From Methanothrix sp. (GTDB lineage: Archaea; Halobacteriota; Methanosarcinia; Methanotrichales; Methanotrichaceae), in assembly GCA_040770465.1 (NCBI GenBank), contig JAXGJB010000005.1, forward strand, positions 1 through 64,000: a DNA stretch of 64,000 nt, given 5' to 3'. Positions within the stretch are counted from its first letter, which is position 1; every line of letters starts with the position of its first letter. Made by a program: the position numbers and the translations under genes. Below, piece by piece: positions 1 to 64,000 of the stretch. A model generated the notes under the pieces. It did not search any database and had not been told where the DNA came from. It saw nothing but the letters and a program-made list of their open reading frames with translations.

Positions 1-555
1 GACATCGGTTATCTGGTTGCCCCCTAGGTACAGATCTTCCAGGTTAGTGAGGCCAGCCAGCGGATAGATGTCGGTTAGTTGATTGTCGTCTTGATGATCG
101 TCTAGGTCCAGATATTGCAGTTTAGTGAGGCCTGCCAGAGGTGAGACGTCTGTTAGTTGATTGTCGTCTAAGTCAAGTTTCAGCAGGTTAGTGAGGCCCG
201 CCAGCGGAGAGACATCGGTTATCTGGTTGCCCCCTAGGTACAGATTCTCCAGGTTAGTGAGGCCTGCCAGCGGAGATACGTCAGTTATATAGTTGCGTCT
301 TAGCCACAGTTCTTGCAGGTGATTACAATACTCCAGCCCGGTAAGATCTCTGATATCACTTTTATTCGCCCCAAGACTATCGATCTGTTCTAGATCTGCA
401 GCATAGATGGGACCTTCTGGTTTATCGATCGTGTCTCTTATGGCATCCTCAAGGTTCGGATCGGGGAATACGACTTCCGTTTCCACCTCATCCGCCACGG
501 CTGGCATTGATAGCGATGCTAGCATCAACAGAATGTAAATTAGCTTCAGTCTCAC
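1..555 (-). CDS. Secreted internalin-type leucine-rich repeat protein (runs off the window edge, 3' partial)
   Basis: Manual translation from GTG at 555: MRLKLIYILLMLASLSMPAVA signal peptide, cap VVFPDPNLEDAIRDTIDKPEGPIYAADL, then 22-aa repeats LTNLENLYLGGNQITDVSPLAG. Not in ORF track. Confidence 0.9.
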   Translation of the reverse strand, partial: MRLKLIYILLMLASLSMPAVADEVETEVVFPDPNLEDAIRDTIDKPEGPIYAADLEQIDSLGANKSDIRDLTGLEYCNHLQELWLRRNYITDVSPLAGLTNLENLYLGGNQITDVSPLAGLTNLLKLDLDDNQLTDVSPLAGLTKLQYLDLDDHQDDNQLTDIYPLAGLTNLEDLYLGGNQITDV

Positions 556-932
556 CTTATTCACCCTTATTAGTTAGTGTGAATGACACAAAATAAAAAT
601 GTTTCTATGAGTAGTAGCCTTATGTGAGGAACGTATCGAATAGCACACTTATGCAAAGTTGGCGAAATTCTCCAAAAACGCCAGCTTTGAGGGGGGTTCA
701 GTTTAGTAGGTGAAATACGACTTCGCGAGATCTAACGGTTGAAAGATCAGATGGTAAGAGCTAAGGATGGGTAAAGATATATTTGGGATTATTCGGGATC
801 CTGGACTCACGAAGCGGACCATGGAGGATTGTCTCTGGTTATTGCCACCGATTGTTATACGAATAAAACAGCTTGAGAAAGGGAACTGGCCCAACCCCCG
901 GCCCCCTCGACGCAACAAAGGAGGTTCTCGAA

Positions 933-2633
933 TTGTCCGATGAGCTCGACCACGTTCTCGCCTACCACCAGGCGACAAAGCACAGCTTCACAAAAATGGC
1001 CCCAGGCCCGAAGACGATGGACTGGGCAAACGAGCCCGCCCCCTTTCGAAGGTTTCGGGGAGCAGAGCTTGTGGAGCTGGCCCGGCCCGAGCCTTCGCCG
1101 GGCGAGGGGCCATCGTTTGACCTCGCCCTTACCGAGGGGAACGTCCCGCCCCGGCCCTTGAGCTTTGAGACCGTATCCCAGCTCCTCTTCAATTCGCTCG
1201 CCATATCGGCCTGGAGGCGGGCTGGCGGCGCGGCCTGGGCGCTCCGGGTCAATCCCTCCAGCGGAAACCTCCACCCCACAGAGGGGTACCTGGTCTCGGG
1301 GCCGGTCTCGGGGCTCTTCGACTCTCCTGCCGTCGCCCACTACGCGCCTCGGGAGCACGGCCTGGAGGTGAGGGGCCGGTTCTCGGAGGAGGCCTGGCGC
1401 GAGATGAGACTGCCGGAGGGGACGGTCCTCGTCGGCCTATCCTCCATCCCCTGGCGCGAGTCCTGGAAGTACGGCGAGAGGTCCTTCCGCTACCTCCACC
1501 TGAACCTCGGCCACGCCCTGGCGGCCTTGAGCATCGCCTCGGCGGCCCTGGGGTGGCGGGCGACGCTCCTCGACGGCGTCGGGACCAATGAGCTGGCCCA
1601 AATGCTGGGGGTGGCTGGGCCCGACGGCGCGGATGGGAGGGATCGGGCCCTGGGGGATGAAGGCGATGGAGAGGGCGGGGCCGAGGCCGAAGTCGAGGCC
1701 GAGATCCCCGACTGCCTGGTGGCGGTCCATCCCCAGGGCGACGGCTCCGAGATCGACCCTTCAGACTTCAGCCTCCCGGAGAAGGTCCTGGCCGAGTTCG
1801 GCGAGGTGGAGTGGCTGGGCAGGCCGGACCGGCTCAGCGCCGCCCACGTCGACTGGCCCCTGGTCGCAGGAATGGGGGCGTGGACGGCCAAACCTCGGGG
1901 GGAGATCGTCCGGGAGGAGCCCGCCGAGGTGGAAGCTCCGCCCGAGTTCGCTTATCCTTCATCTTCCTTGCGAGAGCTAATCCGCCGGCGGAGGAGCGCC
2001 ATCGTCATGGACCCCGCCACCGCCATGACCAAGGACGACCTCTTCAGAGCCCTGGCCCGAACCCTGCCGGGCCGGGGAAGGTTCCCCAACAACCTACTCT
2101 CATGTAGACCGGAGGTGGACCTCGCCGTATTCGTCCACCGGGTCCTGGGCCTCGATCGGGGGCTGTACTTCCTGGTCCGAAACCCCCTCCACGAGGACGC
2201 CCTCCGATCCGGCATGAGGGAGAGCTTCGGGTGGGATAGGCCGGTGGGGGCGCCTCAGGGATTCTACAGGCTGGAGTCCGGCGACTTCCGGGACCTGGCG
2301 AGGAGCCTCTCCTGCGGCCAGAAGATCGCCTCCGACGGCTGCTTCTCCCTTGTCATGATCGCCAGGTTCCGGCGGGCTCTGGAGGAGCGCGGCCCCTGGT
2401 TCTACTGCCGGCTCCTCTGGGAGTGCGGCATCGTCGGCCAGACCCTCTACCTGGAGGCCGAGGCCGCGGGGCTGAGAGGGTGCGGTATAGGCTGCTACTT
2501 CGACGAGCCCCTCTCCTCGGCCTTGGGCCTCTCGGGGACGGAGCTTGTGCCCTTCTACTCCTTCGCCGCAGGAAGAGAGGCGCCTTTGTCGAGGATGGAG
2601 ACCCTTCCGGCATACCCTGCACCCCGCAAATGA
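933..2633 (+). CDS. SagB/ThcOx-family double nitroreductase-domain protein
   Basis: YHQATKH, LRVNPSSGNLHPTEGY, WKYGERSFRY, second domain IRRRRS...GIGCYFD. TTG at 933 follows GGAGGT; the ORF track starts at 873. Confidence 0.85.
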   Translation: MSDELDHVLAYHQATKHSFTKMAPGPKTMDWANEPAPFRRFRGAELVELARPEPSPGEGPSFDLALTEGNVPPRPLSFETVSQLLFNSLAISAWRRAGGAAWALRVNPSSGNLHPTEGYLVSGPVSGLFDSPAVAHYAPREHGLEVRGRFSEEAWREMRLPEGTVLVGLSSIPWRESWKYGERSFRYLHLNLGHALAALSIASAALGWRATLLDGVGTNELAQMLGVAGPDGADGRDRALGDEGDGEGGAEAEVEAEIPDCLVAVHPQGDGSEIDPSDFSLPEKVLAEFGEVEWLGRPDRLSAAHVDWPLVAGMGAWTAKPRGEIVREEPAEVEAPPEFAYPSSSLRELIRRRRSAIVMDPATAMTKDDLFRALARTLPGRGRFPNNLLSCRPEVDLAVFVHRVLGLDRGLYFLVRNPLHEDALRSGMRESFGWDRPVGAPQGFYRLESGDFRDLARSLSCGQKIASDGCFSLVMIARFRRALEERGPWFYCRLLWECGIVGQTLYLEAEAAGLRGCGIGCYFDEPLSSALGLSGTELVPFYSFAAGREAPLSRMETLPAYPAPRK

Positions 2634-2698
2634 GCTGGGAAAAGGTAAAATCATCCTAGGACGATGGTAGAGCGAGATCGTGACGGGGAGGAGAGATC

Positions 2699-4870
2699 AT
2701 GCACTACATGCCTAGAGACAAATTTCCGAACTTGCCTGCGCGGATCGCAAAGCTCGGCGACCTCGCCTACAACCTCTGGTGGAGCTGGCATCCCGAAGGA
2801 CGGGAGCTATTCATAATGCTCGGCGGCCGGGCCGCCTGGAGCCGAAACGGTCACAACCCCGTCAAGATGATGCACGAGCTCGACGACGGGGTCATGAAGC
2901 TCGCCTCCCTCGACCCGAGGTTCCTCCGGTACTACGACGCCGTCATGGCCAGGTTTGAGGGGGACATGGACCCCACCAGCGGCTGGTTCTGCAACCGCGT
3001 CGCAGACCCCCGAGATAATAGCATCGCCTACTTCTCCGCCGAGTACGGCCTCCACCACGCCCTCCCAGTCTACGCCGGAGGGCTCGGCTTTCTCGCCGGA
3101 GACTACCTGAAAGAGTGCAGCGACCTCGGCGTTCCTGCCGTCGGGGTCGGCTTCATGTACCCCGAAGGCTACCTCCTCCAGAGGGTCACCCCCGACGGCT
3201 GGCAGGCCGGAGCCTGCGAGATGCTGGACAGGGAGAACGCCCCGGTCCGAAGGCTCCGGGACGACTCCGGCGAACCCTTGCTGGTTGACATACCCCTGCT
3301 GGACGGGGAGATATTCGTCGAGGTCTGGAAGGTCCAGGTGGGGAGGACCGACCTTTACCTGATGGACACAGCCGTCGACGCCAACGACCCCTGGAACCGG
3401 AGCATATCAGACAGGCTCTACACCGGCGACCCCGAGCAGAGGCTGAGGCAGGAGATCGTCCTGGGGATAGGCGGGGTCAGGGTCCTGAAGGTCCTCGGCA
3501 TCGAGCCCTCGGTCCTCCACCTGAACGAGGGGCATCCGGCCTTCGCCATCCTGGAGCGGATCCGGGAGAAGGTCGATTCGGGGCTCGGCCTCGAGGAGGC
3601 GATGGAGGTGGTAAAGAAGACGACGGTCTTCACCACTCACACCCCGGTCCCCGCAGGCCACGACAAGTTCTCCTTCGCCCTTATGGAGAAGTACTTCGGA
3701 TCGTACCTCCGAAACCTGGGGATGGGCCGCGAAGAGTTCTTCGAGCTGGGGATCGATCCTCGAGACCCGGCCAGCGGCTTCAACATGACCGCCTTCGCCC
3801 TGCGGATGTGCGATCATCGAAACTGCGTCAGCAGGCGCCACCTCGAGGTGACTAAAGGCATGTGGCGCCACCTCTGGCCAGACCTATCCGAAGACGAGAT
3901 CCCGATAGATCACGTCACCAACGGGATCCACGTCCCCACCTGGATCGACCGGAGGCTCGGAAACATCGTCTTCAACCAGTACCTCGGCCGCGACTGGCTC
4001 GAAAAGCACGACAACCCCTTCATCTGGGAGCTTCTTGACGAGATCCCCGACGACCTCCTCTGGGCTCAGCACAGAAGGATGAAGACGTCTCTTATAAACA
4101 AGGTGAAGGATCGGGCGAGGGAGAAGTGGAGAGACCCCGAGTCCGACTCGCGGACGATAATGGCCTTCGGGACCCTCCTGGACCCTCAGGCCCTGACCTT
4201 GGGCTTCGCCCGGAGGTTCGCCTCCTATAAGAGGGCGACCCTCCTCCTCCGAGACCCCGAACGGCTCCGAAATATCCTCACCGACCCCCAGATGCCCGTC
4301 CAGATTATCTTCGCGGGGAAGGCCCATCCCGACGACCAGCAGTCAAAGCTCCTCCTCCAACAGGTCTTCAACGCCGCCGCCGACAAGGGCTTCGAGGGGA
4401 GGATAGCCTTCGTCGAGGACTACGACCAATACCTGGCCCAGTACCTGGTTCACGGCGTCGACGTCTGGGTGAACAACCCCCGACCCCCCATGGAGGCCTC
4501 GGGGACGAGCGGTATGAAGGCGTCCCTCAACGGGGTCCCTCAGCTCAGCATCTTCGACGGCTGGTGGGTCGAAGGCTACAACGGCAGGAACGGCTGGGGC
4601 TTCGAGGGGGCGGAGGACGCCGTCGACCACGTCAGGGACGATCGGGATGCCGAAGCGATTTACGAGATCCTCGAAAACGATGTAATACCCCTCTACTACA
4701 GGGTGGATGACAAGGGGGTGCCCCGGGGCTGGGTGAAGGTGATGAAGGAGTCGATCAAGGTGACGGGTCCCAACTTCACCTCCCGGAGGATGGTCAAAGA
4801 GTACACCGAGAAGTTCTACCGGGCTGCCATCGAAGAGACGGCGGCGACAAGAGCCTGCAAAGGGCTCTGA
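2699..4870 (+). CDS. glgP: Alpha-glucan phosphorylase
   Basis: YFSAEYGL, GGLG, HLNEGH, ARRFASYKR, EASGTSGMK (PLP lysine). Confidence 0.95.
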   Translation: MHYMPRDKFPNLPARIAKLGDLAYNLWWSWHPEGRELFIMLGGRAAWSRNGHNPVKMMHELDDGVMKLASLDPRFLRYYDAVMARFEGDMDPTSGWFCNRVADPRDNSIAYFSAEYGLHHALPVYAGGLGFLAGDYLKECSDLGVPAVGVGFMYPEGYLLQRVTPDGWQAGACEMLDRENAPVRRLRDDSGEPLLVDIPLLDGEIFVEVWKVQVGRTDLYLMDTAVDANDPWNRSISDRLYTGDPEQRLRQEIVLGIGGVRVLKVLGIEPSVLHLNEGHPAFAILERIREKVDSGLGLEEAMEVVKKTTVFTTHTPVPAGHDKFSFALMEKYFGSYLRNLGMGREEFFELGIDPRDPASGFNMTAFALRMCDHRNCVSRRHLEVTKGMWRHLWPDLSEDEIPIDHVTNGIHVPTWIDRRLGNIVFNQYLGRDWLEKHDNPFIWELLDEIPDDLLWAQHRRMKTSLINKVKDRAREKWRDPESDSRTIMAFGTLLDPQALTLGFARRFASYKRATLLLRDPERLRNILTDPQMPVQIIFAGKAHPDDQQSKLLLQQVFNAAADKGFEGRIAFVEDYDQYLAQYLVHGVDVWVNNPRPPMEASGTSGMKASLNGVPQLSIFDGWWVEGYNGRNGWGFEGAEDAVDHVRDDRDAEAIYEILENDVIPLYYRVDDKGVPRGWVKVMKESIKVTGPNFTSRRMVKEYTEKFYRAAIEETAATRACKGL

Positions 4871-4929
4871 GATCTGAATTTTTGAAGCTTTTTTGGAAAA
4901 AGAGGAAAAAGAGACGTTTTGGGAGGGGC

Positions 4930-6573
4930 TCAGAAGTCCTCTCCCATGCCGCCCATGCCACCCATGCCGCCGGGCATGCCGCCTTCGCCGCCGGGCATGC
5001 CGCCGGACTTGGAGGCGATGACGTCATCGATCCTGAGGATCATGACAGCGGACTCGGCTGCTGAGTTGATGGCCTGGGTCTTCACCCTCATCGGCTCGAC
5101 GACGCCCTTCTCCTGCATGTCGGTGGGCGTTCCGGTCTCCATGTCGAGGCCTGCGGTCTTGACGCCCTTCTCGTGGCTGCTCCGGAGGGCAACCAGGGTG
5201 TCGATCTGATCGAAGCCGGCGTTCTCGGCCAGGGTCTTCGGTATGATCTCGAGGGCCTCGGCGAAGGCCTCGATGGCCAGCTGCTCTCGTCCGCCGACGG
5301 TGGCCGCGTACTCTCTCAGCCTGAGGGCAAGCTCGATCTCGGGAGCGCCGCCGCCGGGCATCAGGAGGGTGTCTTCCAGGGCCACTCCGACGACCCGGAG
5401 GGCGTCTTCCATGGCTCTGTCCAGCTCGTCGACGACGTGCTCGGTTCCGCCTCGGAGGATTATGGATACGGACTTGGGGTTCTCGCACTCAACGACGAAG
5501 GTCATGTCGTCGCCGGCGATCTTCCTCTCCTCTACAAGGCCGGCCCGGCCAAGCTCGCTCTCTGCGAGGTCGTGGATGCTGGTGACGATCCTTCCGCCGG
5601 TGGCCCGCGCCAGCTTCTCCATGTCGCTCTTCTTGATCCTCCGGATGGTGTAGACTCCGGCCTTGGCCAGGAAGTGCTGTGCGAGGTCGTCGATCCCCTT
5701 CTGGCAGAAGACGACGTTTGCCCCGGTGCTGACGATCTTGTTGACCATGTCTTTGAGCATCGTCTCTTCCTGGTCGAGGAAGGCCTGGAGCTGGTCGGGA
5801 GAGGTGATCTCGATCTTGGCGTCGACCTCGGTCTTCTCGATCTCGATGGCCGTGTTCAGGAGGGCGATCTTGGCGTCCTTCACCTTCTTGGGCATGTTGG
5901 GGTGGAGCCTTTCTTTGTCGATGACCATCCCGTAGACGAGCTGAGAGTCGGTGATGCCGCCGCCTACCTTCTTCTCGACGGTGATGTTGTCGACGTCCAC
6001 GGTTCCGTCCTCGTCGACGATCGCCTTGACAGCCTTTACTGAGAGCTCAGCCAGCTCGTTTCTGGCGACGCCAGATCCCTTCCCGGTCATGGCGGTGATG
6101 GCGATCTTCTTCAGCAGCTCATCGTCATCGGGGGACACCTTTATCGCCATATCCTTCAGGATCGACATCCCCTTCTCGGCCGCTGCCCTATATCCTGCTG
6201 CGATGACTGTGGGGTGGATCTCCTGGTCCAGCAGCTCTTCAGCCTTCTTGAGAAGCTCGCCTGCCAGAACCACGGCGGTGGTGGTGCCGTCGCCGACCTC
6301 GTCGTCCTGGGTCTTGGCGATCTCGACCATCATCTTGGCCGCTGGGTGCTCAATGTCCATCTCCTTGAGGATGGTGACACCGTCGTTGGTTATGACAACG
6401 TCGCCGAGGGTGTCGACGAGCATCTTGTCCATGCCCTTGGGACCGAGAGTAGTCCTTACGGCGGTTGCTACGGCTTTGGCGGCCATGATGTTCGACTTCT
6501 GCGCCTCGCGGCCAGCAGTCCTCTGACTGCCCTCTCTGAGTATGAGTACAGGGGTTCCCCCTAGTCCTGCCAT
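4930..6573 (-). CDS. ths: Thermosome (group II chaperonin) subunit
   Basis: [18 protein letters not shown]-terminal GGM repeats; ATG at 6573 after GGAGG. Confidence 0.97.
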
Positions 6574-6620
6574 CTTTTTTCTTCCTCCAGTTGATCTGAT
6601 GGCTTGCGAGGTGTTTAAAC

Positions 6621-6638
6621 TTCTATATGAACATTTCG
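6621..6638 (-). promoter_or_regulatory. Probable BRE/TATA promoter of the thermosome gene
   Basis: Minus strand CGAAATGTTCATATAGAA about 50 nt upstream of the ATG. Confidence 0.45.
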
Positions 6639-6858
6639 GGACCGCTCCGGGCCGGGCCTTCCTCCCCAAAAAGGGGGAGATCTCGTCGGTACGAGAGGTA
6701 TTTCTGAAGGCAGCTTATGCGACCATCCTGCGGACTACGGTGGGATGAAAGCATAATATTCGGCTCGGTGAGAGCCTCGGGATTCGATAACGAGGAATCT
6801 GCTCCATCGATGCTGGTTGCAAACCTATTTATATCCGATTCGACTGTCTTCCGAGAGA

Positions 6859-7320
6859 ATGGCCGAGACCAGCATATTCGTAGTTAAGACCACAGCAAAC
6901 CAGGAACGGTCAGTGGCAAACCTCATCTCCCAGCTGGCGCGAAAAGAGAAGTATGATATCACCGCGCTGCTGGTTCCTGACGTCCTGAAGGGGTACGTCC
7001 TCGTAGAGGCTAAGGCTCCTGAGATCGTCGAGGAGGCGATCCAGGGGGTGCCCCACGCCCGCTCTGTCATAAAGGGCGCGTCCAGCTTCGGCGAGGTGGA
7101 GCATTTTCTGACGCCCAAACCCGCTGTGGTCGGAATAAACGAAGGTGCCATAGTGGAGCTGATCTCGGGACCTTTCAAGGGCGAGATGGCCAGGGTCAAG
7201 AGGGTAGACATCGGCAAGGAGGAGATCACCGTAGAGCTCTTCGAGGCGATGGTGCCCATCCCCATAACTGTGAGGGGTGACCACGTCCGTGTCCTCAGCA
7301 AAGATGAGATTCAGAGGTGA
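6859..7320 (+). CDS. spt5: Transcription elongation factor Spt5
   Basis: [23 protein letters not shown] motif [11 protein letters not shown]; TTTATA about 25 nt upstream. Confidence 0.96.
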
Positions 7321-7325
7321 ATTTC

Positions 7326-7796
7326 TTGGCCAATGTTGTTGAAGTGTTGGTACCCGGTGGAAAGGCCAGCGCTGGACCCCCGCTGGGCCCCGCACTGGGA
7401 CCATTAGGTGTTAACGTTGCAGACGTAGTAAAGAAGATCAATGAGGCGACTGCGGACTTGAACGGGATGCAGGTCCCGGTCAAGGTTACGGTGAAGAGCA
7501 GGACCGAGTACCAGATTGATGTGGGCACTCCCCCAACCTCGGCGCTGGTCCTCAAAGAGGTGGGGCTGGAGAAGGGATCCGGCAACGCCCTGGAGACCGT
7601 CGGAAACCTGACCATGGATCAGGTGGTCAAGGTCGCGGGAATCAAAAGGAAGAACTTACTATCCGTCTCCATGAAGAGCGCCGCAAAAGAGGTCATAGGG
7701 ACCTGTGGGAGCATGGGCATCACCGTGGAGGGCATGCCCGGAAAGGAGGCCCAGGCGGCGGTAGACGAGGGCAAGTTCGACGAGCTCCTCGCCTAG
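7326..7796 (+). CDS. rpl11: 50S ribosomal protein uL11
   Basis: PGGKASAGPPLGPALGPLGVN; TTG at 7326 after GAGGTGA. Confidence 0.96.
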   Translation: MANVVEVLVPGGKASAGPPLGPALGPLGVNVADVVKKINEATADLNGMQVPVKVTVKSRTEYQIDVGTPPTSALVLKEVGLEKGSGNALETVGNLTMDQVVKVAGIKRKNLLSVSMKSAAKEVIGTCGSMGITVEGMPGKEAQAAVDEGKFDELLA

Positions 7797-7850
7797 ACGA
7801 AAACTTATTATAGAGGATTGCAGACGGGATTTGGACTTCTTTTTGAGACG

Positions 7851-7880
7851 CCGTAGTAGACCGGAAGTCGTGGACTACGG
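7851..7880 (+). promoter_or_regulatory. Putative uL1 autoregulatory mRNA operator overlapping the rpl1 SD
   Basis: CCGTAG-TA-GAC-CGGAA-GTC-GTGGA-CTACGG: two helices with an asymmetric loop (GNAG.../...CG-NNN-AC) resembling the L1 site; its 3' GG is part of GGAGG. Confidence 0.6.
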
Positions 7881-7889
7881 AGGATTGAG

Positions 7890-8528
7890 ATGAACAATAC
7901 GATAGAAGACGCCGTCAGAAAGGCGATCTCTGAGGCCCCCGAGAGGAGGTTCAACGAGAGCGTCGATCTGGCGATCAACTTGCACAATATCGACATGAGC
8001 CTGCCGGCCAACCGGGTGGACGAGGAGATAATTCTGCCCCACGGCCGCGGCAGATCTGCAAAGATCGCTGTATTCGCCAGCGGCGAAACTGCTCTTCTTG
8101 CTCAGCGCGCGGGGGCGGATCTGGTGATCTCACCGGACGAGCTCAACGAGCTGGGGGACGACAAGAAGCGAGCAAGAAAGATCGCCGACGAGTACACATA
8201 CTTCATCGCCGAGACGAGCCTCATGCCGACGATCGGCAAGAAGCTGGGCCCCATCCTGGGAAAGAGGGGAAAGATGCCCATGCCTCTCCCCCCGAACGTG
8301 GACGTCACCCCCATAATCAAAAGGCAGAGAAACCTGGTGAGGGTGCGGTCCCGTGACCGACTCACCTTCCACATGGCCGTCGGCGCCAGGGATATGGAGG
8401 TCCAGAAGATCGCCGAGAACGTAGAGGCGGTTACGATCAAGCTTGAGCAGACCCTCAAGGACGGCAAGCAGAACCTGAAGTCCGTATACGTTAAGACGAC
8501 CATGGGCCCAGCGATAAAGGTGATCTGA
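7890..8528 (+). CDS. rpl1: 50S ribosomal protein uL1
   Basis: RRFNESVDLAINL, LGKRGKMP, YVKTTMGP. Confidence 0.97.
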   Translation: MNNTIEDAVRKAISEAPERRFNESVDLAINLHNIDMSLPANRVDEEIILPHGRGRSAKIAVFASGETALLAQRAGADLVISPDELNELGDDKKRARKIADEYTYFIAETSLMPTIGKKLGPILGKRGKMPMPLPPNVDVTPIIKRQRNLVRVRSRDRLTFHMAVGARDMEVQKIAENVEAVTIKLEQTLKDGKQNLKSVYVKTTMGPAIKVI

Positions 8529-8529
8529 A

Positions 8530-9513
8530 ATGTCCGTCCAGGTACGCCATACAGAGCACGTCCCAGAATGGAAGATTAGAGAGGTAGAGGATCTGGTGGA
8601 GAGGATCCAGAGCTCACCCGTCGTCGGCCTGGTGGGATTGACAGAGATCCCCGCAAAGCAGCTCCAGGACCTGCGAGCTGAGCTGAGGGATGCGGCCACC
8701 ATCAAAATGGTCCGAAACAATATCGCCCGCCGTGCGATAGAGAAGTGCTCCGGAGACGTCTTGCCTCTGGCAGACGGGATCAAAGCCCAGACCGCCTTCA
8801 TATTCACCGACGTAAATCCCTTCAAGCTCTACAAGATGCTGGAGGAGAAAAAGCAGCCGATGCCGATCAAGGCAGGCGGCAAGGCCCCCACCGACATAGT
8901 CATCGAGAAGGGAGAGACCTCGTTCTCTCCGGGTCCCATGGTGGGGAAGCTCCAGAGCGCCGGAATTCCCGCCGCCATAAAGAGCGGCAAAGTGGTCATC
9001 AACGAGACGAAGGTGGTGGCCGAGGAGGGCGAGACGGTATCATCCCAGCTGGCAGAAGTGCTGGCTACGATGGAGATCTTCCCGAGGAAGGTGGGACTTG
9101 AGCTATTGGCCGTCTACGAGGGCGGTCTGGTCTTCAGACCTGAGGATCTGACCATAGACGTCGGTAGCATCCTATCTCAGATGAGCACCGCCTCAGCGCA
9201 GGCCCTGGGACTCGCTCTGGAGATAGGCTACGCCACACCGACCACCATAGCTCCCCTTCTCCAGAGGGCTGCCTCAAAGGCCAGAAACCTGGTCCTGGAG
9301 TGCGCCATCCCCGTTCCCAGCATGATGGAGGCGCTGCTGGCGAAGGCGGCTGCGGACGCGTCAGTGCTCACAAACCTGGTCGAAGGCGGCTCGGCAGAGC
9401 CCAAGGCCGCCGAAGCCCCGGCAGAGAAGGCTGAAGAAGAGAAGGCCGAAGAGGCCGAGAAAGAAGAGGATGAAGAAGCCGGACTTGGCGGACTCTCTGC
9501 CCTGTTTGGTTGA
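8530..9513 (+). CDS. rpl10: 50S ribosomal protein uL10 (P0)
   Basis: HVPEWK, TDVNPFKL, TSFSPGP, acidic tail GLSALFG. Confidence 0.97.
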   Translation: MSVQVRHTEHVPEWKIREVEDLVERIQSSPVVGLVGLTEIPAKQLQDLRAELRDAATIKMVRNNIARRAIEKCSGDVLPLADGIKAQTAFIFTDVNPFKLYKMLEEKKQPMPIKAGGKAPTDIVIEKGETSFSPGPMVGKLQSAGIPAAIKSGKVVINETKVVAEEGETVSSQLAEVLATMEIFPRKVGLELLAVYEGGLVFRPEDLTIDVGSILSQMSTASAQALGLALEIGYATPTTIAPLLQRAASKARNLVLECAIPVPSMMEALLAKAAADASVLTNLVEGGSAEPKAAEAPAEKAEEEKAEEAEKEEDEEAGLGGLSALFG

Positions 9514-9537
9514 TCGAGAAGAAAGAGGTGGATTAAG

Positions 9538-9852
9538 ATGGAATACGTATATGCAGCATTACTGCTTCACAGCTCTGGTAAAGATGTGTCCGAGGAGGGC
9601 ATAAAGACCATACTCAGCGCCGTTGGCGTAGCCGCCGACGAGGTGAGGATCAAGGCGCTCGTCTCCGCCCTCGAGGGCGTTGACATCGAGGACGTCCTCT
9701 CCAAGGCGCCCAGCGTGGCCGTCGCAGCCGCGCCCGCCGCCGCAGCAGCCCCCGCCGCAGCAGCAGCGGCTCCCGCAGAAGCGGAGGCCGAGGAAGACAA
9801 GGAAGAGGCTGAAGAGAGCGGGATCGAAGGTCTCGGCGCCCTCTTCGGCTGA
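9538..9852 (+). CDS. rpl12: Ribosomal stalk protein P1/L12
   Basis: [11 protein letters not shown], Ala hinge, GLGALFG. Confidence 0.97.
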
Positions 9853-9855
9853 AAC

Positions 9856-9890
9856 TTTTTTTTTCTTCATTTTTTTATTCTTTTTTATCG
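9856..9890 (+). terminator. Oligo-T archaeal terminator of the ribosomal protein operon
   Basis: Several T-runs directly after the rpl12 stop. Confidence 0.7.
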
Positions 9891-10178
9891 ATTGATTTTG
9901 TCGCCTATTTTCATCAATGTTTTGTCGTCTTCACCCACTTACTCCACCCCTCAATACTCCCCGGCCACCCTCGCTTTATCTGTCCGTCTTCTCCTTCCTC
10001 TCACCGTCTCACCTCCGCCCACGATAGACTCGGTCCGTCTCCCCTTTTTATTCACTCATCACTTTTCCCTTTGGAAGATCAATCACCTATCCGGCTTTCG
10101 GCGGCAAAGGATAACTTCTCAGAAAGATAGAACTCAACCAGAGAACTCAACCGTTTCGAAAGAGAAGTTGGTGATTGT

Positions 10179-11018
10179 ATGAGGCTATGGAGAAAGACAC
10201 CGAAAATTCTGGTATGGATGGTGCTGCTGGCAGCTTTTACATCCCTCGTGCCCGCATCCCTCGGCGAGGATGCGGGATCGGATGATGTAGAGGTCAGCTG
10301 GGATCTGATCTGGAGCTTCGTTCTGGCGACCGACGCCGTCAACGCGAACCTTTCAGAGATTGACCGGGCCCTTCTGGACGCGAGCCTGACCCTGACCGAT
10401 GCTGGCGTTGAGGGCCCGGAGGCGCAGGAGGTTCTCGACGACCTCGCGGGCCTGGGGCCGTGGGTGGTGGACTGCATAACCGTCGACCTCAACGGCACCA
10501 TCGTGGAGGTGATGCCTGAGGAGTATCAGTATGTCGCGGGGACGAGCATAATCGACCAGGAGCACATCGAACGGCTCCTCTCCACCAGAAGGCCTGTAGG
10601 CCTCGCCTACATCGAGAGCGTCGAGGGGTTTTATGCCATGGACTTCGCCTCTCCGATCTTCGATGGGGAGGGCAGATTGACCGGAGCGGTGACGGTCCTC
10701 GTCAACTCGACCGAGCTCTTCGGGACGGTTCTTGCACCCTATCAGCCCGAAGGCTCCGCCAAGATCTGGGCCATGATGCCCGACGGGACGATCATCAGCG
10801 ATCCCGACTCCGAGCAGATCGGAAGAAACACCTTCACCGACCCCCTCTTCCAGCCGTTCCCGGACCTGTTGGCGGTGGCAGGAAGGGTGGAGATGGAGAG
10901 GTCGGGCACCGGCAGATACGAGATATCCGGAACGACAAGAGATGTCTTCTGGACGACAGCCGACTACCAGGGGAGCGAGATCAGGATCCTCCTCAGCGTG
11001 GACGCGCCGTCGGCATGA
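10179..11018 (+). CDS. Secreted stand-alone Cache (dCache-like) domain protein
   Basis: Signal peptide; TVDLNGTIV, SPIFDGEGRLTGAV, MMPDGTIISDPDSEQIGRN; no second TM or output domain. Confidence 0.7.
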   Translation: MRLWRKTPKILVWMVLLAAFTSLVPASLGEDAGSDDVEVSWDLIWSFVLATDAVNANLSEIDRALLDASLTLTDAGVEGPEAQEVLDDLAGLGPWVVDCITVDLNGTIVEVMPEEYQYVAGTSIIDQEHIERLLSTRRPVGLAYIESVEGFYAMDFASPIFDGEGRLTGAVTVLVNSTELFGTVLAPYQPEGSAKIWAMMPDGTIISDPDSEQIGRNTFTDPLFQPFPDLLAVAGRVEMERSGTGRYEISGTTRDVFWTTADYQGSEIRILLSVDAPSA

Positions 11019-11223
11019 CGAGCGGGGATGGCGGGCGCTGAATCTGAGGGGATTGGAGACCAAAAGAGAGAGCCCGAAAAGAAAAACGGTCAACTGCGAA
11101 TGGGTCAAACAAGGTGGAATGGACCAAATAAGGTGATGCCCGGAAAATCGTGGGGTGAGGATGCGGCAGGCGGAAGAGCCGCCTGCCGGAGATCCACCGA
11201 AAAAAGGTCCTGGGACGAGATCC

Positions 11224-11496
11224 TCAGATCTGGTCCAGCTTCTCTATCCCCACCTTCTTGACGTTCGGCTTCCAGATCTCTTTGGGCATCCAGTCGGGGG
11301 CGTTGGACGGCTTCACCACCAGATTTCGCTCGCCCTTGAATAAGTGGACCTTCTTTGTGCCCCTCTCCCTCAGCCTGATGTCGGTGTATCCCCGGTTTGC
11401 AGCCTTCAAAGCCGCTTGCCTCGGCTGTTTTCCCGTGAAAACGCCGATTTCGTTGCCTTCAGCGTCTCTTAACGCGAAGTTTCTTTTATTGGTCAT
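11224..11496 (-). CDS. Non-histone chromosomal protein MC1
   Basis: RNFALRD..EIGVFTGKQPRQAALKAA, RLRERGTKKVH, PDWMP. Confidence 0.95.
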   Translation of the reverse strand: MTNKRNFALRDAEGNEIGVFTGKQPRQAALKAANRGYTDIRLRERGTKKVHLFKGERNLVVKPSNAPDWMPKEIWKPNVKKVGIEKLDQI

Positions 11497-11639
11497 ATTT
11501 TTATACCTCACATTATCCCTATGCAGAGGAGGATATGTCCCGTTGCATCTCTATATATCAAGAACACTTATATTAATCTTTTGTTCGATCGAATATTTTC
11601 TTCGAAGTACTCGGCGGGAAAAATCCGAAACAGGCGGCC

Positions 11640-11748
11640 GAAACCGGTGATCTCGATCCGAAAACGCGAACCTCCTGGTAAACTAGTTGAAACCGGCGAT
11701 CTCGATCCGAAAACGCGAACCACCTGGTAAACTAGTTGAAACCGGCGA
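11640..11748. repeat. 49-bp tandem repeat, 2 full copies plus an 11-bp partial
   Basis: GAAACCGG(T/C)GATCTCGATCCGAAAACGCGAACC(T/A)CCTGGTAAACTAGTT at 11640 and 11689, partial at 11738. Confidence 0.92.
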
Positions 11749-11787
11749 GGGAATGATATTTATTCGCCATAGGGCCTCTCTTCATTC

Positions 11788-12330
11788 ATGTCTTGGGTTG
11801 TCTGGTTCACAGGGCTTCCCGGTTGCGGAAAGACCACCATCGCCAAAGAGGTGAAGGCAGGGCTCGAAGAACGGGGGATCAAGGTCAAGGTTCTGGAGCT
11901 GGACGAGATCCGTCGGGTCATAACCCCCAAGCCCACCTATTCAGACCAGGAGAGGGATGTGGTCTACGCGAGCCTCGCTTACATGGCCAAGCTCCTCTCG
12001 GAGGCCGGAACGAACGTCATCGTCGACGCCACCGCCAACCGTCGGAGGTATCGAGATCTCGCAAGAGCGCTCGTCCCCCGGTTCGCCGAGGTCTACGTCA
12101 AAGCTTCCCTCGCAGCCTGCATCGAACGCGAGCGGGGACGAAAGGCCGTCTACTCACCAAAAGGGATCTACGCGAAGGCCAGCGGGGAGGATGCGACGGT
12201 TCCTGGGGTTAACGTCGCCTACGAGGAGCCCGTAAACCCTGGGGTTGTGGTGGACGCTGAGGGGCTCTCTCCGGACCAGAACGCAGTCGTGGTTGTGAAC
12301 TGGATCCTCAAGACCTTCGAAAGTCCTTGA
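11788..12330 (+). CDS. cysC: Adenylyl-sulfate kinase-like P-loop kinase
   Basis: WFTGLPGCGKTT, EVYV, SPKGIYAKA, PGVNVAYEEP. Confidence 0.75.
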   Translation: MSWVVWFTGLPGCGKTTIAKEVKAGLEERGIKVKVLELDEIRRVITPKPTYSDQERDVVYASLAYMAKLLSEAGTNVIVDATANRRRYRDLARALVPRFAEVYVKASLAACIERERGRKAVYSPKGIYAKASGEDATVPGVNVAYEEPVNPGVVVDAEGLSPDQNAVVVVNWILKTFESP

Positions 12331-12395
12331 ACGGGGATTTTAGCAGGAAAGGTTAATATCGTGATATTTCTTAAATCTCTCAAGGAGGAATTAGA

Positions 12396-13550
12396 CTGAA
12401 ATCCAATGCAGGCTTCGTAGGATTTGATGGGACGGAGAACAAGAGAACGGTTCTCGCCCTGGACGCTGTCAAGAAAGCCGCAGGAATCGGAGGCGATCTG
12501 AACGTCCTGCTCCGCCAGCCCCACGGCAGAGCGAAGAACACGTTGAGCAAGCTCGTCAGGATCTGCGACGTCAAAGCCTACGTCTCGGACGATGCCGACA
12601 AGGCAAAGTGGGAGGGCGCAGGCTTCTCGATAGAGGGTGGCTACACCGACTTCTTCGAGGACTCCGACTTCATCATGGTGGGAACCCCCGGAGATCAGGA
12701 AGTTCCTTACGTCGAAGCCGGGCTCGCCACCGGCTGCACCGTCTCCCTGATGGGCGGGGCCCACCGGGGCAAGATAATGGCGGCCCTGAAGGAGAAGGGC
12801 GTCGAGATATCGGACGAGCTGAAGTCGGACTTTGAGCGAGAGTTCTTCTTCGGGCTTGAGAACTACGAGATGTTCCTTTCGGCAAAGCCGAAGGTGATCC
12901 AGTGCACCAGCTGCAACACCACCGGCATCTGCAGGACGTCTCTTGCAGCCCGGCCCCTCGGCCTCAAGATGATCCTCGGAAACATCGACCGGAGGCACGG
13001 CGACCCCCACACCGTCGTCAGAGCATCTCCGTCGGCCGTCTCCATAGGCAAGGGCGTCGGCCACCAGGGGACCGACGCGGGGACCGTCTTCGAGGAGGTG
13101 ACCTACAGCATCAGGGCGTCCAAGATCCCGACCACCGTCCCCCACACCAGCTTCCTCAACCTGGTCTTCGACGGGGATGTCGCCCCAGAGGATCTCATCG
13201 AGAGCATGGCTAAGACGAGGGAGGTCGTCGTCGTGCCTTACGTCGACGATGGCGGACGAAAGCACGAGTGGACGAGCGAGATTTTGGAGGCGTTCTTATC
13301 CGGCTTTGAGCGGCCCATCAGCCCCGAGATCTTCGAGCTTCTGGTATCAGACTCGATCATCCCCGTCAAGCTCGGCGAGTTCACCATCCTCCAGGTGGCG
13401 ATGATGGTCGAGCAGATGTCGATCGCCGTCCCCAACCACGTCGAGTCCTACCTACTCAGCGCTGGCTACTCGGCCGAGAAGGTTCACAGCACCGTGGACA
13501 AGGCCCTCACCTGCGTTCACGGGGTCTGGCCGGACAAGCTCTCCACCTGA
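12396..13550 (+). CDS. Divergent archaeal-type (class II) GAPDH homolog with probable CTG start
   Basis: TSCNTTGICR, DRRHGDP, IPTTVPH; the frame is open from the stop at 12372-12374, and CTG at 12396 follows AGGAGG and restores the N-terminal Rossmann strand. Confidence 0.75.
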   Translation: MKSNAGFVGFDGTENKRTVLALDAVKKAAGIGGDLNVLLRQPHGRAKNTLSKLVRICDVKAYVSDDADKAKWEGAGFSIEGGYTDFFEDSDFIMVGTPGDQEVPYVEAGLATGCTVSLMGGAHRGKIMAALKEKGVEISDELKSDFEREFFFGLENYEMFLSAKPKVIQCTSCNTTGICRTSLAARPLGLKMILGNIDRRHGDPHTVVRASPSAVSIGKGVGHQGTDAGTVFEEVTYSIRASKIPTTVPHTSFLNLVFDGDVAPEDLIESMAKTREVVVVPYVDDGGRKHEWTSEILEAFLSGFERPISPEIFELLVSDSIIPVKLGEFTILQVAMMVEQMSIAVPNHVESYLLSAGYSAEKVHSTVDKALTCVHGVWPDKLST

Positions 13551-13563
13551 GACCCACACTTTC

Positions 13564-14622
13564 ATGTCCGACGACCTGATCGCAGGCGACCTTTCTGGAA
13601 CGAAGGTCATCCTGGGAAAAGAGGGGATAGCGGAGCTTTACGAGCAGGGGAGCTTTGGGAGGCCCGCCCGCGGCGGCCTCGAGCTCTCCCTGGTGGAGGC
13701 GGCCTACCTCCTGGACCGGGGGAGGATCGCGGTCCGCCTCGATGGCGAGGACCTCGACTTCCGGTCCTTCTTCGAGGCGGCGACGTCATTGGAGGCGGGC
13801 TTCGAGTTCAGGTACGTCGTCTACAAGGACCTCCGGGAGAGGGGCTACTACGTCCAGCCCGGGGTCGCCGACTTTCGGGTCTACCCTCGAGGCGGAAAGC
13901 CAGGCAAGACCCCGGCCGAGTTCTACGTCCAGGTGATCTCCGAGAGGGAGCCGGTCCCCCTCAAAAAGCTGGTGGAGCCGGCTAAAGTAGCAAGACAGAT
14001 GAGAAAGAGGCTGATGCTGGCGGTCGTCGACGAGGAGAGCGACATAACGTTCTACGAGGCGAGGGATAGAGAGCTGAAGGGCGAGATGAAAGTCGGGGTC
14101 CACGGCGGCACCGCCACCCTCCTGGAAGACCGGGTGATGCTCTGGGACCCCGAGCCGTCCCAGCTCCTCCACGAATCGGGTTTCTACGGAAAGCTCGGTG
14201 GCGGGAGGCTCCAGCTCTCCCTGGTCGAGTCGGCTTACCTCCTGGAGAAGGGGTTCATCGAGATCGTCGACCGGTCTGGAAATCCCCTGGACACCGAGGA
14301 GTTCGCGAAGCGGGCGAGGCTCGTCGAGGAGGACTTCGATATGAAGCGCCGGGTATACTGGGACCTCCGGGACCGAAACCTGGTGGTCAAGACCGGCTTC
14401 AAGTTCGGAAGCCACTTTCGGGTCTACAAAAAGGTGGAAGGCCCAAAGAAGGTGCCCCACTCCGAGTACCTCGTCCACTCCGTCCCCGAGGATCACGTAT
14501 TTCACCTGCCCGTCGTCTCCCGGGCCGTCAGGCTCGCCCACAGCGTCAGAAAACAGATGGTATTCGCCCGCCAGGAGGACGGCGCTGTGAAGTACCTTGA
14601 GATCAAGCGGCTCAAGCCCTGA
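13564..14622 (+). CDS. endA: tRNA-splicing endonuclease (two-unit, alpha2 type)
   Basis: LSLVEAAYL twice, KTGFKFGSHFRVY, HSEYL, RLAHSVRK. Confidence 0.96.
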   Translation: MSDDLIAGDLSGTKVILGKEGIAELYEQGSFGRPARGGLELSLVEAAYLLDRGRIAVRLDGEDLDFRSFFEAATSLEAGFEFRYVVYKDLRERGYYVQPGVADFRVYPRGGKPGKTPAEFYVQVISEREPVPLKKLVEPAKVARQMRKRLMLAVVDEESDITFYEARDRELKGEMKVGVHGGTATLLEDRVMLWDPEPSQLLHESGFYGKLGGGRLQLSLVESAYLLEKGFIEIVDRSGNPLDTEEFAKRARLVEEDFDMKRRVYWDLRDRNLVVKTGFKFGSHFRVYKKVEGPKKVPHSEYLVHSVPEDHVFHLPVVSRAVRLAHSVRKQMVFARQEDGAVKYLEIKRLKP

Positions 14623-14628
14623 TTTTTC

Positions 14629-15153
14629 ATGGCGACCTTTTGTCGCGGCCTCATCCGCCTTTTTTCGCGCTTCTCGTTCTTCTCGTTTTTCTCCCGTCGG
14701 AAGAGCGCTTCAACGGACAAAAAAGAAGAGCTCAAAGGTCTGATCCGTGATGGAGACGGTCACCTCAAAGATGGCAACCTCGATCCCGCCCTTAAGGCCT
14801 ATACAAAAGCCGCCCGGATCGATCCGGGAAGCTCTGCGGAGAAGAAGTCCGCTCAGGTCCTCGGGATGATGGGAAGGTACATGGAGGCGATCGCCACCAT
14901 CGACCGGGCGATCGAGATCGATCCCTCCGACGCAGAAGCCTGGATGCACCGGGGCTTTCTCTTCTTGAGGCTGGATAGAAGGCGGGAAGCTGTCGCGTGT
15001 TTTGAGCGTGCCATTGCCCTCGATCCTGGAAACGATTACGCGAGATTCTGCCGGACTGAAACGGCGGAGGAGATAAAACGGGCAGAGGTCGGATCCAGAA
15101 GGGCCGGATCCAGAAGGAGATCCATCTCCGTCGACGGACGAAAGAAGAGATGA
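14629..15153 (+). CDS. TPR repeat protein
   Basis: AIEIDPSDAEAWMHRG, FERAIALDPGN. Confidence 0.75.
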   Translation: MATFCRGLIRLFSRFSFFSFFSRRKSASTDKKEELKGLIRDGDGHLKDGNLDPALKAYTKAARIDPGSSAEKKSAQVLGMMGRYMEAIATIDRAIEIDPSDAEAWMHRGFLFLRLDRRREAVACFERAIALDPGNDYARFCRTETAEEIKRAEVGSRRAGSRRRSISVDGRKKR

Positions 15154-15200
15154 TCTGGCAGATCGATGAACGAAAGGAACGTGGATGAAAATCAGCTTGA

Positions 15201-15272
15201 TGGACTCGGCGGGATTCGAACCCGCGGCCTCTACCTTGCGAAGGTAGCGATCTACCCCTGATCTACGAGCCC
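15201..15272 (-). tRNA. tRNA-Ala(CGC), intronless, CCA not encoded
   Basis: GGGCTCGTAGATCAGGGGTAGATCGCTACCTTCGCAAGGTAGAGGCCGCGGGTTCGAATCCCGCCGAGTCCA; G3:U70 pair, TTCGAA T-loop. Confidence 0.97.
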
Positions 15273-15300
15273 GCAAGTAGAAACTGTGAAATGGTGGAGC

Positions 15301-15567
15301 TCAGAGGAGCCCTACCTCTTCCACCTCTACCGACTGGACGCCCGCCACCCCGGCGACGGCGGCCTCCAGCCCCTCGGTCCCGGTGACCCCCTCCGCCAGG
15401 ATCACAGCGACCATCAGCGCCTTCAGGCCGAAGGCTATGGGAACTTCGGCAAAACCATGAAGCCTCGCCCCTTCCGGAAGGACGGACTTTATGTCGGCCT
15501 TCATCTTTTCCAGGTCGGTGTCGGCGCCCTCGGGCATGATCTTCAGCTTGGCAGCAACTTCTCCCAT
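15301..15567 (-). CDS. ef1b: Elongation factor 1-beta
   Basis: MGEVAAKLKIMP, VPIAFGLKAL. Confidence 0.95.
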   Translation of the reverse strand: MGEVAAKLKIMPEGADTDLEKMKADIKSVLPEGARLHGFAEVPIAFGLKALMVAVILAEGVTGTEGLEAAVAGVAGVQSVEVEEVGLL

Positions 15568-15576
15568 TCTGTCACC

Positions 15577-15744
15577 TCAAGGTCCCAAGAACCCGCAGTT
15601 AGGACAGGTATAGGGGTTGCTCTGCTTTCTGCACTTGTTGCACCTTATTATTATCTCCCCGCAGTTGGGGCAAGGGAACCTGGCGCCACCCGGCCCGATC
15701 AGCGTTACGCCGCATGACATGCATCTCTCTGATTTTTCCGTCAT
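15577..15744 (-). CDS. Zn-finger microprotein (HVO_2753/DUF1610-like), 55 aa
   Basis: Manual translation [55 protein letters not shown]; four CxxC motifs; typical position upstream of ef1b. Confidence 0.92.
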
Positions 15745-15754
15745 GTTACTCTCT

Positions 15755-16438
15755 CTACGTGCTTTGATCGATCCCAGGGTATAAACTTTCCCTTACGTCA
15801 GGACCGCTCCGACCAACACCTCGCCCTCTTATAAGGGTTCCGCCTTTCCTCGCCTTCAAGTTCGCGATGAATCGGGCGGGGTCTCTTCCATCGAGGACGA
15901 GGCAGCTTCTGCCGTACTTTTTCAAAATGTGGAGAGACCCCTGGTCGATGCAGGTCTCTATTCCGATGAGCTCCTCTGGCAAGACCTCTCCTGCGATCCG
16001 GCCGTCCAGGACGACGCCGTCGACGTCCGTCGCCTTGACGAGATCGGCCTTTAGCCTCGCGGCGACGAGGGCGGCGACGGAGTCGGAGGTGTACTCCCAG
16101 GAATGTTCAAGCTCTCTGTCGTCACGCATCAGAGGTAGGTAGGGGAGGAGGATCTCGACTCCGGAGGCGGGCCTTGAGATCTCGCAGGTCAGGTGGGCAC
16201 GGGTCCCGTCCGCCAGAAAACGGCCGTACTCTTCCATCGCCAGTATCGCCATCCAGTGGGCCGTCTCCTCCAATAGCTGGTATCTGTTGTAGATCCCGCG
16301 CACCAGGTCCGCCATGGGGCCTCCGCCCGGGACCACGAGGAAGACGTCGCCATCCTCCGAGAGGCTGACGAGCCCCTTCACGATGTCCCTGGAGACGTCG
16401 ATCAGACTTCCGCCAATCTTAACTACGCAGAAGGTCAT
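15755..16438 (-). CDS. Amino-acid-kinase family protein (MfnE-like, methanofuran pathway)
   Basis: [40 protein letters not shown]. Confidence 0.75.
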
Positions 16439-16677
16439 GGCTAGCCCAAAGCTCGCCAGGTATATCTGAGGTGCGGAACGAAAGGATCGAAAATCCGTTC
16501 GATAGAAAACTATGAAAATAAAGTGAAGAGAAAAGAGCGCAAAAGCCGATATTGGATGTAGGGTAAAGGAGGGAGACTAAGTCCATCGACTTTTGCTCAT
16601 TTGACGCACGTCATTTGTCGAATATAAACCTTTCGGTAGGCCACTGCCTTTAAGTCTATATAAGCGTTGTGGTTTTG

Positions 16678-17067
16678 ATGAAGACGCCGCTGCTCGCAAC
16701 AGACGCCCTCATCCTCTTCGGTGAGGGGATCGTGCTGATAAGAAGAGAGAACCCGCCCTACCAGGGCTTTTACGCCCTCCCCGGCGGTTTTGTGGAGGTG
16801 GGGGAGACCGTCGAGGAGGCGGCCCGGCGGGAAGCGAAGGAGGAGACGGGCCTGGATATCACCCTCCTCAAGCTGGTGGGGGTCTACTCTAAGCCCGACC
16901 GCGACCCACGTGGGCACGTCGTCTCGATAACTTACCTCGCCGAGGGGAGGGGGAAACTCGTCGCGGGGTCGGACGCCAGGTCCGCAGAGGTCTTCGGACC
17001 GGATAACCTGCCGCCCCTCGCCTTCGATCACGCTGCGATAATCCGGGACGGGCTGGAGAAGCTTTAA
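16678..17067 (+). CDS. Nudix hydrolase (ADP-ribose pyrophosphatase-like)
   Basis: PGGFVEVGETVEEAARREAKEETGL, RDPRGH, LAFDH. Confidence 0.92.
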   Translation: MKTPLLATDALILFGEGIVLIRRENPPYQGFYALPGGFVEVGETVEEAARREAKEETGLDITLLKLVGVYSKPDRDPRGHVVSITYLAEGRGKLVAGSDARSAEVFGPDNLPPLAFDHAAIIRDGLEKL

Positions 17068-17096
17068 GATATCTTCGATCAGGAGATGGGGCTTGC

Positions 17097-18794
17097 ATGG
17101 CCGACGATATCAGGGAGATCATAGAGAAGTACGCCCTTCAGAACGCGGTGAAGTACAGGGCCGCGCCCCAGGCGGGAGCGGTGATGGGAAAACTGATGGG
17201 CGAGCGTCCGGAGCTTCGGGCGAGGGCGAAGGAGGTCTCGCCCCTCGTCGCATCGGTCCTCGCCGAGGTGGCGAAGACCGGACCCGAAGTCTGGGAACGC
17301 AGGCTCGCCGAGATCGCGCCGGAGCTTCTGGCGGAGCTTGGGGAGAAGAAAGAGCCGGATAAGGGGCTGCCGCAGCTCGACGGGGCCGAGGGAGGGGTCA
17401 TCATGAGGTTTGCCCCAAACCCCAACGGCCCGCCCACCATCGGGTCCGCTCGCGGGATCATCATCAACTCCGAGTACGTCAAGAGGTACGGCGGAAAGTT
17501 CCTCCTCCGCTTCGACGACACCGACCCCGTCAACAAGAGGCCGATGCTCGAGGCATACGGCTGGTACCTCGAGGACAGCGAGTGGCTCGGCGCCGTCCCC
17601 GACGAGGTGGTGATCGCAAGCGATCGCCTCCCCCGATATTACGAGGTCGCTGAGGAGCTGATCCGAAGGAATGGGGCCTACGTCTGCCGGTGCAACCAGG
17701 CGACCTTCAAGGCTCTTAAGGACGCGGCCACGCCCTGTCCTCACCGGGACCAGAGCGTCGAGGAGAACATGGCCCTCTGGAACGATATGATGAACGGCGG
17801 CTTAGGCCCCGGAGAGGCGGTCCTGAGGGTGAAGACGGAGATCGCCCACAAGGACCCAGCCCTCCGGGACTGGGCCGCCTTTCGGATCGTCACCGCCGAT
17901 CATCCGAGGGTCGGCGAGAGGTACAGGGTCTGGCCGCTCCTCGACTTCGAGTCGGCGGTCGAGGACCACTTTTTGGGGGTCACCACCATCCTCCGAGGCA
18001 AAGACCTGATGGACAGCGAGCGGAGGCAGAGGTACCTCTACGGCCACATGGGCTGGGAGTACCCGACGACGATCCACTGGGGGAGGATCAAGATCCACCA
18101 GTTCGGCTCCTTCAGCACCAGCGCTCTCCGGCGGGCCCTTGAGGCCGGGGAGTACTCGGGCTGGGACGATGCGCGGATGCCGACGGTCAGGGCGCTTAGG
18201 CGGCGCGGGATCCGGGCCGAGGCGCTCCGGAAGTTCATGATCGACCTGGGGGTCGGGGAGACGGACATCAGCATCAGCATGGACTCGGTCTACGCCGAGA
18301 ACCGGAAGATCGTCGATCCGGAGGCTAGGAGGCGGTTTTTCGTCAAAGACCCCGTTCCGATGGAGATCGAGGGGGAGGTCCCATCGATCGCGAAGGCCCC
18401 CTTCCACCCGACCCTGGACAGAGGCTACCGCGAGATTCCCGCAGGATCGAAACTCCTCGTCTCGACCGACGACCTGTTAGACCTCAAGGTCGGAGGGAGC
18501 CTGAGGCTCAAAGATCTCTGCAACATCGAAATTCTAAGCCTCAATCCCCTCCGGGCGAGGGCCATCGGGACCGACCCCCAGCAGGCGAGGGAGATGAAGC
18601 TTCGGATCATCCACTGGGCTCCGACGGGCGGCGTCCCCGTGCGGGTGATGCGACCCGACGGCACCGACACCGGGATCGGCGAATTGGGCATCAAGGACGA
18701 TCTAGACAAGGTCGTCCAGTTCGAGAGGTACGGCTTCGTCCGGATCGACTCGGTGGCGGATGATGAGGTCATCGCGTACTTCGCCCATAGGTGA
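17097..18794 (+). CDS. gltX: Glutamyl-tRNA synthetase
   Basis: RFAPNPNGPPTIGSAR, RFDDTDP, GWDDARMPT, VQFERYGFVR. Confidence 0.96.
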   Translation: MADDIREIIEKYALQNAVKYRAAPQAGAVMGKLMGERPELRARAKEVSPLVASVLAEVAKTGPEVWERRLAEIAPELLAELGEKKEPDKGLPQLDGAEGGVIMRFAPNPNGPPTIGSARGIIINSEYVKRYGGKFLLRFDDTDPVNKRPMLEAYGWYLEDSEWLGAVPDEVVIASDRLPRYYEVAEELIRRNGAYVCRCNQATFKALKDAATPCPHRDQSVEENMALWNDMMNGGLGPGEAVLRVKTEIAHKDPALRDWAAFRIVTADHPRVGERYRVWPLLDFESAVEDHFLGVTTILRGKDLMDSERRQRYLYGHMGWEYPTTIHWGRIKIHQFGSFSTSALRRALEAGEYSGWDDARMPTVRALRRRGIRAEALRKFMIDLGVGETDISISMDSVYAENRKIVDPEARRRFFVKDPVPMEIEGEVPSIAKAPFHPTLDRGYREIPAGSKLLVSTDDLLDLKVGGSLRLKDLCNIEILSLNPLRARAIGTDPQQAREMKLRIIHWAPTGGVPVRVMRPDGTDTGIGELGIKDDLDKVVQFERYGFVRIDSVADDEVIAYFAHR

Positions 18795-18896
18795 TGGGTT
18801 TTTCATGGGGCTTTTGTGATCTGCTGGAAGTCGGTCGGCATTTCTGGCGATGGACAACGCCCCCACTCCGATTTGAATGGGAGCTTACAGATCCGA

Positions 18897-19727
18897 TCAC
18901 AAATACCCAAACCCAGCCAGTGCCGCCACCAGAAATGCCACAAGGGCCGCCGCCATCCCCGCCTTCAGCATCTTCTGAGCCTTCGGCGCCTCGCCTTTTA
19001 TGATGCTCGCCAGGGCCGCGAGGAATAGAAGGTCGGCGATGGTGACCGCGACCAGATACGCTCTTCCCAGCGGCGCGATATAGCTGAGACCGATCGCCAC
19101 AGCGACGAAGAGGGCGGCAAGAAGCGACGACCTCCGCTCGCCGATGACGATCGGAAGGGTCCTCGCACCGCTGGCCACGTCGCCCGCCACGTCCTCGATG
19201 TCCTTTTCAATCTCCCTGCTCAATGTGGCAAGGGACGCCAGGAGGAACAGAAATACGGTGATCTCAACGTTCCACCCAGCAGCCCCGCCGAAGAGGAAGG
19301 TGGAGCCCGTAAGATATCCGACGGCGAGGTTTCCCGCGAAGGGCGTGACCTTGAGGTTCCGTGCGTAGAGGTAGAGCAGGATCGAGTTGAAGATGGCGAT
19401 GGCCAGGGCGAGCCGGTTGATGAAGAGCGCGAAGAGGCACCCCGCGCAAAAAAGGGCGACCGACCAGAGGAGGGCCCGATCGGGGCTGATCCGCTTGCTT
19501 GGAATCGGCCGGCCGGGCCTGTTGACGGCGTCGATCTCCCGGTCGAAGTAGTCGTTGACGGCGTTTCCCGCCCCCGTCACCGCGAATACCGCCAGGGCCA
19601 CCAGAAATGCGGTGAGGGGCTCGGGGCTGCTGTCTGCCACCAGTAGGCCGATCAGGGCGGCCAGGCTTGCCATCAGACAGTTCCCTGGCCTCATGATATC
19701 GAAATATGCCGGCGCCATTCTCCTCAA
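18897..19727 (-). CDS. Digeranylgeranylglyceryl phosphate synthase (UbiA family)
   Basis: RPGNC, NDYFDREIDAVNRPGRPIPS, REIEKDIEDVAGD; multi-TM. Confidence 0.9.
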   Translation of the reverse strand: MRRMAPAYFDIMRPGNCLMASLAALIGLLVADSSPEPLTAFLVALAVFAVTGAGNAVNDYFDREIDAVNRPGRPIPSKRISPDRALLWSVALFCAGCLFALFINRLALAIAIFNSILLYLYARNLKVTPFAGNLAVGYLTGSTFLFGGAAGWNVEITVFLFLLASLATLSREIEKDIEDVAGDVASGARTLPIVIGERRSSLLAALFVAVAIGLSYIAPLGRAYLVAVTIADLLFLAALASIIKGEAPKAQKMLKAGMAAALVAFLVAALAGFGYL

Positions 19728-19955
19728 AATCCTCCTCTCGACGAGGGCTTACAATCCCTCTTCGGATAAATTTATGCCCCTGATAAGCCGGAACCAACAA
19801 AGCGGTCGCTTTTTCATCCGAGGCCAAAGGTCTTTAACTGCGAAGATATATAACACCAAATATGAATGGGTCACGAATATTCTATCGATCGACGAGCGGA
19901 GGCCGGCCAGGGATGCTCGCGGGAGACGGGGCCGGGTCCGGGGGGTGGTGATGCG

Positions 19956-20495
19956 ATGGGAGTCAGTTTCGATCCGGAGACGAGGCTCGACAACATGGCG
20001 GGCTACCTGAGAACGTTTAGCATGAACCTCACCTTCGAGGAGGGGAGGATCCAGCTCCTTCGGCTCCGGCTCACAGGATACAAGCTGGCGGCCGAGATCG
20101 GCGACGGCGATGCGAAGAGGAGGGTCGACGAGATGATCAAAAAGGGGTACGAAAGGCTGGGCGAGCGCTGGGAACGCGAGGCGGTCGACCCTTACGACGA
20201 CCCCTGCAAGTCTCAGTACGACCTTCTGGCGGAGCTGAGATCCTACGTCTATCGGGACTTATCCGAGCCGTTCATGGCCTTCATCCGGGCCGAGTTCAAG
20301 AAGATCTTCGTTCCCACCTTGCGCCTCCTGACGGAGCTTTGCAGGTCTCCGAACAAGTACACCTGGGACCAGGTGAAAGTCCAGCTCCAGGAGATCATGG
20401 CGGAGATCGAGGTCGACGTCGAGTGGGAGGTCTGCGACGCCTACATGGAGCGGTACCTCGCGAAGGTCTCAGGAGTCCTGGAGATCGGGGTCTGA
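19956..20495 (+). CDS. Hypothetical protein
   Basis: Host-like codon usage, ATG after GGTGATG; no recognised motif. Confidence 0.7.
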   Translation: MGVSFDPETRLDNMAGYLRTFSMNLTFEEGRIQLLRLRLTGYKLAAEIGDGDAKRRVDEMIKKGYERLGERWEREAVDPYDDPCKSQYDLLAELRSYVYRDLSEPFMAFIRAEFKKIFVPTLRLLTELCRSPNKYTWDQVKVQLQEIMAEIEVDVEWEVCDAYMERYLAKVSGVLEIGV

Positions 20496-20598
20496 GGCGG
20501 GGTAGTTCTGAACGCCGGGTTCCGGCGGAAAGAGACCCGGCCGGGACGAGAGGTCAGCCCTCCGACCTCCATGGTGCTAGCCAACTCTCATCTCAGGA

Positions 20599-21711
20599 TC
20601 AGTTTAGAGCCCTCTCGACCAGAAGTTCGAGCCTCTCGGACCCGGCCGCCGGATCAGAGTTCTGGAGAGAGACCCACTCGCCGAGCTTCTCGATCGCCTT
20701 GCCGGACCGGATGATCTCTCTTGATGCCGAAAACCCCTCCGAGAGGTTCCTGGCCCTCCCGGCGATGTAGAGGATGGGAGCGGAGTTGATGCAGACCGCC
20801 GTCTCCCTTGGCCCCCTCTCCTCGCCGGAGAGGACCCGAAGAAGCTCGGTCGCCTCCTCGATCCGATCTTCTCTCGGGAGAATATATCTCTCGTCGATCG
20901 GCTCGGCCCCGAAGTCCTCAGGCCGAAGGTCGAAGGTCTCTATCCGGCCGTCTTCCCGAAGCTCGGCGACGAAGGTCTTTCCCGAGGGAGAGACCTCGTC
21001 CATCCCCCGCTCGCCATCGGCGGTGAGGCCGAAGACCACCATCGCCCTTCTGTAGCCTATCATTCTCATCGCCTCGGCGAGTGGTAACACCATCTCTTTT
21101 GAGTAGACGCCTCTCACCCCCCTCCTCGGCATCGCGGGGTTTGCGAGAGATCCGGCCACGTTCAAAATGGTCCCGAACCTGATCTTCGAGAGGATCCGGC
21201 CCAGGCCCAAAGGGTGGACTTTTGGGCTCATGCCGTTGAAGATCCCTATCCCCGCCCCCTCGATGCTCCTCGTGACGACCGAGGGATCGGCCTCCACGTC
21301 CACCCCCAAAACCTCCAGGATGTCGACGGTCCCGCACCGCGAGGTTATCGCCCTCGCCCCGTGCTTTGCCATGGTCACCCCTGCGGCGGCAGCGACGATG
21401 GAGGCCGCCGTGCTGATGTTGAAGGTATCGACGGCGTCCATCCCCGTCCCGCAGTTCTCGAAGAGGTCGCCTGTGACCCGGGGAGATACCTTGAATGTGT
21501 CAAGCTCGATTATCGCCTCCCACCCCCCAGCGATCTCCTCGGGGGTCGGACCCTTGGCGGTGATCGCCGCAAGAAACGCCCCCTGATGGGCGTCCGGCTG
21601 CTCGTCGTTCAGCACCGCAGAGAACATATCCCTCGCCTCCTCCCTGGTGAGGCTCTTGCCTTCTATCAGCCGGTTCAGCTTCGATCCAAATGCACCAACA
21701 GCGTCGTCCAA
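20599..21711 (-). CDS. trpD: Anthranilate phosphoribosyltransferase paralog
   Basis: NCGTGMD..TFNIST, KHG, GMDEVS; not in a trp operon. Confidence 0.8.
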   Translation of the reverse strand: MDDAVGAFGSKLNRLIEGKSLTREEARDMFSAVLNDEQPDAHQGAFLAAITAKGPTPEEIAGGWEAIIELDTFKVSPRVTGDLFENCGTGMDAVDTFNISTAASIVAAAAGVTMAKHGARAITSRCGTVDILEVLGVDVEADPSVVTRSIEGAGIGIFNGMSPKVHPLGLGRILSKIRFGTILNVAGSLANPAMPRRGVRGVYSKEMVLPLAEAMRMIGYRRAMVVFGLTADGERGMDEVSPSGKTFVAELREDGRIETFDLRPEDFGAEPIDERYILPREDRIEEATELLRVLSGEERGPRETAVCINSAPILYIAGRARNLSEGFSASREIIRSGKAIEKLGEWVSLQNSDPAAGSERLELLVERALN

Positions 21712-21717
21712 CGAATA

Positions 21718-22758
21718 TCACCTGCCAAAATCCGTCACCACAGCCTTCAGCCCCTGTCGCATCTCGGCGTGCTCGATTCCCCTCGATATCTCGCCGAGGG
21801 AGACCCTCTCGGTGATCAGCCGGCCGACCTCAACGCCCCCCGACGAGATCAGCTCCAGAGCCTCCCGGTTCTGGGAGGAGGTGCAGCCGTAGGAGCCCGC
21901 GAGGAACAGCTCCCTGTAATGGAGAAGGTTCAGGTCCAGCCTCGGTGCGGCCAAGTCCGGAGGAAGCCCCGAGAATAGGGAGATCCGACCTCGAGGGGCG
22001 AGAAGGGAGAAGAGGTCAGCGTCGACGGCGGCATCCCGGCTGGCCAGGATTATGACGTCAAAGCCTCTACCGTCGGTCGAATCGATCGCATGATCCCGAA
22101 ATTCCGCCCCCGTGGAGCTGAAGACATGATCCGCCCCCGCGGCTTCTGCGAGGTCCGCCCGGCTCTTGAGAGGTTCTGCCATAGCGACCGACAAGGCGCC
22201 CCTCTCGCGGGCGAGGAGGGCGTGGAGGACGCCCGCGGGCCCAGCGCCGTAGATAAGGATCGAATCGCCCTCTCCGACCCCGACCCGCTCCTGGGCGTTG
22301 ATAGAGCAGGCCAGAGGCTCTGCAAGAGCCGCCTCCTCAAAGCCGACCCCGTCGGGGATGAGATTGACGCCTCCGTTTCTCACTGAGCCCTTCGGCACCA
22401 GGAGAAGTTCCGCAAACCCGCCGTCCAGGCTGAAGCCGAAGATCCTGATATCCTGGCAATGGTTCTCGGCTCCTCGCCTGCATGAGGGGCAGATCCCGCA
22501 AGATACTCCCGGAGAGATCTGGACCCTCTCGCCGACCTCGGGTCCGATGCCATCTCTCTCAGAGATCACCCCCGAGATCTCATGGCCCAGGATCCGGGGG
22601 CAGACCAGATCCCTCTGACCCCACCTCAGCATCTTGACGTCGGTGCTGCATATCGAGCAGGCCTCGACCTTCAATATCAGTCCCCCTTTGGGGCAGACCG
22701 GGTCCTCCACCTCCCGGAGGGTCATCTTTCCGGGAGCCTCCAGCACGGCAGCCATCAT
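21718..22758 (-). CDS. Zn-dependent MDR-family dehydrogenase (sorbitol/threonine DH-like)
   Basis: CSICSTD, LGHE, CGICPSCRRGAENHC, LAEPLAC, GAGPAG. Confidence 0.9.
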   Translation of the reverse strand: MMAAVLEAPGKMTLREVEDPVCPKGGLILKVEACSICSTDVKMLRWGQRDLVCPRILGHEISGVISERDGIGPEVGERVQISPGVSCGICPSCRRGAENHCQDIRIFGFSLDGGFAELLLVPKGSVRNGGVNLIPDGVGFEEAALAEPLACSINAQERVGVGEGDSILIYGAGPAGVLHALLARERGALSVAMAEPLKSRADLAEAAGADHVFSSTGAEFRDHAIDSTDGRGFDVIILASRDAAVDADLFSLLAPRGRISLFSGLPPDLAAPRLDLNLLHYRELFLAGSYGCTSSQNREALELISSGGVEVGRLITERVSLGEISRGIEHAEMRQGLKAVVTDFGR

Positions 22759-23026
22759 AAACAATTTTCCTCCACAGTTCTCGTGCAGCCTTTGAACATA
22801 GATCCCGCCTATAAGACGACAAGCCATGGTTCAGACGCAATCAAGAGATATTCGGGTATATAACATTTTCTTATTATTAGAAAAGATTGATCAGGAATCA
22901 AGCATACTTTAGTTGCTTCAAACCAGCCTTAGATTTGTGAGATAATGAAAAGGGGATCATCTCGAGAAGATCCGCCATTGAGGGTTCCTTCAGATGCGAA
23001 ATCGGTGGTAGCTCATGGGAAATTAT

Positions 23027-23075
23027 TTTAAAATGAATTCCCCGCTGCTTGCAGCGGTGTGCGATGTTTGACTAT
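23027..23075 (+). mobile_element. Minimal IS200-type single-hairpin element (fused left/right end, PATE-like)
   Basis: TTTAAAATGAAT (matches 26877) + CCGCTGC-TT-GCAGCGG hairpin + TGTGCGATGTTTGACTAT (near-match to 27104-27122). Confidence 0.7.
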
Positions 23076-23270
23076 TTCATGGATCCCTTCATGGCCCGAC
23101 CCTTCTCCAGCGTTCCAAAATTCGACAAACTTCTTCTTTCCCCGAAAGGTTCCCTTGAAGGGATGTATAAAGATGGCCTCCGGGTCGAAATACTTATCGA
23201 AAAAGGCGGATTTATCCTTGGAGTTGCTGAAAAGCGTCTCGTACTCGTTATATTTTTCAACCGTCATCAT
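23075..23270 (-). pseudogene. 3'-truncated SnoaL/NTF2-like gene
   Basis: FFDKYFDPEAIFIHPFKGTFRGKKKFVEFW...GIHEI, then reads into the mini element. Confidence 0.6.
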
Positions 23271-23664
23271 AATAGAGCATCCCTACTAGCTGGCTTATTA
23301 TACTATTCAGGCGGTCAGAGCAGCGCCTAATCGCTGTTGACACCGCCCGGAATCCCAAACGCTTGACGAATCTGCAGTCGTCATAGATAAAAACTGTTGC
23401 ACCGAAGATGCCTTCTGGTATAATGTCCAATCCTGAAGGCATTGACAGTCAGACCATTCCAGAAGCCACCGTCATCTGTGATGGTTTTCCGGCATCAACG
23501 TTAAATGCATAGCGATTTATAGAAGATCCATGATGCCCAAAACTACACATCACTGATAATTCTGCTCTAGAAATTTATCTTACCCATAGAAAATAGCATG
23601 ATCCAAAAGTTTATATCCAAATCCAAACAAACAAAGTAGCATTAAGAGGAGAAAGTTATCAAAA

Positions 23665-24369
23665 ATGAAATTAGTTCTCATCGCTTTGCTTTGTATGCGA
23701 GTATTTGGGCAGTGGAATCGGTCAAAGAATCACTTCCACTTAGACGCTTCAAAAGCCTGCTTGGTGATCATCGATATGCAGAATTTCTCCTGTGCTCCTG
23801 TGGAGGGAGAAGCCCTGCCTCACCTTGGCGAGGTCATCACTAAGATCAACAGGCTCGCTGATTTCTCCCGGAAAATAAAAGTCCCTGTCATCTGGGTGCG
23901 GCATAGCATCAACGTTACAGCGGATCAAGCCAGCACAGATGCAGGTTTATATCCGATCTTTCATAGTATAAACCAGTTAAGAAACGTGAGGAATCGGAGC
24001 AGTGGAACAGAGATATTCCCATCAATGAATTTTGATCGTGCCGTAGATCATGTGGTATTCAAGAACCGTTACAGTGCGTTTCTGTCAAATCCACCAGAGC
24101 TTCAGCAGAAGCTCGAATCGCTTAAGAAGACCCAGCTAATTATCGCCGGAATTGTCGCGAACGTCTGCGTAGAGTCTACGGTGAGGGATGCCATGCAGCT
24201 GGACTATGAGGTGGTACTGGTCTCAGACTGCGTCACCACCACTAACGAAACTCTGCTGGAGAGCACTATAAATAACACAATACTCTTTTTCGGAGACGTT
24301 CTGACAGCGGAAGAAGTCATGGAGGGTTTAAAAGAAAATGCGCCCAGAGTTGTTGCCCAACCACGATAA
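23665..24369 (+). CDS. Cysteine hydrolase (isochorismatase/RutB-like amidohydrolase)
   Basis: Catalytic triad motifs IIDMQN, FKNRYSAF, ANVCVEST. Confidence 0.9.
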   Translation: MKLVLIALLCMRVFGQWNRSKNHFHLDASKACLVIIDMQNFSCAPVEGEALPHLGEVITKINRLADFSRKIKVPVIWVRHSINVTADQASTDAGLYPIFHSINQLRNVRNRSSGTEIFPSMNFDRAVDHVVFKNRYSAFLSNPPELQQKLESLKKTQLIIAGIVANVCVESTVRDAMQLDYEVVLVSDCVTTTNETLLESTINNTILFFGDVLTAEEVMEGLKENAPRVVAQPR

Positions 24370-25375
24370 GCCTGATGCTTTGACCATCATGGCTTGGCCA
24401 TTAAGCACTCTGTGGGGTCAGGCATTGAAAGAATGTGTTTCAGATCCTTTTACAGCTGCCACTGGAATCCCCGTAAAGCATGTCGAATTCACAGGCGTGG
24501 ACGTTCCAATTGAACTGCTCAAGGCATGTCAGAAGGGTCAACGTCCTCCATGCGATGTCCTATACTGCAATACTATCCCTGCTATTCATATGGCTCAGTC
24601 CGGGTTCACCGATGAACTCAGCATTGATGAGTTTCCGATCCTTGGAAAGCTTAACTCTCGTGCTCAACCCGTTGCCAGAGGACTTTCAGGCTGGCCGTTT
24701 GTGATCGCATACGACGTCCGGTATGTGATGATGTACCGTGAAGCGGCCTTTCCTTGTGGTCCGCCGGATAGTTGGGAAGTGATGCTCGATCCCTCTTTGA
24801 AGGGACGAGTTTCGCTCTATCCCGGTGGAAAGGGCTTTTTCCCCATCGCCCAGATTCTAGGGGGCGGTACCCTTGACGACATCCCTTATAACATGAATCC
24901 CTGCTGGAAATTTCTGCGCTTGCTCCGCCCACAAATACGGATACTCGAGTTCAACAAGAAGATGACGGAACACATCCGTAAGGGAGAGATTGATGTTCAC
25001 TTCACAGTGCTTACAAATGTCATGCAATGGAAGGATCAGGGGTACGGAGTTTCCTGGCATGTACCTCAGGAAGGCACTTCTGTCGGTGACGATGCATTTG
25101 TTGTTCCTTCAGGTCTGCCCGAGTCTGTATGCCACACGGCAAAGCGCTACTTAGCTTTCGCTATGGGACGCAAAATCCAGCAGTCTTGGTGTGCCCGGCT
25201 TGGCCTCTGTCCTATGCATCGAGAAATCGAACGACCTGAACGATTTATCGGCGATTCAGCCTACCCTGACGCACCTGACGATTACTCAAACGCCCAATTT
25301 TTGCCAAACAGCATTGTTGAGAGATATGAACATGGAGTGTGGCGGGAACGATTTAACAAAATTTTTGATATGTAG
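24338..25375 (+). CDS. PotD-like ABC substrate-binding protein without an obvious signal peptide
   Basis: DPFTAATGIPV, PPDSWEVMLDPSLKGRV, VPQEGT. Confidence 0.75.
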   Translation: MRPELLPNHDKPDALTIMAWPLSTLWGQALKECVSDPFTAATGIPVKHVEFTGVDVPIELLKACQKGQRPPCDVLYCNTIPAIHMAQSGFTDELSIDEFPILGKLNSRAQPVARGLSGWPFVIAYDVRYVMMYREAAFPCGPPDSWEVMLDPSLKGRVSLYPGGKGFFPIAQILGGGTLDDIPYNMNPCWKFLRLLRPQIRILEFNKKMTEHIRKGEIDVHFTVLTNVMQWKDQGYGVSWHVPQEGTSVGDDAFVVPSGLPESVCHTAKRYLAFAMGRKIQQSWCARLGLCPMHREIERPERFIGDSAYPDAPDDYSNAQFLPNSIVERYEHGVWRERFNKIFDM

Positions 25376-25384
25376 GGGATTAAC

Positions 25385-26617
25385 ATGTTTCCACTTGAGA
25401 ACAAGAGAATACTCTCCTTTGAGACCTGGGGATCAGGAGCGTTCCATGCCGAACTGCTGGCCCTTATGGGCGCTGAAGTTATCAACATCGAAGATCCGCA
25501 GCAGCGAGGAAACCCCCTCCGCCGGATGGGGTCTCTTTACCTTGACGAGGAAAAGCAGGATAACGAGGGGAACGAATTCTGTCTTCACAACAAGAAAAGC
25601 CTGGCATTGGACATACGTACAGAAGAAGGTCAAGACGTCTTGCATAAGCTTCTTCCCGTATCGGATGCGGTGATCAATAATTTTCGTGGCTCACTTCCTG
25701 AGAAGCTTGGTATCACTTACAGACATCTTGCGCCTTATAACAAAGAGATCGTCTGCACGCATCTTTCCGGGTACGGGCGGGATAACGAACGAGCGAGCTG
25801 GCCGGGATACGATTTCCTGATGCAGGCGGAGACTGGATGGATGTCAATCACCGGGGAGCCGGATGCTATTCCAACCAAGGTGGGGGTCTCTGTTGTGGAC
25901 ATTCTCGGAAGCGTATATGCTGCCCTTTGCACTGTGGCAGCCTTATATCACGCTGAAATGACCGGAAAAGGCGGCGACGCTGATACTAACCTATTTGATA
26001 TAGCTCTGAACTGTATAAGCTATCAAGGAATGTGGTTTTTGAATGATGGATTCGTTGCCGGCAAACAGCCTCGCTCGGCCCACACGACTCAGGCCCCATC
26101 TCAACTTTATAGGACCGCAGATGGCTGGATTTACATCGCATGTCTCTCCCAGAAGTTCTGGGAATTGCTTTGTGAAAAAATCAATCGTCCCGAGCTGATA
26201 GAGGACAAACGGTTCCGCACTAACGAGAGCAGGTTGGAGCATCGCCAGGTAATAACAGATTTGTTTGACGAAATTTTATCGAGAAAATCCACGAAACAGT
26301 GGCTGGAGCTTTTATCGGGAACGATTCCTTGCGCCCCGGTTGATGATATAGCTCAAACCATGGAGAATCCTTTCGTTCTAAACACCGGAAAGATCATTAC
26401 CGTACCTTATGATAGAAGTTCGGAGCGAACTAGCGTGAAGTTCTTAGCTTCTCCATTCAGCTTCGACGGAGAGGCGTTCACCAGCTTCAAGATCGGTCCC
26501 AGACTCGGCGAAAACACTGCCGAGATCTTGGAATTTATTGGTTACGCAGAGGACGAAATCCAGAGAATGGATGAAAAGCAGATCATTATTCTCCCTAAAA
26601 ACCAAAATTTCAAGTGA
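25385..26617 (+). CDS. Family III (CaiB/BaiF) CoA-transferase
   Basis: LMGAEVINIE, NKKSLALD, NFR, GYDFLMQA, active-site SVVDILG, PRLGENT. Confidence 0.92.
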   Translation: MFPLENKRILSFETWGSGAFHAELLALMGAEVINIEDPQQRGNPLRRMGSLYLDEEKQDNEGNEFCLHNKKSLALDIRTEEGQDVLHKLLPVSDAVINNFRGSLPEKLGITYRHLAPYNKEIVCTHLSGYGRDNERASWPGYDFLMQAETGWMSITGEPDAIPTKVGVSVVDILGSVYAALCTVAALYHAEMTGKGGDADTNLFDIALNCISYQGMWFLNDGFVAGKQPRSAHTTQAPSQLYRTADGWIYIACLSQKFWELLCEKINRPELIEDKRFRTNESRLEHRQVITDLFDEILSRKSTKQWLELLSGTIPCAPVDDIAQTMENPFVLNTGKIITVPYDRSSERTSVKFLASPFSFDGEAFTSFKIGPRLGENTAEILEFIGYAEDEIQRMDEKQIIILPKNQNFK

Positions 26618-26876
26618 TCGGCGTTGACACAATCCAAAGGTCGTTTAGGAGGTTCGGAATGTGCATCTCGGGGCTGTGGGAATATGAACGAAGAGACCGC
26701 CTTACAGAAGTCCAGGAAGCTGGCGCAATATTGTCATCCAAAAATTCGGGTAAGTATACCTTGAGATCACCTATTTCGACCAACAATGAGCCGCCTTCAG
26801 ATTTTATGTTATTTAGCTCCCCAAAGGCCTTTTCGAAAGGCCGCAAGTATATTAAGCGACCCCCGCACGTGTTTAC

Positions 26877-27122
26877 TTTAAAATGAATACCTCGCAGCTT
26901 GCTGCGGTTGGGATGGTCACAAAACCGTCTTAAGGATTGTTGCAGCCACGTGAATAGTCGAGCCGAGAAAGATGATGTCATACATAATCAGCAATTATGT
27001 TGAGACACAAGGAACCCAGAAGAAGGATGGCTACGAACAGATGAATTTGTTAGATTTCGAAAAGCTGATGATCGGGCGCGAACATGCCCCGCTGCTTGCA
27101 GCGGGGTGCGCTGTTTGACTAT
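26877..27122 (+). mobile_element. Internally deleted IS200-family element (~245 bp)
   Basis: Left hairpin CGCAGC-TT-GCTGCG (26893-26906), right hairpin CCCCGCTGC-TT-GCAGCGGGG (27087-27106); ORF 26972-27118 MMSYIISNYVETQGTQKKDGYEQMNLLDF... resembles a TnpA C-terminus with the YxxxQ motif. Confidence 0.78.
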
Positions 27123-27161
27123 CATGGGGTGGCGCTAAACAAATCATCTGGAGGTGAGAGG

Positions 27162-28295
27162 ATGAGAGACCTTTTCGATTTTGCAGACGAGCTGGGACCG
27201 ACGAAGATAATCCACGTCTACGAGCCGTCGGCGGGGCTCAGGGGCGTTCTGGTGGTGGACAACGTGTCCCGGGGACCCTCCATAGGCGGCCTGCGGATGG
27301 CGCCGGACGTGACATGCGAGGAGTGCATAAGGCTTGCCCGGGCGATGACCCTCAAGAACGCGGCCGCGGACCTTCCCCACGGCGGCGGCAAGTCCGTAAT
27401 CCGGGGCGACCCCAAAATGCCCAAAAAAGAGAAGGAGGCCAAGATCCGGGCCATGGCCTCTGCCCTGAGGAACGTCGAGGAGTACATCTTCGGACCGGAC
27501 ATGGGGACCGACGAGGAGTGCATGGCCTGGGTCAGAGACGAGATCGGGAGGGCGGTGGGGCTCCCCCGGGAGGTGGGGGGGATCCCCCTGGACGAGATCG
27601 GGGCTACTGGGTGGGGGGTCCGCCATTCGACGGAGGTGGCCCTCGAATATCTGGACCTCGACCTTGAAGGGGCGAGGGTGGCGGTCCAGGGGTTTGGAGC
27701 CGTCGGGAGGCACGCTGCCCGATTCCTCTCGGAGAGGGGCGCCGTCATGGTGGGGGCGGCCGACTCCTGCGGGACCGTCTCCGATCCCCAGGGGCTGGAC
27801 GTCGCAGCCCTGATCGATCTGAAGGGGGCGGGCAAAAGCGTGGTGGATTATCCGGGAGGAACGAAGCTCGATCGGGACGCGATCATCGACCTCGAGTGCG
27901 ACATCTGGATCCCGGCGGCGAGGCCCGACGTGATAAATGAAGAGAACGTGAACAGGCTCAAAACGAAGCTGGTGGTCCAGGGCGCCAACATCCCCATAAC
28001 CGAAGGGGCCGAGAAGATCCTCAACGACCGGGGCGTTTTATCGGTTCCCGACTTCATAGCCAACGCCGGCGGGGTGATATGTGCAGCCATGGAGTATCGG
28101 GGCTCATCCCGCTCCGAGACCTTCGCCGCCATCGAGGAGAAGATCCGCCGGAACACGGGAGCTGTCCTGGAGGCGGCCCGAGAAGAGGAGAAGCTTCCTC
28201 GGGAGGCGGCCTTCGACCTTGCGGTCTCAAGGCTCAAAAGGTGCATGGGGTACCGCAGGTGGTCGCTCTTCTCCTCTGCGCCCGGATATCTGTGA
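27162..28295 (+). CDS. Glu/Leu/Phe/Val dehydrogenase family protein
   Basis: MTLKN, GGGKS, GPDMGT, QGFGAVG, PDFIANAGGV; ATG after GGAGGTGA. Confidence 0.92.
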   Translation: MRDLFDFADELGPTKIIHVYEPSAGLRGVLVVDNVSRGPSIGGLRMAPDVTCEECIRLARAMTLKNAAADLPHGGGKSVIRGDPKMPKKEKEAKIRAMASALRNVEEYIFGPDMGTDEECMAWVRDEIGRAVGLPREVGGIPLDEIGATGWGVRHSTEVALEYLDLDLEGARVAVQGFGAVGRHAARFLSERGAVMVGAADSCGTVSDPQGLDVAALIDLKGAGKSVVDYPGGTKLDRDAIIDLECDIWIPAARPDVINEENVNRLKTKLVVQGANIPITEGAEKILNDRGVLSVPDFIANAGGVICAAMEYRGSSRSETFAAIEEKIRRNTGAVLEAAREEEKLPREAAFDLAVSRLKRCMGYRRWSLFSSAPGYL

Positions 28296-28326
28296 TGCCT
28301 GCCTTTCCGGCCGGAGGTTTCGGGGA

Positions 28327-29151
28327 TCAAGGATCGAGAGGGTAGCGCTCCCTGATCTCCCTCTCGTTTGAGATCTCCAGGCCGATCTCGTCTAGGGCGC
28401 CGGCGATCTTTCTCTTGTCCGCCGACCGGAGGGACTTTCGGTCGAGGTAAGCTCCTCCGGCACCGGACTTCGTCTTCGCCTCTTCGATAATCTCAAGGTC
28501 GAGGTCAGCGGCCTGATAGTTGGAGAATAGGTGGCCGAAGGCGATCTTCGTCTCAAAAAGGAGCTGGTTCTGACGATTAACGTAATGGCCGCCGCCGAAG
28601 CCGAGGAAGGCTGGAGGGCTCGTGTCCGCGAGGTTCAAGATCGACCTCGCCACCGCGTTTCCTGCTTCGGGATTCGACCACTCCAACTCGGTGCTTCCGA
28701 TCTCTGCGAAGAATGACGGAACCATCAGGTCGGTGGGTCCGTGATGGGTAGCCTCGACTGTGACCTCAAAGCCCTCGACTGGGGAGTCGGCGAGGTTGGA
28801 TATGAAGGACTTGAGGGCGCCGGGTGCGGCGACCGTCAGCTCTCGGGATCTGCCGCCCAGGACCGCCTCGCCGGGGTTTCCCGAGAAGTGGCCGCATAGC
28901 CGAGGGCGAGCATCTTTCGCCTGGTGCCGCGAGGCGAAGATGATAAGGCCTGGGGATAGGCCCATCCCAAAGAGCCTCTCCTCCAGGTTCATGAGGGTTA
29001 TCAGTTTCTCATCGAGGACGACGAGCCTGTAGTTTCGAGCCTTGTGAAAAGGACCCTCATCCTCCCAGGGCTCAAGCTCCATCAGCCTCTCGGCGATGTT
29101 GATGCTTGCAGGATCGGTCGACGTGGCAATGATGGCGATCTCGCCGATCAT
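28327..29151 (-). CDS. dtdA: D-aminoacyl-tRNA deacylase (archaeal DTD2)
   Basis: DPASINI, FASRH, EATHHGPT, EIGS, GFGGGHY. Confidence 0.92.
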   Translation of the reverse strand: MIGEIAIIATSTDPASINIAERLMELEPWEDEGPFHKARNYRLVVLDEKLITLMNLEERLFGMGLSPGLIIFASRHQAKDARPRLCGHFSGNPGEAVLGGRSRELTVAAPGALKSFISNLADSPVEGFEVTVEATHHGPTDLMVPSFFAEIGSTELEWSNPEAGNAVARSILNLADTSPPAFLGFGGGHYVNRQNQLLFETKIAFGHLFSNYQAADLDLEIIEEAKTKSGAGGAYLDRKSLRSADKRKIAGALDEIGLEISNEREIRERYPLDP

Positions 29152-30209
29152 ATATCCGTCTCGATATCAAGCATCGATCTTACCATGGGGGCGTAGTCGG
29201 TCTTCCTCACCTTCAGCTCTCGAAGGGGCATAATGACGTAGGTCGGCCTCTCCTCCACGAGCCCCGCCTCGCTGAGCCTCTTCACCTCCTGATCCATCCT
29301 CTCTTTCATCTCCACGTAGCACTGGGAGAGGAAGGAGCCGAAGATCTCGCCGGGCTGGATGTAGCTGCAGACGGCGGCCCCGATCTTTCTGAAGGAGGAG
29401 TAGATCGTCATCATCTCCTCGACGGTCGCCTTCGGCCGGACGTTTATGTGGTAGAAGATCATCAGCTCGCATCCGATCTTCGTCCAGTTGACGTTCGCCT
29501 GCCGGCTCAATAGGCCGCTCTGGAAGAACTTGTTCCTCTTCCCCGATATGGTGGGCCGGGAGATCCCGGTCCTTCGAGAGAGTTCCAGGTCCGATAGGGC
29601 CGGGTACTTGACGAAGGCGAGCAGCGCGAGCCTGTCCTTCTCGGTGAGCTTCACCGAGTCCTCCGGGTTCTCCTCTTCGAGGGGGGGCTCCTCCATGAGG
29701 TCGGTCCTGCCGAGCTCGAAGGTGTTGTTCACCGCCAGAGCCGAGTCCCAGGAGATCCGGGTCAGGGCGAAGGGATAATGGTACCAGCGGATCTCTTCTA
29801 CGAACCCGGCGTCCCTGTAGTCGTCCATGACCGGATCAAAGGCCCTCTTGAAGTCGGTGAGGCTTTTGGAGTAGACCATGGAGACGGAGTCGGAGTCGGT
29901 GGCGGAGTGGAATACGCAGTTGGAGTGGTCCACCCACTCGTTGAACCCGGGCTTGTTCCTCCTCACCTCCACCGGAGCGCTGGGCTTGTACCTGGCGAAG
30001 ATCGCGGTCATCATCTCTGCACCCACCCCCACCCCGGAGGGGACGTTCAGAAGCTGGACCATCTCCCATTCCCTGAACTTCCTTTTGCTCTTGAATATCG
30101 TCGATCGATCTACCCCGATCTTGGTGGCGAGATCTATGTCGCTGAGCCCCGGATACCGCGCAAGGCCGTAAAGGACCAGCTTCTCTTTTGACGTAAGTTT
30201 CAGAGGCAT
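29148..30209 (-). CDS. Tandem (double) Lrp/AsnC-like HTH regulator
   Basis: Duplicated LTSKEKLVLYGLARYPGLSDIDLATKIGVDRSTI / LTEKDRLALLAFVKYPALSDLELSRRTGISRPTI. Confidence 0.75.
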   Translation of the reverse strand: MPLKLTSKEKLVLYGLARYPGLSDIDLATKIGVDRSTIFKSKRKFREWEMVQLLNVPSGVGVGAEMMTAIFARYKPSAPVEVRRNKPGFNEWVDHSNCVFHSATDSDSVSMVYSKSLTDFKRAFDPVMDDYRDAGFVEEIRWYHYPFALTRISWDSALAVNNTFELGRTDLMEEPPLEEENPEDSVKLTEKDRLALLAFVKYPALSDLELSRRTGISRPTISGKRNKFFQSGLLSRQANVNWTKIGCELMIFYHINVRPKATVEEMMTIYSSFRKIGAAVCSYIQPGEIFGSFLSQCYVEMKERMDQEVKRLSEAGLVEERPTYVIMPLRELKVRKTDYAPMVRSMLDIETDI

Positions 30210-30347
30210 CTTGGGTCCAATCTACATTTTTTACTATTAATAGATTGCCTTTTTGGCGTTTTGAATTGAATGCCGCCGCATAAAAGCGAGATGAAGATCA
30301 CATTTTTAGCAGGAAAAGGGTCGGGTATCTTCCGAAAAGCAGGGGCC

Positions 30348-31007
30348 TCAGTCGAGATCCGCCGTCATCCGCCTCTCTCGCACAAGAAAAGGCGAATCAT
30401 GCCCCGGCACCACGAGGTCAGCAACCTCCACGATCCGAGCCATGCTCTTCATTGCCAGCTCCCGATCCACGTGGGAGCGGGGAGGAACCCATTTCAGAAA
30501 GTTTCCCATCAGGGGGAGGGCGTCTCCCGCCACCACGATCCGACGGGTGGATTCGCAGACGACGGAGATGCTATCGAGCGTATGGCCCGGAGTCGCCATG
30601 ATCCAGACTCCGGGGGCGACGACGTCCCCCTCCGTCAGGACGCCCTTCTCGGTATCCTCCCGTAATCCCTCAATTCTTCCCCCACCCCGCTCCTCGCCCG
30701 AGAGGGCCCGGGCCCCGGTGAAGATGGCGTTGTTTCCGCAGTGGTCGGGATGGCAGTGGGTGTTGATGACCAGGTCGACGTCTTCTGGAGAGAGGCCGAG
30801 CTTCGCCAGCCGATCGATGATCATTTTCCTCTCGTCCTCAAGCCCGGTGTCGACGACGATCTTCCTGGTTCCGGCGAGGATCAGGGTCACCGAGGACCGG
30901 GCGTCCAGGATCTTCCCATCCTCGTCCCTCTCGAGGTGGCCCGGCTTCAGCAAGACGGCCCGGGGTCGGGGCCGGCCCGATACCTCCGCATCAATCGATG
31001 ACCCCAT
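30348..31007 (-). CDS. MBL-fold metallo-hydrolase
   Basis: VDTG, THCHPDHCG, TPGHT, AGD, PGHD. Confidence 0.9.
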   Translation of the reverse strand: MGSSIDAEVSGRPRPRAVLLKPGHLERDEDGKILDARSSVTLILAGTRKIVVDTGLEDERKMIIDRLAKLGLSPEDVDLVINTHCHPDHCGNNAIFTGARALSGEERGGGRIEGLREDTEKGVLTEGDVVAPGVWIMATPGHTLDSISVVCESTRRIVVAGDALPLMGNFLKWVPPRSHVDRELAMKSMARIVEVADLVVPGHDSPFLVRERRMTADLD

Positions 31008-31067
31008 CAGATCCTCCGCCGCTTTCCGCCAAATTTCAGGCTCAGAGCCGCCCCGGAGTCCAGGAAG

Positions 31068-32408
31068 TCAGTCCAGAAGGGGCGCTAGCTTCGAGATGAG
31101 CCGGTCCACCTGCTCGACGGCGGTCCCTATGTACCGGTGGGGGTCGAGGAGCTCCTCGATCTCCTCGCCTGAGAGGTGGCCTGCCACCGTCTCCTCCTCA
31201 GCGAGAACCTCGGCGAGGGTCTTTCCCTCCTCGACGGCCCGCATGGATGAGCTTCTCATGATCTCGTGGGCCTTCTGCCTTCCGACGCCCCGTTTTGCCA
31301 GCTCCACCATCACCGACTCCGCCATGTTCAGGCCATTGAGGAGGTTGAGGTTTCGCTCGACCTGGTCGGCGTTGATCGAGAGCCCTTCCAGGATCCGGGC
31401 GGTGAGGGCGAGGATGTGGTCGGTGAAGATGAACGCCTCGGGAAAGAGGATCCTCTCGCAGCTGGAGTTGGTGAGGTCTCTCTCGTCCCAGAGGGGGATG
31501 TTGGCGAAGGCGGGCTCGATCTGGGCCCGTACGACCCGGGCGAGGCCGCAGACCTGCTCGGACTTGATGGGGTTTCTCTTGTGGGGCATGGTGCTCGACC
31601 CCACCTGCCTTTTGCCGAAGACCTCGGCGACCTCTGAGATCTCCGACCTCTGGAGGGTTCTGATCTCAACGCAGATCTTGTCGAGGGTCGAGGCGACGAG
31701 CCCCATCCAGCAGATCATCTCGGCGTGGCGGTCCCTCTGGACGACCTGGTTTGAGACGTCCACCTCGGTCAGGTCCAATAGCTCCATCACCCTCGACTGG
31801 ATCTTCATGCCGTTTGTGCCGAAGGCGGCCTGGGTCCCCACGGCGCCGCTCATCTTCCCGACGGCGGCCCGGGGCACAAGCTGCCCGAGCCTCTCCAGGT
31901 GGCGGGCCATCTCGGAGGCCCAGACCGCGAACCGGAGGCCGTAGGTGGTGGGAACGCCGATCTGGCCGTGGGTTCTCCCGGCACAGACGAGCCCCTTGTG
32001 CTCCTCGGCCCGCGCCAGCAGTACCCCCAGAACACGCTTAACCTTCTCCTCCAGGACGGCGAGGGAGGCCTTGATCTGAAGCCCCGTCGCCGTGTCCAGG
32101 ATGTCGTTGGAGGTGGCGCCGAGGTGGACCCACTCGCCCGCCTCCTCGCAGGACTCGGCGAGGGCGTGGACGACGGCCATCATGTCGTGGCCGATCTCGT
32201 CCTCTATTTGCTTCGCCCGCTCGGGGCTCGCCCTCTCAGAGGCCCGGGAGATGTCGTCTGCGGCCCCTTTTGGAATCAAACCCAGCTCCTCCTCGGCCCG
32301 GGAGAGGGCGGCCTCTACGCGGAAGAGGCAGCGGAACCTGTACTCCTCCGACCAGAGATCTTTCATCTCCGGATTTCCGTAACGAAACTCGATGGGATGG
32401 ATCGCCAT
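31068..32408 (-). CDS. purB: Adenylosuccinate lyase
   Basis: HLGATSND, GRTHGQ, GSSTMPHKRNP. Confidence 0.96.
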   Translation of the reverse strand: MAIHPIEFRYGNPEMKDLWSEEYRFRCLFRVEAALSRAEEELGLIPKGAADDISRASERASPERAKQIEDEIGHDMMAVVHALAESCEEAGEWVHLGATSNDILDTATGLQIKASLAVLEEKVKRVLGVLLARAEEHKGLVCAGRTHGQIGVPTTYGLRFAVWASEMARHLERLGQLVPRAAVGKMSGAVGTQAAFGTNGMKIQSRVMELLDLTEVDVSNQVVQRDRHAEMICWMGLVASTLDKICVEIRTLQRSEISEVAEVFGKRQVGSSTMPHKRNPIKSEQVCGLARVVRAQIEPAFANIPLWDERDLTNSSCERILFPEAFIFTDHILALTARILEGLSINADQVERNLNLLNGLNMAESVMVELAKRGVGRQKAHEIMRSSSMRAVEEGKTLAEVLAEEETVAGHLSGEEIEELLDPHRYIGTAVEQVDRLISKLAPLLD

Positions 32409-32574
32409 AATCAAAGCTCCAGATGGTGATGAGGGAGGGGATAAAAGGAGGTTTTGGTCCGGGGCCGAAGAATTGAAAAATGAAGAACTTCACTCCATGA
32501 TCGCCATTCTGCCTCTATTTGCCATTTAAGCGATACTTTTATCGGTCAGTTCGATATCTTGAGATCTGATCACG

Positions 32575-35500
32575 ATGACTCCAGGCCTCGCCTTCAGAAA
32601 CAATCACAACTTATTCTCCAACTACTATCTGGACGAAAGAGTCAAGCAGAATGATGAGTGGCGTGATGACGGAGAGGAACTCGACGAGGCTTTCAGGGGG
32701 ATAAAGAAACTCTTTAAAAAGAAGATCAAGATATTCCAGAATTGCAGCGAGGCGATGTTGGAAGACTCCCTGATAAGGCCTATATTCAGAATTCTCGATC
32801 ACCATTTCGGAATCCAGGAATCGGTGTATAAGGGGGCATACAGGCCAGATTACAGCTTCTTTCCAGACTTGGACAGCCTGGCAGAGGCTTACGGCCACAG
32901 GGAGAGCGACGATTTTTATCTCAAAGCCGTGGCGATAGGTGACGCCAAAGCCTGGAACGTATCTCTCGATAAAACCCAGAAGAGGGTTGGCGGTTTCAAC
33001 ATCCAGAACCCGAGCTATCAGATCGACATCTACCTTCGGAACACGCCGCCAGCGTGGGCGATTCTGACGAACGGGAGCCGCTGGAGGCTTTATCACCAGG
33101 ATACGAGCTACAGGCTTGACAGCTACTACGAGATCGATCTCTTAGACCTCGTCGAGAAGGGATCGTTGGAGGAGTTTAAGTATTTTTATCTGTTCTTCAG
33201 GCGCGATGCCTTCTTGCCTCTAAGGGACGGCAGATCATTTCTTGATCGGGTGAAGGAGGGGAGCGTAGCTTATACCCGAAAGGTGGGTGACGATCTCCAG
33301 GAGAACGTCTACAGGGCGATGAAGGTCCTGGCCGAGGGATTCTTGCAGAGCCGATCGAAAGGGCTCGATCCGGCAGAGTCCAGCAGGCTTATTGAGGAGG
33401 TCAGGGAAAACTCCCTGCGGCTCTTATACCGTCTTCTCTTCATCTTCTATGCGGAGAGCAGGGACCTTCTCAACGTCAAAAACGATCACTACAGACAGCT
33501 CAGCCTCCAGAGGCTGAAGATGGAGGTGGCGGAGAAACTGGACGGGCGAGAATTGCTGCTTCCGATCAGCACAACCTTCTGGGATCGGCTTTCCAACCTC
33601 TTCAGACTGATCAACGATGGGAGCGAGAAGTTCGGGATTTCGAGGAGCGAGTTTTACATCCCTCCTTATAACGGCGGCCTCTTCGACCCCGCTAAAAACC
33701 CATTCTTCACCGAAAACAGAGTTGGGGATCGGTTCATGGCGGAGGCGGTCGACCTCCTCGCCCGTTCAGACAACGGGGAGAAGAAGGTCTTCGTCGATTA
33801 CTCCTCCCTTGAGATCCGCCACCTGGGGTCGATCTACGAGGGGCTCCTCGAATATCGGCTGAGGGTCGCGGAAGAGGAGATGGTGGCGGTCTCCGAGAAG
33901 GGAGCTGAAAGGTGGCTCCCCGCGATGGAGGCCAGAGGCGATGCCAAGAAGGCGAGCGACCAGGTCTCTGCGGGCGGGGTCTACCTGGTGACCGACAAGG
34001 GCGAGAGAAAGGCGACGGGCTCCTACTACACCCCCGACAGCCTGGTAAAACACCTGGTGGAGAGCGCCATCGACCCCCTGATCAGGCCGAAGATCGAGGA
34101 GTGCATGATGAACTCCGGCGAGGAGTTCGTCGATTACCTCCTGTCCCTGAAGGTGATCGACCCGTCGATGGGGAGCGGCCACTTTCTGGTAGAGGCGACC
34201 GACCACCTGGCCCGGTATCTGATCCAGGCGAAGATGACGGCAGCCCCAGAGAATGAGGACGAAGAGGAGGTCGCAGAGCACGACATCCAGTGGGCGAGGC
34301 GAGAGATCGTCCGAAACTGCATCTACGGCGTGGACCTGAACCCCATGGCCGTCGAGCTTGCCAAGCTCTCCCTCTGGCTCAACACCGTCGCCTCGAACAA
34401 GCCCTTGAGCTTCCTCGACCACCACCTCAAGTGCGGAAACAGCCTAATCGGGGCCGACCTCGGGCCGGAGATGAAGGGCATCCTCCTCCTTCCGGCGGCG
34501 AGGGGAAGAGGCGGGCGGCGCGCCGGAGGCGCGGGCCGCAACGGCCAAAAAGAGAAGAACGGCTCCGACGCCGCCCAGTCGGCGCGGTGGATGCAGTTTG
34601 TCCTGAGGCGGCACGGCGAGATCTACAACGAGAAGATCTCCGGCCTCACAGCCAGGGCCGACGACGACCTGGAGACGGTCAAGTGGAAGGAGGAGGAGTA
34701 TAAGAGGCTCAGGGAGTCGGAGCACACGAGGCGGCTTGAGGAGCTGGCGAACGTCTGGCTCTCGACCTACTTCGGAAATGAGGTGGACGAGGAGGAGTAC
34801 GCAGACCTTCAGCACCAGCTCAGCGAGGAGAGCCAACCCGACTGGAGCACCATCAGGAGCTTGGAGTGGTTCGAAAAGGCCCAGAAGACCGCGGATAGGG
34901 TCCGGTTCTTCCACTGGGAGCTGGAGTTTCCGGAGGTCTTCTTCGGAGACGACCGGGGCTTTGACGTCGTCCTGGGAAACCCGCCCTGGGAGAGGATCAA
35001 GCTCCAGGAGAAGGAGTTCTTCGCATCCCGCGACCCCGAGATCGCCAAGGCCCCCACCGCCGCCGCCCGGCGCAAACTCATCGCCCGGCTCCCAGAGACA
35101 AACCCCTCCCTGGCGGCGGAGTACGAGGCGGCCCTCCAGCAAAGCCAGGACGAGAGCAACTTTATCCGCAACTCGGGCCGTTACCCTCTGACCGGCGTCG
35201 GCGATGTCAACGTCTACGCCGTCTTTGCGGAGCTGGCCCAGTCCCTGGTCAAATCCAAGGGAAGGGCTGGGATCATCGTTCCCAGCGGGATTGCGACGGA
35301 TTACACTTACCGGAACTTCTTCGCCGATTTGATGGACAAAGGCAAGCTGATCAGCATCTACGATTTTGAGAACCGAGAAAAGCTCTTTCCTGCCGTGGAT
35401 GGCAGAATGAAGTTTTCCCTGCTCACAACTACCGGCGGAGGAGTCACAGCAGCAGACTTCGCATTCTTCCTTCACAACATGGAAGACTTCGCCGATGAAG

Positions 35501-36633
35501 AGCGCCACTTCACCCTCAGTCGAAAGGATCTATCTCGGATTAATCCGAACACAAAAACCTGTCCGGTATTTAGAAACCGGAAAAACGCAGAATTGACGCG
35601 CAAGCTCTACGAAGCTGCGCCAGTTTTGGTGAACGAAGTTTCAGGGGAGAATCTGTGGCAAATCTCCTTTTTAAGGATGTTTGACATGACAAATGACAGT
35701 TCCCTCTTTAGATCGAAGGAGAAACTGGAAGATGATGGATTTAGTTTGATAGGGAATAAATTTGTTTTAGATTATGAAGTCTATTTACCACTTTATGAAG
35801 GAAAAATGTTCATGCCGTATGATCATCGTTTTGCTCATGTAATTATCACTGATAACGTAGCTCGACCTGGACAGCCGGAGGTTTTAAGCGACGAGGATCA
35901 TCTTAACTATTATCATATGGTTATGCCGAGATTTTGGGTCAATTCTGCTAGAGTGAAAAAAGAATTGGGTGACGATTACCCGTTTGGTTGGTTGATTGGG
36001 TTCAAGAATGTCACCTCTCCGACAAATGAAAGAACCTTCTTGAGCACGATACTTCCAATATCAGGAGTGGGTAATTCCACGCCACTTATTTTACCAAGTT
36101 CAAAGGCTTTGGCGTGTGGGTCTTCTGCTCTTATCGCTAACTTGAACTCGTTTGTATTCGATTTTGTTGCTCGCCAGAAAATGGGAAATGTCAATCTCAA
36201 CTTTTTCATCGTTGAGCAGCTCCCCGTCATCCCGCCCGACAGCTACACCCCAGAGCTCCTCGACTTCATCGTCCCCAGGGTGGTGGAGCTGACCTACACC
36301 GCCTGGGACCTTCTCCCCTTCGCAGAAGACGTGCTGAAAGAGGTCGGGAAGGAGACCTGGAGCCGCTGGTTCCCGGAGAATCCCCCCGACGGCGAGGGGA
36401 AACCCGCGCCCTTCCGCTGGGACGAGGAGAGGCGGGCGACTCTCAGGGCCGAGCTCGACGGCCTGTATGCTCATCTCTACCAGCTCGACCGGGAGGACCT
36501 CGGCCAGATCCTCGACACCTTCCCGATCGTCAAGAGGAAAGACGAATCGAAGTACGGCGAGTTTCGGACGAAGAGGCTGGTTTTGGAAGCCTACGACCGG
36601 CTCGCGCCGCTGGGGTCCGGGAAGTGGCCTTAG
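32575..36633 (+). CDS. Type IIG (Eco57I-like) fused restriction endonuclease-m6A methyltransferase
   Basis: RPDY...IGDAK nuclease, LTNG, YNGGLF, GSYYTP, DPSMGSGHF (motif I), NPPW (motif IV), C-terminal RAELD. Confidence 0.9.
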   Translation: MTPGLAFRNNHNLFSNYYLDERVKQNDEWRDDGEELDEAFRGIKKLFKKKIKIFQNCSEAMLEDSLIRPIFRILDHHFGIQESVYKGAYRPDYSFFPDLDSLAEAYGHRESDDFYLKAVAIGDAKAWNVSLDKTQKRVGGFNIQNPSYQIDIYLRNTPPAWAILTNGSRWRLYHQDTSYRLDSYYEIDLLDLVEKGSLEEFKYFYLFFRRDAFLPLRDGRSFLDRVKEGSVAYTRKVGDDLQENVYRAMKVLAEGFLQSRSKGLDPAESSRLIEEVRENSLRLLYRLLFIFYAESRDLLNVKNDHYRQLSLQRLKMEVAEKLDGRELLLPISTTFWDRLSNLFRLINDGSEKFGISRSEFYIPPYNGGLFDPAKNPFFTENRVGDRFMAEAVDLLARSDNGEKKVFVDYSSLEIRHLGSIYEGLLEYRLRVAEEEMVAVSEKGAERWLPAMEARGDAKKASDQVSAGGVYLVTDKGERKATGSYYTPDSLVKHLVESAIDPLIRPKIEECMMNSGEEFVDYLLSLKVIDPSMGSGHFLVEATDHLARYLIQAKMTAAPENEDEEEVAEHDIQWARREIVRNCIYGVDLNPMAVELAKLSLWLNTVASNKPLSFLDHHLKCGNSLIGADLGPEMKGILLLPAARGRGGRRAGGAGRNGQKEKNGSDAAQSARWMQFVLRRHGEIYNEKISGLTARADDDLETVKWKEEEYKRLRESEHTRRLEELANVWLSTYFGNEVDEEEYADLQHQLSEESQPDWSTIRSLEWFEKAQKTADRVRFFHWELEFPEVFFGDDRGFDVVLGNPPWERIKLQEKEFFASRDPEIAKAPTAAARRKLIARLPETNPSLAAEYEAALQQSQDESNFIRNSGRYPLTGVGDVNVYAVFAELAQSLVKSKGRAGIIVPSGIATDYTYRNFFADLMDKGKLISIYDFENREKLFPAVDGRMKFSLLTTTGGGVTAADFAFFLHNMEDFADEERHFTLSRKDLSRINPNTKTCPVFRNRKNAELTRKLYEAAPVLVNEVSGENLWQISFLRMFDMTNDSSLFRSKEKLEDDGFSLIGNKFVLDYEVYLPLYEGKMFMPYDHRFAHVIITDNVARPGQPEVLSDEDHLNYYHMVMPRFWVNSARVKKELGDDYPFGWLIGFKNVTSPTNERTFLSTILPISGVGNSTPLILPSSKALACGSSALIANLNSFVFDFVARQKMGNVNLNFFIVEQLPVIPPDSYTPELLDFIVPRVVELTYTAWDLLPFAEDVLKEVGKETWSRWFPENPPDGEGKPAPFRWDEERRATLRAELDGLYAHLYQLDREDLGQILDTFPIVKRKDESKYGEFRTKRLVLEAYDRLAPLGSGKWP

Positions 36634-36673
36634 ATCCGGGATTCCTGGACAGCGAGAGTGCTCACCAGATCTT

Positions 36674-37219
36674 TCAGCGATCTCCTTTGGTCGGCCGGGT
36701 GTAGCAGACCCCGTCGGGCCCCGCGATCATCGACATGGGCCTCGCCCTCTCAAAGTCCATCCCGCCCCCGGCGCTGAAGAAGTCGTCGTTCCCCTCCAGG
36801 TGGACTACCCTCCCTATGATCAGGGAGAACTTCTCCCTCAGGATCTCCTCTTCGAGGACGCACTCCATCCAAGCGACGCATCCCGCGATCCCCGAAGGTC
36901 TGACCTTCGCCGAGGGCCGGGGCACGAGGTTCGCCTCTTCGAACTCGTCGACCTCGGGCGGGAAGCTCTTCGCGCAGATCTCGACCGCCTCCGCCATGTC
37001 CACGGTGGGGACGTTGACGACGAACTCGCCGGTCTCCCGGATGTTCTCGAGGGTGTCTCGCTTGAGCCAGGAGGCGATGGCGATCTCGTCCAGAGGCCTC
37101 AAGATGGGCATGATGCAGCCCCAGGGGGCGGCGTTTCTCACGCCATCCTTCGATATCGTCGATATGAGGACCACCGGCATCGGCAGGACCTGTCCTCTCA
37201 TGTTGGGGTTCAGAATCAT
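36674..37219 (-). CDS. Flavin reductase-like FMN-binding protein
   Basis: PMPVVLIST, NAAP, DTLENIRETGEFVVN, WMEC. Confidence 0.9.
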   Translation of the reverse strand: MILNPNMRGQVLPMPVVLISTISKDGVRNAAPWGCIMPILRPLDEIAIASWLKRDTLENIRETGEFVVNVPTVDMAEAVEICAKSFPPEVDEFEEANLVPRPSAKVRPSGIAGCVAWMECVLEEEILREKFSLIIGRVVHLEGNDDFFSAGGGMDFERARPMSMIAGPDGVCYTRPTKGDR

Positions 37220-37254
37220 AGAGAATCACCATTCAGCGTTTTGATAAATTAGTA

Positions 37255-37287
37255 AAAAAGAATTTCCACGGCCTTCGACCGTGGAAA
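37255..37287 (-). terminator. Hairpin plus U-tract terminator after the ABC SBP gene
   Basis: Minus strand TTTCCACGG-TCGAAGG-CCGTGGAAA-TTCTTTTTT. Confidence 0.7.
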
Positions 37288-37309
37288 CTCGTGGATCTAA
37301 TACGCTGTA

Positions 37310-38854
37310 CTACACTCCCACAAAGGAGAGCTTGTTCAGGGCTATCGGAATGCCCAGAGCCATCCCGTTGTAGGTGTAGTAGAGCTCGACCTGGCCGTCA
37401 TGAGCGACGAACGACTCAGTGTAGTAGAGGCTGAGGGCCGGAACGTCCTCGGCGTAGAGGACCTGGGCCTGGTCGATCAGATCGTGCCGGGCGCCCTCAT
37501 CGGTCTCCGTCACCTGCTCCTCCAGAAGGGCCGTCAGCTCGGAGTTGTCGTCGTACCGGGCGCTGTTGAAGCTATCCATGTCGATGGTGTTGCTGGCGAG
37601 GAAGTTCGGATCGCCGATAACCCCACCGTGACCGCTCACGGCCAGGTCGAAGTCCCACTCTCCGACCTTGGAGTCGACGGTCTTCGAGTCCATGGTCCGG
37701 AGGTCGATGTCGATTCCAACGGCCTCCAGGTCCGCCTCGATCAGCTCGCCGATCCTCTCGGCCTCTGCATCACCGCCCTTGACGAGAAGCTGAATCTGCT
37801 GGCCGTCGTAGCCCATATCATCGAGAAGCTCCTCGGCCTTCGCTGGGTCGTGGGGGTAATAGTCGTCCATCTCGGGGTTGTACCAGGCGTTGTCTGGGGG
37901 CACAAACCCGGGGCTTCCAGCAAGGCCGTAGCCGCGGCCCGCGATCTCCACCAGCTCGTCCCGGTCGATGGCGTAGGCGAGGGCCTGCCTGAACCTCGCG
38001 TCCGAGATCGGCTCCTTCTGATGGTTGATCATCAGCTTGTAGTTCCACCAGTGGGCAGGAACCTCCAGGATCTCAAAGTCGTCCTCCAGCTCCTCGATCA
38101 TCTCGGGCTCGATGGGAGCGGTATCCACGTTCCCCTGCTGAAGCTCCGCCGCGGCGTTGGGGGCCGAGATCTTGACGAAGATCAGCTCACTGACCATCGG
38201 CGCTCCCAGATAGTAGTCCTGGTAGGCGACGTACCGATAGGTTCCCTGGACCATGTCATAGTCGTCAACATTCAGGGTGTAGGGCCCGGTCCCCACCAGC
38301 GCATCCTGCTCCCGATAGTTCACTGGATCGTCGACATCCGCCCAGATGTGCTCGGGGAGGATGGGAAGGGTTCCTCCCACCTGGTCCAGGAAGGGGGCGT
38401 AGGGCGCGGAGAGGGTGAGCCTCACCGTCAGGTCGTCGAGGGCCTCGGCGCTCTCGATGATCGCTGAGTCGACCCACTGGTAGGGGTGCTCTTTGGTGTA
38501 GTCGACGGTGAAGACCACGTCGTCGGCGGTGAACGGTTCGCCGTCGTGCCAGGTGACCCCGTCCCTCAGATGGAAGATGTAGACCTGGTCACTCTCCATA
38601 TCCCAGGTCTCGGCCAGGGCTGGAACGTACCCAGCATCATCCTTCCAGACCAGGGTGTCGAAGAGAAAGCTCATCCTCGTATAGCCAGGCCCCCGGGAGT
38701 AGTGGGCGTAGGGTGAGGGAAATCCCCAGTCTCCGGTGGTGTCGGCCACGGTGTAAACCGGAACCGAGCCGCTCTCGTCAGAGGCGGCGGCAAGACCGGC
38801 CACAAGCAGGACCAAAAGCCCTGCCGCCAGTCCCAAAGCGTGCGAATATCTCAT
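37310..38854 (-). CDS. Family 5 (peptide/nickel) ABC substrate-binding protein, orphan in this window
   Basis: Signal peptide; LRDGVTWHDGEPFTADDV, VGTGPY, RQALAYAIDR. Confidence 0.92.
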   Translation of the reverse strand: MRYSHALGLAAGLLVLLVAGLAAASDESGSVPVYTVADTTGDWGFPSPYAHYSRGPGYTRMSFLFDTLVWKDDAGYVPALAETWDMESDQVYIFHLRDGVTWHDGEPFTADDVVFTVDYTKEHPYQWVDSAIIESAEALDDLTVRLTLSAPYAPFLDQVGGTLPILPEHIWADVDDPVNYREQDALVGTGPYTLNVDDYDMVQGTYRYVAYQDYYLGAPMVSELIFVKISAPNAAAELQQGNVDTAPIEPEMIEELEDDFEILEVPAHWWNYKLMINHQKEPISDARFRQALAYAIDRDELVEIAGRGYGLAGSPGFVPPDNAWYNPEMDDYYPHDPAKAEELLDDMGYDGQQIQLLVKGGDAEAERIGELIEADLEAVGIDIDLRTMDSKTVDSKVGEWDFDLAVSGHGGVIGDPNFLASNTIDMDSFNSARYDDNSELTALLEEQVTETDEGARHDLIDQAQVLYAEDVPALSLYYTESFVAHDGQVELYYTYNGMALGIPIALNKLSFVGV

Positions 38855-39168
38855 TTGAAGCTCCTCCAGCTCGTCTGTCTGTCATGTAATACAGAATTAA
38901 GTAATATTCCTCCTATTTATGAATCTTTTGTTTAAAACTATATGTATAATCAGATTAAGTTTGATATTATTGTTTATTTATGCAACGAAAACTGAGGATA
39001 AAAATCTTATTGGCGCTTTTTCCTCCGATATATCACAAGAATATGTCCAGATATGCCAGCTAATTAACTTAAATAACACCTCTTTGGAAGAATGTATTCT
39101 TAATTTCTGATGTACTTTCGTCACAAAGGATCGAAGACCAAACACCGATCGCGAAGATCAGCCCCCAT

Positions 39169-41037
39169 ATGGCCAAAGCCGGAGCCTCGCCGCTCGAAGT
39201 GATTCTTAAATACCATAAGATTGATATTAAATACTCAGACATGGCGAGCAGATGGCAAAAATGCTGGGATGAGGCCCCAGAGATACACCTTCTCCTGAAG
39301 GGGAGCGAGAGCTTGGAGGCTGCCCGAGAAGTAATCGTGAGCTATCTTCAGTCGTTGGACTGGACCTACCGACGGGAGGTCGCCGAGATCGATTCCTGGG
39401 ATTACGTCCTCTTCAAAGAGGCCGTAGAGTGCCTCAAGAACATCTTCTCTCCCAAAAATGAGCGGCTGGCAAAGACCTCCTCTCTGGAGCGGCTCTGGAG
39501 GGCCGCCTCCGATGGAGACGCCGAGGTGGCCGACGACTTCGTCGACGAGTTCTTCCACCTCTTCAAGGCGGTGAAGGTCCAGTCGGAGGTCTACCCCTCC
39601 ATGCTGATGGAGGGGATCGAGGTCCCCGACTTCGAAAAGTACGAGGGGAGGGAGGCGGGTCGGAGGCGGTCCGACTACCTGGACGAGATGAGCCGCCGGA
39701 TGGACGAGCACCTTTCAAGGTACAAGAGCGGCCTAGACCCCGAGGTCGCGAAGAGGAGGGCAGAAAATAAGGCGAGGATCCTCGCGGTCCTCGACGCCGA
39801 TCCTGACGAGTGGGACGACTGGAGGTGGCAGTTCCGAAACGTCTTCAAGGACGAAGCGGGGCTTGAGACGATAAAAGAGATCATCAGCCTCAGCCCGGAG
39901 CGCGAAAGGTCGATAGGAATGGCTCTGGAGAACGGCATTCCCTTCGGCGTCACCCCCCACTACCTCCACCTGATGGACACTGAGCCCAGCGATCTGGACT
40001 TCGCCGTGCGGCTCCAGGTCTTCCCGCCCAAAAAGTACGTCGAGAAGATGATCGCCCATAGGAAAGATCGAAATTGGGCCTTCGACTTCATGCGAGAGCA
40101 CGACACCTCCCCGACGGACCTCGTCACCCGGCGCTACCCCCGGGTCGCCATCGTCAAGCCCTACGACTCCTGCCCCCAGATCTGCGTCTACTGCCAGAGG
40201 AACTGGGAGATCACCTCCCCCTTCATGCCCTCGGCGATGGCCTCGATGGCGGAGATCGACGCCGCCCTCGACTGGTATGCAGAGCACGACGCGATGATGG
40301 ACGTCCTGCTCACCGGGGGCGACCCCCTGGTGATGAGCGACGATCTCATCGACAAGATCCTCGGCCGCCTGGCGGAGATCCCTCACCTCATAAGCATCAG
40401 GATCGCCACGCGAACCCCGATAACCGTCCCCCAGAGGATAACCGAGGAGCTCTGCGAGATCTTCGGGTCCTACCACGAATTAGGTAGACGCAGCCTCTGC
40501 GTCGTCACCCACTTCATGCACCCCTACGAGGTGACCCCCGAGACCCTGGAGGCGGTGAAGAGGATCAGGATGCTGGGGATGGACGTCTACAACCAGCAGG
40601 TCTTCACCTTCGCCAACAGCAGGCGCTTTGAGACCGCTGCCCTCAGGGTCGTCATGAAGAAGATCGGGGTCGACCCCTACTACACCTTCAACATGAAGGG
40701 GAAGTCCGAGATGGAGGAGTACGCCGTACCCATCGCCCGGATCCTCCAGGAGCGAAAAGAGGAGGCCCGGCTCCTCCCCGGCATATTCAGGACCGACGAG
40801 CCGGTCTTCAACGTCCCGTTCCTTGGAAAAGACCACCTTCGGGCCTGGCAGAACCACGAGATCATAGCCATCCAGCCCGACGGCAGGAGGACGTACCGGT
40901 TCCTCCCTTGGGAGAAGAACATCGTCCAGGTCAAGCCCTACATCTATGACGACGTCACCATCGGAAGCTACCTCGAAAGGCTGAGAGAGCGGGGCGAGGA
41001 CCCGGAGAAGTACAAGAGCATATGGTACTACTACTGA
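39169..41037 (+). CDS. KamA-family radical SAM 2,3-aminomutase with long N-terminal extension
   Basis: WDDWRWQ, TPHY, RRYP, CPQICVYCQR, LTGGDPL, THFMHP, GK (PLP lysine 554); start could be 39241. Confidence 0.88.
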   Translation: MAKAGASPLEVILKYHKIDIKYSDMASRWQKCWDEAPEIHLLLKGSESLEAAREVIVSYLQSLDWTYRREVAEIDSWDYVLFKEAVECLKNIFSPKNERLAKTSSLERLWRAASDGDAEVADDFVDEFFHLFKAVKVQSEVYPSMLMEGIEVPDFEKYEGREAGRRRSDYLDEMSRRMDEHLSRYKSGLDPEVAKRRAENKARILAVLDADPDEWDDWRWQFRNVFKDEAGLETIKEIISLSPERERSIGMALENGIPFGVTPHYLHLMDTEPSDLDFAVRLQVFPPKKYVEKMIAHRKDRNWAFDFMREHDTSPTDLVTRRYPRVAIVKPYDSCPQICVYCQRNWEITSPFMPSAMASMAEIDAALDWYAEHDAMMDVLLTGGDPLVMSDDLIDKILGRLAEIPHLISIRIATRTPITVPQRITEELCEIFGSYHELGRRSLCVVTHFMHPYEVTPETLEAVKRIRMLGMDVYNQQVFTFANSRRFETAALRVVMKKIGVDPYYTFNMKGKSEMEEYAVPIARILQERKEEARLLPGIFRTDEPVFNVPFLGKDHLRAWQNHEIIAIQPDGRRTYRFLPWEKNIVQVKPYIYDDVTIGSYLERLRERGEDPEKYKSIWYYY

Positions 41038-41166
41038 AGCCTTCTCCGCTTCTCCGGCCGCAAAAAAATCGGGATGGTGGAGTCGGGGGCAATGACTGCC
41101 ATCCGCCCCAACCGGCCTGATCGCCTGCATCTGGATTATCGATCCAAACCTTCCATCGTCCGGGGA

Positions 41167-42186
41167 TTATAGTCCTCTCATCCTCCTTCTATGAAGAGCG
41201 GTCAGGGCCACCGAGATCGCGGCAAGGAGGATCCCGAAACCTGGAATTCCTCCCCCTTCAACTTCCGGAGACTCCTCCCGCGCATACTCCTCGACCTCCA
41301 TCGGGCTTGCCTCCATTTCAGCAGCAGCTTCCTCTACTGGCGCCTCCTGCATCACGAAACCTTTGGTCTTTATATCCTTGGACTCGATCCTTTGGCCCTC
41401 CTCCATCATCATCTCGGGCTTGAGGAGGACGTAATCTTCACCCTGTCCCACGATGGACGCATTCCTCCAGATCAGGACCTCCGCCCGGTAGTTGTACTGG
41501 TCTGGAACCGACAGGTTGACGCTCCTGATCACCGTTCCCTGGGGCGGGATCTCGCCGATGTTCATCTCTTTCTTATCGGCGACGAGACCGGAATCAACCT
41601 CTCTTGCCTTCACCTCGATCCTGTAGTCGGGGCTTGGAGTTGGGCCGACGTTGGTGAAGTAAATGTCAGTTTGGATCCTCACGGTACCATTTTCGGCCTC
41701 CTTCACCATGAAGTCCATACCACCTATCCTTACGTTCATCACATCGACGTCGGCGGTCAGACTCTCCAGATTGTAGACCGTCCTCGAAGCTGTGCTCCTC
41801 TTCTCATCCTCCTCAAAGAGGGTCGCCTCAATCCTGTAGGACCCCTTCTTTGGAAGCTCCAGGGTGTTGGTGATGTTTGCAGTCGTTCCCCTCTCGATTG
41901 GACCCATATCAGATCTGACCTGGGTCTCAAGCAGGTTGTTCTTCGTCTCGTAGGCCTTCAGGAGAAGGGAGGCGTTCTTGCTCGTCAGCCTACCCTGATT
42001 TTCGACGTAGGTGGTGACGTTGATCGTCACCGTGGCCCCTGTCACCTCTTCGGCGGACAGGTCCATCTCAGCGATTTTCAGGCCCTTGACCGAATCGGAG
42101 CTCTCTGAGCAGCCGCTGGATGCCAAGGCCGCAAATATGGCGAGCGCCAGCAGCGAGTATAGGATCTCCTTTGGCAGGTTTCTCAT
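41167..42186 (-). CDS. PGF-CTERM sorted surface protein
   Basis: N-terminal signal with ASSGC; C-terminal IPGF-TM-HRRR. Confidence 0.85.
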   Translation of the reverse strand: MRNLPKEILYSLLALAIFAALASSGCSESSDSVKGLKIAEMDLSAEEVTGATVTINVTTYVENQGRLTSKNASLLLKAYETKNNLLETQVRSDMGPIERGTTANITNTLELPKKGSYRIEATLFEEDEKRSTASRTVYNLESLTADVDVMNVRIGGMDFMVKEAENGTVRIQTDIYFTNVGPTPSPDYRIEVKAREVDSGLVADKKEMNIGEIPPQGTVIRSVNLSVPDQYNYRAEVLIWRNASIVGQGEDYVLLKPEMMMEEGQRIESKDIKTKGFVMQEAPVEEAAAEMEASPMEVEEYAREESPEVEGGGIPGFGILLAAISVALTALHRRRMRGL

Positions 42187-42549
42187 GTGAATCTCTCCTT
42201 ACTTAAAAAAAAGATCACATAAGTATTTAACTTTTAGTATGGGATGTCCGTTTACCGTTCAAAAGTTTAAGTGGAAAAATGAGGATCAGTTATGCAAAAT
42301 CGCCCTATTGCCGCTGATATCTTGCTTGGCCTTTTGTATAAATTGGCCGGAAACATTATTTATAAAAGCTCAATGCGCGATCGTAGCCGACCCCAGAACT
42401 TTGAGAACAGACTCATCAGTGCGGCTTTTAAGCTTGAGCCATTGACCTCCTTTAAGGAATAGACTCGCATCCGACTCAAAAGCCGAAAGGCCTGCTTGGT
42501 ATCGTGCTGCCCCTCTCGATCCGCGGCGAAGATGGCCCCACTTTCCCCC

Positions 42550-44268
42550 TCAATCCCTGCCCAGATGCCTCATCAGATCCACGAGGCCCAGGGTGTTTAG
42601 GACGTCTCCTCTCTCCAGCCACCCCCGCCTTGCGGTCTTGACGCCGTACTCGATCGCCGATAAGCCGCATGTGCTGTGGGCGTCGGTGTTGATCGCGAGC
42701 TTCACCCCCAGCTCCTTCGCGCGCCGCGACCAGCGGTCGTTCAGGTCGAGCCTGCTCGGGTGAGAGTTGATCTCCATGGCGGTGCCGGTTCTCGCCGCCG
42801 CCTCCAGGACCCGCTCCATCTCCACCTCGTAAGGCTCGCGCTCTCCGATCTTTCGCCCGGTGGGGTGGCCGATGACGTCGACGTGTTCGCTCTCCATCGC
42901 CGAGATGATCCTGTTTGTCATCTCCCTCTCCCGCTGGTTGTAGGCGGAGTGGACCGAGGCGACGACGACGTCGCACAGCTCCAGGATCTTGTCTGGATAA
43001 TCGAGCTTCCCGTCGGCCCTGATGTCCACCTCTGTCCCCACCAGGACTCTGAAACCCTCCACCGATTCGTTCAAACCCGCGATCAGCTCCATCTTCTCGT
43101 TTAGCCTCTCTTCGGCGAGGCCGTTTGCGATCCCAAGCCCCGGCGAATGGTCGCAGATCGCCATGTACTCGTAGCCGAGGGCCTGGGCTGTCTTGACCAT
43201 ATCCTCGATGGAATGGCGGCCGTCAGACCAGTCGCTGTGGACGTGAAGGTCGCCCTTGATCTCCGAGACCTCGACGAGCCTTGGCAGACGCCCTGCCAGG
43301 GCTGCCTCCACCTCACCCTGGTCCTCCCGGATCTCTGGGGGTATCCAGTCCATCCCCAGATGACGGTAGAGATCCTCCTCCCGGTCGAAGAAGAGCTCAT
43401 CGCCGGTGGCGACCCTGGAGAGGGAGTACTCGGAGAGGGAGTAACCCTTTGAGAGGGCTACCTGCCTCAACTTCACGTTGTGCTCCTTGGAGCCTGTGAA
43501 GTACTGGATCACAGTCCCGAAGGACCGGGGATCGACGATCCGCAGGTCCACCTGGACCGTCTCCTCCACGATGACCGACGCCTTCGTCGGCCCCTTCATC
43601 AGGACCTCCTCCACCGCCGGGAGCTCGACGAAGGCCCGGATCGCCGCCGCAGGCTCGGTCGAGGTCGCCAGGATGTCGATGTCACCCACCGTCTCCCGCC
43701 CCCTCCGCAGAGACCCTGCCAGGTTGAGGTTTCCGATTCCCTCCACCTTCCTCAGCTGGCCGAGGATCTCCTCGGCGAGGGGCAGCGCCACCCCCAGAGG
43801 GATTCTATCGCTCCGCTTCTTCCATCTCGAAATGGCCTTGAGGATGTTCTTCTCGGAGGTGGGGCCCATTCGGGGGAGGCGGCGGACCCGGTGCTCCCTC
43901 GCCGCCTCCTCCAGCTCCTCGACGCTCGATACCCCCAGCTTCTCATGAAGCATCGAGATGGTCTTGGGACCAAGGCCGGAGATCTCCAGAAGCTCGGCCA
44001 TCCCCGGTGGCGTCTCCCGGAAGAGACGGTCGTGGGCCTCGATCTTTCCGGTTTCAAGAAATTCCGAGATCTTGCCGGCGATGGCTTTTCCCACGCCTGG
44101 GATCGACTCGAGGTCGCCCCGGCGGCTGAACTCTTCCAGATCCTCTTTCATCGACTCCACCGACCGAGCCGCCCTCCGGTACGCTACGACCTTAAACCCG
44201 GTCTCTCCCCGCAGCTCCAGAAGGTCCCCCATCTCTCGGAGGAGGCGGGCGACCTCATCGTTCTTCAC
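42550..44268 (-). CDS. polX: DNA polymerase X-PHP fusion
   Basis: HhH PGVGK, GSLRR, GDID, VDLR, FTGSKEHN; PHP motifs HVHS, DH, GHP, TDAH. Confidence 0.95.
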   Translation of the reverse strand: MKNDEVARLLREMGDLLELRGETGFKVVAYRRAARSVESMKEDLEEFSRRGDLESIPGVGKAIAGKISEFLETGKIEAHDRLFRETPPGMAELLEISGLGPKTISMLHEKLGVSSVEELEEAAREHRVRRLPRMGPTSEKNILKAISRWKKRSDRIPLGVALPLAEEILGQLRKVEGIGNLNLAGSLRRGRETVGDIDILATSTEPAAAIRAFVELPAVEEVLMKGPTKASVIVEETVQVDLRIVDPRSFGTVIQYFTGSKEHNVKLRQVALSKGYSLSEYSLSRVATGDELFFDREEDLYRHLGMDWIPPEIREDQGEVEAALAGRLPRLVEVSEIKGDLHVHSDWSDGRHSIEDMVKTAQALGYEYMAICDHSPGLGIANGLAEERLNEKMELIAGLNESVEGFRVLVGTEVDIRADGKLDYPDKILELCDVVVASVHSAYNQREREMTNRIISAMESEHVDVIGHPTGRKIGEREPYEVEMERVLEAAARTGTAMEINSHPSRLDLNDRWSRRAKELGVKLAINTDAHSTCGLSAIEYGVKTARRGWLERGDVLNTLGLVDLMRHLGRD

Positions 44269-44399
44269 GGAAAATGGGTTGGTGAACTATGTTATAAAGA
44301 GCTTGGCAGGCCTCTCGTTATGGCCTAAAACGAGATTTTTGATCGTCGTCTATCGATTCCATCCCACTCAAAGAGGAGATATCAACCGGACGTCATCGA

Positions 44400-45200
44400 T
44401 CAGACGAGATCGTCGATGTGGGTCATCTCCCCGATCTCAGTGAGGCCGCTTATCGATTCGGTCTCGATCCGGATCCCCCGGCTCATGGCGGCGGCGACGA
44501 TGTTCGTTCCGCCGACGAGGGATAGTCCCACATGGTCCCGCTCCACCGAGACCCCCAGGACGTTCATGTTTGGATCCCCCAGGTCTAAAACCCCCGCGAA
44601 CCCGACCTCTGCGAGAACATCGAGCTTCTCCTCGATCCTCTCCAGCGCCAGCATCGGAGCCTCCTGGAGGTTTCCCAGGATCCTGCCGGTCCCGGTCTCC
44701 ATCATCTCCACGACTGAGGTCAGCTCCTGGCTGATGAGGACGTCGATCGGATCGATGGTTGTGGCCCAGTACATCAGCATATCCGTGAACCGGACCGGCT
44801 CGCGGTCGATCACCTCGATCACCCCCCCGCCCCGGGGCCTCACGGGAACCCCTGCCTTGAGGAGGACTCCGCTGACGGTGATGCTGCAGGCGGACATGAT
44901 CTTGGCCCGGTCCCCCACCGTCTCCACCTTGAGGTAGGGGCTGACGGCGAGGCCGCTCTCTATGACGTCCCGGAATATCCGAAGGGTGGGCCCCAGCATA
45001 TCAAGATCCACCATCGATGTGTTGGTGATGATCTCGCCCTTCATCCTCCGGGGGTCGAAGCTCACCTTATGCATCAGGTTCTCTATTCTGCTCAGGGAGA
45101 AGACCAGGGGCTTCAAACCTATCACCGAATCCGTCTTGCTGCAAGGCAGGACCAAACTTGGGGGATCGACCGCGGCACGGTATCCATCAAGGTAGCTCAT
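44400..45200 (-). CDS. NrpR regulatory-domain (DUF128) protein lacking HTH, NrpRII-like
   Basis: [26 protein letters not shown]...TTIDP, GGTN. Confidence 0.75.
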
Positions 45201-45266
45201 CCTTTAAATACGCTGGAGATGAGGCGGGAAAGCCGTCTTATACCACCTCTTACATACTTGGCCAAG

Positions 45267-46004
45267 ATGTTGCGCCAGAGGTTCGTGCTCGATACCACAG
45301 CCCTAACCGACTCCCTCGCCTGGGAGGGGGAGGGTTGCACCAGCATCTGCGAGGGGATGAACGCCATACTCGACTGCGTCGCCGAGGCGAGGCTCCACCT
45401 GGGCATCAGCTGCTACATCCCCTACCCCTCCGTCTACAACGAGATCAGAGACTTCGTCAACCACAACGAGTGCGACGAAGCGGTTCTGATTAAGGTAGAC
45501 ACGTGGCTTGTCAAGATGACACCGGACCGCTACGAGGTGAAGATACCCTCCAAGGTATTTTATGAGTACGTCTACTACATGCGAAGCCGGATCAACAAGG
45601 GGATGAACGTCGCTGAGGAGGCGGTCTGGGAGGCGGTCGCGAGGTGCATCGCCTTGAGCGCGGCGGAGGGAGACCTCACCCCGATGAAAGGCGAGATTGA
45701 GAGGGAGGCGGTCGGCGGGATCGTGAGGAAGTTCAGGGAGAAGTACAGGAGCGCCCTGAGGTACGGCATCCTCGACAGCGCTCCCGACATCGACATCCTC
45801 CTCCTGGCAAAAGAGCTGAACGCCGCGGTGATATCCCAGGACCTCGGCGTTCAGAGGTGGGCGGAGCAGCTGGGCCTCCGTTACCTGGAGGCGAGAACCT
45901 TCCCCGTGATGATAAAAGAGTACCTCAGCCGGGCGAGGGCGATCCAGAAGAACGACGGCCTTCCCCTCTACATCCCGCCTTCGGGGGACGACGATACCCC
46001 CTGA
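45267..46004 (+). CDS. Protein-only RNase P (HARP, UPF0278 PIN family)
   Basis: [45 protein letters not shown]. Confidence 0.9.
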
Positions 46005-46090
46005 TCGATACCCTCTGATCGGCGGCCTCAGATCTTCGAGATCTGTCTATCGGGGATGAAGCTGGCGCGGGAGCCCACCGCGCTCAGGCT

Positions 46091-47185
46091 TCAGGACCCC
46101 AGGAGCCTGTCGAGGAGCCAGTCCGGCTCGAACTTCACCAGGTCCGGATAGTCCTGGCCCACCCCTAGGAAGAGGACCGGCTTTCCCGTGACGGAGGATA
46201 TGGATATGGCGGCCCCGCCCTTGGCGTCGGCGTCGGTCTTGGTGAGGATCGTCCCGTCGATCGGCACCGCCTCGTTGAAGAGCCTCGCCCTCTCGACGGC
46301 GTCGTTTCCGGCGATCGCCTCGTCGACGAATATCAAAAGATCCGGATTTACGACCCTCACGATCTTTCTCATCTGGTCCATGAGGTTGATGTTGGTGTGA
46401 AGCCTTCCAGCGGTGTCCGCGAGGACGATGTCTCTGTGGTGGGCCTTGGCGTACTCGACGGCGTCGAAGATGACGGCGGCGGGATCTTTGCCGTCCTTGT
46501 GCTTGACGAGCTTCACCTCGAGGTTGTTTGCGTGGACCTCGATCTGCTCCACCGCCCCCGCCCGAAAGGTGTCCCCGGCGGCGATGACGATGGAGTAGCC
46601 CCGATCTCGAAGGTACCTTGCGACCTTGGCGATGGAGGTGGTCTTGCCGGTACCGTTCACCCCGACGAAGACGATCTTCACCGGCTTATCGGCCTCTGCT
46701 ATGAAGCGGTCGACGTCGAAATAGTTCTCCGAGAGGACCTGGCGGAGGGCGGACCTGAGGGCGTCCTCGACGATCTCGCCGGTGTCGGCCCGGATCTTCT
46801 TCTTCCTCCCGACGAGTTCATCTTTGACCGATGCCACGATCTTCTCGGCGACGGGGAGGGCGACGTCGCTTTCGAGGAGGGCCATCTCCAGCTCCCAGAG
46901 GGGGTCGGTGAGGTCCTTCTCGTCCAGGACGACCTCCTGCTCGAAGATGAGGGACCGAGCTCTGCTGGTGAAGGACTGCTTCGTCTTCGCCGCGTTATTG
47001 CCCGGGACGGGTCGGGCTTCTGCCACCTTTTCGACGGCGGGTTCGACCTCGTCTTTTGAGGGGGTCATCCCCTCAGCAGCGGCTTTCGCCTCGGCATTCT
47101 TGGCCTGGGCCTCGCCCTTCTCCTGGATCTTGGTGGATACGGCCTCTTTGAACCCCTTCAGCCTCTCCTTGAACCTGTTGAACAA
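46091..47185 (-). CDS. ftsY: SRP receptor FtsY
   Basis: GVNGTGKTTS, DTFRAGA, DTAGR, TKTD. Confidence 0.96.
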   Translation of the reverse strand: MFNRFKERLKGFKEAVSTKIQEKGEAQAKNAEAKAAAEGMTPSKDEVEPAVEKVAEARPVPGNNAAKTKQSFTSRARSLIFEQEVVLDEKDLTDPLWELEMALLESDVALPVAEKIVASVKDELVGRKKKIRADTGEIVEDALRSALRQVLSENYFDVDRFIAEADKPVKIVFVGVNGTGKTTSIAKVARYLRDRGYSIVIAAGDTFRAGAVEQIEVHANNLEVKLVKHKDGKDPAAVIFDAVEYAKAHHRDIVLADTAGRLHTNINLMDQMRKIVRVVNPDLLIFVDEAIAGNDAVERARLFNEAVPIDGTILTKTDADAKGGAAISISSVTGKPVLFLGVGQDYPDLVKFEPDWLLDRLLGS

Positions 47186-47196
47186 CTCCGTCTCCC

Positions 47197-47634
47197 CTAC
47201 TCAGAAAACTGACTCTCGTACTGGGCGGCGATGGACTGGATCTTGCCCATCTCCTGCTCGATCTTGGAGAGGGTCTGGTTCAGCTTGGCCGAGGCCTCAG
47301 ATAGCTGCGCCTTCCTCTTGGAAAGGGACTCTCTGGCACCGGCAGCGTTCTTCTCGATGCTGACTCCGGCGCCGACGCCAACGATCACTTTGTCTTTGGA
47401 GGCGAGCTTTGCGTGGACGAACGAGCCCTGGCCGATGGGGACCAGCATATCCTGGCCGTCATCGGCCGTCTCCATCGCCTCGACGGCCTTCAGGGCCTTC
47501 TCGCACCCCTCCATCGAGAGCTGGAATAGGCCCAGCTGCTGGACGATCGCCTCTGCCTCGGCCTGATACTGCTGATAAACCATCAAGAGTCTCCTGACCT
47601 CCTCCTCGCTGGGAGCAGCCGGAGACTCAGCCAA
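47197..47634 (-). CDS. pfdA: Prefoldin alpha subunit
   Basis: LVPIGQGSFV, VIVGVGAGVSIEK; conserved context. Confidence 0.93.
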   Translation of the reverse strand: MAESPAAPSEEEVRRLLMVYQQYQAEAEAIVQQLGLFQLSMEGCEKALKAVEAMETADDGQDMLVPIGQGSFVHAKLASKDKVIVGVGAGVSIEKNAAGARESLSKRKAQLSEASAKLNQTLSKIEQEMGKIQSIAAQYESQFSE

Positions 47635-47806
47635 GAGCCTTCACCTCTTCTATCTTCACCAGGTTTCTCTTGACTCCCTGCTTGCTTCCCAAAAGGGAGT
47701 AGATCTTCTCCACCGCGTTCTTCTCGTTGTTGCTCTCGATGACCTTGGAGAAGGACTGCCAGCTGTTTCTCACCTTGAACTTTCCTTTGATCTCAAAATC
47801 GACCAT
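47627..47806 (-). CDS. rpl18a: 50S ribosomal protein eL20 (L18Ae/LX)
   Basis: FEIKGKF, EKIYSLLGSKQGVKR. Confidence 0.92.
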   Translation of the reverse strand: MVDFEIKGKFKVRNSWQSFSKVIESNNEKNAVEKIYSLLGSKQGVKRNLVKIEEVKALG

Positions 47807-47810
47807 AAGA

Positions 47811-48488
47811 CTACCCCATAAAACCCAACGCATCTTCGATACGGCCCAGCTCCGGTCCCGTCGTCTCGTCTCCGGCGACGTACCCTTTGCCGTTGGCCAG
47901 GATCCCCGACCCCACCAGAGGCGAGCCGAAGTTCACGGTCCCCACGTCCACAGGAAGGCCGAAGAGATCCTCGAGCTCCGCCAGCTCCGTTTCCGCCAGC
48001 CTCGGATGGGTGAGGACTCCCCGGTTCGTCGCCGCCGACGTCATCCCCACGGTCTTCAGGCCGCCGATGGTCCCCCGGCGGACGTCGACCCCCAGGGCCC
48101 TTGAGATGCTCTCGCAGGCCCGGTCCGAGAGCCCCGGATGGACCATGGCGGCGGTGTCGTTGGCGAGGATGACGTTCCCGGCGGCGCTGATCTTTCCCGG
48201 AAGTCTCGCCACCTTTCCGAGAGAGGAGAGCCTCGTCAGGTCCTCATCGCTCGCATGAGGAGAGAGGACAAAGCCTCTGCTGTTCCCACAGACGAGGGAC
48301 CCTATGACGGAGCTTCCCGCCACCGTCATCTTCAGAGGAGCGATCCCCAGGTGCCTCTCAAGCGTCCTCATGGAGACGGCGGCGGTCTCCAGGGGGACGA
48401 GCACCACATCTTCGGTGCAGCAGGCGAAGACTCCCAGAAGGGCGCTTCCTGCTATCTTCAGCCGCTTATCTGACCCGTTCGCCTGCAA
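47811..48488 (-). CDS. eif6: Translation initiation factor aIF6
   Basis: GNVILAND, GTVNFGSPLVGSG, TTGPELGRIEDAL; start uncertain. Confidence 0.93.
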   Translation of the reverse strand: MQANGSDKRLKIAGSALLGVFACCTEDVVLVPLETAAVSMRTLERHLGIAPLKMTVAGSSVIGSLVCGNSRGFVLSPHASDEDLTRLSSLGKVARLPGKISAAGNVILANDTAAMVHPGLSDRACESISRALGVDVRRGTIGGLKTVGMTSAATNRGVLTHPRLAETELAELEDLFGLPVDVGTVNFGSPLVGSGILANGKGYVAGDETTGPELGRIEDALGFMG

Positions 48489-48738
48489 ACTCAGCCTCAA
48501 CCCCACCGTCGTCGAACTTCGCCGCCTTCACTCTCACCCGGGCCGGCGGCTTCTGTGCGCCCCGAGCCCAGATCGCCTCGTTGAGGTCGCTTGATATCTT
48601 CACGTCCTCGACGGAGGTCTTCATGTGCTTTGCCAGATAGCTTCTGACCTCGTAGACGGCCCGCTTGCTCCTCTTCCATCTCGGAGCCTTCTTAACTTCC
48701 CTCAAAGGAATAGTGTAAACCCTTTCTGTCTCCGCCAT
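48466..48738 (-). CDS. rpl31e: 50S ribosomal protein eL31
   Basis: ERVYTIPLR, NEAIWARG. Confidence 0.95.
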   Translation of the reverse strand: MAETERVYTIPLREVKKAPRWKRSKRAVYEVRSYLAKHMKTSVEDVKISSDLNEAIWARGAQKPPARVRVKAAKFDDGGVEAEFAGERVR

Positions 48739-48748
48739 AAATCATACC

Positions 48749-48898
48749 TCACTCGATGGTGCTCCGTCTCCAGTGACGTCTCTTGGGATGGCTCACCACT
48801 TTGCGCATCGTCTTTATGATCACCCAGCCGGGCACCCGCCTGTTCTGGCCGAAGGCCTTGGCGTGTCTGATCTTCTTGCCTTTGGTTCTCTTGCTCAA
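48749..48898 (-). CDS. rpl39e: 50S ribosomal protein eL39
   Basis: From TTG at 48898: [25 protein letters not shown]...HPKRRHWRR. Confidence 0.93.
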
Positions 48899-49491
48899 AT
48901 CCGCTTCCTCCTGATCACTCTTGTATGCATGTGGTTTGCGGGAAATACCCTCGCTATGAGATCCGGCCCGCACCGCTCCTCCAGCTCCAGCCTCAGCCCC
49001 ACCTCGAAATCGGAGGCGGGATGGACCTCGCTGTTGAGGGTCTCGAAATCCATGCGGCTTGATGCCAGGGTGTTGATGGTCTTGCTCCCGTATCCGGCCA
49101 GCGGCCTTATGTAATGGACTTTTCGCCTGTCCTCGAGGCTCCGGACCCCATCCGGGGTCATCATGGGAACACGATCTTCCCTCTTCGTCCCGTCGGCCAG
49201 ATACTCCCAATCCCGGGATAGTACCTCCAGGGCGTGCCGGTGGAGGCGGTTGAGGGCGTCCCTCGGATGGCCGGTCGCAAGGAGCATCTCCAGGGCCTCC
49301 TCAAGAACCTCGTCTTCGAAGATGATCGTTCGATGTGGAAGGTTCAGGACCCGCGCGGCCTCCTTCGCCGCCCCGTCGGTATCGTGACCGCCGAAGGCGA
49401 AGGTTGCCAGCTCCACATCAAAGAACGGTTCCAGAAGAATCGAGGCTAAGGCGCTGTCCTTGCCGCCGCTGAAGAGAACTACGACCTTCAT
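48895..49491 (-). CDS. PP-loop (adenine nucleotide alpha hydrolase) protein
   Basis: [19 protein letters not shown]; conserved context. Confidence 0.85.
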
Positions 49492-49841
49492 CGCCTGGTG
49501 ATGTTGATCTCCCTCTTTTTGGGCTGAATCTGTTTGAGTATGGCTTTGAGCTGCTCGTCTGTAATAGCGCTCTGGAGCCGGCCGCTCTGGGCCAGGACCA
49601 CCAGCTGAGACTCGATCTGGGACGCGAACTCCGGGCGGGCCATCCTGATGCTGCTGAGCCTCTCCCTCGCCTCGGGGGTGAGGATCGTCCTCAGGATCGC
49701 CTGCTTTCGGGCCTCCATTTCCTGCTGCATCTGCTCTTGCTGGGCCCTCTGGGCAGAGTACATCTGGGAGTCGGTCTGCTGCCTCTGGAGTTCTTCCATC
49801 TTTTTGCGCTTCAGCTCTGCAAGCTCATCATCCATATCCAT
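49488..49841 (-). CDS. PDCD5-family DNA-binding protein
   Basis: [25 protein letters not shown]. Confidence 0.92.
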
Positions 49842-49844
49842 GAA

Positions 49845-50294
49845 TCAGTACCTCTCAAGCTCCGGGATCGACTTCTGTACCTCGATTTTGACCTGATGAG
49901 ATATGTTGTCCAGGAAAGACTGACCTGTCGGGGTGAGCTGCCGTCCCGCCTTAATCTTCTTCACGTACCCCGCCTTCTCCAGCTGCTGGAGGGCGACTCG
50001 AACGACAGACCCGCTCCCCTTATCGAAGTTGGGAGTTATGGTCTTTCTTCTGTGCTTTCCTCCGTAGTAGGACCGGAGCCTCGATACACCCACCGGACCG
50101 TCGACGTAGAGGCGGCGGAGCACCGATGCACACCGCACGTACCACCAGTCGGGGTTGACGGGGGGCATCTCCTTGTTCACTCCGGTCTTCGCGTGGGCAG
50201 ACCATTCCGGCGGCTCGATCTTCCCGCTGGTCTTCAGCTCCTGGGCCACAGCATCTATGAGGTGGTTTGGAGGCACGTCATAAACAGTCGTCAA
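49845..50294 (-). CDS. rps19e: 30S ribosomal protein eS19
   Basis: TVYDVP, DWWYVRCAS, GPVGVSRL, LQQLEKAG. Confidence 0.96.
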   Translation of the reverse strand: MTTVYDVPPNHLIDAVAQELKTSGKIEPPEWSAHAKTGVNKEMPPVNPDWWYVRCASVLRRLYVDGPVGVSRLRSYYGGKHRRKTITPNFDKGSGSVVRVALQQLEKAGYVKKIKAGRQLTPTGQSFLDNISHQVKIEVQKSIPELERY

Positions 50295-50636
50295 ATCATT
50301 CAATCCTCCGATACGAGATAATCAACGAACCAGAGTCCTTAAAATCCGTCAAGTATAAATGCTTTTTCCGGATCTGGCGGCCACCCCTCCAATCCATCCA
50401 GAACGAATCGAGATCGAGAGGCGATTAAGCCGTCCTGGCCCGGCATCAGCCGCCGGGGACGGCCCCCCAATGATGGCCTTGGGACGACGGCCGGAACATT
50501 TGAGGGCCTGCCTAAGGCAGAGAGCAGCCCCAGAGCAGAGATCACTCCTGGGTAGAGAGCAGCTCAAGGCAGAGGGGGCGGTCTAAGGAGCCGGCAGATC
50601 AGATATGGCGCCGAAAAAGACCGGTCATTGCAGGAT

Positions 50637-51884
50637 CTAAAGGAGATCTCCGCCCTTGTCTGCGAGGCCCAGGACGTTCAAGAGGCCGATGAGATTCTCT
50701 TTTGAGAGGCTGCCGTTGGAGACCTTCTTGAGGATGTCCTTGGCGTTGAAGGCGACGCCGAGGCCAGCGTTCTGGATCATGAGGCAGTCGTTGGCGCCGT
50801 CGCCCACCGCCACCACGCTGTCGGGGCTGATCCCCTCGAGCTTTGCGAGATCGTTCACGATCCGCCCTTTGGCCGCGGCGTCGATGATCTCCCCCTCGAC
50901 CTCGCCGGTGAGGACGCCGTCCTTTATCTCAAGGACGTTGGCGAAGGTGTAATCGAAGCCGAGCCTCTCTTTCAGGATGTCGGTGAAGTAGGTGAAGCCG
51001 CCGCTTATGAGGGCGGTCTTGTACCCCACCTGCTTGAGGTGGTGGATCAGCTCTTCGGAGCCGGGGGTGAGCTGGATGTTCTTTGCTATCTCCTCGAGAG
51101 CCTCGACGGGGGTCCCCTTCAGCAGCCGGACCCGTCTTCTCAAGGCCTCAACGAAGTCCAGCTCACCGTTCATGGCACGCCTCGTGATCTCCTCCACCTC
51201 CCGGTCGACCCCCACAAACGAGGCCATCTGGTTTATCGTCTCGAAGTCGACTATCGTCGAGTCCATGTCGAAGACGATCAGCCTCTTCTCCTTCGCGGAC
51301 TTGTCCAGGTCCTGGACGACGACGTCGAGGCCGAGCTTCTCGCACTCCGCCTTCAGCTCCTCCCTGACCCTCTTCGTCTCGCCGGTACCGAAGTCCATGA
51401 CGAACTCGATGGATATCAGCTCGCCCCTGGCGGTGACCAGAGCCTTCTCGATGTTTATACCCCTTCTCGCGGCGGTGTTTGCGACGTCGTAGATGATCCC
51501 CACCCGGTCCCTCGCCAGGATCGTCACGACCTGGAGGTTCTTTCCCCCCCTCCGCTTGCCTCTGTAGAGGGCCAGGGGAAGAACGCTCACCTCCACCCCC
51601 AGCTCCGTGGCGAGCTTCTGGAGACGCGCCTCCAGCTCTTTCGGGGTCGCCGTAGCCTTTCCGAAGTCTGCGACCATCGACATGACGAAGAGTCCCTGGA
51701 GGATCCTCTGGTCCAGATCGACTATGTTGACCATCATCTTCGCGGGGGCATCCAGGAGGTCTCTAATCATCCCGGGCCTGTCCTTCCCCAGGACCGAGAT
51801 CACCCAGAGGTCGAAGCCAAAAGCCTCCTCTCCCCTCGATTCCATATCTTCATTCAAGCTGATCGTGGGGGAGTGAGCATCCAC
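50637..51884 (-). CDS. serB: Phosphoserine phosphatase with two ACT domains
   Basis: GKDRPG, ARDRVG, FDMDST, SGGF, GDGAND. Confidence 0.93.
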   Translation of the reverse strand: MDAHSPTISLNEDMESRGEEAFGFDLWVISVLGKDRPGMIRDLLDAPAKMMVNIVDLDQRILQGLFVMSMVADFGKATATPKELEARLQKLATELGVEVSVLPLALYRGKRRGGKNLQVVTILARDRVGIIYDVANTAARRGINIEKALVTARGELISIEFVMDFGTGETKRVREELKAECEKLGLDVVVQDLDKSAKEKRLIVFDMDSTIVDFETINQMASFVGVDREVEEITRRAMNGELDFVEALRRRVRLLKGTPVEALEEIAKNIQLTPGSEELIHHLKQVGYKTALISGGFTYFTDILKERLGFDYTFANVLEIKDGVLTGEVEGEIIDAAAKGRIVNDLAKLEGISPDSVVAVGDGANDCLMIQNAGLGVAFNAKDILKKVSNGSLSKENLIGLLNVLGLADKGGDLL

Positions 51885-52117
51885 GCCTAAATACTTTTTC
51901 AGCGATCAGGGACATTGGTGAGAAAAGACCCAGTTATCTTTCGATCAGAACTTCCGTAGGCCGATTCCCAAACTTCGTCCCGCTCGGTAACGAAATTAAA
52001 ATAACGACACCGACAGATGGGGACGGCTTAACATCCTGTCCATAAGGGTTAAAAGGAGCGGCTACAAAGGGATTAGATGGAAAATAGGGGTAGCAGGCCA
52101 TCGTTCTTTGGGGAAGC

Positions 52118-54301
52118 ATGATGTCGAAAATCATGGATCGAGGAAAGTCTTTCGAGCGTCTGGGTCTTCTCGGTGCCTTCCTGCTGGCACTATCTCTGAG
52201 GCTCCTTTCGGCCAAAAACGCCCTCGTCGGAGGAGACCTCCTCTTCTACGGCTACGATTCCTTCTATCACATGCGGAGGATCCTCTACACCGCAGAGAAC
52301 TTTCCCTCTACCCTCTGGTTCGACTCTTATCTCAACCATCCCTCAGGACTGAACATCACCTGGCCCCCCCTCTTCGACCAGGTCGTGGCCGGAGCTTCCC
52401 TCCTCCTGGGTGGCGGCCCTCGAGCCGCGGAGATGGCGGGCGCCCTCGCCCCCGCGGTCCTGGGTTCGGGGGCGGTTCTGATAATCTACCTTCTGGGAAA
52501 GAAGATCTTCGGGGCGAGGGTGGCGATCCTCTCGGCCTTCATCCTGGCCGCCGATCCGAAGCATATCGCCCGGACCCATTTCGGATGTATCGACCACGAC
52601 GCTCTGGAGTCGCTATTGATCTTCGGGGCGATCCTCCTTCTCGCCTACGCCCTCACCGACGAAGACCGACGGGTATGGTTGGGGGCCGGAGCGGGGGTTC
52701 TCTTGGCCGCCGCTGCCTACGCCTGGCTGGGGACGCCCATTTACATGGGCGCCATCTTGGTCTATGCTGCGATTCAGGTCGCCCTCGACCTGCGAGACGG
52801 GGTCTCCGCGACAGAGACGATCGCCCCATTGGCGGCGGCCTTTGGTGTCGCCCTCCTTCTGATTTTGCCCTACCACGACGAGGCCTGGCTCTTTCCGTCC
52901 TTCCTGGGGGCTCTTGGGGGCCTCTCGACCCTGGCCGTTCTCCTCCTTTTATCCCGCCTCTTCGCCGCAAAGAGGATCTCATGGCTGGCCTATCTTCCCG
53001 CCGTGGCGATCCTCGGCTATCTCGCCGCGGTTCTGAGCTACACCGGCTGGATGGGCTCGATCCTCTGGCAGGGGATCAATTACTTTTTCCTGGGCGGCCT
53101 GGCCGAAGAGAGCATCATCGAGGCCGCGCCCCTATATCAGGTCGAAGGCCTGGTCTCCCTTCCGGGGCTGGGATTTGCCATCTCGCTCCTCGGGTTCTTC
53201 ATCCTGATACCCGAAGCCTGTCGCTCCCGAATCTCCCGGGATCGGGCACTATTCCTGGTCTTTGCGGCCTTCACCCTCCTCCTGACGATATTTCAGGTCC
53301 GATTTCTCTACCTCTTCTCCGTCGCCGGATCGCTGCTGACGGCCCTCCTCTTCTTCTGGTGCTCCCGGAGGCTCAGGTCCCTGGGGCCACCAGCACCTTC
53401 GACGGCAAGTCCCCTTCCGATCGCCCTGCTGGTGATCCTCCTCCTCCCAAACGCGGCTGGACTACTCCAGATCGCCGATGAACGGCCGGAGATTGAGGGG
53501 GACTGGGTCGGGACTCTCGACTGGTTGGATGATAACACCCCGGCGACGACGGCGTTTGAGCGGCCGGTCCAGCCGGGAGAGTACGCCGTTTTGAGCTGGT
53601 GGGATTACGGCAACTGGATCCTCTACAAGTCGAGAAGGCCGGTGGTGGCGAACAACTTTCAGGCAGGAGCTACGGAAGCTGCCCGGTTCTTCCTTTCGGA
53701 AGACGAAGAGGAGGCCCTGGCCATAGCCGAAGAAAGAGACGTTCGATACGTAATAACCGACGAGAAGATGGTCTACAGCAAGCTTCCGGCCATCGTCCGC
53801 TGGACGGGCGAAGATCCCGATAGCTACGTCGCCATCGTCGCCGGCTCGGACGCCGACGCCTTCCATCATTCCAACAAATTTCTGGCGACCGTCCTCGCAA
53901 GGCTTCACCTCCGCGACTGCACGGACCTGGGTGGCTTCCGGCTGGTCCGCGAATCGGAGACGGTCGTGGGGCTCAAGGTTCAGACGAGCGAGGTGAAAGT
54001 CTTCGAGCGGGTGGCGGGCGCGAAGATCGCCGGCACCACCCCTTACGACAAGCCGATAGGGGTGGCCCTGGAGATTATGTCAAACCAGGGGAGGAGGTTT
54101 GAGTACTTCAACTCGGCGATGCCGGTGGACGGCCGCTATGAGGTGACCGTCCCCTACTCCACCGACAAGACCCTCGAAACCCACGCTCTCGGCCCCTATC
54201 TGGTGGGGCCGGTGGAGGATTTCGTCGGCGGGGATTTCAAGGAAGTCGAAGTGAGCGAGGATGACGTAACCCAGGGGAGGGTTATCGAGGTCGATTTCTG
54301 A
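52118..54301 (+). CDS. aglB: Oligosaccharyltransferase AglB
   Basis: DSFYHMRR, DHD, WWDYG, ANNFQ, DEKM; multi-TM. Confidence 0.93.
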   Translation: MMSKIMDRGKSFERLGLLGAFLLALSLRLLSAKNALVGGDLLFYGYDSFYHMRRILYTAENFPSTLWFDSYLNHPSGLNITWPPLFDQVVAGASLLLGGGPRAAEMAGALAPAVLGSGAVLIIYLLGKKIFGARVAILSAFILAADPKHIARTHFGCIDHDALESLLIFGAILLLAYALTDEDRRVWLGAGAGVLLAAAAYAWLGTPIYMGAILVYAAIQVALDLRDGVSATETIAPLAAAFGVALLLILPYHDEAWLFPSFLGALGGLSTLAVLLLLSRLFAAKRISWLAYLPAVAILGYLAAVLSYTGWMGSILWQGINYFFLGGLAEESIIEAAPLYQVEGLVSLPGLGFAISLLGFFILIPEACRSRISRDRALFLVFAAFTLLLTIFQVRFLYLFSVAGSLLTALLFFWCSRRLRSLGPPAPSTASPLPIALLVILLLPNAAGLLQIADERPEIEGDWVGTLDWLDDNTPATTAFERPVQPGEYAVLSWWDYGNWILYKSRRPVVANNFQAGATEAARFFLSEDEEEALAIAEERDVRYVITDEKMVYSKLPAIVRWTGEDPDSYVAIVAGSDADAFHHSNKFLATVLARLHLRDCTDLGGFRLVRESETVVGLKVQTSEVKVFERVAGAKIAGTTPYDKPIGVALEIMSNQGRRFEYFNSAMPVDGRYEVTVPYSTDKTLETHALGPYLVGPVEDFVGGDFKEVEVSEDDVTQGRVIEVDF

Positions 54302-54350
54302 CCTCTCGGAAGAATAGCAGCATCAAGACTAACCTGCCCAGACATCGATC

Positions 54351-54767
54351 TCACAGCAGCAGCTGGCAGCATGTCTTGATGCAGATTCCGGGGACGACGT
54401 TCCTCCCCTCCCGGTCCAGAGCTTCTATAACCACCTCGTTCTCGGTTCCGGGCTGGAGCCAGAAGGTCTCAAAGCCGACCTCGCGGGCCTCCTCGGCAAG
54501 GCTCGCGACCGCCTCAGGCCTTCTGAATACGTCCAGGATGTCGATCTTCTCGGGAACGTCCTTGAGGGAGCCGAGGACCCTCTCCCCCAGGATCTCCTCC
54601 CCTTCGTACTGGGGGTTGATGAGGTAAACCTTGAAGCCGTACCTCTTAACAGTCTCCGAGACGAAGTGGCTGGGCCTATTTTCGTCGGGTGAGATCCCCA
54701 CGACGGCGACGGTTCTGCTCTTCTTCAGTATCTCTCTCAGCTTCTCGGAATCATCTATGACGGGCGT
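54351..54767 (-). CDS. CoA-binding protein (YccU-like), probable ACG start
   Basis: VAVVGISPDENRPS, DILDVFR, WLQPG, CIK; ACG at 54767 lies 9 nt after GGAGG. Confidence 0.85.
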   Translation of the reverse strand, partial: TPVIDDSEKLREILKKSRTVAVVGISPDENRPSHFVSETVKRYGFKVYLINPQYEGEEILGERVLGSLKDVPEKIDILDVFRRPEAVASLAEEAREVGFETFWLQPGTENEVVIEALDREGRNVVPGICIKTCCQLLL

Positions 54768-54979
54768 GAAAGATCGCCTCCATGGATCTTGAATGGATGC
54801 CGGATGGATATCAATCAACGATCGAGTATAAATCAATAGATTCAGCTTCGGGTCGGATCAATTTTAAGCGAAGATCCGGATAATGTCCAGAAAGACGAGA
54901 ATGGATCTTCATCCCCGAAGACGATGCAAAACCCAGCAACTCAGATATCTTCATATAGATTCCGATCGGAATTAAGTCT

Positions 54980-56032
54980 ATGAAAAAATTGCTAGCAATG
55001 GCTATCTTGGGAACTCTCCTCCTGTCCGGCAGCGGCTCTGCTGGGTGGGAGAGGATCTGGGAGCAGAGGGCAGATGATGTGGTTGTAAAGCACGGGATCA
55101 CCATCGAAAACAGCGGCCAGCCTTACCCGACCGGTGACATCCCGACGGACCAGGTCAGAGTCTTTGCCGTCCAGAACCAAACCGGAGATATTTACAGGTA
55201 CAGCGGGACACCCGACCGGTGGACGAAGGTGGGAAACCCCGGAAAGAAGTTTGTAGCGACGGGCGGGGTCGGCAGCAGGCTCTACGGCCTCGATCCGGCG
55301 GGGATGGGAGTCTACGAGTTCACCGGCACCCCCATGAACTGGACCCAGGTGGGCGGGCCCGCCGCTGATATCTACGCCGGAGGCAACAAGCTCTACGCCA
55401 CAAACCCCGATGACGACTGGGAGATCTACGAGTACGCCGGAACTCCCTGGGAATGGGTGCAGATAGGAGAGCGGTCACCGTCCCGCCCGAATATTAACCA
55501 GGTTGTGGACTACATGGCATCCGGCGGCGGATACCTGGTGGGGATGGGCTTCCCCTACGAGATAATCCCGTCGAAACTTTACCTCCTCGCCGAGAGGGTC
55601 AACTCTGAAGGCGTCACCATCGGTGTCGTATTGAAGTATTCAGGGACGCCCCTGGACTGGGAGATATCGCAGGGTGGAGGTCTGGATTTCGACGCCGTCT
55701 TCGGCGACGGTTTCAACGCCGGGGCGGTCTATGCAAGGGATTATCACAGCCAGGAGGTCTACCGGTGGTCTGAGGATGCCGAAAGCTGGGAGGTAGCGAC
55801 CGATCCCGCAAAGATCGTCGTCGCCGACCAGCGCATCGACGGCTCTTCGGTCCACAACCTCCTTTACCGGCTTGAAGAGAATGGAGACCTCTGGATGCTG
55901 GATGACACCGTCGGATCTTGGACCGAGATCGATACTTCGGGATGGAGAAATCCCCTGAAGGGAATCTACGCCGCTGGCGGAGAACTCTACGCGCTGTCAG
56001 AGGCTGGATACGTCTTCAAGTACGTATCCTGA
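54980..56032 (+). CDS. Secreted Trp-rich beta-propeller (tectonin/lectin-like) protein
   Basis: Signal peptide; repeats IYRYSGTPDRWTKVG, VYEFTGTPMNWTQVG, IYEYAGTPWEWVQIG, LKYSGTPLDW. Confidence 0.7.
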   Translation: MKKLLAMAILGTLLLSGSGSAGWERIWEQRADDVVVKHGITIENSGQPYPTGDIPTDQVRVFAVQNQTGDIYRYSGTPDRWTKVGNPGKKFVATGGVGSRLYGLDPAGMGVYEFTGTPMNWTQVGGPAADIYAGGNKLYATNPDDDWEIYEYAGTPWEWVQIGERSPSRPNINQVVDYMASGGGYLVGMGFPYEIIPSKLYLLAERVNSEGVTIGVVLKYSGTPLDWEISQGGGLDFDAVFGDGFNAGAVYARDYHSQEVYRWSEDAESWEVATDPAKIVVADQRIDGSSVHNLLYRLEENGDLWMLDDTVGSWTEIDTSGWRNPLKGIYAAGGELYALSEAGYVFKYVS

Positions 56033-56097
56033 CGCCTGGATACCCCGACGCCTGGAGCCCCCCTCCAGGCAACAGTTTTTTTTTCTTATCTGCCAGA

Positions 56098-56763
56098 TCA
56101 CTCGACGCCCCGAGCAGTTATCCGCAGCTCTGCGACGGCCCCCTCGGGCATGGACCTGTGCTTGACGAGCCGTGCCAGCCTCTTTCCCTCGCCCCTCTTC
56201 TCGATGAATATCGCGGTCTTTGTGGCGTGGTCCATCGCCATCCCGCCCAGGGGCCTGAGGTTTCCGGTCTCGATCTCCATGTAGACCTGGTTTGTCACCA
56301 CCACCGGGATCCGGTGCCTCCTCGCCATCTCCTGAAGCTCGCCGAGCTGGACCGCAAGAGCCCTCCGAACGGGCCTGTTGTCGTCCCCCTCGAAGGCCGC
56401 CCGATAAAGGGAGGTCGCCGAGTCGAGGATCAACAGGCCAAACTCCTTCCCCATGATCCTGGTGGCATCTTTTATCGACGCGTGCTGCTGCTCCAGGTTC
56501 AGAGGCTCGAAGACGACGATCTTTGCCCCCACCGCCTTCGCATCATCCCCGGCGATCTGCTTGAACCTCTCGACGGAGAAGCCCTCGGTGTCGATGAAGA
56601 TCACCTTGAGGCCGCGGGCTACGGCACCGACCGCCAGCTGTAGGATGATGTTCGTCTTGCCGGTCCCGGCCTCGCCGTAGATCTGGGTTATGATCCCCGG
56701 CTCAAACCCCCCGCCCAGGAGCCGGTCCAGCCCCTCGCACCCCGAAGAGAGCCTATCCTGCAT
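56098..56763 (-). CDS. radB: DNA repair protein RadB
   Basis: GEAGTGKTN, IDTEG, TNQVY, KHRS. Confidence 0.95.
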   Translation of the reverse strand: MQDRLSSGCEGLDRLLGGGFEPGIITQIYGEAGTGKTNIILQLAVGAVARGLKVIFIDTEGFSVERFKQIAGDDAKAVGAKIVVFEPLNLEQQHASIKDATRIMGKEFGLLILDSATSLYRAAFEGDDNRPVRRALAVQLGELQEMARRHRIPVVVTNQVYMEIETGNLRPLGGMAMDHATKTAIFIEKRGEGKRLARLVKHRSMPEGAVAELRITARGVE

Positions 56764-56829
56764 GATCACCGATCTTCCATCCTTCCAGCATCTTCTGCAT
56801 CTTCTTTTTCTCTTTTTTTCGCGTCCGGC

Positions 56830-57417
56830 TCAAACGTGCTCGTAGATCAGCTCATCCAGCCGGTCCATCGCCTCGATCTCCCGGGGGCCGCCGCACCGGC
56901 CGACGATCCTCCTGATCTTGAAGATCTCCTCCAGGTAGAGGTCGCTTTTGAGGGCGACGTAGCGGGTCGCGGCGACGGCAGCCTCGACGACCAGGTTGAT
57001 CCCCCGGTTGACGGCCCGAAACTCCCTCCTGATCACCTCGCCCTTGACGAACTCAACCTCGGGGAGGGCGATGTCCAGGTTCTTGGGCTCGCACCTGAAG
57101 AGGGCCCAGGCCTCGGCGTCTTTGAGGGTCAGCTCCCCGTCCCTTTCGACGAACCGATCTTCGGGGATGTCGTTCAAGGCGGTCTCTACGAAGAGCATCG
57201 GATCGTGGGATACGTTGGCGACGAACTCGTGGCCTGCCATTATGTTGTCGTAGGTGTGAGACCCGATAAAGAGCCTCACCGAGAGGGCGTCGCCGTTCTT
57301 GATCAGACCGAGGGGCGCCGCGTTGGGGGCGCCAGCCTCGTTCTTTGTCGTGGCTATGATCTCGTTGATTCCGTCGAATATTCCGAGCGTTTCGATCTCT
57401 TTGCGATCGTAAATCAT
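56830..57417 (-). CDS. DUF447 family protein
   Basis: GINEIIATT, NAAPLG, GSHTYDN, NRG. Confidence 0.8.
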   Translation of the reverse strand: MIYDRKEIETLGIFDGINEIIATTKNEAGAPNAAPLGLIKNGDALSVRLFIGSHTYDNIMAGHEFVANVSHDPMLFVETALNDIPEDRFVERDGELTLKDAEAWALFRCEPKNLDIALPEVEFVKGEVIRREFRAVNRGINLVVEAAVAATRYVALKSDLYLEEIFKIRRIVGRCGGPREIEAMDRLDELIYEHV

Positions 57418-58343
57418 CGTTCTTCACCCCTGGGGATGGTGCCTTTCAGGATGGTGCCTTCGATCAGGGCTATGAAGAGGGCCGCCCCGATTATGTCCGC
57501 CGTAGACCCCGGGTTTATGTCCTCCTCTACAAACTCCCGGTCCAGCTCCTCGGCCCGACGGAGGGTCTCGGTGACATTTTGGCCCAGGATCGATCTCGCC
57601 CTCGATGACGCCTCATTCGCCCGATCGATCCCGAACTTCGAGGCGACGAGGCTGTCGGGGACCTCCGCCAGGGCCTCGAGGTAGGTCATCACCACCCCGT
57701 CGTTTATGCCGAGATCTGAGACCCTCGTTGCGAGACGCCCGGCGAGGGCAAAGCTCCTCTCAAACCCCGTCGACCACTCTCTTGCCACCAGGTCGTGGCC
57801 CTGGGATAGGAGCATCAGGTCGAGGAGCGTCTTTCCCTCCGATCGGACCCGTTCGGCGGCGTCGGGGTCCTTCAGGCTCAGATCCTCCACCTCCGCCACC
57901 CTCGCTCCGGCGAGGTTGAAGGCGGCGTAGAACTCGAGGGCGTCCTCGGTCGTCGTCTCTTCCAGGACCCGGGCCAGCTCGGCCTTGAGGTCGCCGCCCC
58001 TTCCCGCGGCCACCGCCAGGGGGACGAGCAGGGCGATCGTTCCGAAGTGGGTGTTCTGAACCAGGCCCCAGTCCCTCCAGGAGGATACCGCCCTTCTTAT
58101 CAGGCTGCCCGTCGGCTCCGAGCCTGCGGCCGCGTCCCGAAAGGTCGGATAGGATGCAGCGGCGCTGATCAGGAAGTGGTGAAACTTGATCTCCTCGAAG
58201 TCGTGGCCCCGATCGACGTTTCCGGGCTTTGGGGTTGAGGATAGCTCGATCAGCGTCGCCAAAAGTGCCGCCTGAGCTGCCCGGTCCGGTGTCGTCTTCG
58301 CCTTCGCCCCCCACATCATCTCCGCCTCACCGACCGCATTCAT
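57414..58343 (-). CDS. citG: CitG-family triphosphoribosyl-dephospho-CoA synthase homolog
   Basis: PKPGNVDR, NTHFG, INPGSTAD. Confidence 0.85.
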   Translation of the reverse strand: MNAVGEAEMMWGAKAKTTPDRAAQAALLATLIELSSTPKPGNVDRGHDFEEIKFHHFLISAAASYPTFRDAAAGSEPTGSLIRRAVSSWRDWGLVQNTHFGTIALLVPLAVAAGRGGDLKAELARVLEETTTEDALEFYAAFNLAGARVAEVEDLSLKDPDAAERVRSEGKTLLDLMLLSQGHDLVAREWSTGFERSFALAGRLATRVSDLGINDGVVMTYLEALAEVPDSLVASKFGIDRANEASSRARSILGQNVTETLRRAEELDREFVEEDINPGSTADIIGAALFIALIEGTILKGTIPRGEER

Positions 58344-58393
58344 CTACCACATTCACCGACCGCACAACCCGACCGCACAACAGGACCCCGCGT

Positions 58394-59398
58394 TCACGCC
58401 TTCAAAAGATCCTCTGCGAGCTTCTTCTTCAGCCTCATGTACTCGTCTGGGGAGATCCCGTGGCTCTCCAGGACCGCGTCCCTCATAAAACAGGGCTTGG
58501 TGATCTTGCAGCACCAGGCGAGGCTTCCAAAGCAGGTTCCATCGCCGGGCTCAAGCGGCGTCCCCCGAGTGAGGTCAAGCTTCTTCTCGATGAACTCTCG
58601 GGGGGGTACGCCGATCTTCTTGAGGGCTCCCAGGAGGGGGCAGTTTTTGACAGGTGGGCAGCAGAATGCGATGCCTCGAAGGTCGCCCCCGGAGCAGATG
58701 TGTTTTGGGGCGTTGTACCAGCCCACCAGATCCTGGTACTGCCGAAAGACGTCGGAGAGCCAGGCCACGAATTCGGGGTCTGCCTTATCGGAGAGGGATA
58801 TCATCTCGGCCCCCATGGAGAGGACGTCTTTGGCGTCTTCAAAGCCGCCTATGTTGCATCTGACCAGAAGCTTTGGCGATCCCCCATCGGAGACCCTCTT
58901 GATCACCTTCAGAGCCGCTGGGCCGAGCCCCCGGAGGTCGATGTGGAGGGCGTCTGCCCCCGACTCCTTCAGATCCCGGGCAAGGGATCTCAGCTCATCG
59001 ACATCCTTCGACGAAAACCTCACCGATAGGGCGGCTCCCGAGCCCTTGACGGCTCTGACGACCTCAGCAAGATCGTCTTTTTTAGAGAGTTCTACCTCCA
59101 TCAGCAGCTCCTCTTCGGCCGCCATCTTCCCCGCCTCTGCCAGGTCTTCGATCGAGCCTCCGGCCGTCGAGAAGCCCAGGGCTGACCGGGTCTGCAGCCG
59201 ATCCAGAGCGTTCTTTATATCGGAGACGGTGACCTCGTCCAGGTTGAAGCTGCCCAGCATGATCAGCCCCGCCGAGCCGTTGAGGCCGGCGAGATCCGAT
59301 GAACCGACCGAGGAGCTGTCCGGTGAGCCGTCAGGTGAACCGTCCGATGAAACGATCGCCAGGGGATTATTCAGGTTAAGGTATCCGATTTTCAACAT
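58394..59398 (-). CDS. Methanogenesis marker 9 domain protein (TIM barrel plus Cys-rich C-terminus)
   Basis: NAPKHICSGGDLRGIAFCCPPVKNC, TCFGSLAWCCKITKPC. Confidence 0.85.
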   Translation of the reverse strand: MLKIGYLNLNNPLAIVSSDGSPDGSPDSSSVGSSDLAGLNGSAGLIMLGSFNLDEVTVSDIKNALDRLQTRSALGFSTAGGSIEDLAEAGKMAAEEELLMEVELSKKDDLAEVVRAVKGSGAALSVRFSSKDVDELRSLARDLKESGADALHIDLRGLGPAALKVIKRVSDGGSPKLLVRCNIGGFEDAKDVLSMGAEMISLSDKADPEFVAWLSDVFRQYQDLVGWYNAPKHICSGGDLRGIAFCCPPVKNCPLLGALKKIGVPPREFIEKKLDLTRGTPLEPGDGTCFGSLAWCCKITKPCFMRDAVLESHGISPDEYMRLKKKLAEDLLKA

Positions 59399-59545
59399 CA
59401 ATATCGGGCCCCATGGTGAAACTCCTGGCGGGCATATCAGCTTTTCGGCCTCGATGGGATCGATCCGATCCATCCGGATCGGCCCGTCGCCGTCGCCGGG
59501 CGTCAAAATTGTGACATAAAGAAAAAAATGAGGGTTTTTAATCGA

Positions 59546-59668
59546 TCAAGCCTTCTTGGTCAGAACCATCGGCTTTCCGCAGCAGACCAGCTGGCCTGCG
59601 CCAGCCTCCTGGACTTCCACCACGTTGCCGCAGACCTCACACCGATAAACCTCGCCAACTTTGGTCAA
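59546..59668 (-). CDS. Stand-alone desulforedoxin (FeCys4), 40 aa
   Basis: Manual translation [40 protein letters not shown]; TTG after GAGGTGA; below the ORF-track cutoff. Confidence 0.92.
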
Positions 59669-59816
59669 ATCATCTCACCTCTAGCCCTTCAGTTTGGACT
59701 TTTTACTTTAAGGCTCTTTTGCCGAAGGGACCTAGCCGTAGGGACCCGGTGGGTCCGGCCGGTTCTGCCAGGATGATCACGGGGATCTCATCTGGGTTGG
59801 ACATGGAGCCTGAGGG

Positions 59817-60662
59817 TCACTCGAACCCCTCGACGAAGCTTTTGACGCAGAGGCCGATGTCGGAGTGGTAGCCCCCCTCCAGGATGGCGAACCTCCGACC
59901 TTCGCACTTCTCCTCCGCTCCCTCTCTGACGATCCGGCCGATCTCCCGATAGTCCGAGAGGGTGAGGAGGCCCCCCCAGTCCTCGATGTAGGTGTCAAAC
60001 CCGGCCGAGACCGCCACCAGGTCGAAGTCGGTGATCGCGACCGCCCTCTCGACCTGGTCCAGGTACCCGGTCCTGTCCAGCTTCAGGTAGTCGAACCCCG
60101 CGTCGATGGCGCCGATGTTGACTATCTTCACCATATCGTCCCACCGGAATATGCTGACGGTCCCGTCGCCGAAGTGGAGGTCGATGTCGATGATCAGGAC
60201 CTTTCCCTTCCGGCCCGCCGCCACGCCCTCGATCTGGCCCTCCATCTCGCCCTCTATCCGACCATCCATCCGTCCCTCCGGCCCGCCCCCGATCCGGCCT
60301 TCTATCTTCCTGACGGCGACGGCCATGTTGTTGAAGTAGCACATCCCCCAGGCGTGGGTGGCGGAGGCGTGGTGGCCCGGCGGCCGGATCAGGGCGAAGG
60401 CGGGCTCTCCCGCCAGGGCCAGCTCGGCGGCGAGGCATGCGCCCCCGGCCGCGAGAAGGGCGGGCTGTAGCATCCCCTTTTGCCTCACCCGCTCGATGTG
60501 CTCGGGGCTGTGGACCCTCGATACGTCATCGGAGCTTGCAGGGAGGGGCTCCGCGAACTCGCGGCCCACGAGCGCCTGGGCCGGCAGCCTCGCCCGGTCG
60601 GGGCTCTCGACGGGGTTTGTGGAATATCGCTCTTCGAAACGCTTGGAGTATACGATCTTCAT
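59817..60662 (-). CDS. Histone deacetylase-family protein
   Basis: ESPDR, RPPGHHA, FNN, DIDLHFGDGT, SAGFD, EGGY. Confidence 0.92.
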   Translation of the reverse strand: MKIVYSKRFEERYSTNPVESPDRARLPAQALVGREFAEPLPASSDDVSRVHSPEHIERVRQKGMLQPALLAAGGACLAAELALAGEPAFALIRPPGHHASATHAWGMCYFNNMAVAVRKIEGRIGGGPEGRMDGRIEGEMEGQIEGVAAGRKGKVLIIDIDLHFGDGTVSIFRWDDMVKIVNIGAIDAGFDYLKLDRTGYLDQVERAVAITDFDLVAVSAGFDTYIEDWGGLLTLSDYREIGRIVREGAEEKCEGRRFAILEGGYHSDIGLCVKSFVEGFE

Positions 60663-60841
60663 GATCTGACCTTGCTTTCATCCGATCCGGGGTTTTTTCA
60701 ACCTGGCGGCAGCGCCCGCGGAGAAAGTAACGGGTTAGCTCGTGGCCTGGTTGTGGCAGGGTTGGGGCTGGCCTGGCGCTGAAGAGGACAACAGATTTTA
60801 AAGGGTGGAGACGAATATATTCAGCGTTTAAGAGGGATCGG

Positions 60842-63370
60842 ATGAGGCTCGGATGGATCTTGGCGTCGATCGTTCTGCTCGCCCTGCTGGCAGCGCCAGC
60901 TCATGCGGCGGAGGATGAGGTTGATGACGTTATTTTGGTCGTTAACGAGTCGGATCCTGTAGAGTTGTACAACAAGGGCGTTGATCTCTTTAACAGCGGT
61001 AAGTACGAAGAGGCTCTGGATTGCTACAACAAAGCACTCGAAATCGAACCTGAGTATGTGGACGCCTGGAACAGCAAGGGCAATGTTCTCGTAGGCATGA
61101 AGAGAAGCGAGGAGGCGTTGGATTGTTTCGATAGGGCGCTCGAACTCAATCCGACAAATGCGAATGCAAGGTTCGCATGGAGTGGTAAGGGAGGAGCTTT
61201 CGTAGACCTAAAGAGGTACGATGAGGCTTTGGATAGTTTCAAGATCGCGCTCGAACTCGACCCAGAGTATGTGTATGCTTGGTGTCGGAAGGGAGACTCT
61301 CTCGTAAGCTTGGCGAGGTATGATGAAGCTCTGGTTTGTTACGATAAAGCGCTAGAACTCGACCCTGAGTTTGTGTACTCCTGGAACGGTAAGGGCAATG
61401 CACTCTATGGCTTGGCCGAGTACGGAAAGGCTCTAGATTGTTTCGATAGGGCGCTCGAACTCAACCCTGTGCTTGTGGACTCTTGGAACGGCATGGGCAA
61501 CGCTCTCATAGGCCTGGAGAGGTTTGACGAAGCTTTTGATTATTATAATAAAGCGCTTGAACTCGACTTTGAGTATGTGCATGCTTGGAACAACAAAGGC
61601 AATGCTCTTATTTCCCTCGGCAGGTTCGACGAAGCTCTGGCTTGTTACAATAATGCGCTCGAAATCGACTCCGAGTATGTGTATGCCTGGAACGGTAAGG
61701 GCAATGCACTCTATGGCTTGGCCGAGTACGGAAAGGCTCTAGATTGTTACGATAAGGCGCTCGAACTCAACTCTGTGCTTGTGTACGCATGGAACGGTAA
61801 GGGCAATACTCTCTTAGAACTGGACATGGACGACAAGGCTTTGGATTGTTATAATAGAGCGCTTGAACTTGACCCTGAGTACGTATACGCTTGGAACGGT
61901 AAGGGGTTTACTCTTTACAAATTGAATCAAACTGAGGAGGCAATCGAATACTATAGCATGGCCCTGCAGCTTGATTCGAGAATTCCACAATTCTGGTACA
62001 ACAAAGGTGACGCTCTCGAAAGTTTAAACAGATCTGCTGAGGCAGCGATGGCTTATTCTCTTGGAAGGGAATGGGAACTGAACCCTTCGATGAAAATTGG
62101 CATATTCGCTGCGTTCATTATTGCGTATTTTGCGCTCGTCGCGGGATGGTATGCAGTCACAAGAAGAATCGGAAAATTGAAGGTATCGATAGTCATCCTT
62201 TCGATCAACCTGCTAGGTTTTTTGACGATGGTAGGTCTCCTGGCAGGCCTGTTCGACGTACCCCTCATCGGACAGTTTCTGGCCGGTGGGATTTTGATGG
62301 TCTTGATGTCGGCTGCTCTGTGGTCCTTCTCCGGATCTCCTATAAATCCCTGGATGATGCAGCTGGCTTTGGCGATTGAGAACTTCGAGATAAGGTGTCC
62401 CCGCCTATCCCAATCGATCAAGGTGGTCGGTCTTATGGCGGTTCTAATCTACGCCACGATCGCCACCGTCTTTTACTTCCGGTTTTTCATCGGCTCTGAG
62501 ATATCCATGGTTCACTTCCTCGAATTATCCTTCGTATCGATATTTTTGTTGGGGCTAGTTGTTACCCTTCCGCCGATCATGATGGCGATGCTGTCAAAGA
62601 ATATGGATCGAATGACACGCGACGTTCTTCTCATCTTTCAGTTCGGACACCTCGGAATAAGCGTCCTTTATCTTGGTCTGATCCTCTGGATATTTGAGAT
62701 CGGAAGCTTCGATCACTCAATTAAGCTTGGGACCATCAAGTTCCCTATGTCGCCCCATTTCCTTGGATTTATGATGGTTCTCTTCGTGATCTCGATTCTC
62801 GGTCCTTACGTCTCAGGTTGGAAGCGGGCGAGCAAGTGGGGTCTAACTCTTCTCGGAAACGAGCGGACGTGGCTAGAGAAGCTGCTTGACGTCCTGGATT
62901 TTCCTACGTCCAGCCTTTACGTTTCGAAGTTACAGAGGATCCAGGAAGAGATCAAAGACGACAAAACGATCTCCGGTCTGAACGAAGAGTTCGCTCGGAT
63001 CGGATTAGTCTACGGAGCCAGAGTTCTCCGACTGGACCCGCGGTTCTGTTATAGGGACTTTTTGGTGGGGCTTAAAGATCGAATAGCTGAGAATATCGAT
63101 CAGTTTGAGGCGCTTGGTGACGACGAGGAGAGGATAACAGAACTTGCGAGCATTTACTCGAATGCGTACCGCATTCGTAGAGACGAGATCGTCGGCATGA
63201 TCGAGCGAGAGGGGCAATTCAAGCCAAAGTTCTGGATCGCCCTCGCCCTCATCTTCACTCCGCTCCTCGGCCAGATCCTCGCCTGTCTAATCAACTCAAT
63301 TATGAATGTAATGGTCGGGTCGGAACTCGGCGGGCTCATCACTTCGACCCCCGCATTGCCTCTCCCTTAG
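60842..63370 (+). CDS. Signal peptide + ~11 TPR repeats + multi-TM C-terminal region
   Basis: Repeated AWNGKGNAL..L..Y.EAL.CY.KALELDP; hydrophobic segments after about aa 418. Confidence 0.85.
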   Translation: MRLGWILASIVLLALLAAPAHAAEDEVDDVILVVNESDPVELYNKGVDLFNSGKYEEALDCYNKALEIEPEYVDAWNSKGNVLVGMKRSEEALDCFDRALELNPTNANARFAWSGKGGAFVDLKRYDEALDSFKIALELDPEYVYAWCRKGDSLVSLARYDEALVCYDKALELDPEFVYSWNGKGNALYGLAEYGKALDCFDRALELNPVLVDSWNGMGNALIGLERFDEAFDYYNKALELDFEYVHAWNNKGNALISLGRFDEALACYNNALEIDSEYVYAWNGKGNALYGLAEYGKALDCYDKALELNSVLVYAWNGKGNTLLELDMDDKALDCYNRALELDPEYVYAWNGKGFTLYKLNQTEEAIEYYSMALQLDSRIPQFWYNKGDALESLNRSAEAAMAYSLGREWELNPSMKIGIFAAFIIAYFALVAGWYAVTRRIGKLKVSIVILSINLLGFLTMVGLLAGLFDVPLIGQFLAGGILMVLMSAALWSFSGSPINPWMMQLALAIENFEIRCPRLSQSIKVVGLMAVLIYATIATVFYFRFFIGSEISMVHFLELSFVSIFLLGLVVTLPPIMMAMLSKNMDRMTRDVLLIFQFGHLGISVLYLGLILWIFEIGSFDHSIKLGTIKFPMSPHFLGFMMVLFVISILGPYVSGWKRASKWGLTLLGNERTWLEKLLDVLDFPTSSLYVSKLQRIQEEIKDDKTISGLNEEFARIGLVYGARVLRLDPRFCYRDFLVGLKDRIAENIDQFEALGDDEERITELASIYSNAYRIRRDEIVGMIEREGQFKPKFWIALALIFTPLLGQILACLINSIMNVMVGSELGGLITSTPALPLP

Positions 63371-63420
63371 TTGATATGCTCCCACAGATCGCTCCGCAAA
63401 TGAAACAAAAGGTGATCAAG

Positions 63421-64000
63421 ATGTCCGAAGATGATAAGCTCGAAGCCTACCGCCAAAAGAGAGACTTCGCCAAGACCAGCGAACCCTCGGGCTCCGGCGA
63501 GAGAAAGACGCAAGATAAGCCCCGCTATTCCATCCAGAAGCACAGATCGAAGAGGCTCCACTACGACCTGCGGCTGGAGGTCGAGGGCGTCCTCAAGTCC
63601 TGGGCGATCCCCAAGGGCCCCTCAGTTGACACCAAGGAGAAGCGGCTCGCCGTCCCCACCGAGGACCACCCCCTCGACTACATCGACTTTGAGGGGACGA
63701 TCCCAGAGGGGGAGTACGGCGCCGGCGGCGTCATCGTCTGGGACATCGGGACCTACGAGAACACCACCAGCGCCGACGGCGTGGGGGTGCCGATGAATGA
63801 AGCCCTGGAGAAGGGGCACGCCACCCTCTTTCTATCGGGCAAGAAGCTTTTGGGCGGCTTCGCCCTCACCCGGACCGGCCGGGGGAAGAACGAGCGGTGG
63901 ATCCTGGTGAAGATGAGAGACGACTTCGCTCGGACAGACCTCGACATCCTGGAGGCGGAGCCCGATTCTGCCCTGACGGGAAGGTCGGTCGATGAGGTCT
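63421..64000 (+). CDS. LigD 3'-phosphoesterase (PE) domain protein (3' partial)
   Basis: Manual translation LEAYRQKRDFAKTSEP, QKH...LHYDLRLE, LKSWAIPKGPS, EDHPLDY, YGAG.VIVWD. Confidence 0.92.
   Translation, partial: MSEDDKLEAYRQKRDFAKTSEPSGSGERKTQDKPRYSIQKHRSKRLHYDLRLEVEGVLKSWAIPKGPSVDTKEKRLAVPTEDHPLDYIDFEGTIPEGEYGAGGVIVWDIGTYENTTSADGVGVPMNEALEKGHATLFLSGKKLLGGFALTRTGRGKNERWILVKMRDDFARTDLDILEAEPDSALTGRSVDEV

Follow-up and report, generated by a model that had tools for sequence, protein, structure and literature searches.

A long-form KamA-family gene of Methanothrix sp. as a candidate archaeal-type glutamate 2,3-aminomutase

The window, a stretch of 64,000 nucleotides from Methanothrix sp., carries on its forward strand an open reading frame of 622 aa at 39169..41037, and its presence was confirmed. 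The true start is probably the internal methionine M25, at 39241 rather than 39169, because homologues are mostly 598 aa long (covering 96% of the 622-aa query among the 120 matches listed) and because open frames within the genus, which range from 601 to 637 codons, often have just 601–603. Motif and domain residues are numbered on the 622-aa form. The features of the gene, a family-specific N-terminal domain, a KamA-family core and a family-specific C-terminal region, are collected in Table 1.

Table 1. Features of the long-form KamA-family gene, in window coordinates
Feature	Position	Strand	Residues or basis
Long-form KamA-family aminomutase CDS (probable start)	39241..41037	+	598 aa + stop
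All-helical N-terminal domain, family-specific	39241..39798	+	residues 25-210 of the 622-aa form
KamA-family radical SAM/PLP aminomutase core	39778..40827	+	TIGR00238, phmmer, Foldseek
CPQICVYC, predicted [4Fe-4S]-binding CxxxCxxC, followed by Gln343-Arg344	40171..40194	+	residues 335-342
Lys510 codon, LAM Asp293 position (first distal substrate-binding residue)	40696..40698	+	alignment
Asn548 codon, second LAM Asp position	40810..40812	+	alignment
Lys554 codon, predicted PLP-binding lysine	40828..40830	+	alignment with GGGGK (AblA-type) and GLGK (bacterial EAM)
Family-specific C-terminal region of ~68 residues with WYYY end, replacing the LAM_C region	40831..41034	+	long-form conservation

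The protein belongs to the KamA family, with 328.8 bits against TIGR00238 (cut-off 199.2) over residues 204-553 and 330.9 bits in a search of the whole genome. An earlier note, made from the letters alone, had listed a CxxxCxxC motif, RYP, a lysine at 510, an asparagine at 548 and a PLP lysine 44 residues beyond K510, and all of these lie where it had placed them (RYP at residues 322-324, PYYTFNMK at 503-510, VFNVP at 546-550, K554 as the PLP lysine). The same note held that Lys and Asn occupy the two sites at which lysine 2,3-aminomutase (LAM) has Asp, and alignment with LAM bears this out, with Asp at neither position. K510 pairs with the Asp of PYYIYQCD, chain position 293 of LAM PDB 2a5h (phmmer, E 2.8e-42). 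In a MAFFT alignment with an AblA protein that is above its own cut-off (P0227, 638 > 525), N548 pairs with the Asp and K554 with the Lys of VVDAPGGGGK, residues which we take to be D330 and K337 in LAM numbering. N548 and K554 also pair with the N....K of a bacterial glutamate 2,3-aminomutase (EAM) that is likewise above its cut-off (P0205, 693 > 650). All of the 105 long-form members (105/105) have the Cys triad, Q343 and R344, as well as Asn at the 548 position and Lys at the 554 position. The 510 position is Lys in 102/105 and Gln in the other 3, so there is some drift at this site. The residue that follows the Cys motif is Gln in bacterial EAM-like proteins and mostly Thr in LAM-like ones.

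The equivalog model with the best score was that for glutamate 2,3-aminomutase (TIGR04368, 207.9 bits), ahead of AblA (172.2), the Arg-aminomutase (163) and EpmB (109.6). The cut-offs were passed neither for bacterial EAM (650) nor for AblA (TIGR03820, 525.4) nor for EpmB (TIGR03821, 369.3). Many close homologues bear the name lysine 2,3-aminomutase, as in the JGI-derived annotations of relatives, and in its fold and cofactor motifs the protein matches LAM. That the enzyme acts on lysine is nevertheless extremely improbable: both epsilon-amine-binding Asp residues are replaced, the AblA score lies below its cut-off, and an Asp/Asp-type KamA is encoded elsewhere in the genome. This separate short KamA (L002 1375-2472) reaches 449.6 bits with the AblA model, below the cut-off of 525.4, and the two KamA forms are therefore not redundant copies. 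A whole-genome search (94.85% complete) did not find ablB (TIGR03827), and a Pfam search of the neighbouring genes upheld the earlier statement that no ablB, efp or epmA partner is adjacent.

An AF2 model of the whole protein (pLDDT 92, pTM 0.91) has a LAM-like fold, and its top Foldseek match is LAM 2a5h (E 8.3e-22, TM-score on target 0.76). This structure was the sole PDB match by sequence and by fold; an EAM structure was not among the PDB matches. LAM residue 11 aligns with residue 209 and the start of bacterial EAM falls at about residue 172. The extra N-terminal region, previously put at ~200 aa, is real and forms a helical domain of ~185 aa before the core. It can be aligned throughout the long-form family, is helical in AF2 and has a pLDDT of 84 when folded alone. 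The domain matches no family in the Pfam copy searched and has no Foldseek PDB match at E <= 0.001 (best E 1.8), and a wide search with VIA-align gave a best Z of 5.9, in the range reached by generic helix bundles. An ESM Atlas lead pointed to Pfam 38.1 DUF8427 with a score of only 0.82. The C-terminal region is also conserved throughout the long-form family. Pfam LAM_C is not matched there, and the short KamA of the same genome does match it.

Most of the stretch is contained in just two runs (shares 0.85 and 0.82), which belong to one anaerobic-digester study and may represent the source sample; runs from other habitats with smaller shares were left out of account. Two RNA libraries of the same study have one contig each that is 100% alike to the gene, of 213 nt at 40675-40887 and 42 nt at 40156-40197. 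These contigs are no more than a hint of transcription, since DNA carry-over is possible and contigs cannot show transcription; RNA cover is absent over the remaining parts of the gene, which proves nothing about transcription.

The similarity to the Methanococcus long forms is at the level of orthology. The protein is 46% identical to an M. maripaludis long form (P0415) over 597 columns, residues 3-598 against 8-594. In the tree, a branch with SH-aLRT 100 sets 25 long-form sequences apart from all other KamA proteins, and the clade takes in two M. maripaludis C5 copies, M. vannielii, MJ0634, Methanotorris igneus and Methanothermococcus proteins. Of 40 Methanococci genomes, 22 have full-length long-form matches. 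Within the clade, well-supported subclades separate the window protein from the M. maripaludis proteins. The subclade of the window protein contains Methanotrichaceae, Thermoplasmata, Altiarchaeales, MJ0634 and Thermococcus, and Geoglobus is also near.

A glutamate 2,3-aminomutase of M. maripaludis was reportedly described by Tunckanat et al. in 2022 (Biochemistry 61:1077), and is said to carry an N-terminal extension of ~160 aa and to be backed by evidence in vivo. We take this enzyme to be locus MmarC7_1783; the proteins matched here come from other M. maripaludis records (strain C5, strain KA1 and multi-strain records). Identity to the closest protein with an experimental link is just ~46%, and that protein sits in another long-form subclade. 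No mention of the locus tags MmarC7_1783 and MJ0634 was found in the literature searched. A preprint cites Tunckanat et al. 2022 for beta-glutamate osmolyte production in archaea. Judged from its relatives and signature residues, the window gene probably encodes a long-form (archaeal-type) glutamate 2,3-aminomutase and is a candidate beta-glutamate synthase. Homology supports the proposal of the earlier note that the enzyme is an acidic-substrate, glutamate-type aminomutase; the novelty which that proposal implied does not stand, the M. maripaludis enzyme having been published in 2022.

The long-form family spans anaerobic archaea and bacteria and is carried by at least 597 species genomes; many of these organisms are non-halophiles, and many fermentative and sulfate-reducing bacteria are among them. 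Clustering of the ORFs around 80 loci yielded no conserved neighbours: the best cluster occurs in 13/80, at varied distances and on varied strands. Since the family is wide in non-halophiles and its neighbours are unconserved, an osmolyte role is not implied by context. This spread among non-halophilic anaerobes, the placement in different subclades at 46% identity to the M. maripaludis proteins, the conserved N-terminal domain with no fold match and the Gln found for Lys510 in three members would also fit a long-form aminomutase whose subclade uses something other than free L-glutamate. The substrate could then be a different amino acid, acidic or polar, or else a residue on a protein or cofactor, with recognition by the N-terminal domain. 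We regard such a substrate as unlikely: the candidate substrate and cofactor positions compared (K510, K512, N548, K554, Q343, R344 and T382) are all identical between the subclades, no conserved partner gene at the 80 loci indicates a protein or cofactor substrate, and the subclade contains MJ0634, whose host M. jannaschii presumably accumulates beta-glutamate.

With L-glutamate as substrate, a mechanism can be outlined from LAM and from EAM biochemistry. The [4Fe-4S] cluster held by CxxxCxxC would reductively cleave SAM to give a 5'-deoxyadenosyl radical. L-glutamate would be bound as an external aldimine on PLP, which would rest on Lys554, with its alpha-carboxylate held by Arg344. The gamma-carboxylate would be bound by Lys510 and Asn548, possibly also by Lys512, where LAM has two Asp for the epsilon-ammonium of lysine. 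The radical would take the hydrogen from C3, the amino group would move from C2 to C3 via an azacyclopropylcarbinyl radical, and beta-glutamate would be released.

Beta-glutamate is accumulated by Methanothermococcus thermolithotrophicus and Methanotorris igneus, according to a 2005 review (PMC1224877), which also describes the methanogen beta-glutamate pool as metabolically static. Both genera carry the long form. The paper describing Methanocrinis gives ectoine as the osmoprotectant and has 0 mentions of glutamate and aminomutase, its method having targeted ectoine alone. Ectoine is the one solute reported to date for Methanocrinis/Methanothrix, at about 1.5 mg per g dry weight, and ectoine synthase is present in the genome studied here. 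In the present organism, a methanogen of the Methanocrinis/Methanothrix group that uses acetate, the product of the window enzyme would most likely serve as an anionic compatible solute beside ectoine.

At 27084..28295, 11 kb upstream, there is a gene for glutamate dehydrogenase, with unrelated genes on both strands between, and an NrpR-domain gene resembling a nitrogen regulator lies 3.4 kb downstream. Perhaps, then, the enzyme is a glutamate 2,3-aminomutase with a metabolic role, in which beta-glutamate is an intermediate or a store of nitrogen or carbon, or in which the reverse reaction allows its utilisation. The occurrence of the family in fermentative and sulfate-reducing bacteria and the ectoine synthase already in the genome agree with such a role, as do these two genes. 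We hold it to be quite improbable, given that the dehydrogenase gene is separated by unrelated genes, that the 80 loci show no conserved adjoining gene for a catabolic partner, for instance a ligase or lyase specific for beta-glutamate, and that the methanogen pool is described as static. A compatible solute is the role we prefer.

Bacterial glutamate 2,3-aminomutase is reportedly the subject of work by Ruzicka and Frey in 2007. In a quick free tree, the bacterial EAM-like proteins fell inside the short LAM-like group and not beside the long form. A tree constrained to keep the bacterial EAM-like proteins in one group with the long form had a log-likelihood 44.7 above that of the free quick-search tree (p-AU 0.952), for a group that was set by motif and model score but named after the first tree, and with long branches involved. 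At this p-AU for the joint clade, one origin of the Lys/Asn signature is not rejected by the sequences compared. An independent, convergent origin of Lys/Asn in the long form and in bacterial EAM was also considered and was dropped, because the constrained tree was the better one by this margin.

A wider and more tentative proposal, which we rate as possible but somewhat doubtful, is that beta-glutamate may have been overlooked as a major anionic solute in Methanocrinis/Methanothrix. On a broader view, the long form, its N-terminal domain possibly regulatory or ion-sensing, may be a marker of beta-glutamate synthesis for hundreds of lineages of anaerobic archaea and bacteria, far outside the marine methanogens. 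If this is true, the enzymes of bacteria and archaea would come together in a single K/N-type clade.

Like the window protein, the M. maripaludis long form falls short of TIGR04368 (251.4 bits vs 650), and the long form is not captured by any model in NCBIfam release 20.0. The generic naming of these proteins follows from this, TIGR04368 giving the window protein only 208 against 650. Relatives indeed appear in the sources as 'lysine 2,3-aminomutase' or 'KamA family radical SAM protein', the mis-annotation that had been predicted. The main value of this work is the correction of the annotation for the window protein and hundreds of relatives. If the protein is a glutamate 2,3-aminomutase, as is probable, beta-glutamate would be expected as a second compatible solute in the Methanotrichaceae, acetoclastic methanogens that are of global importance in digesters and sediments. 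The pathway can be sought elsewhere with the signature CVYCQR, PYYxFxxKGK and VFNVPxxGK. On sequence grounds the gene is most likely an ordinary further member of an archaeal enzyme family already described, and, with the enzyme class in print since 2022, it raises no new question of biology.

Compared with LAM (KamA/AblA; 2a5h, TIGR03820), the window protein shares the radical SAM/PLP fold, CxxxCxxC, the PLP lysine and an Arg two residues past the last Cys. It differs in having Lys/Asn for Asp/Asp and extra N- and C-terminal regions, and no ablB was found beside it or elsewhere in the 94.85%-complete genome. With bacterial Eam (TIGR04368) it has in common the Lys at the Asp293 site, the Asn at the second Asp site, the Gln after the Cys motif and a TGGD motif instead of SGGD. 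The two are 33% identical over 343 columns, and bacterial Eam, at ~420 aa, is without roughly the first 150 residues; the long form has a loop ahead of the PLP lysine that is shorter by one residue, and a different C-terminus. Relative to the M. maripaludis long form, the window protein is nearer to MJ0634, Thermococcus and Geoglobus, its gene is solitary with salt-related neighbours absent, and for its host, one of the acetoclastic Methanotrichaceae, no report of beta-glutamate was found. The likeness to the M. maripaludis long form extends over the whole chain: a helical N-terminal extension, a KamA core and a C-terminal tail with WYY(Y/F) as its last residues, together with CVYCQR, TGGDP, the Lys/Asn/Lys signature, KGK and the same pattern of NCBIfam scores.

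The open frame for a KamA-family aminomutase with an N-terminal extension (a long form) that the earlier note described in the window, and all the motifs named there, were borne out exactly. The true start is most likely M25 at 39241 rather than 39169, because most of the 120 close homologues listed are 598 aa long (covering 96% of the 622-aa query) and several open frames within the genus have only 601-603 codons. Residue numbers of motifs and of the N-terminal domain follow the 622-aa form.

Positions of the long-form aminomutase, its motifs and other genes of the window
Feature	Position	Strand	Remarks
Glutamate dehydrogenase (GDH) gene	27084-28295		Pfam; past a low-G+C stretch
Restriction-modification enzyme	32575..36633	+	single chain, 1352 aa; Eco57I, N6_Mtase and MmeI_Mtase domains; Type IIG/IIL-like; upstream
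Flavin-reductase-like protein	36674..37219	-	Pfam; upstream
SBP_bac_5 solute-binding protein	37310..38854	-	Pfam; upstream
Long-form aminomutase ORF	39169..41037	+	622 aa, open frame as listed
RYP	residues 322-324	+	
CPQICVYC	residues 335-342	+	
PYYTFNMK	residues 503-510	+	K510 at nt 40696
VFNVP	residues 546-550	+	N548 at nt 40810
Lys554	nt 40828	+	44 residues past K510
Surface protein	41167..42186	-	Pfam; two DUF7490, weak PGF-CTERM archaeal sorting signal; directly downstream
Family-X DNA polymerase with PHP domain	42550..44268	-	Pfam; downstream
NrpR-regulatory-domain protein	44400-45200	-	nitrogen repressor-like
PIN_5 ribonuclease	45069-46004	+	divergent from the preceding gene

The protein passed the NCBIfam KamA family model TIGR00238 (328.8 bits; cut-off 199.2) and none of the equivalog models, scoring 207.9 for glutamate 2,3-aminomutase (EAM, TIGR04368; cut-off 650), 172.2 for AblA (525.4), 162.6 for arginine aminomutase (600) and 109.6 for EpmB (369.3). 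The local Pfam copy gave only a sub-threshold Radical_SAM match. The sole solved relative by sequence is the lysine 2,3-aminomutase (LAM) 2a5h (E 2.8e-42), whose alignment pairs K510 with the Asp of PYYIYQCD (chain position 293); 2a5h is also the best PDB match (E 8.3e-22, TM-score on target 0.76) of an AF2 model built from 21 input sequences (pLDDT 92.0, pTM 0.91).

We aligned the window protein, its genome's second KamA, 24 other long forms and 27 shorter KamA representatives (n = 53). At the Asp293 position, the second Asp position, after the Cys motif and at the GGD motif, the AblA representative P0227 (model score 638 > 525) reads PYYLYQCD, VVDAPGGGGK, CRHCT and SGGD, and the bacterial EAM P0205 (693 > 650) reads PYYIFHAK, IVNAPKGLGK, CRHCQ and TGGD. 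All 25 long-form rows have PYYxFxxKGK, V/I-F/Y-N-V/I-P-x-x-GK, CVYCQ (CDYCQ in one row) and TGGD. The Lys/Asn pair, the Gln past the cluster motif and the Thr ahead of GGD are therefore a signature common to the long form and the bacterial glutamate enzyme, whereas the lysine enzymes are without it. Among 105 long forms (107 rows besides the window protein, less a 195-aa fragment and a wrong-ORF locus), the Cys triad, Q343, R344, T382, N548 and K554 each occur in 105/105, while K510 is Lys in 102 and Gln in the remaining 3.

The three Gln-bearing proteins, from Methanosarcinales (L016), Altiarchaeales (L081) and Myxococcales (L086) MAGs, keep the Cys triad, N548 and K554, and their substrate preference may be altered. 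Among the 50%-identity representatives P0136, P0145 and P0132, two full-length long forms lack CxxxCxxC and other catalytic residues and so are probably non-catalytic paralogues; in one representative that is intact, Leu takes the place of K510.

Residues 25-210 are kept throughout the long-form family and are predicted (AF2) to be all-helical. No model of the local Pfam copy matches this domain, and PDB searches brought up nothing convincing (best E 1.8 with Foldseek, best Z 5.9 with VIA-align). The ESM Atlas gave a weak pointer (score 0.82) to clusters of DUF8427 (Pfam 38.1), which bear the name 'lysine 2,3-aminomutase family protein'. The bacterial EAM N-terminus aligns with the last ~40 residues of the region, so the part that is truly extra amounts to about 150 residues, against the ~200 of the earlier note.

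A full-length match was found in 22 of the 40 genomes searched from the class Methanococci, at 46-51% identity, and a short LAM-type match only in 2 further genomes. Exact look-up named MJ0634 (Q58051, 620 aa), long forms of Methanotorris igneus, Methanothermococcus and M. vannielii, and two M. maripaludis C5 proteins, one common to other M. maripaludis strains. With the M. maripaludis long form P0415 the window protein shares 46% identity over residues 3-598, as compared to 33% with bacterial EAM over 343 columns; P0415 and MJ0634 share its NCBIfam pattern, passing KamA and failing the EAM model. A quick IQ-TREE built on the core region (352 columns, 53 rows) puts the 25 long-form rows on one side of a branch supported at SH-aLRT 100. 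The first partners of the window protein are proteins of Methanocrinis natronophilus, Methanothrix, Thermoplasmata and Altiarchaeales, followed by MJ0634 and proteins of Thermococcus, Geoglobus and Bipolaricaulota (support 99); those of M. maripaludis, M. igneus and Methanothermococcus make up a separate subclade of the long form. One M. maripaludis genome (proteins named strain C5) carries two long forms, C1:1296253-1297983 and C1:571656-573398, plus a short LAM-type gene; the two copies (P0412, P0415) are distinct branches. From the work of Tunckanat and colleagues, MmarC7_1783 is said to be a putative aminomutase, extended at its N-terminus by ~160 aa, whose predicted substrate residues suggest glutamate, and its expression in a methanogen reportedly yielded beta-glutamate.

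Bacterial EAM-like proteins nested among short LAM-like proteins in the unconstrained quick tree. Constraining the tree to join the long form with 7 EAM-like rows raised the log-likelihood by 44.7 (p-AU 0.952), so that one common origin for the Lys/Asn-type enzymes is not rejected and is, if anything, favoured. Since the joint tree scored higher, we do not claim a convergent origin of the signature.

The long-form family comprises 140 representatives at E <= 1e-30 (50%-identity library) and at least 597 confirmed loci in one-genome-per-species contigs, among them Methanotrichaceae, Methanomassiliicoccales, Ignicoccus, Methanocaldococcus and Altiarchaeales as well as Atribacterota, Aminicenantes, Desulfobacterota, Anaerolineae, Bacteroidota and others. 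In some representatives the whole long form sits, as a fusion, behind an additional 150-580 N-terminal residues or is accompanied by extra C-terminal sequence: P0128 (822 aa), P0135 (1357 aa), P0139 (926 aa), P0142 (899 aa) and P0151 (876 aa). The 31 related genomes include 16 from the window's genus (own counted): 11 of these have a full-length long form and 2 a partial one, and in 3 (95, 81 and 89% complete) it was not found with the window query. A second genus of the family, represented by 1 genome, has it. It was not found in two further genera of the family, nor in the 12 genomes that represent two other families, 7 of which gave short-type matches only. The closest named relative among the matches listed is Candidatus Methanocrinis natronophilus (82% identity).

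The gene stands alone in the window, and across 80 diverse long-form loci no neighbour family recurred beyond 13. The aminomutase substrate would come from GDH, but the GDH gene lies 11 kb off with unrelated genes between. Window positions 22001-26000 have a lower G+C (0.50-0.51 versus about 0.59 elsewhere), and this stretch (listed together with 24338-26617) carries genes for a solute-binding protein, SBP_bac_8, and for a CoA-transferase of family III. In the ORF listing the NrpR-domain and PIN_5 frames share about 130 nt, so the start codon of one probably lies further in.

The genome's other KamA (L002 1375..2472; contig C11, about 47.3-49.4 kb with the following gene) is a short 365-aa Asp/Asp type scoring 449.6 with the AblA model, under the 525.4 cut-off; most genomes of the genus have short-type matches at similar scores. 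A D-Ala-D-Ala-ligase-like ATP-grasp gene (L002 2474-3481) follows after a 1-nt gap, at the place where GNAT ablB is the expected partner, which suggests that the pathway ligates beta-lysine (or something similar) instead of acetylating it. ablB was not found in this genome (94.85% complete). Ectoine synthase is present, which fits the ectoine (about 1.5 mg per g dry weight) in excerpts of the Methanocrinis description paper, where glutamate and aminomutase are unmentioned. Evidence that the window gene is expressed is limited to two short 100%-alike contigs, both from RNA libraries made in a single digester study; such contigs are no proof of transcription.

According to passages of a review, beta-glutamate is an osmolyte in Methanothermococcus thermolithotrophicus and in Methanotorris igneus (Roberts 2005, PMC1224877), and both genera have the long form. 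The same passages hold older evidence against an aminomutase route to beta-glutamate, which the title of Tunckanat et al. 2022 contradicts. A preprint cites that study for beta-glutamate made as osmolyte in archaea, and another paper shows that M. maripaludis S2 Mm902 was used in it.

We consider it probable that the window protein is a glutamate 2,3-aminomutase. The feature is real and its glutamate-type reading probably holds; the novelty implied in the earlier note does not, and the chief value of the finding is correcting annotation. The archaeal N-terminally extended glutamate 2,3-aminomutase class is already known, published in 2022, and the window gene, judged by its sequence, is a homologue of that enzyme in another methanogen family.
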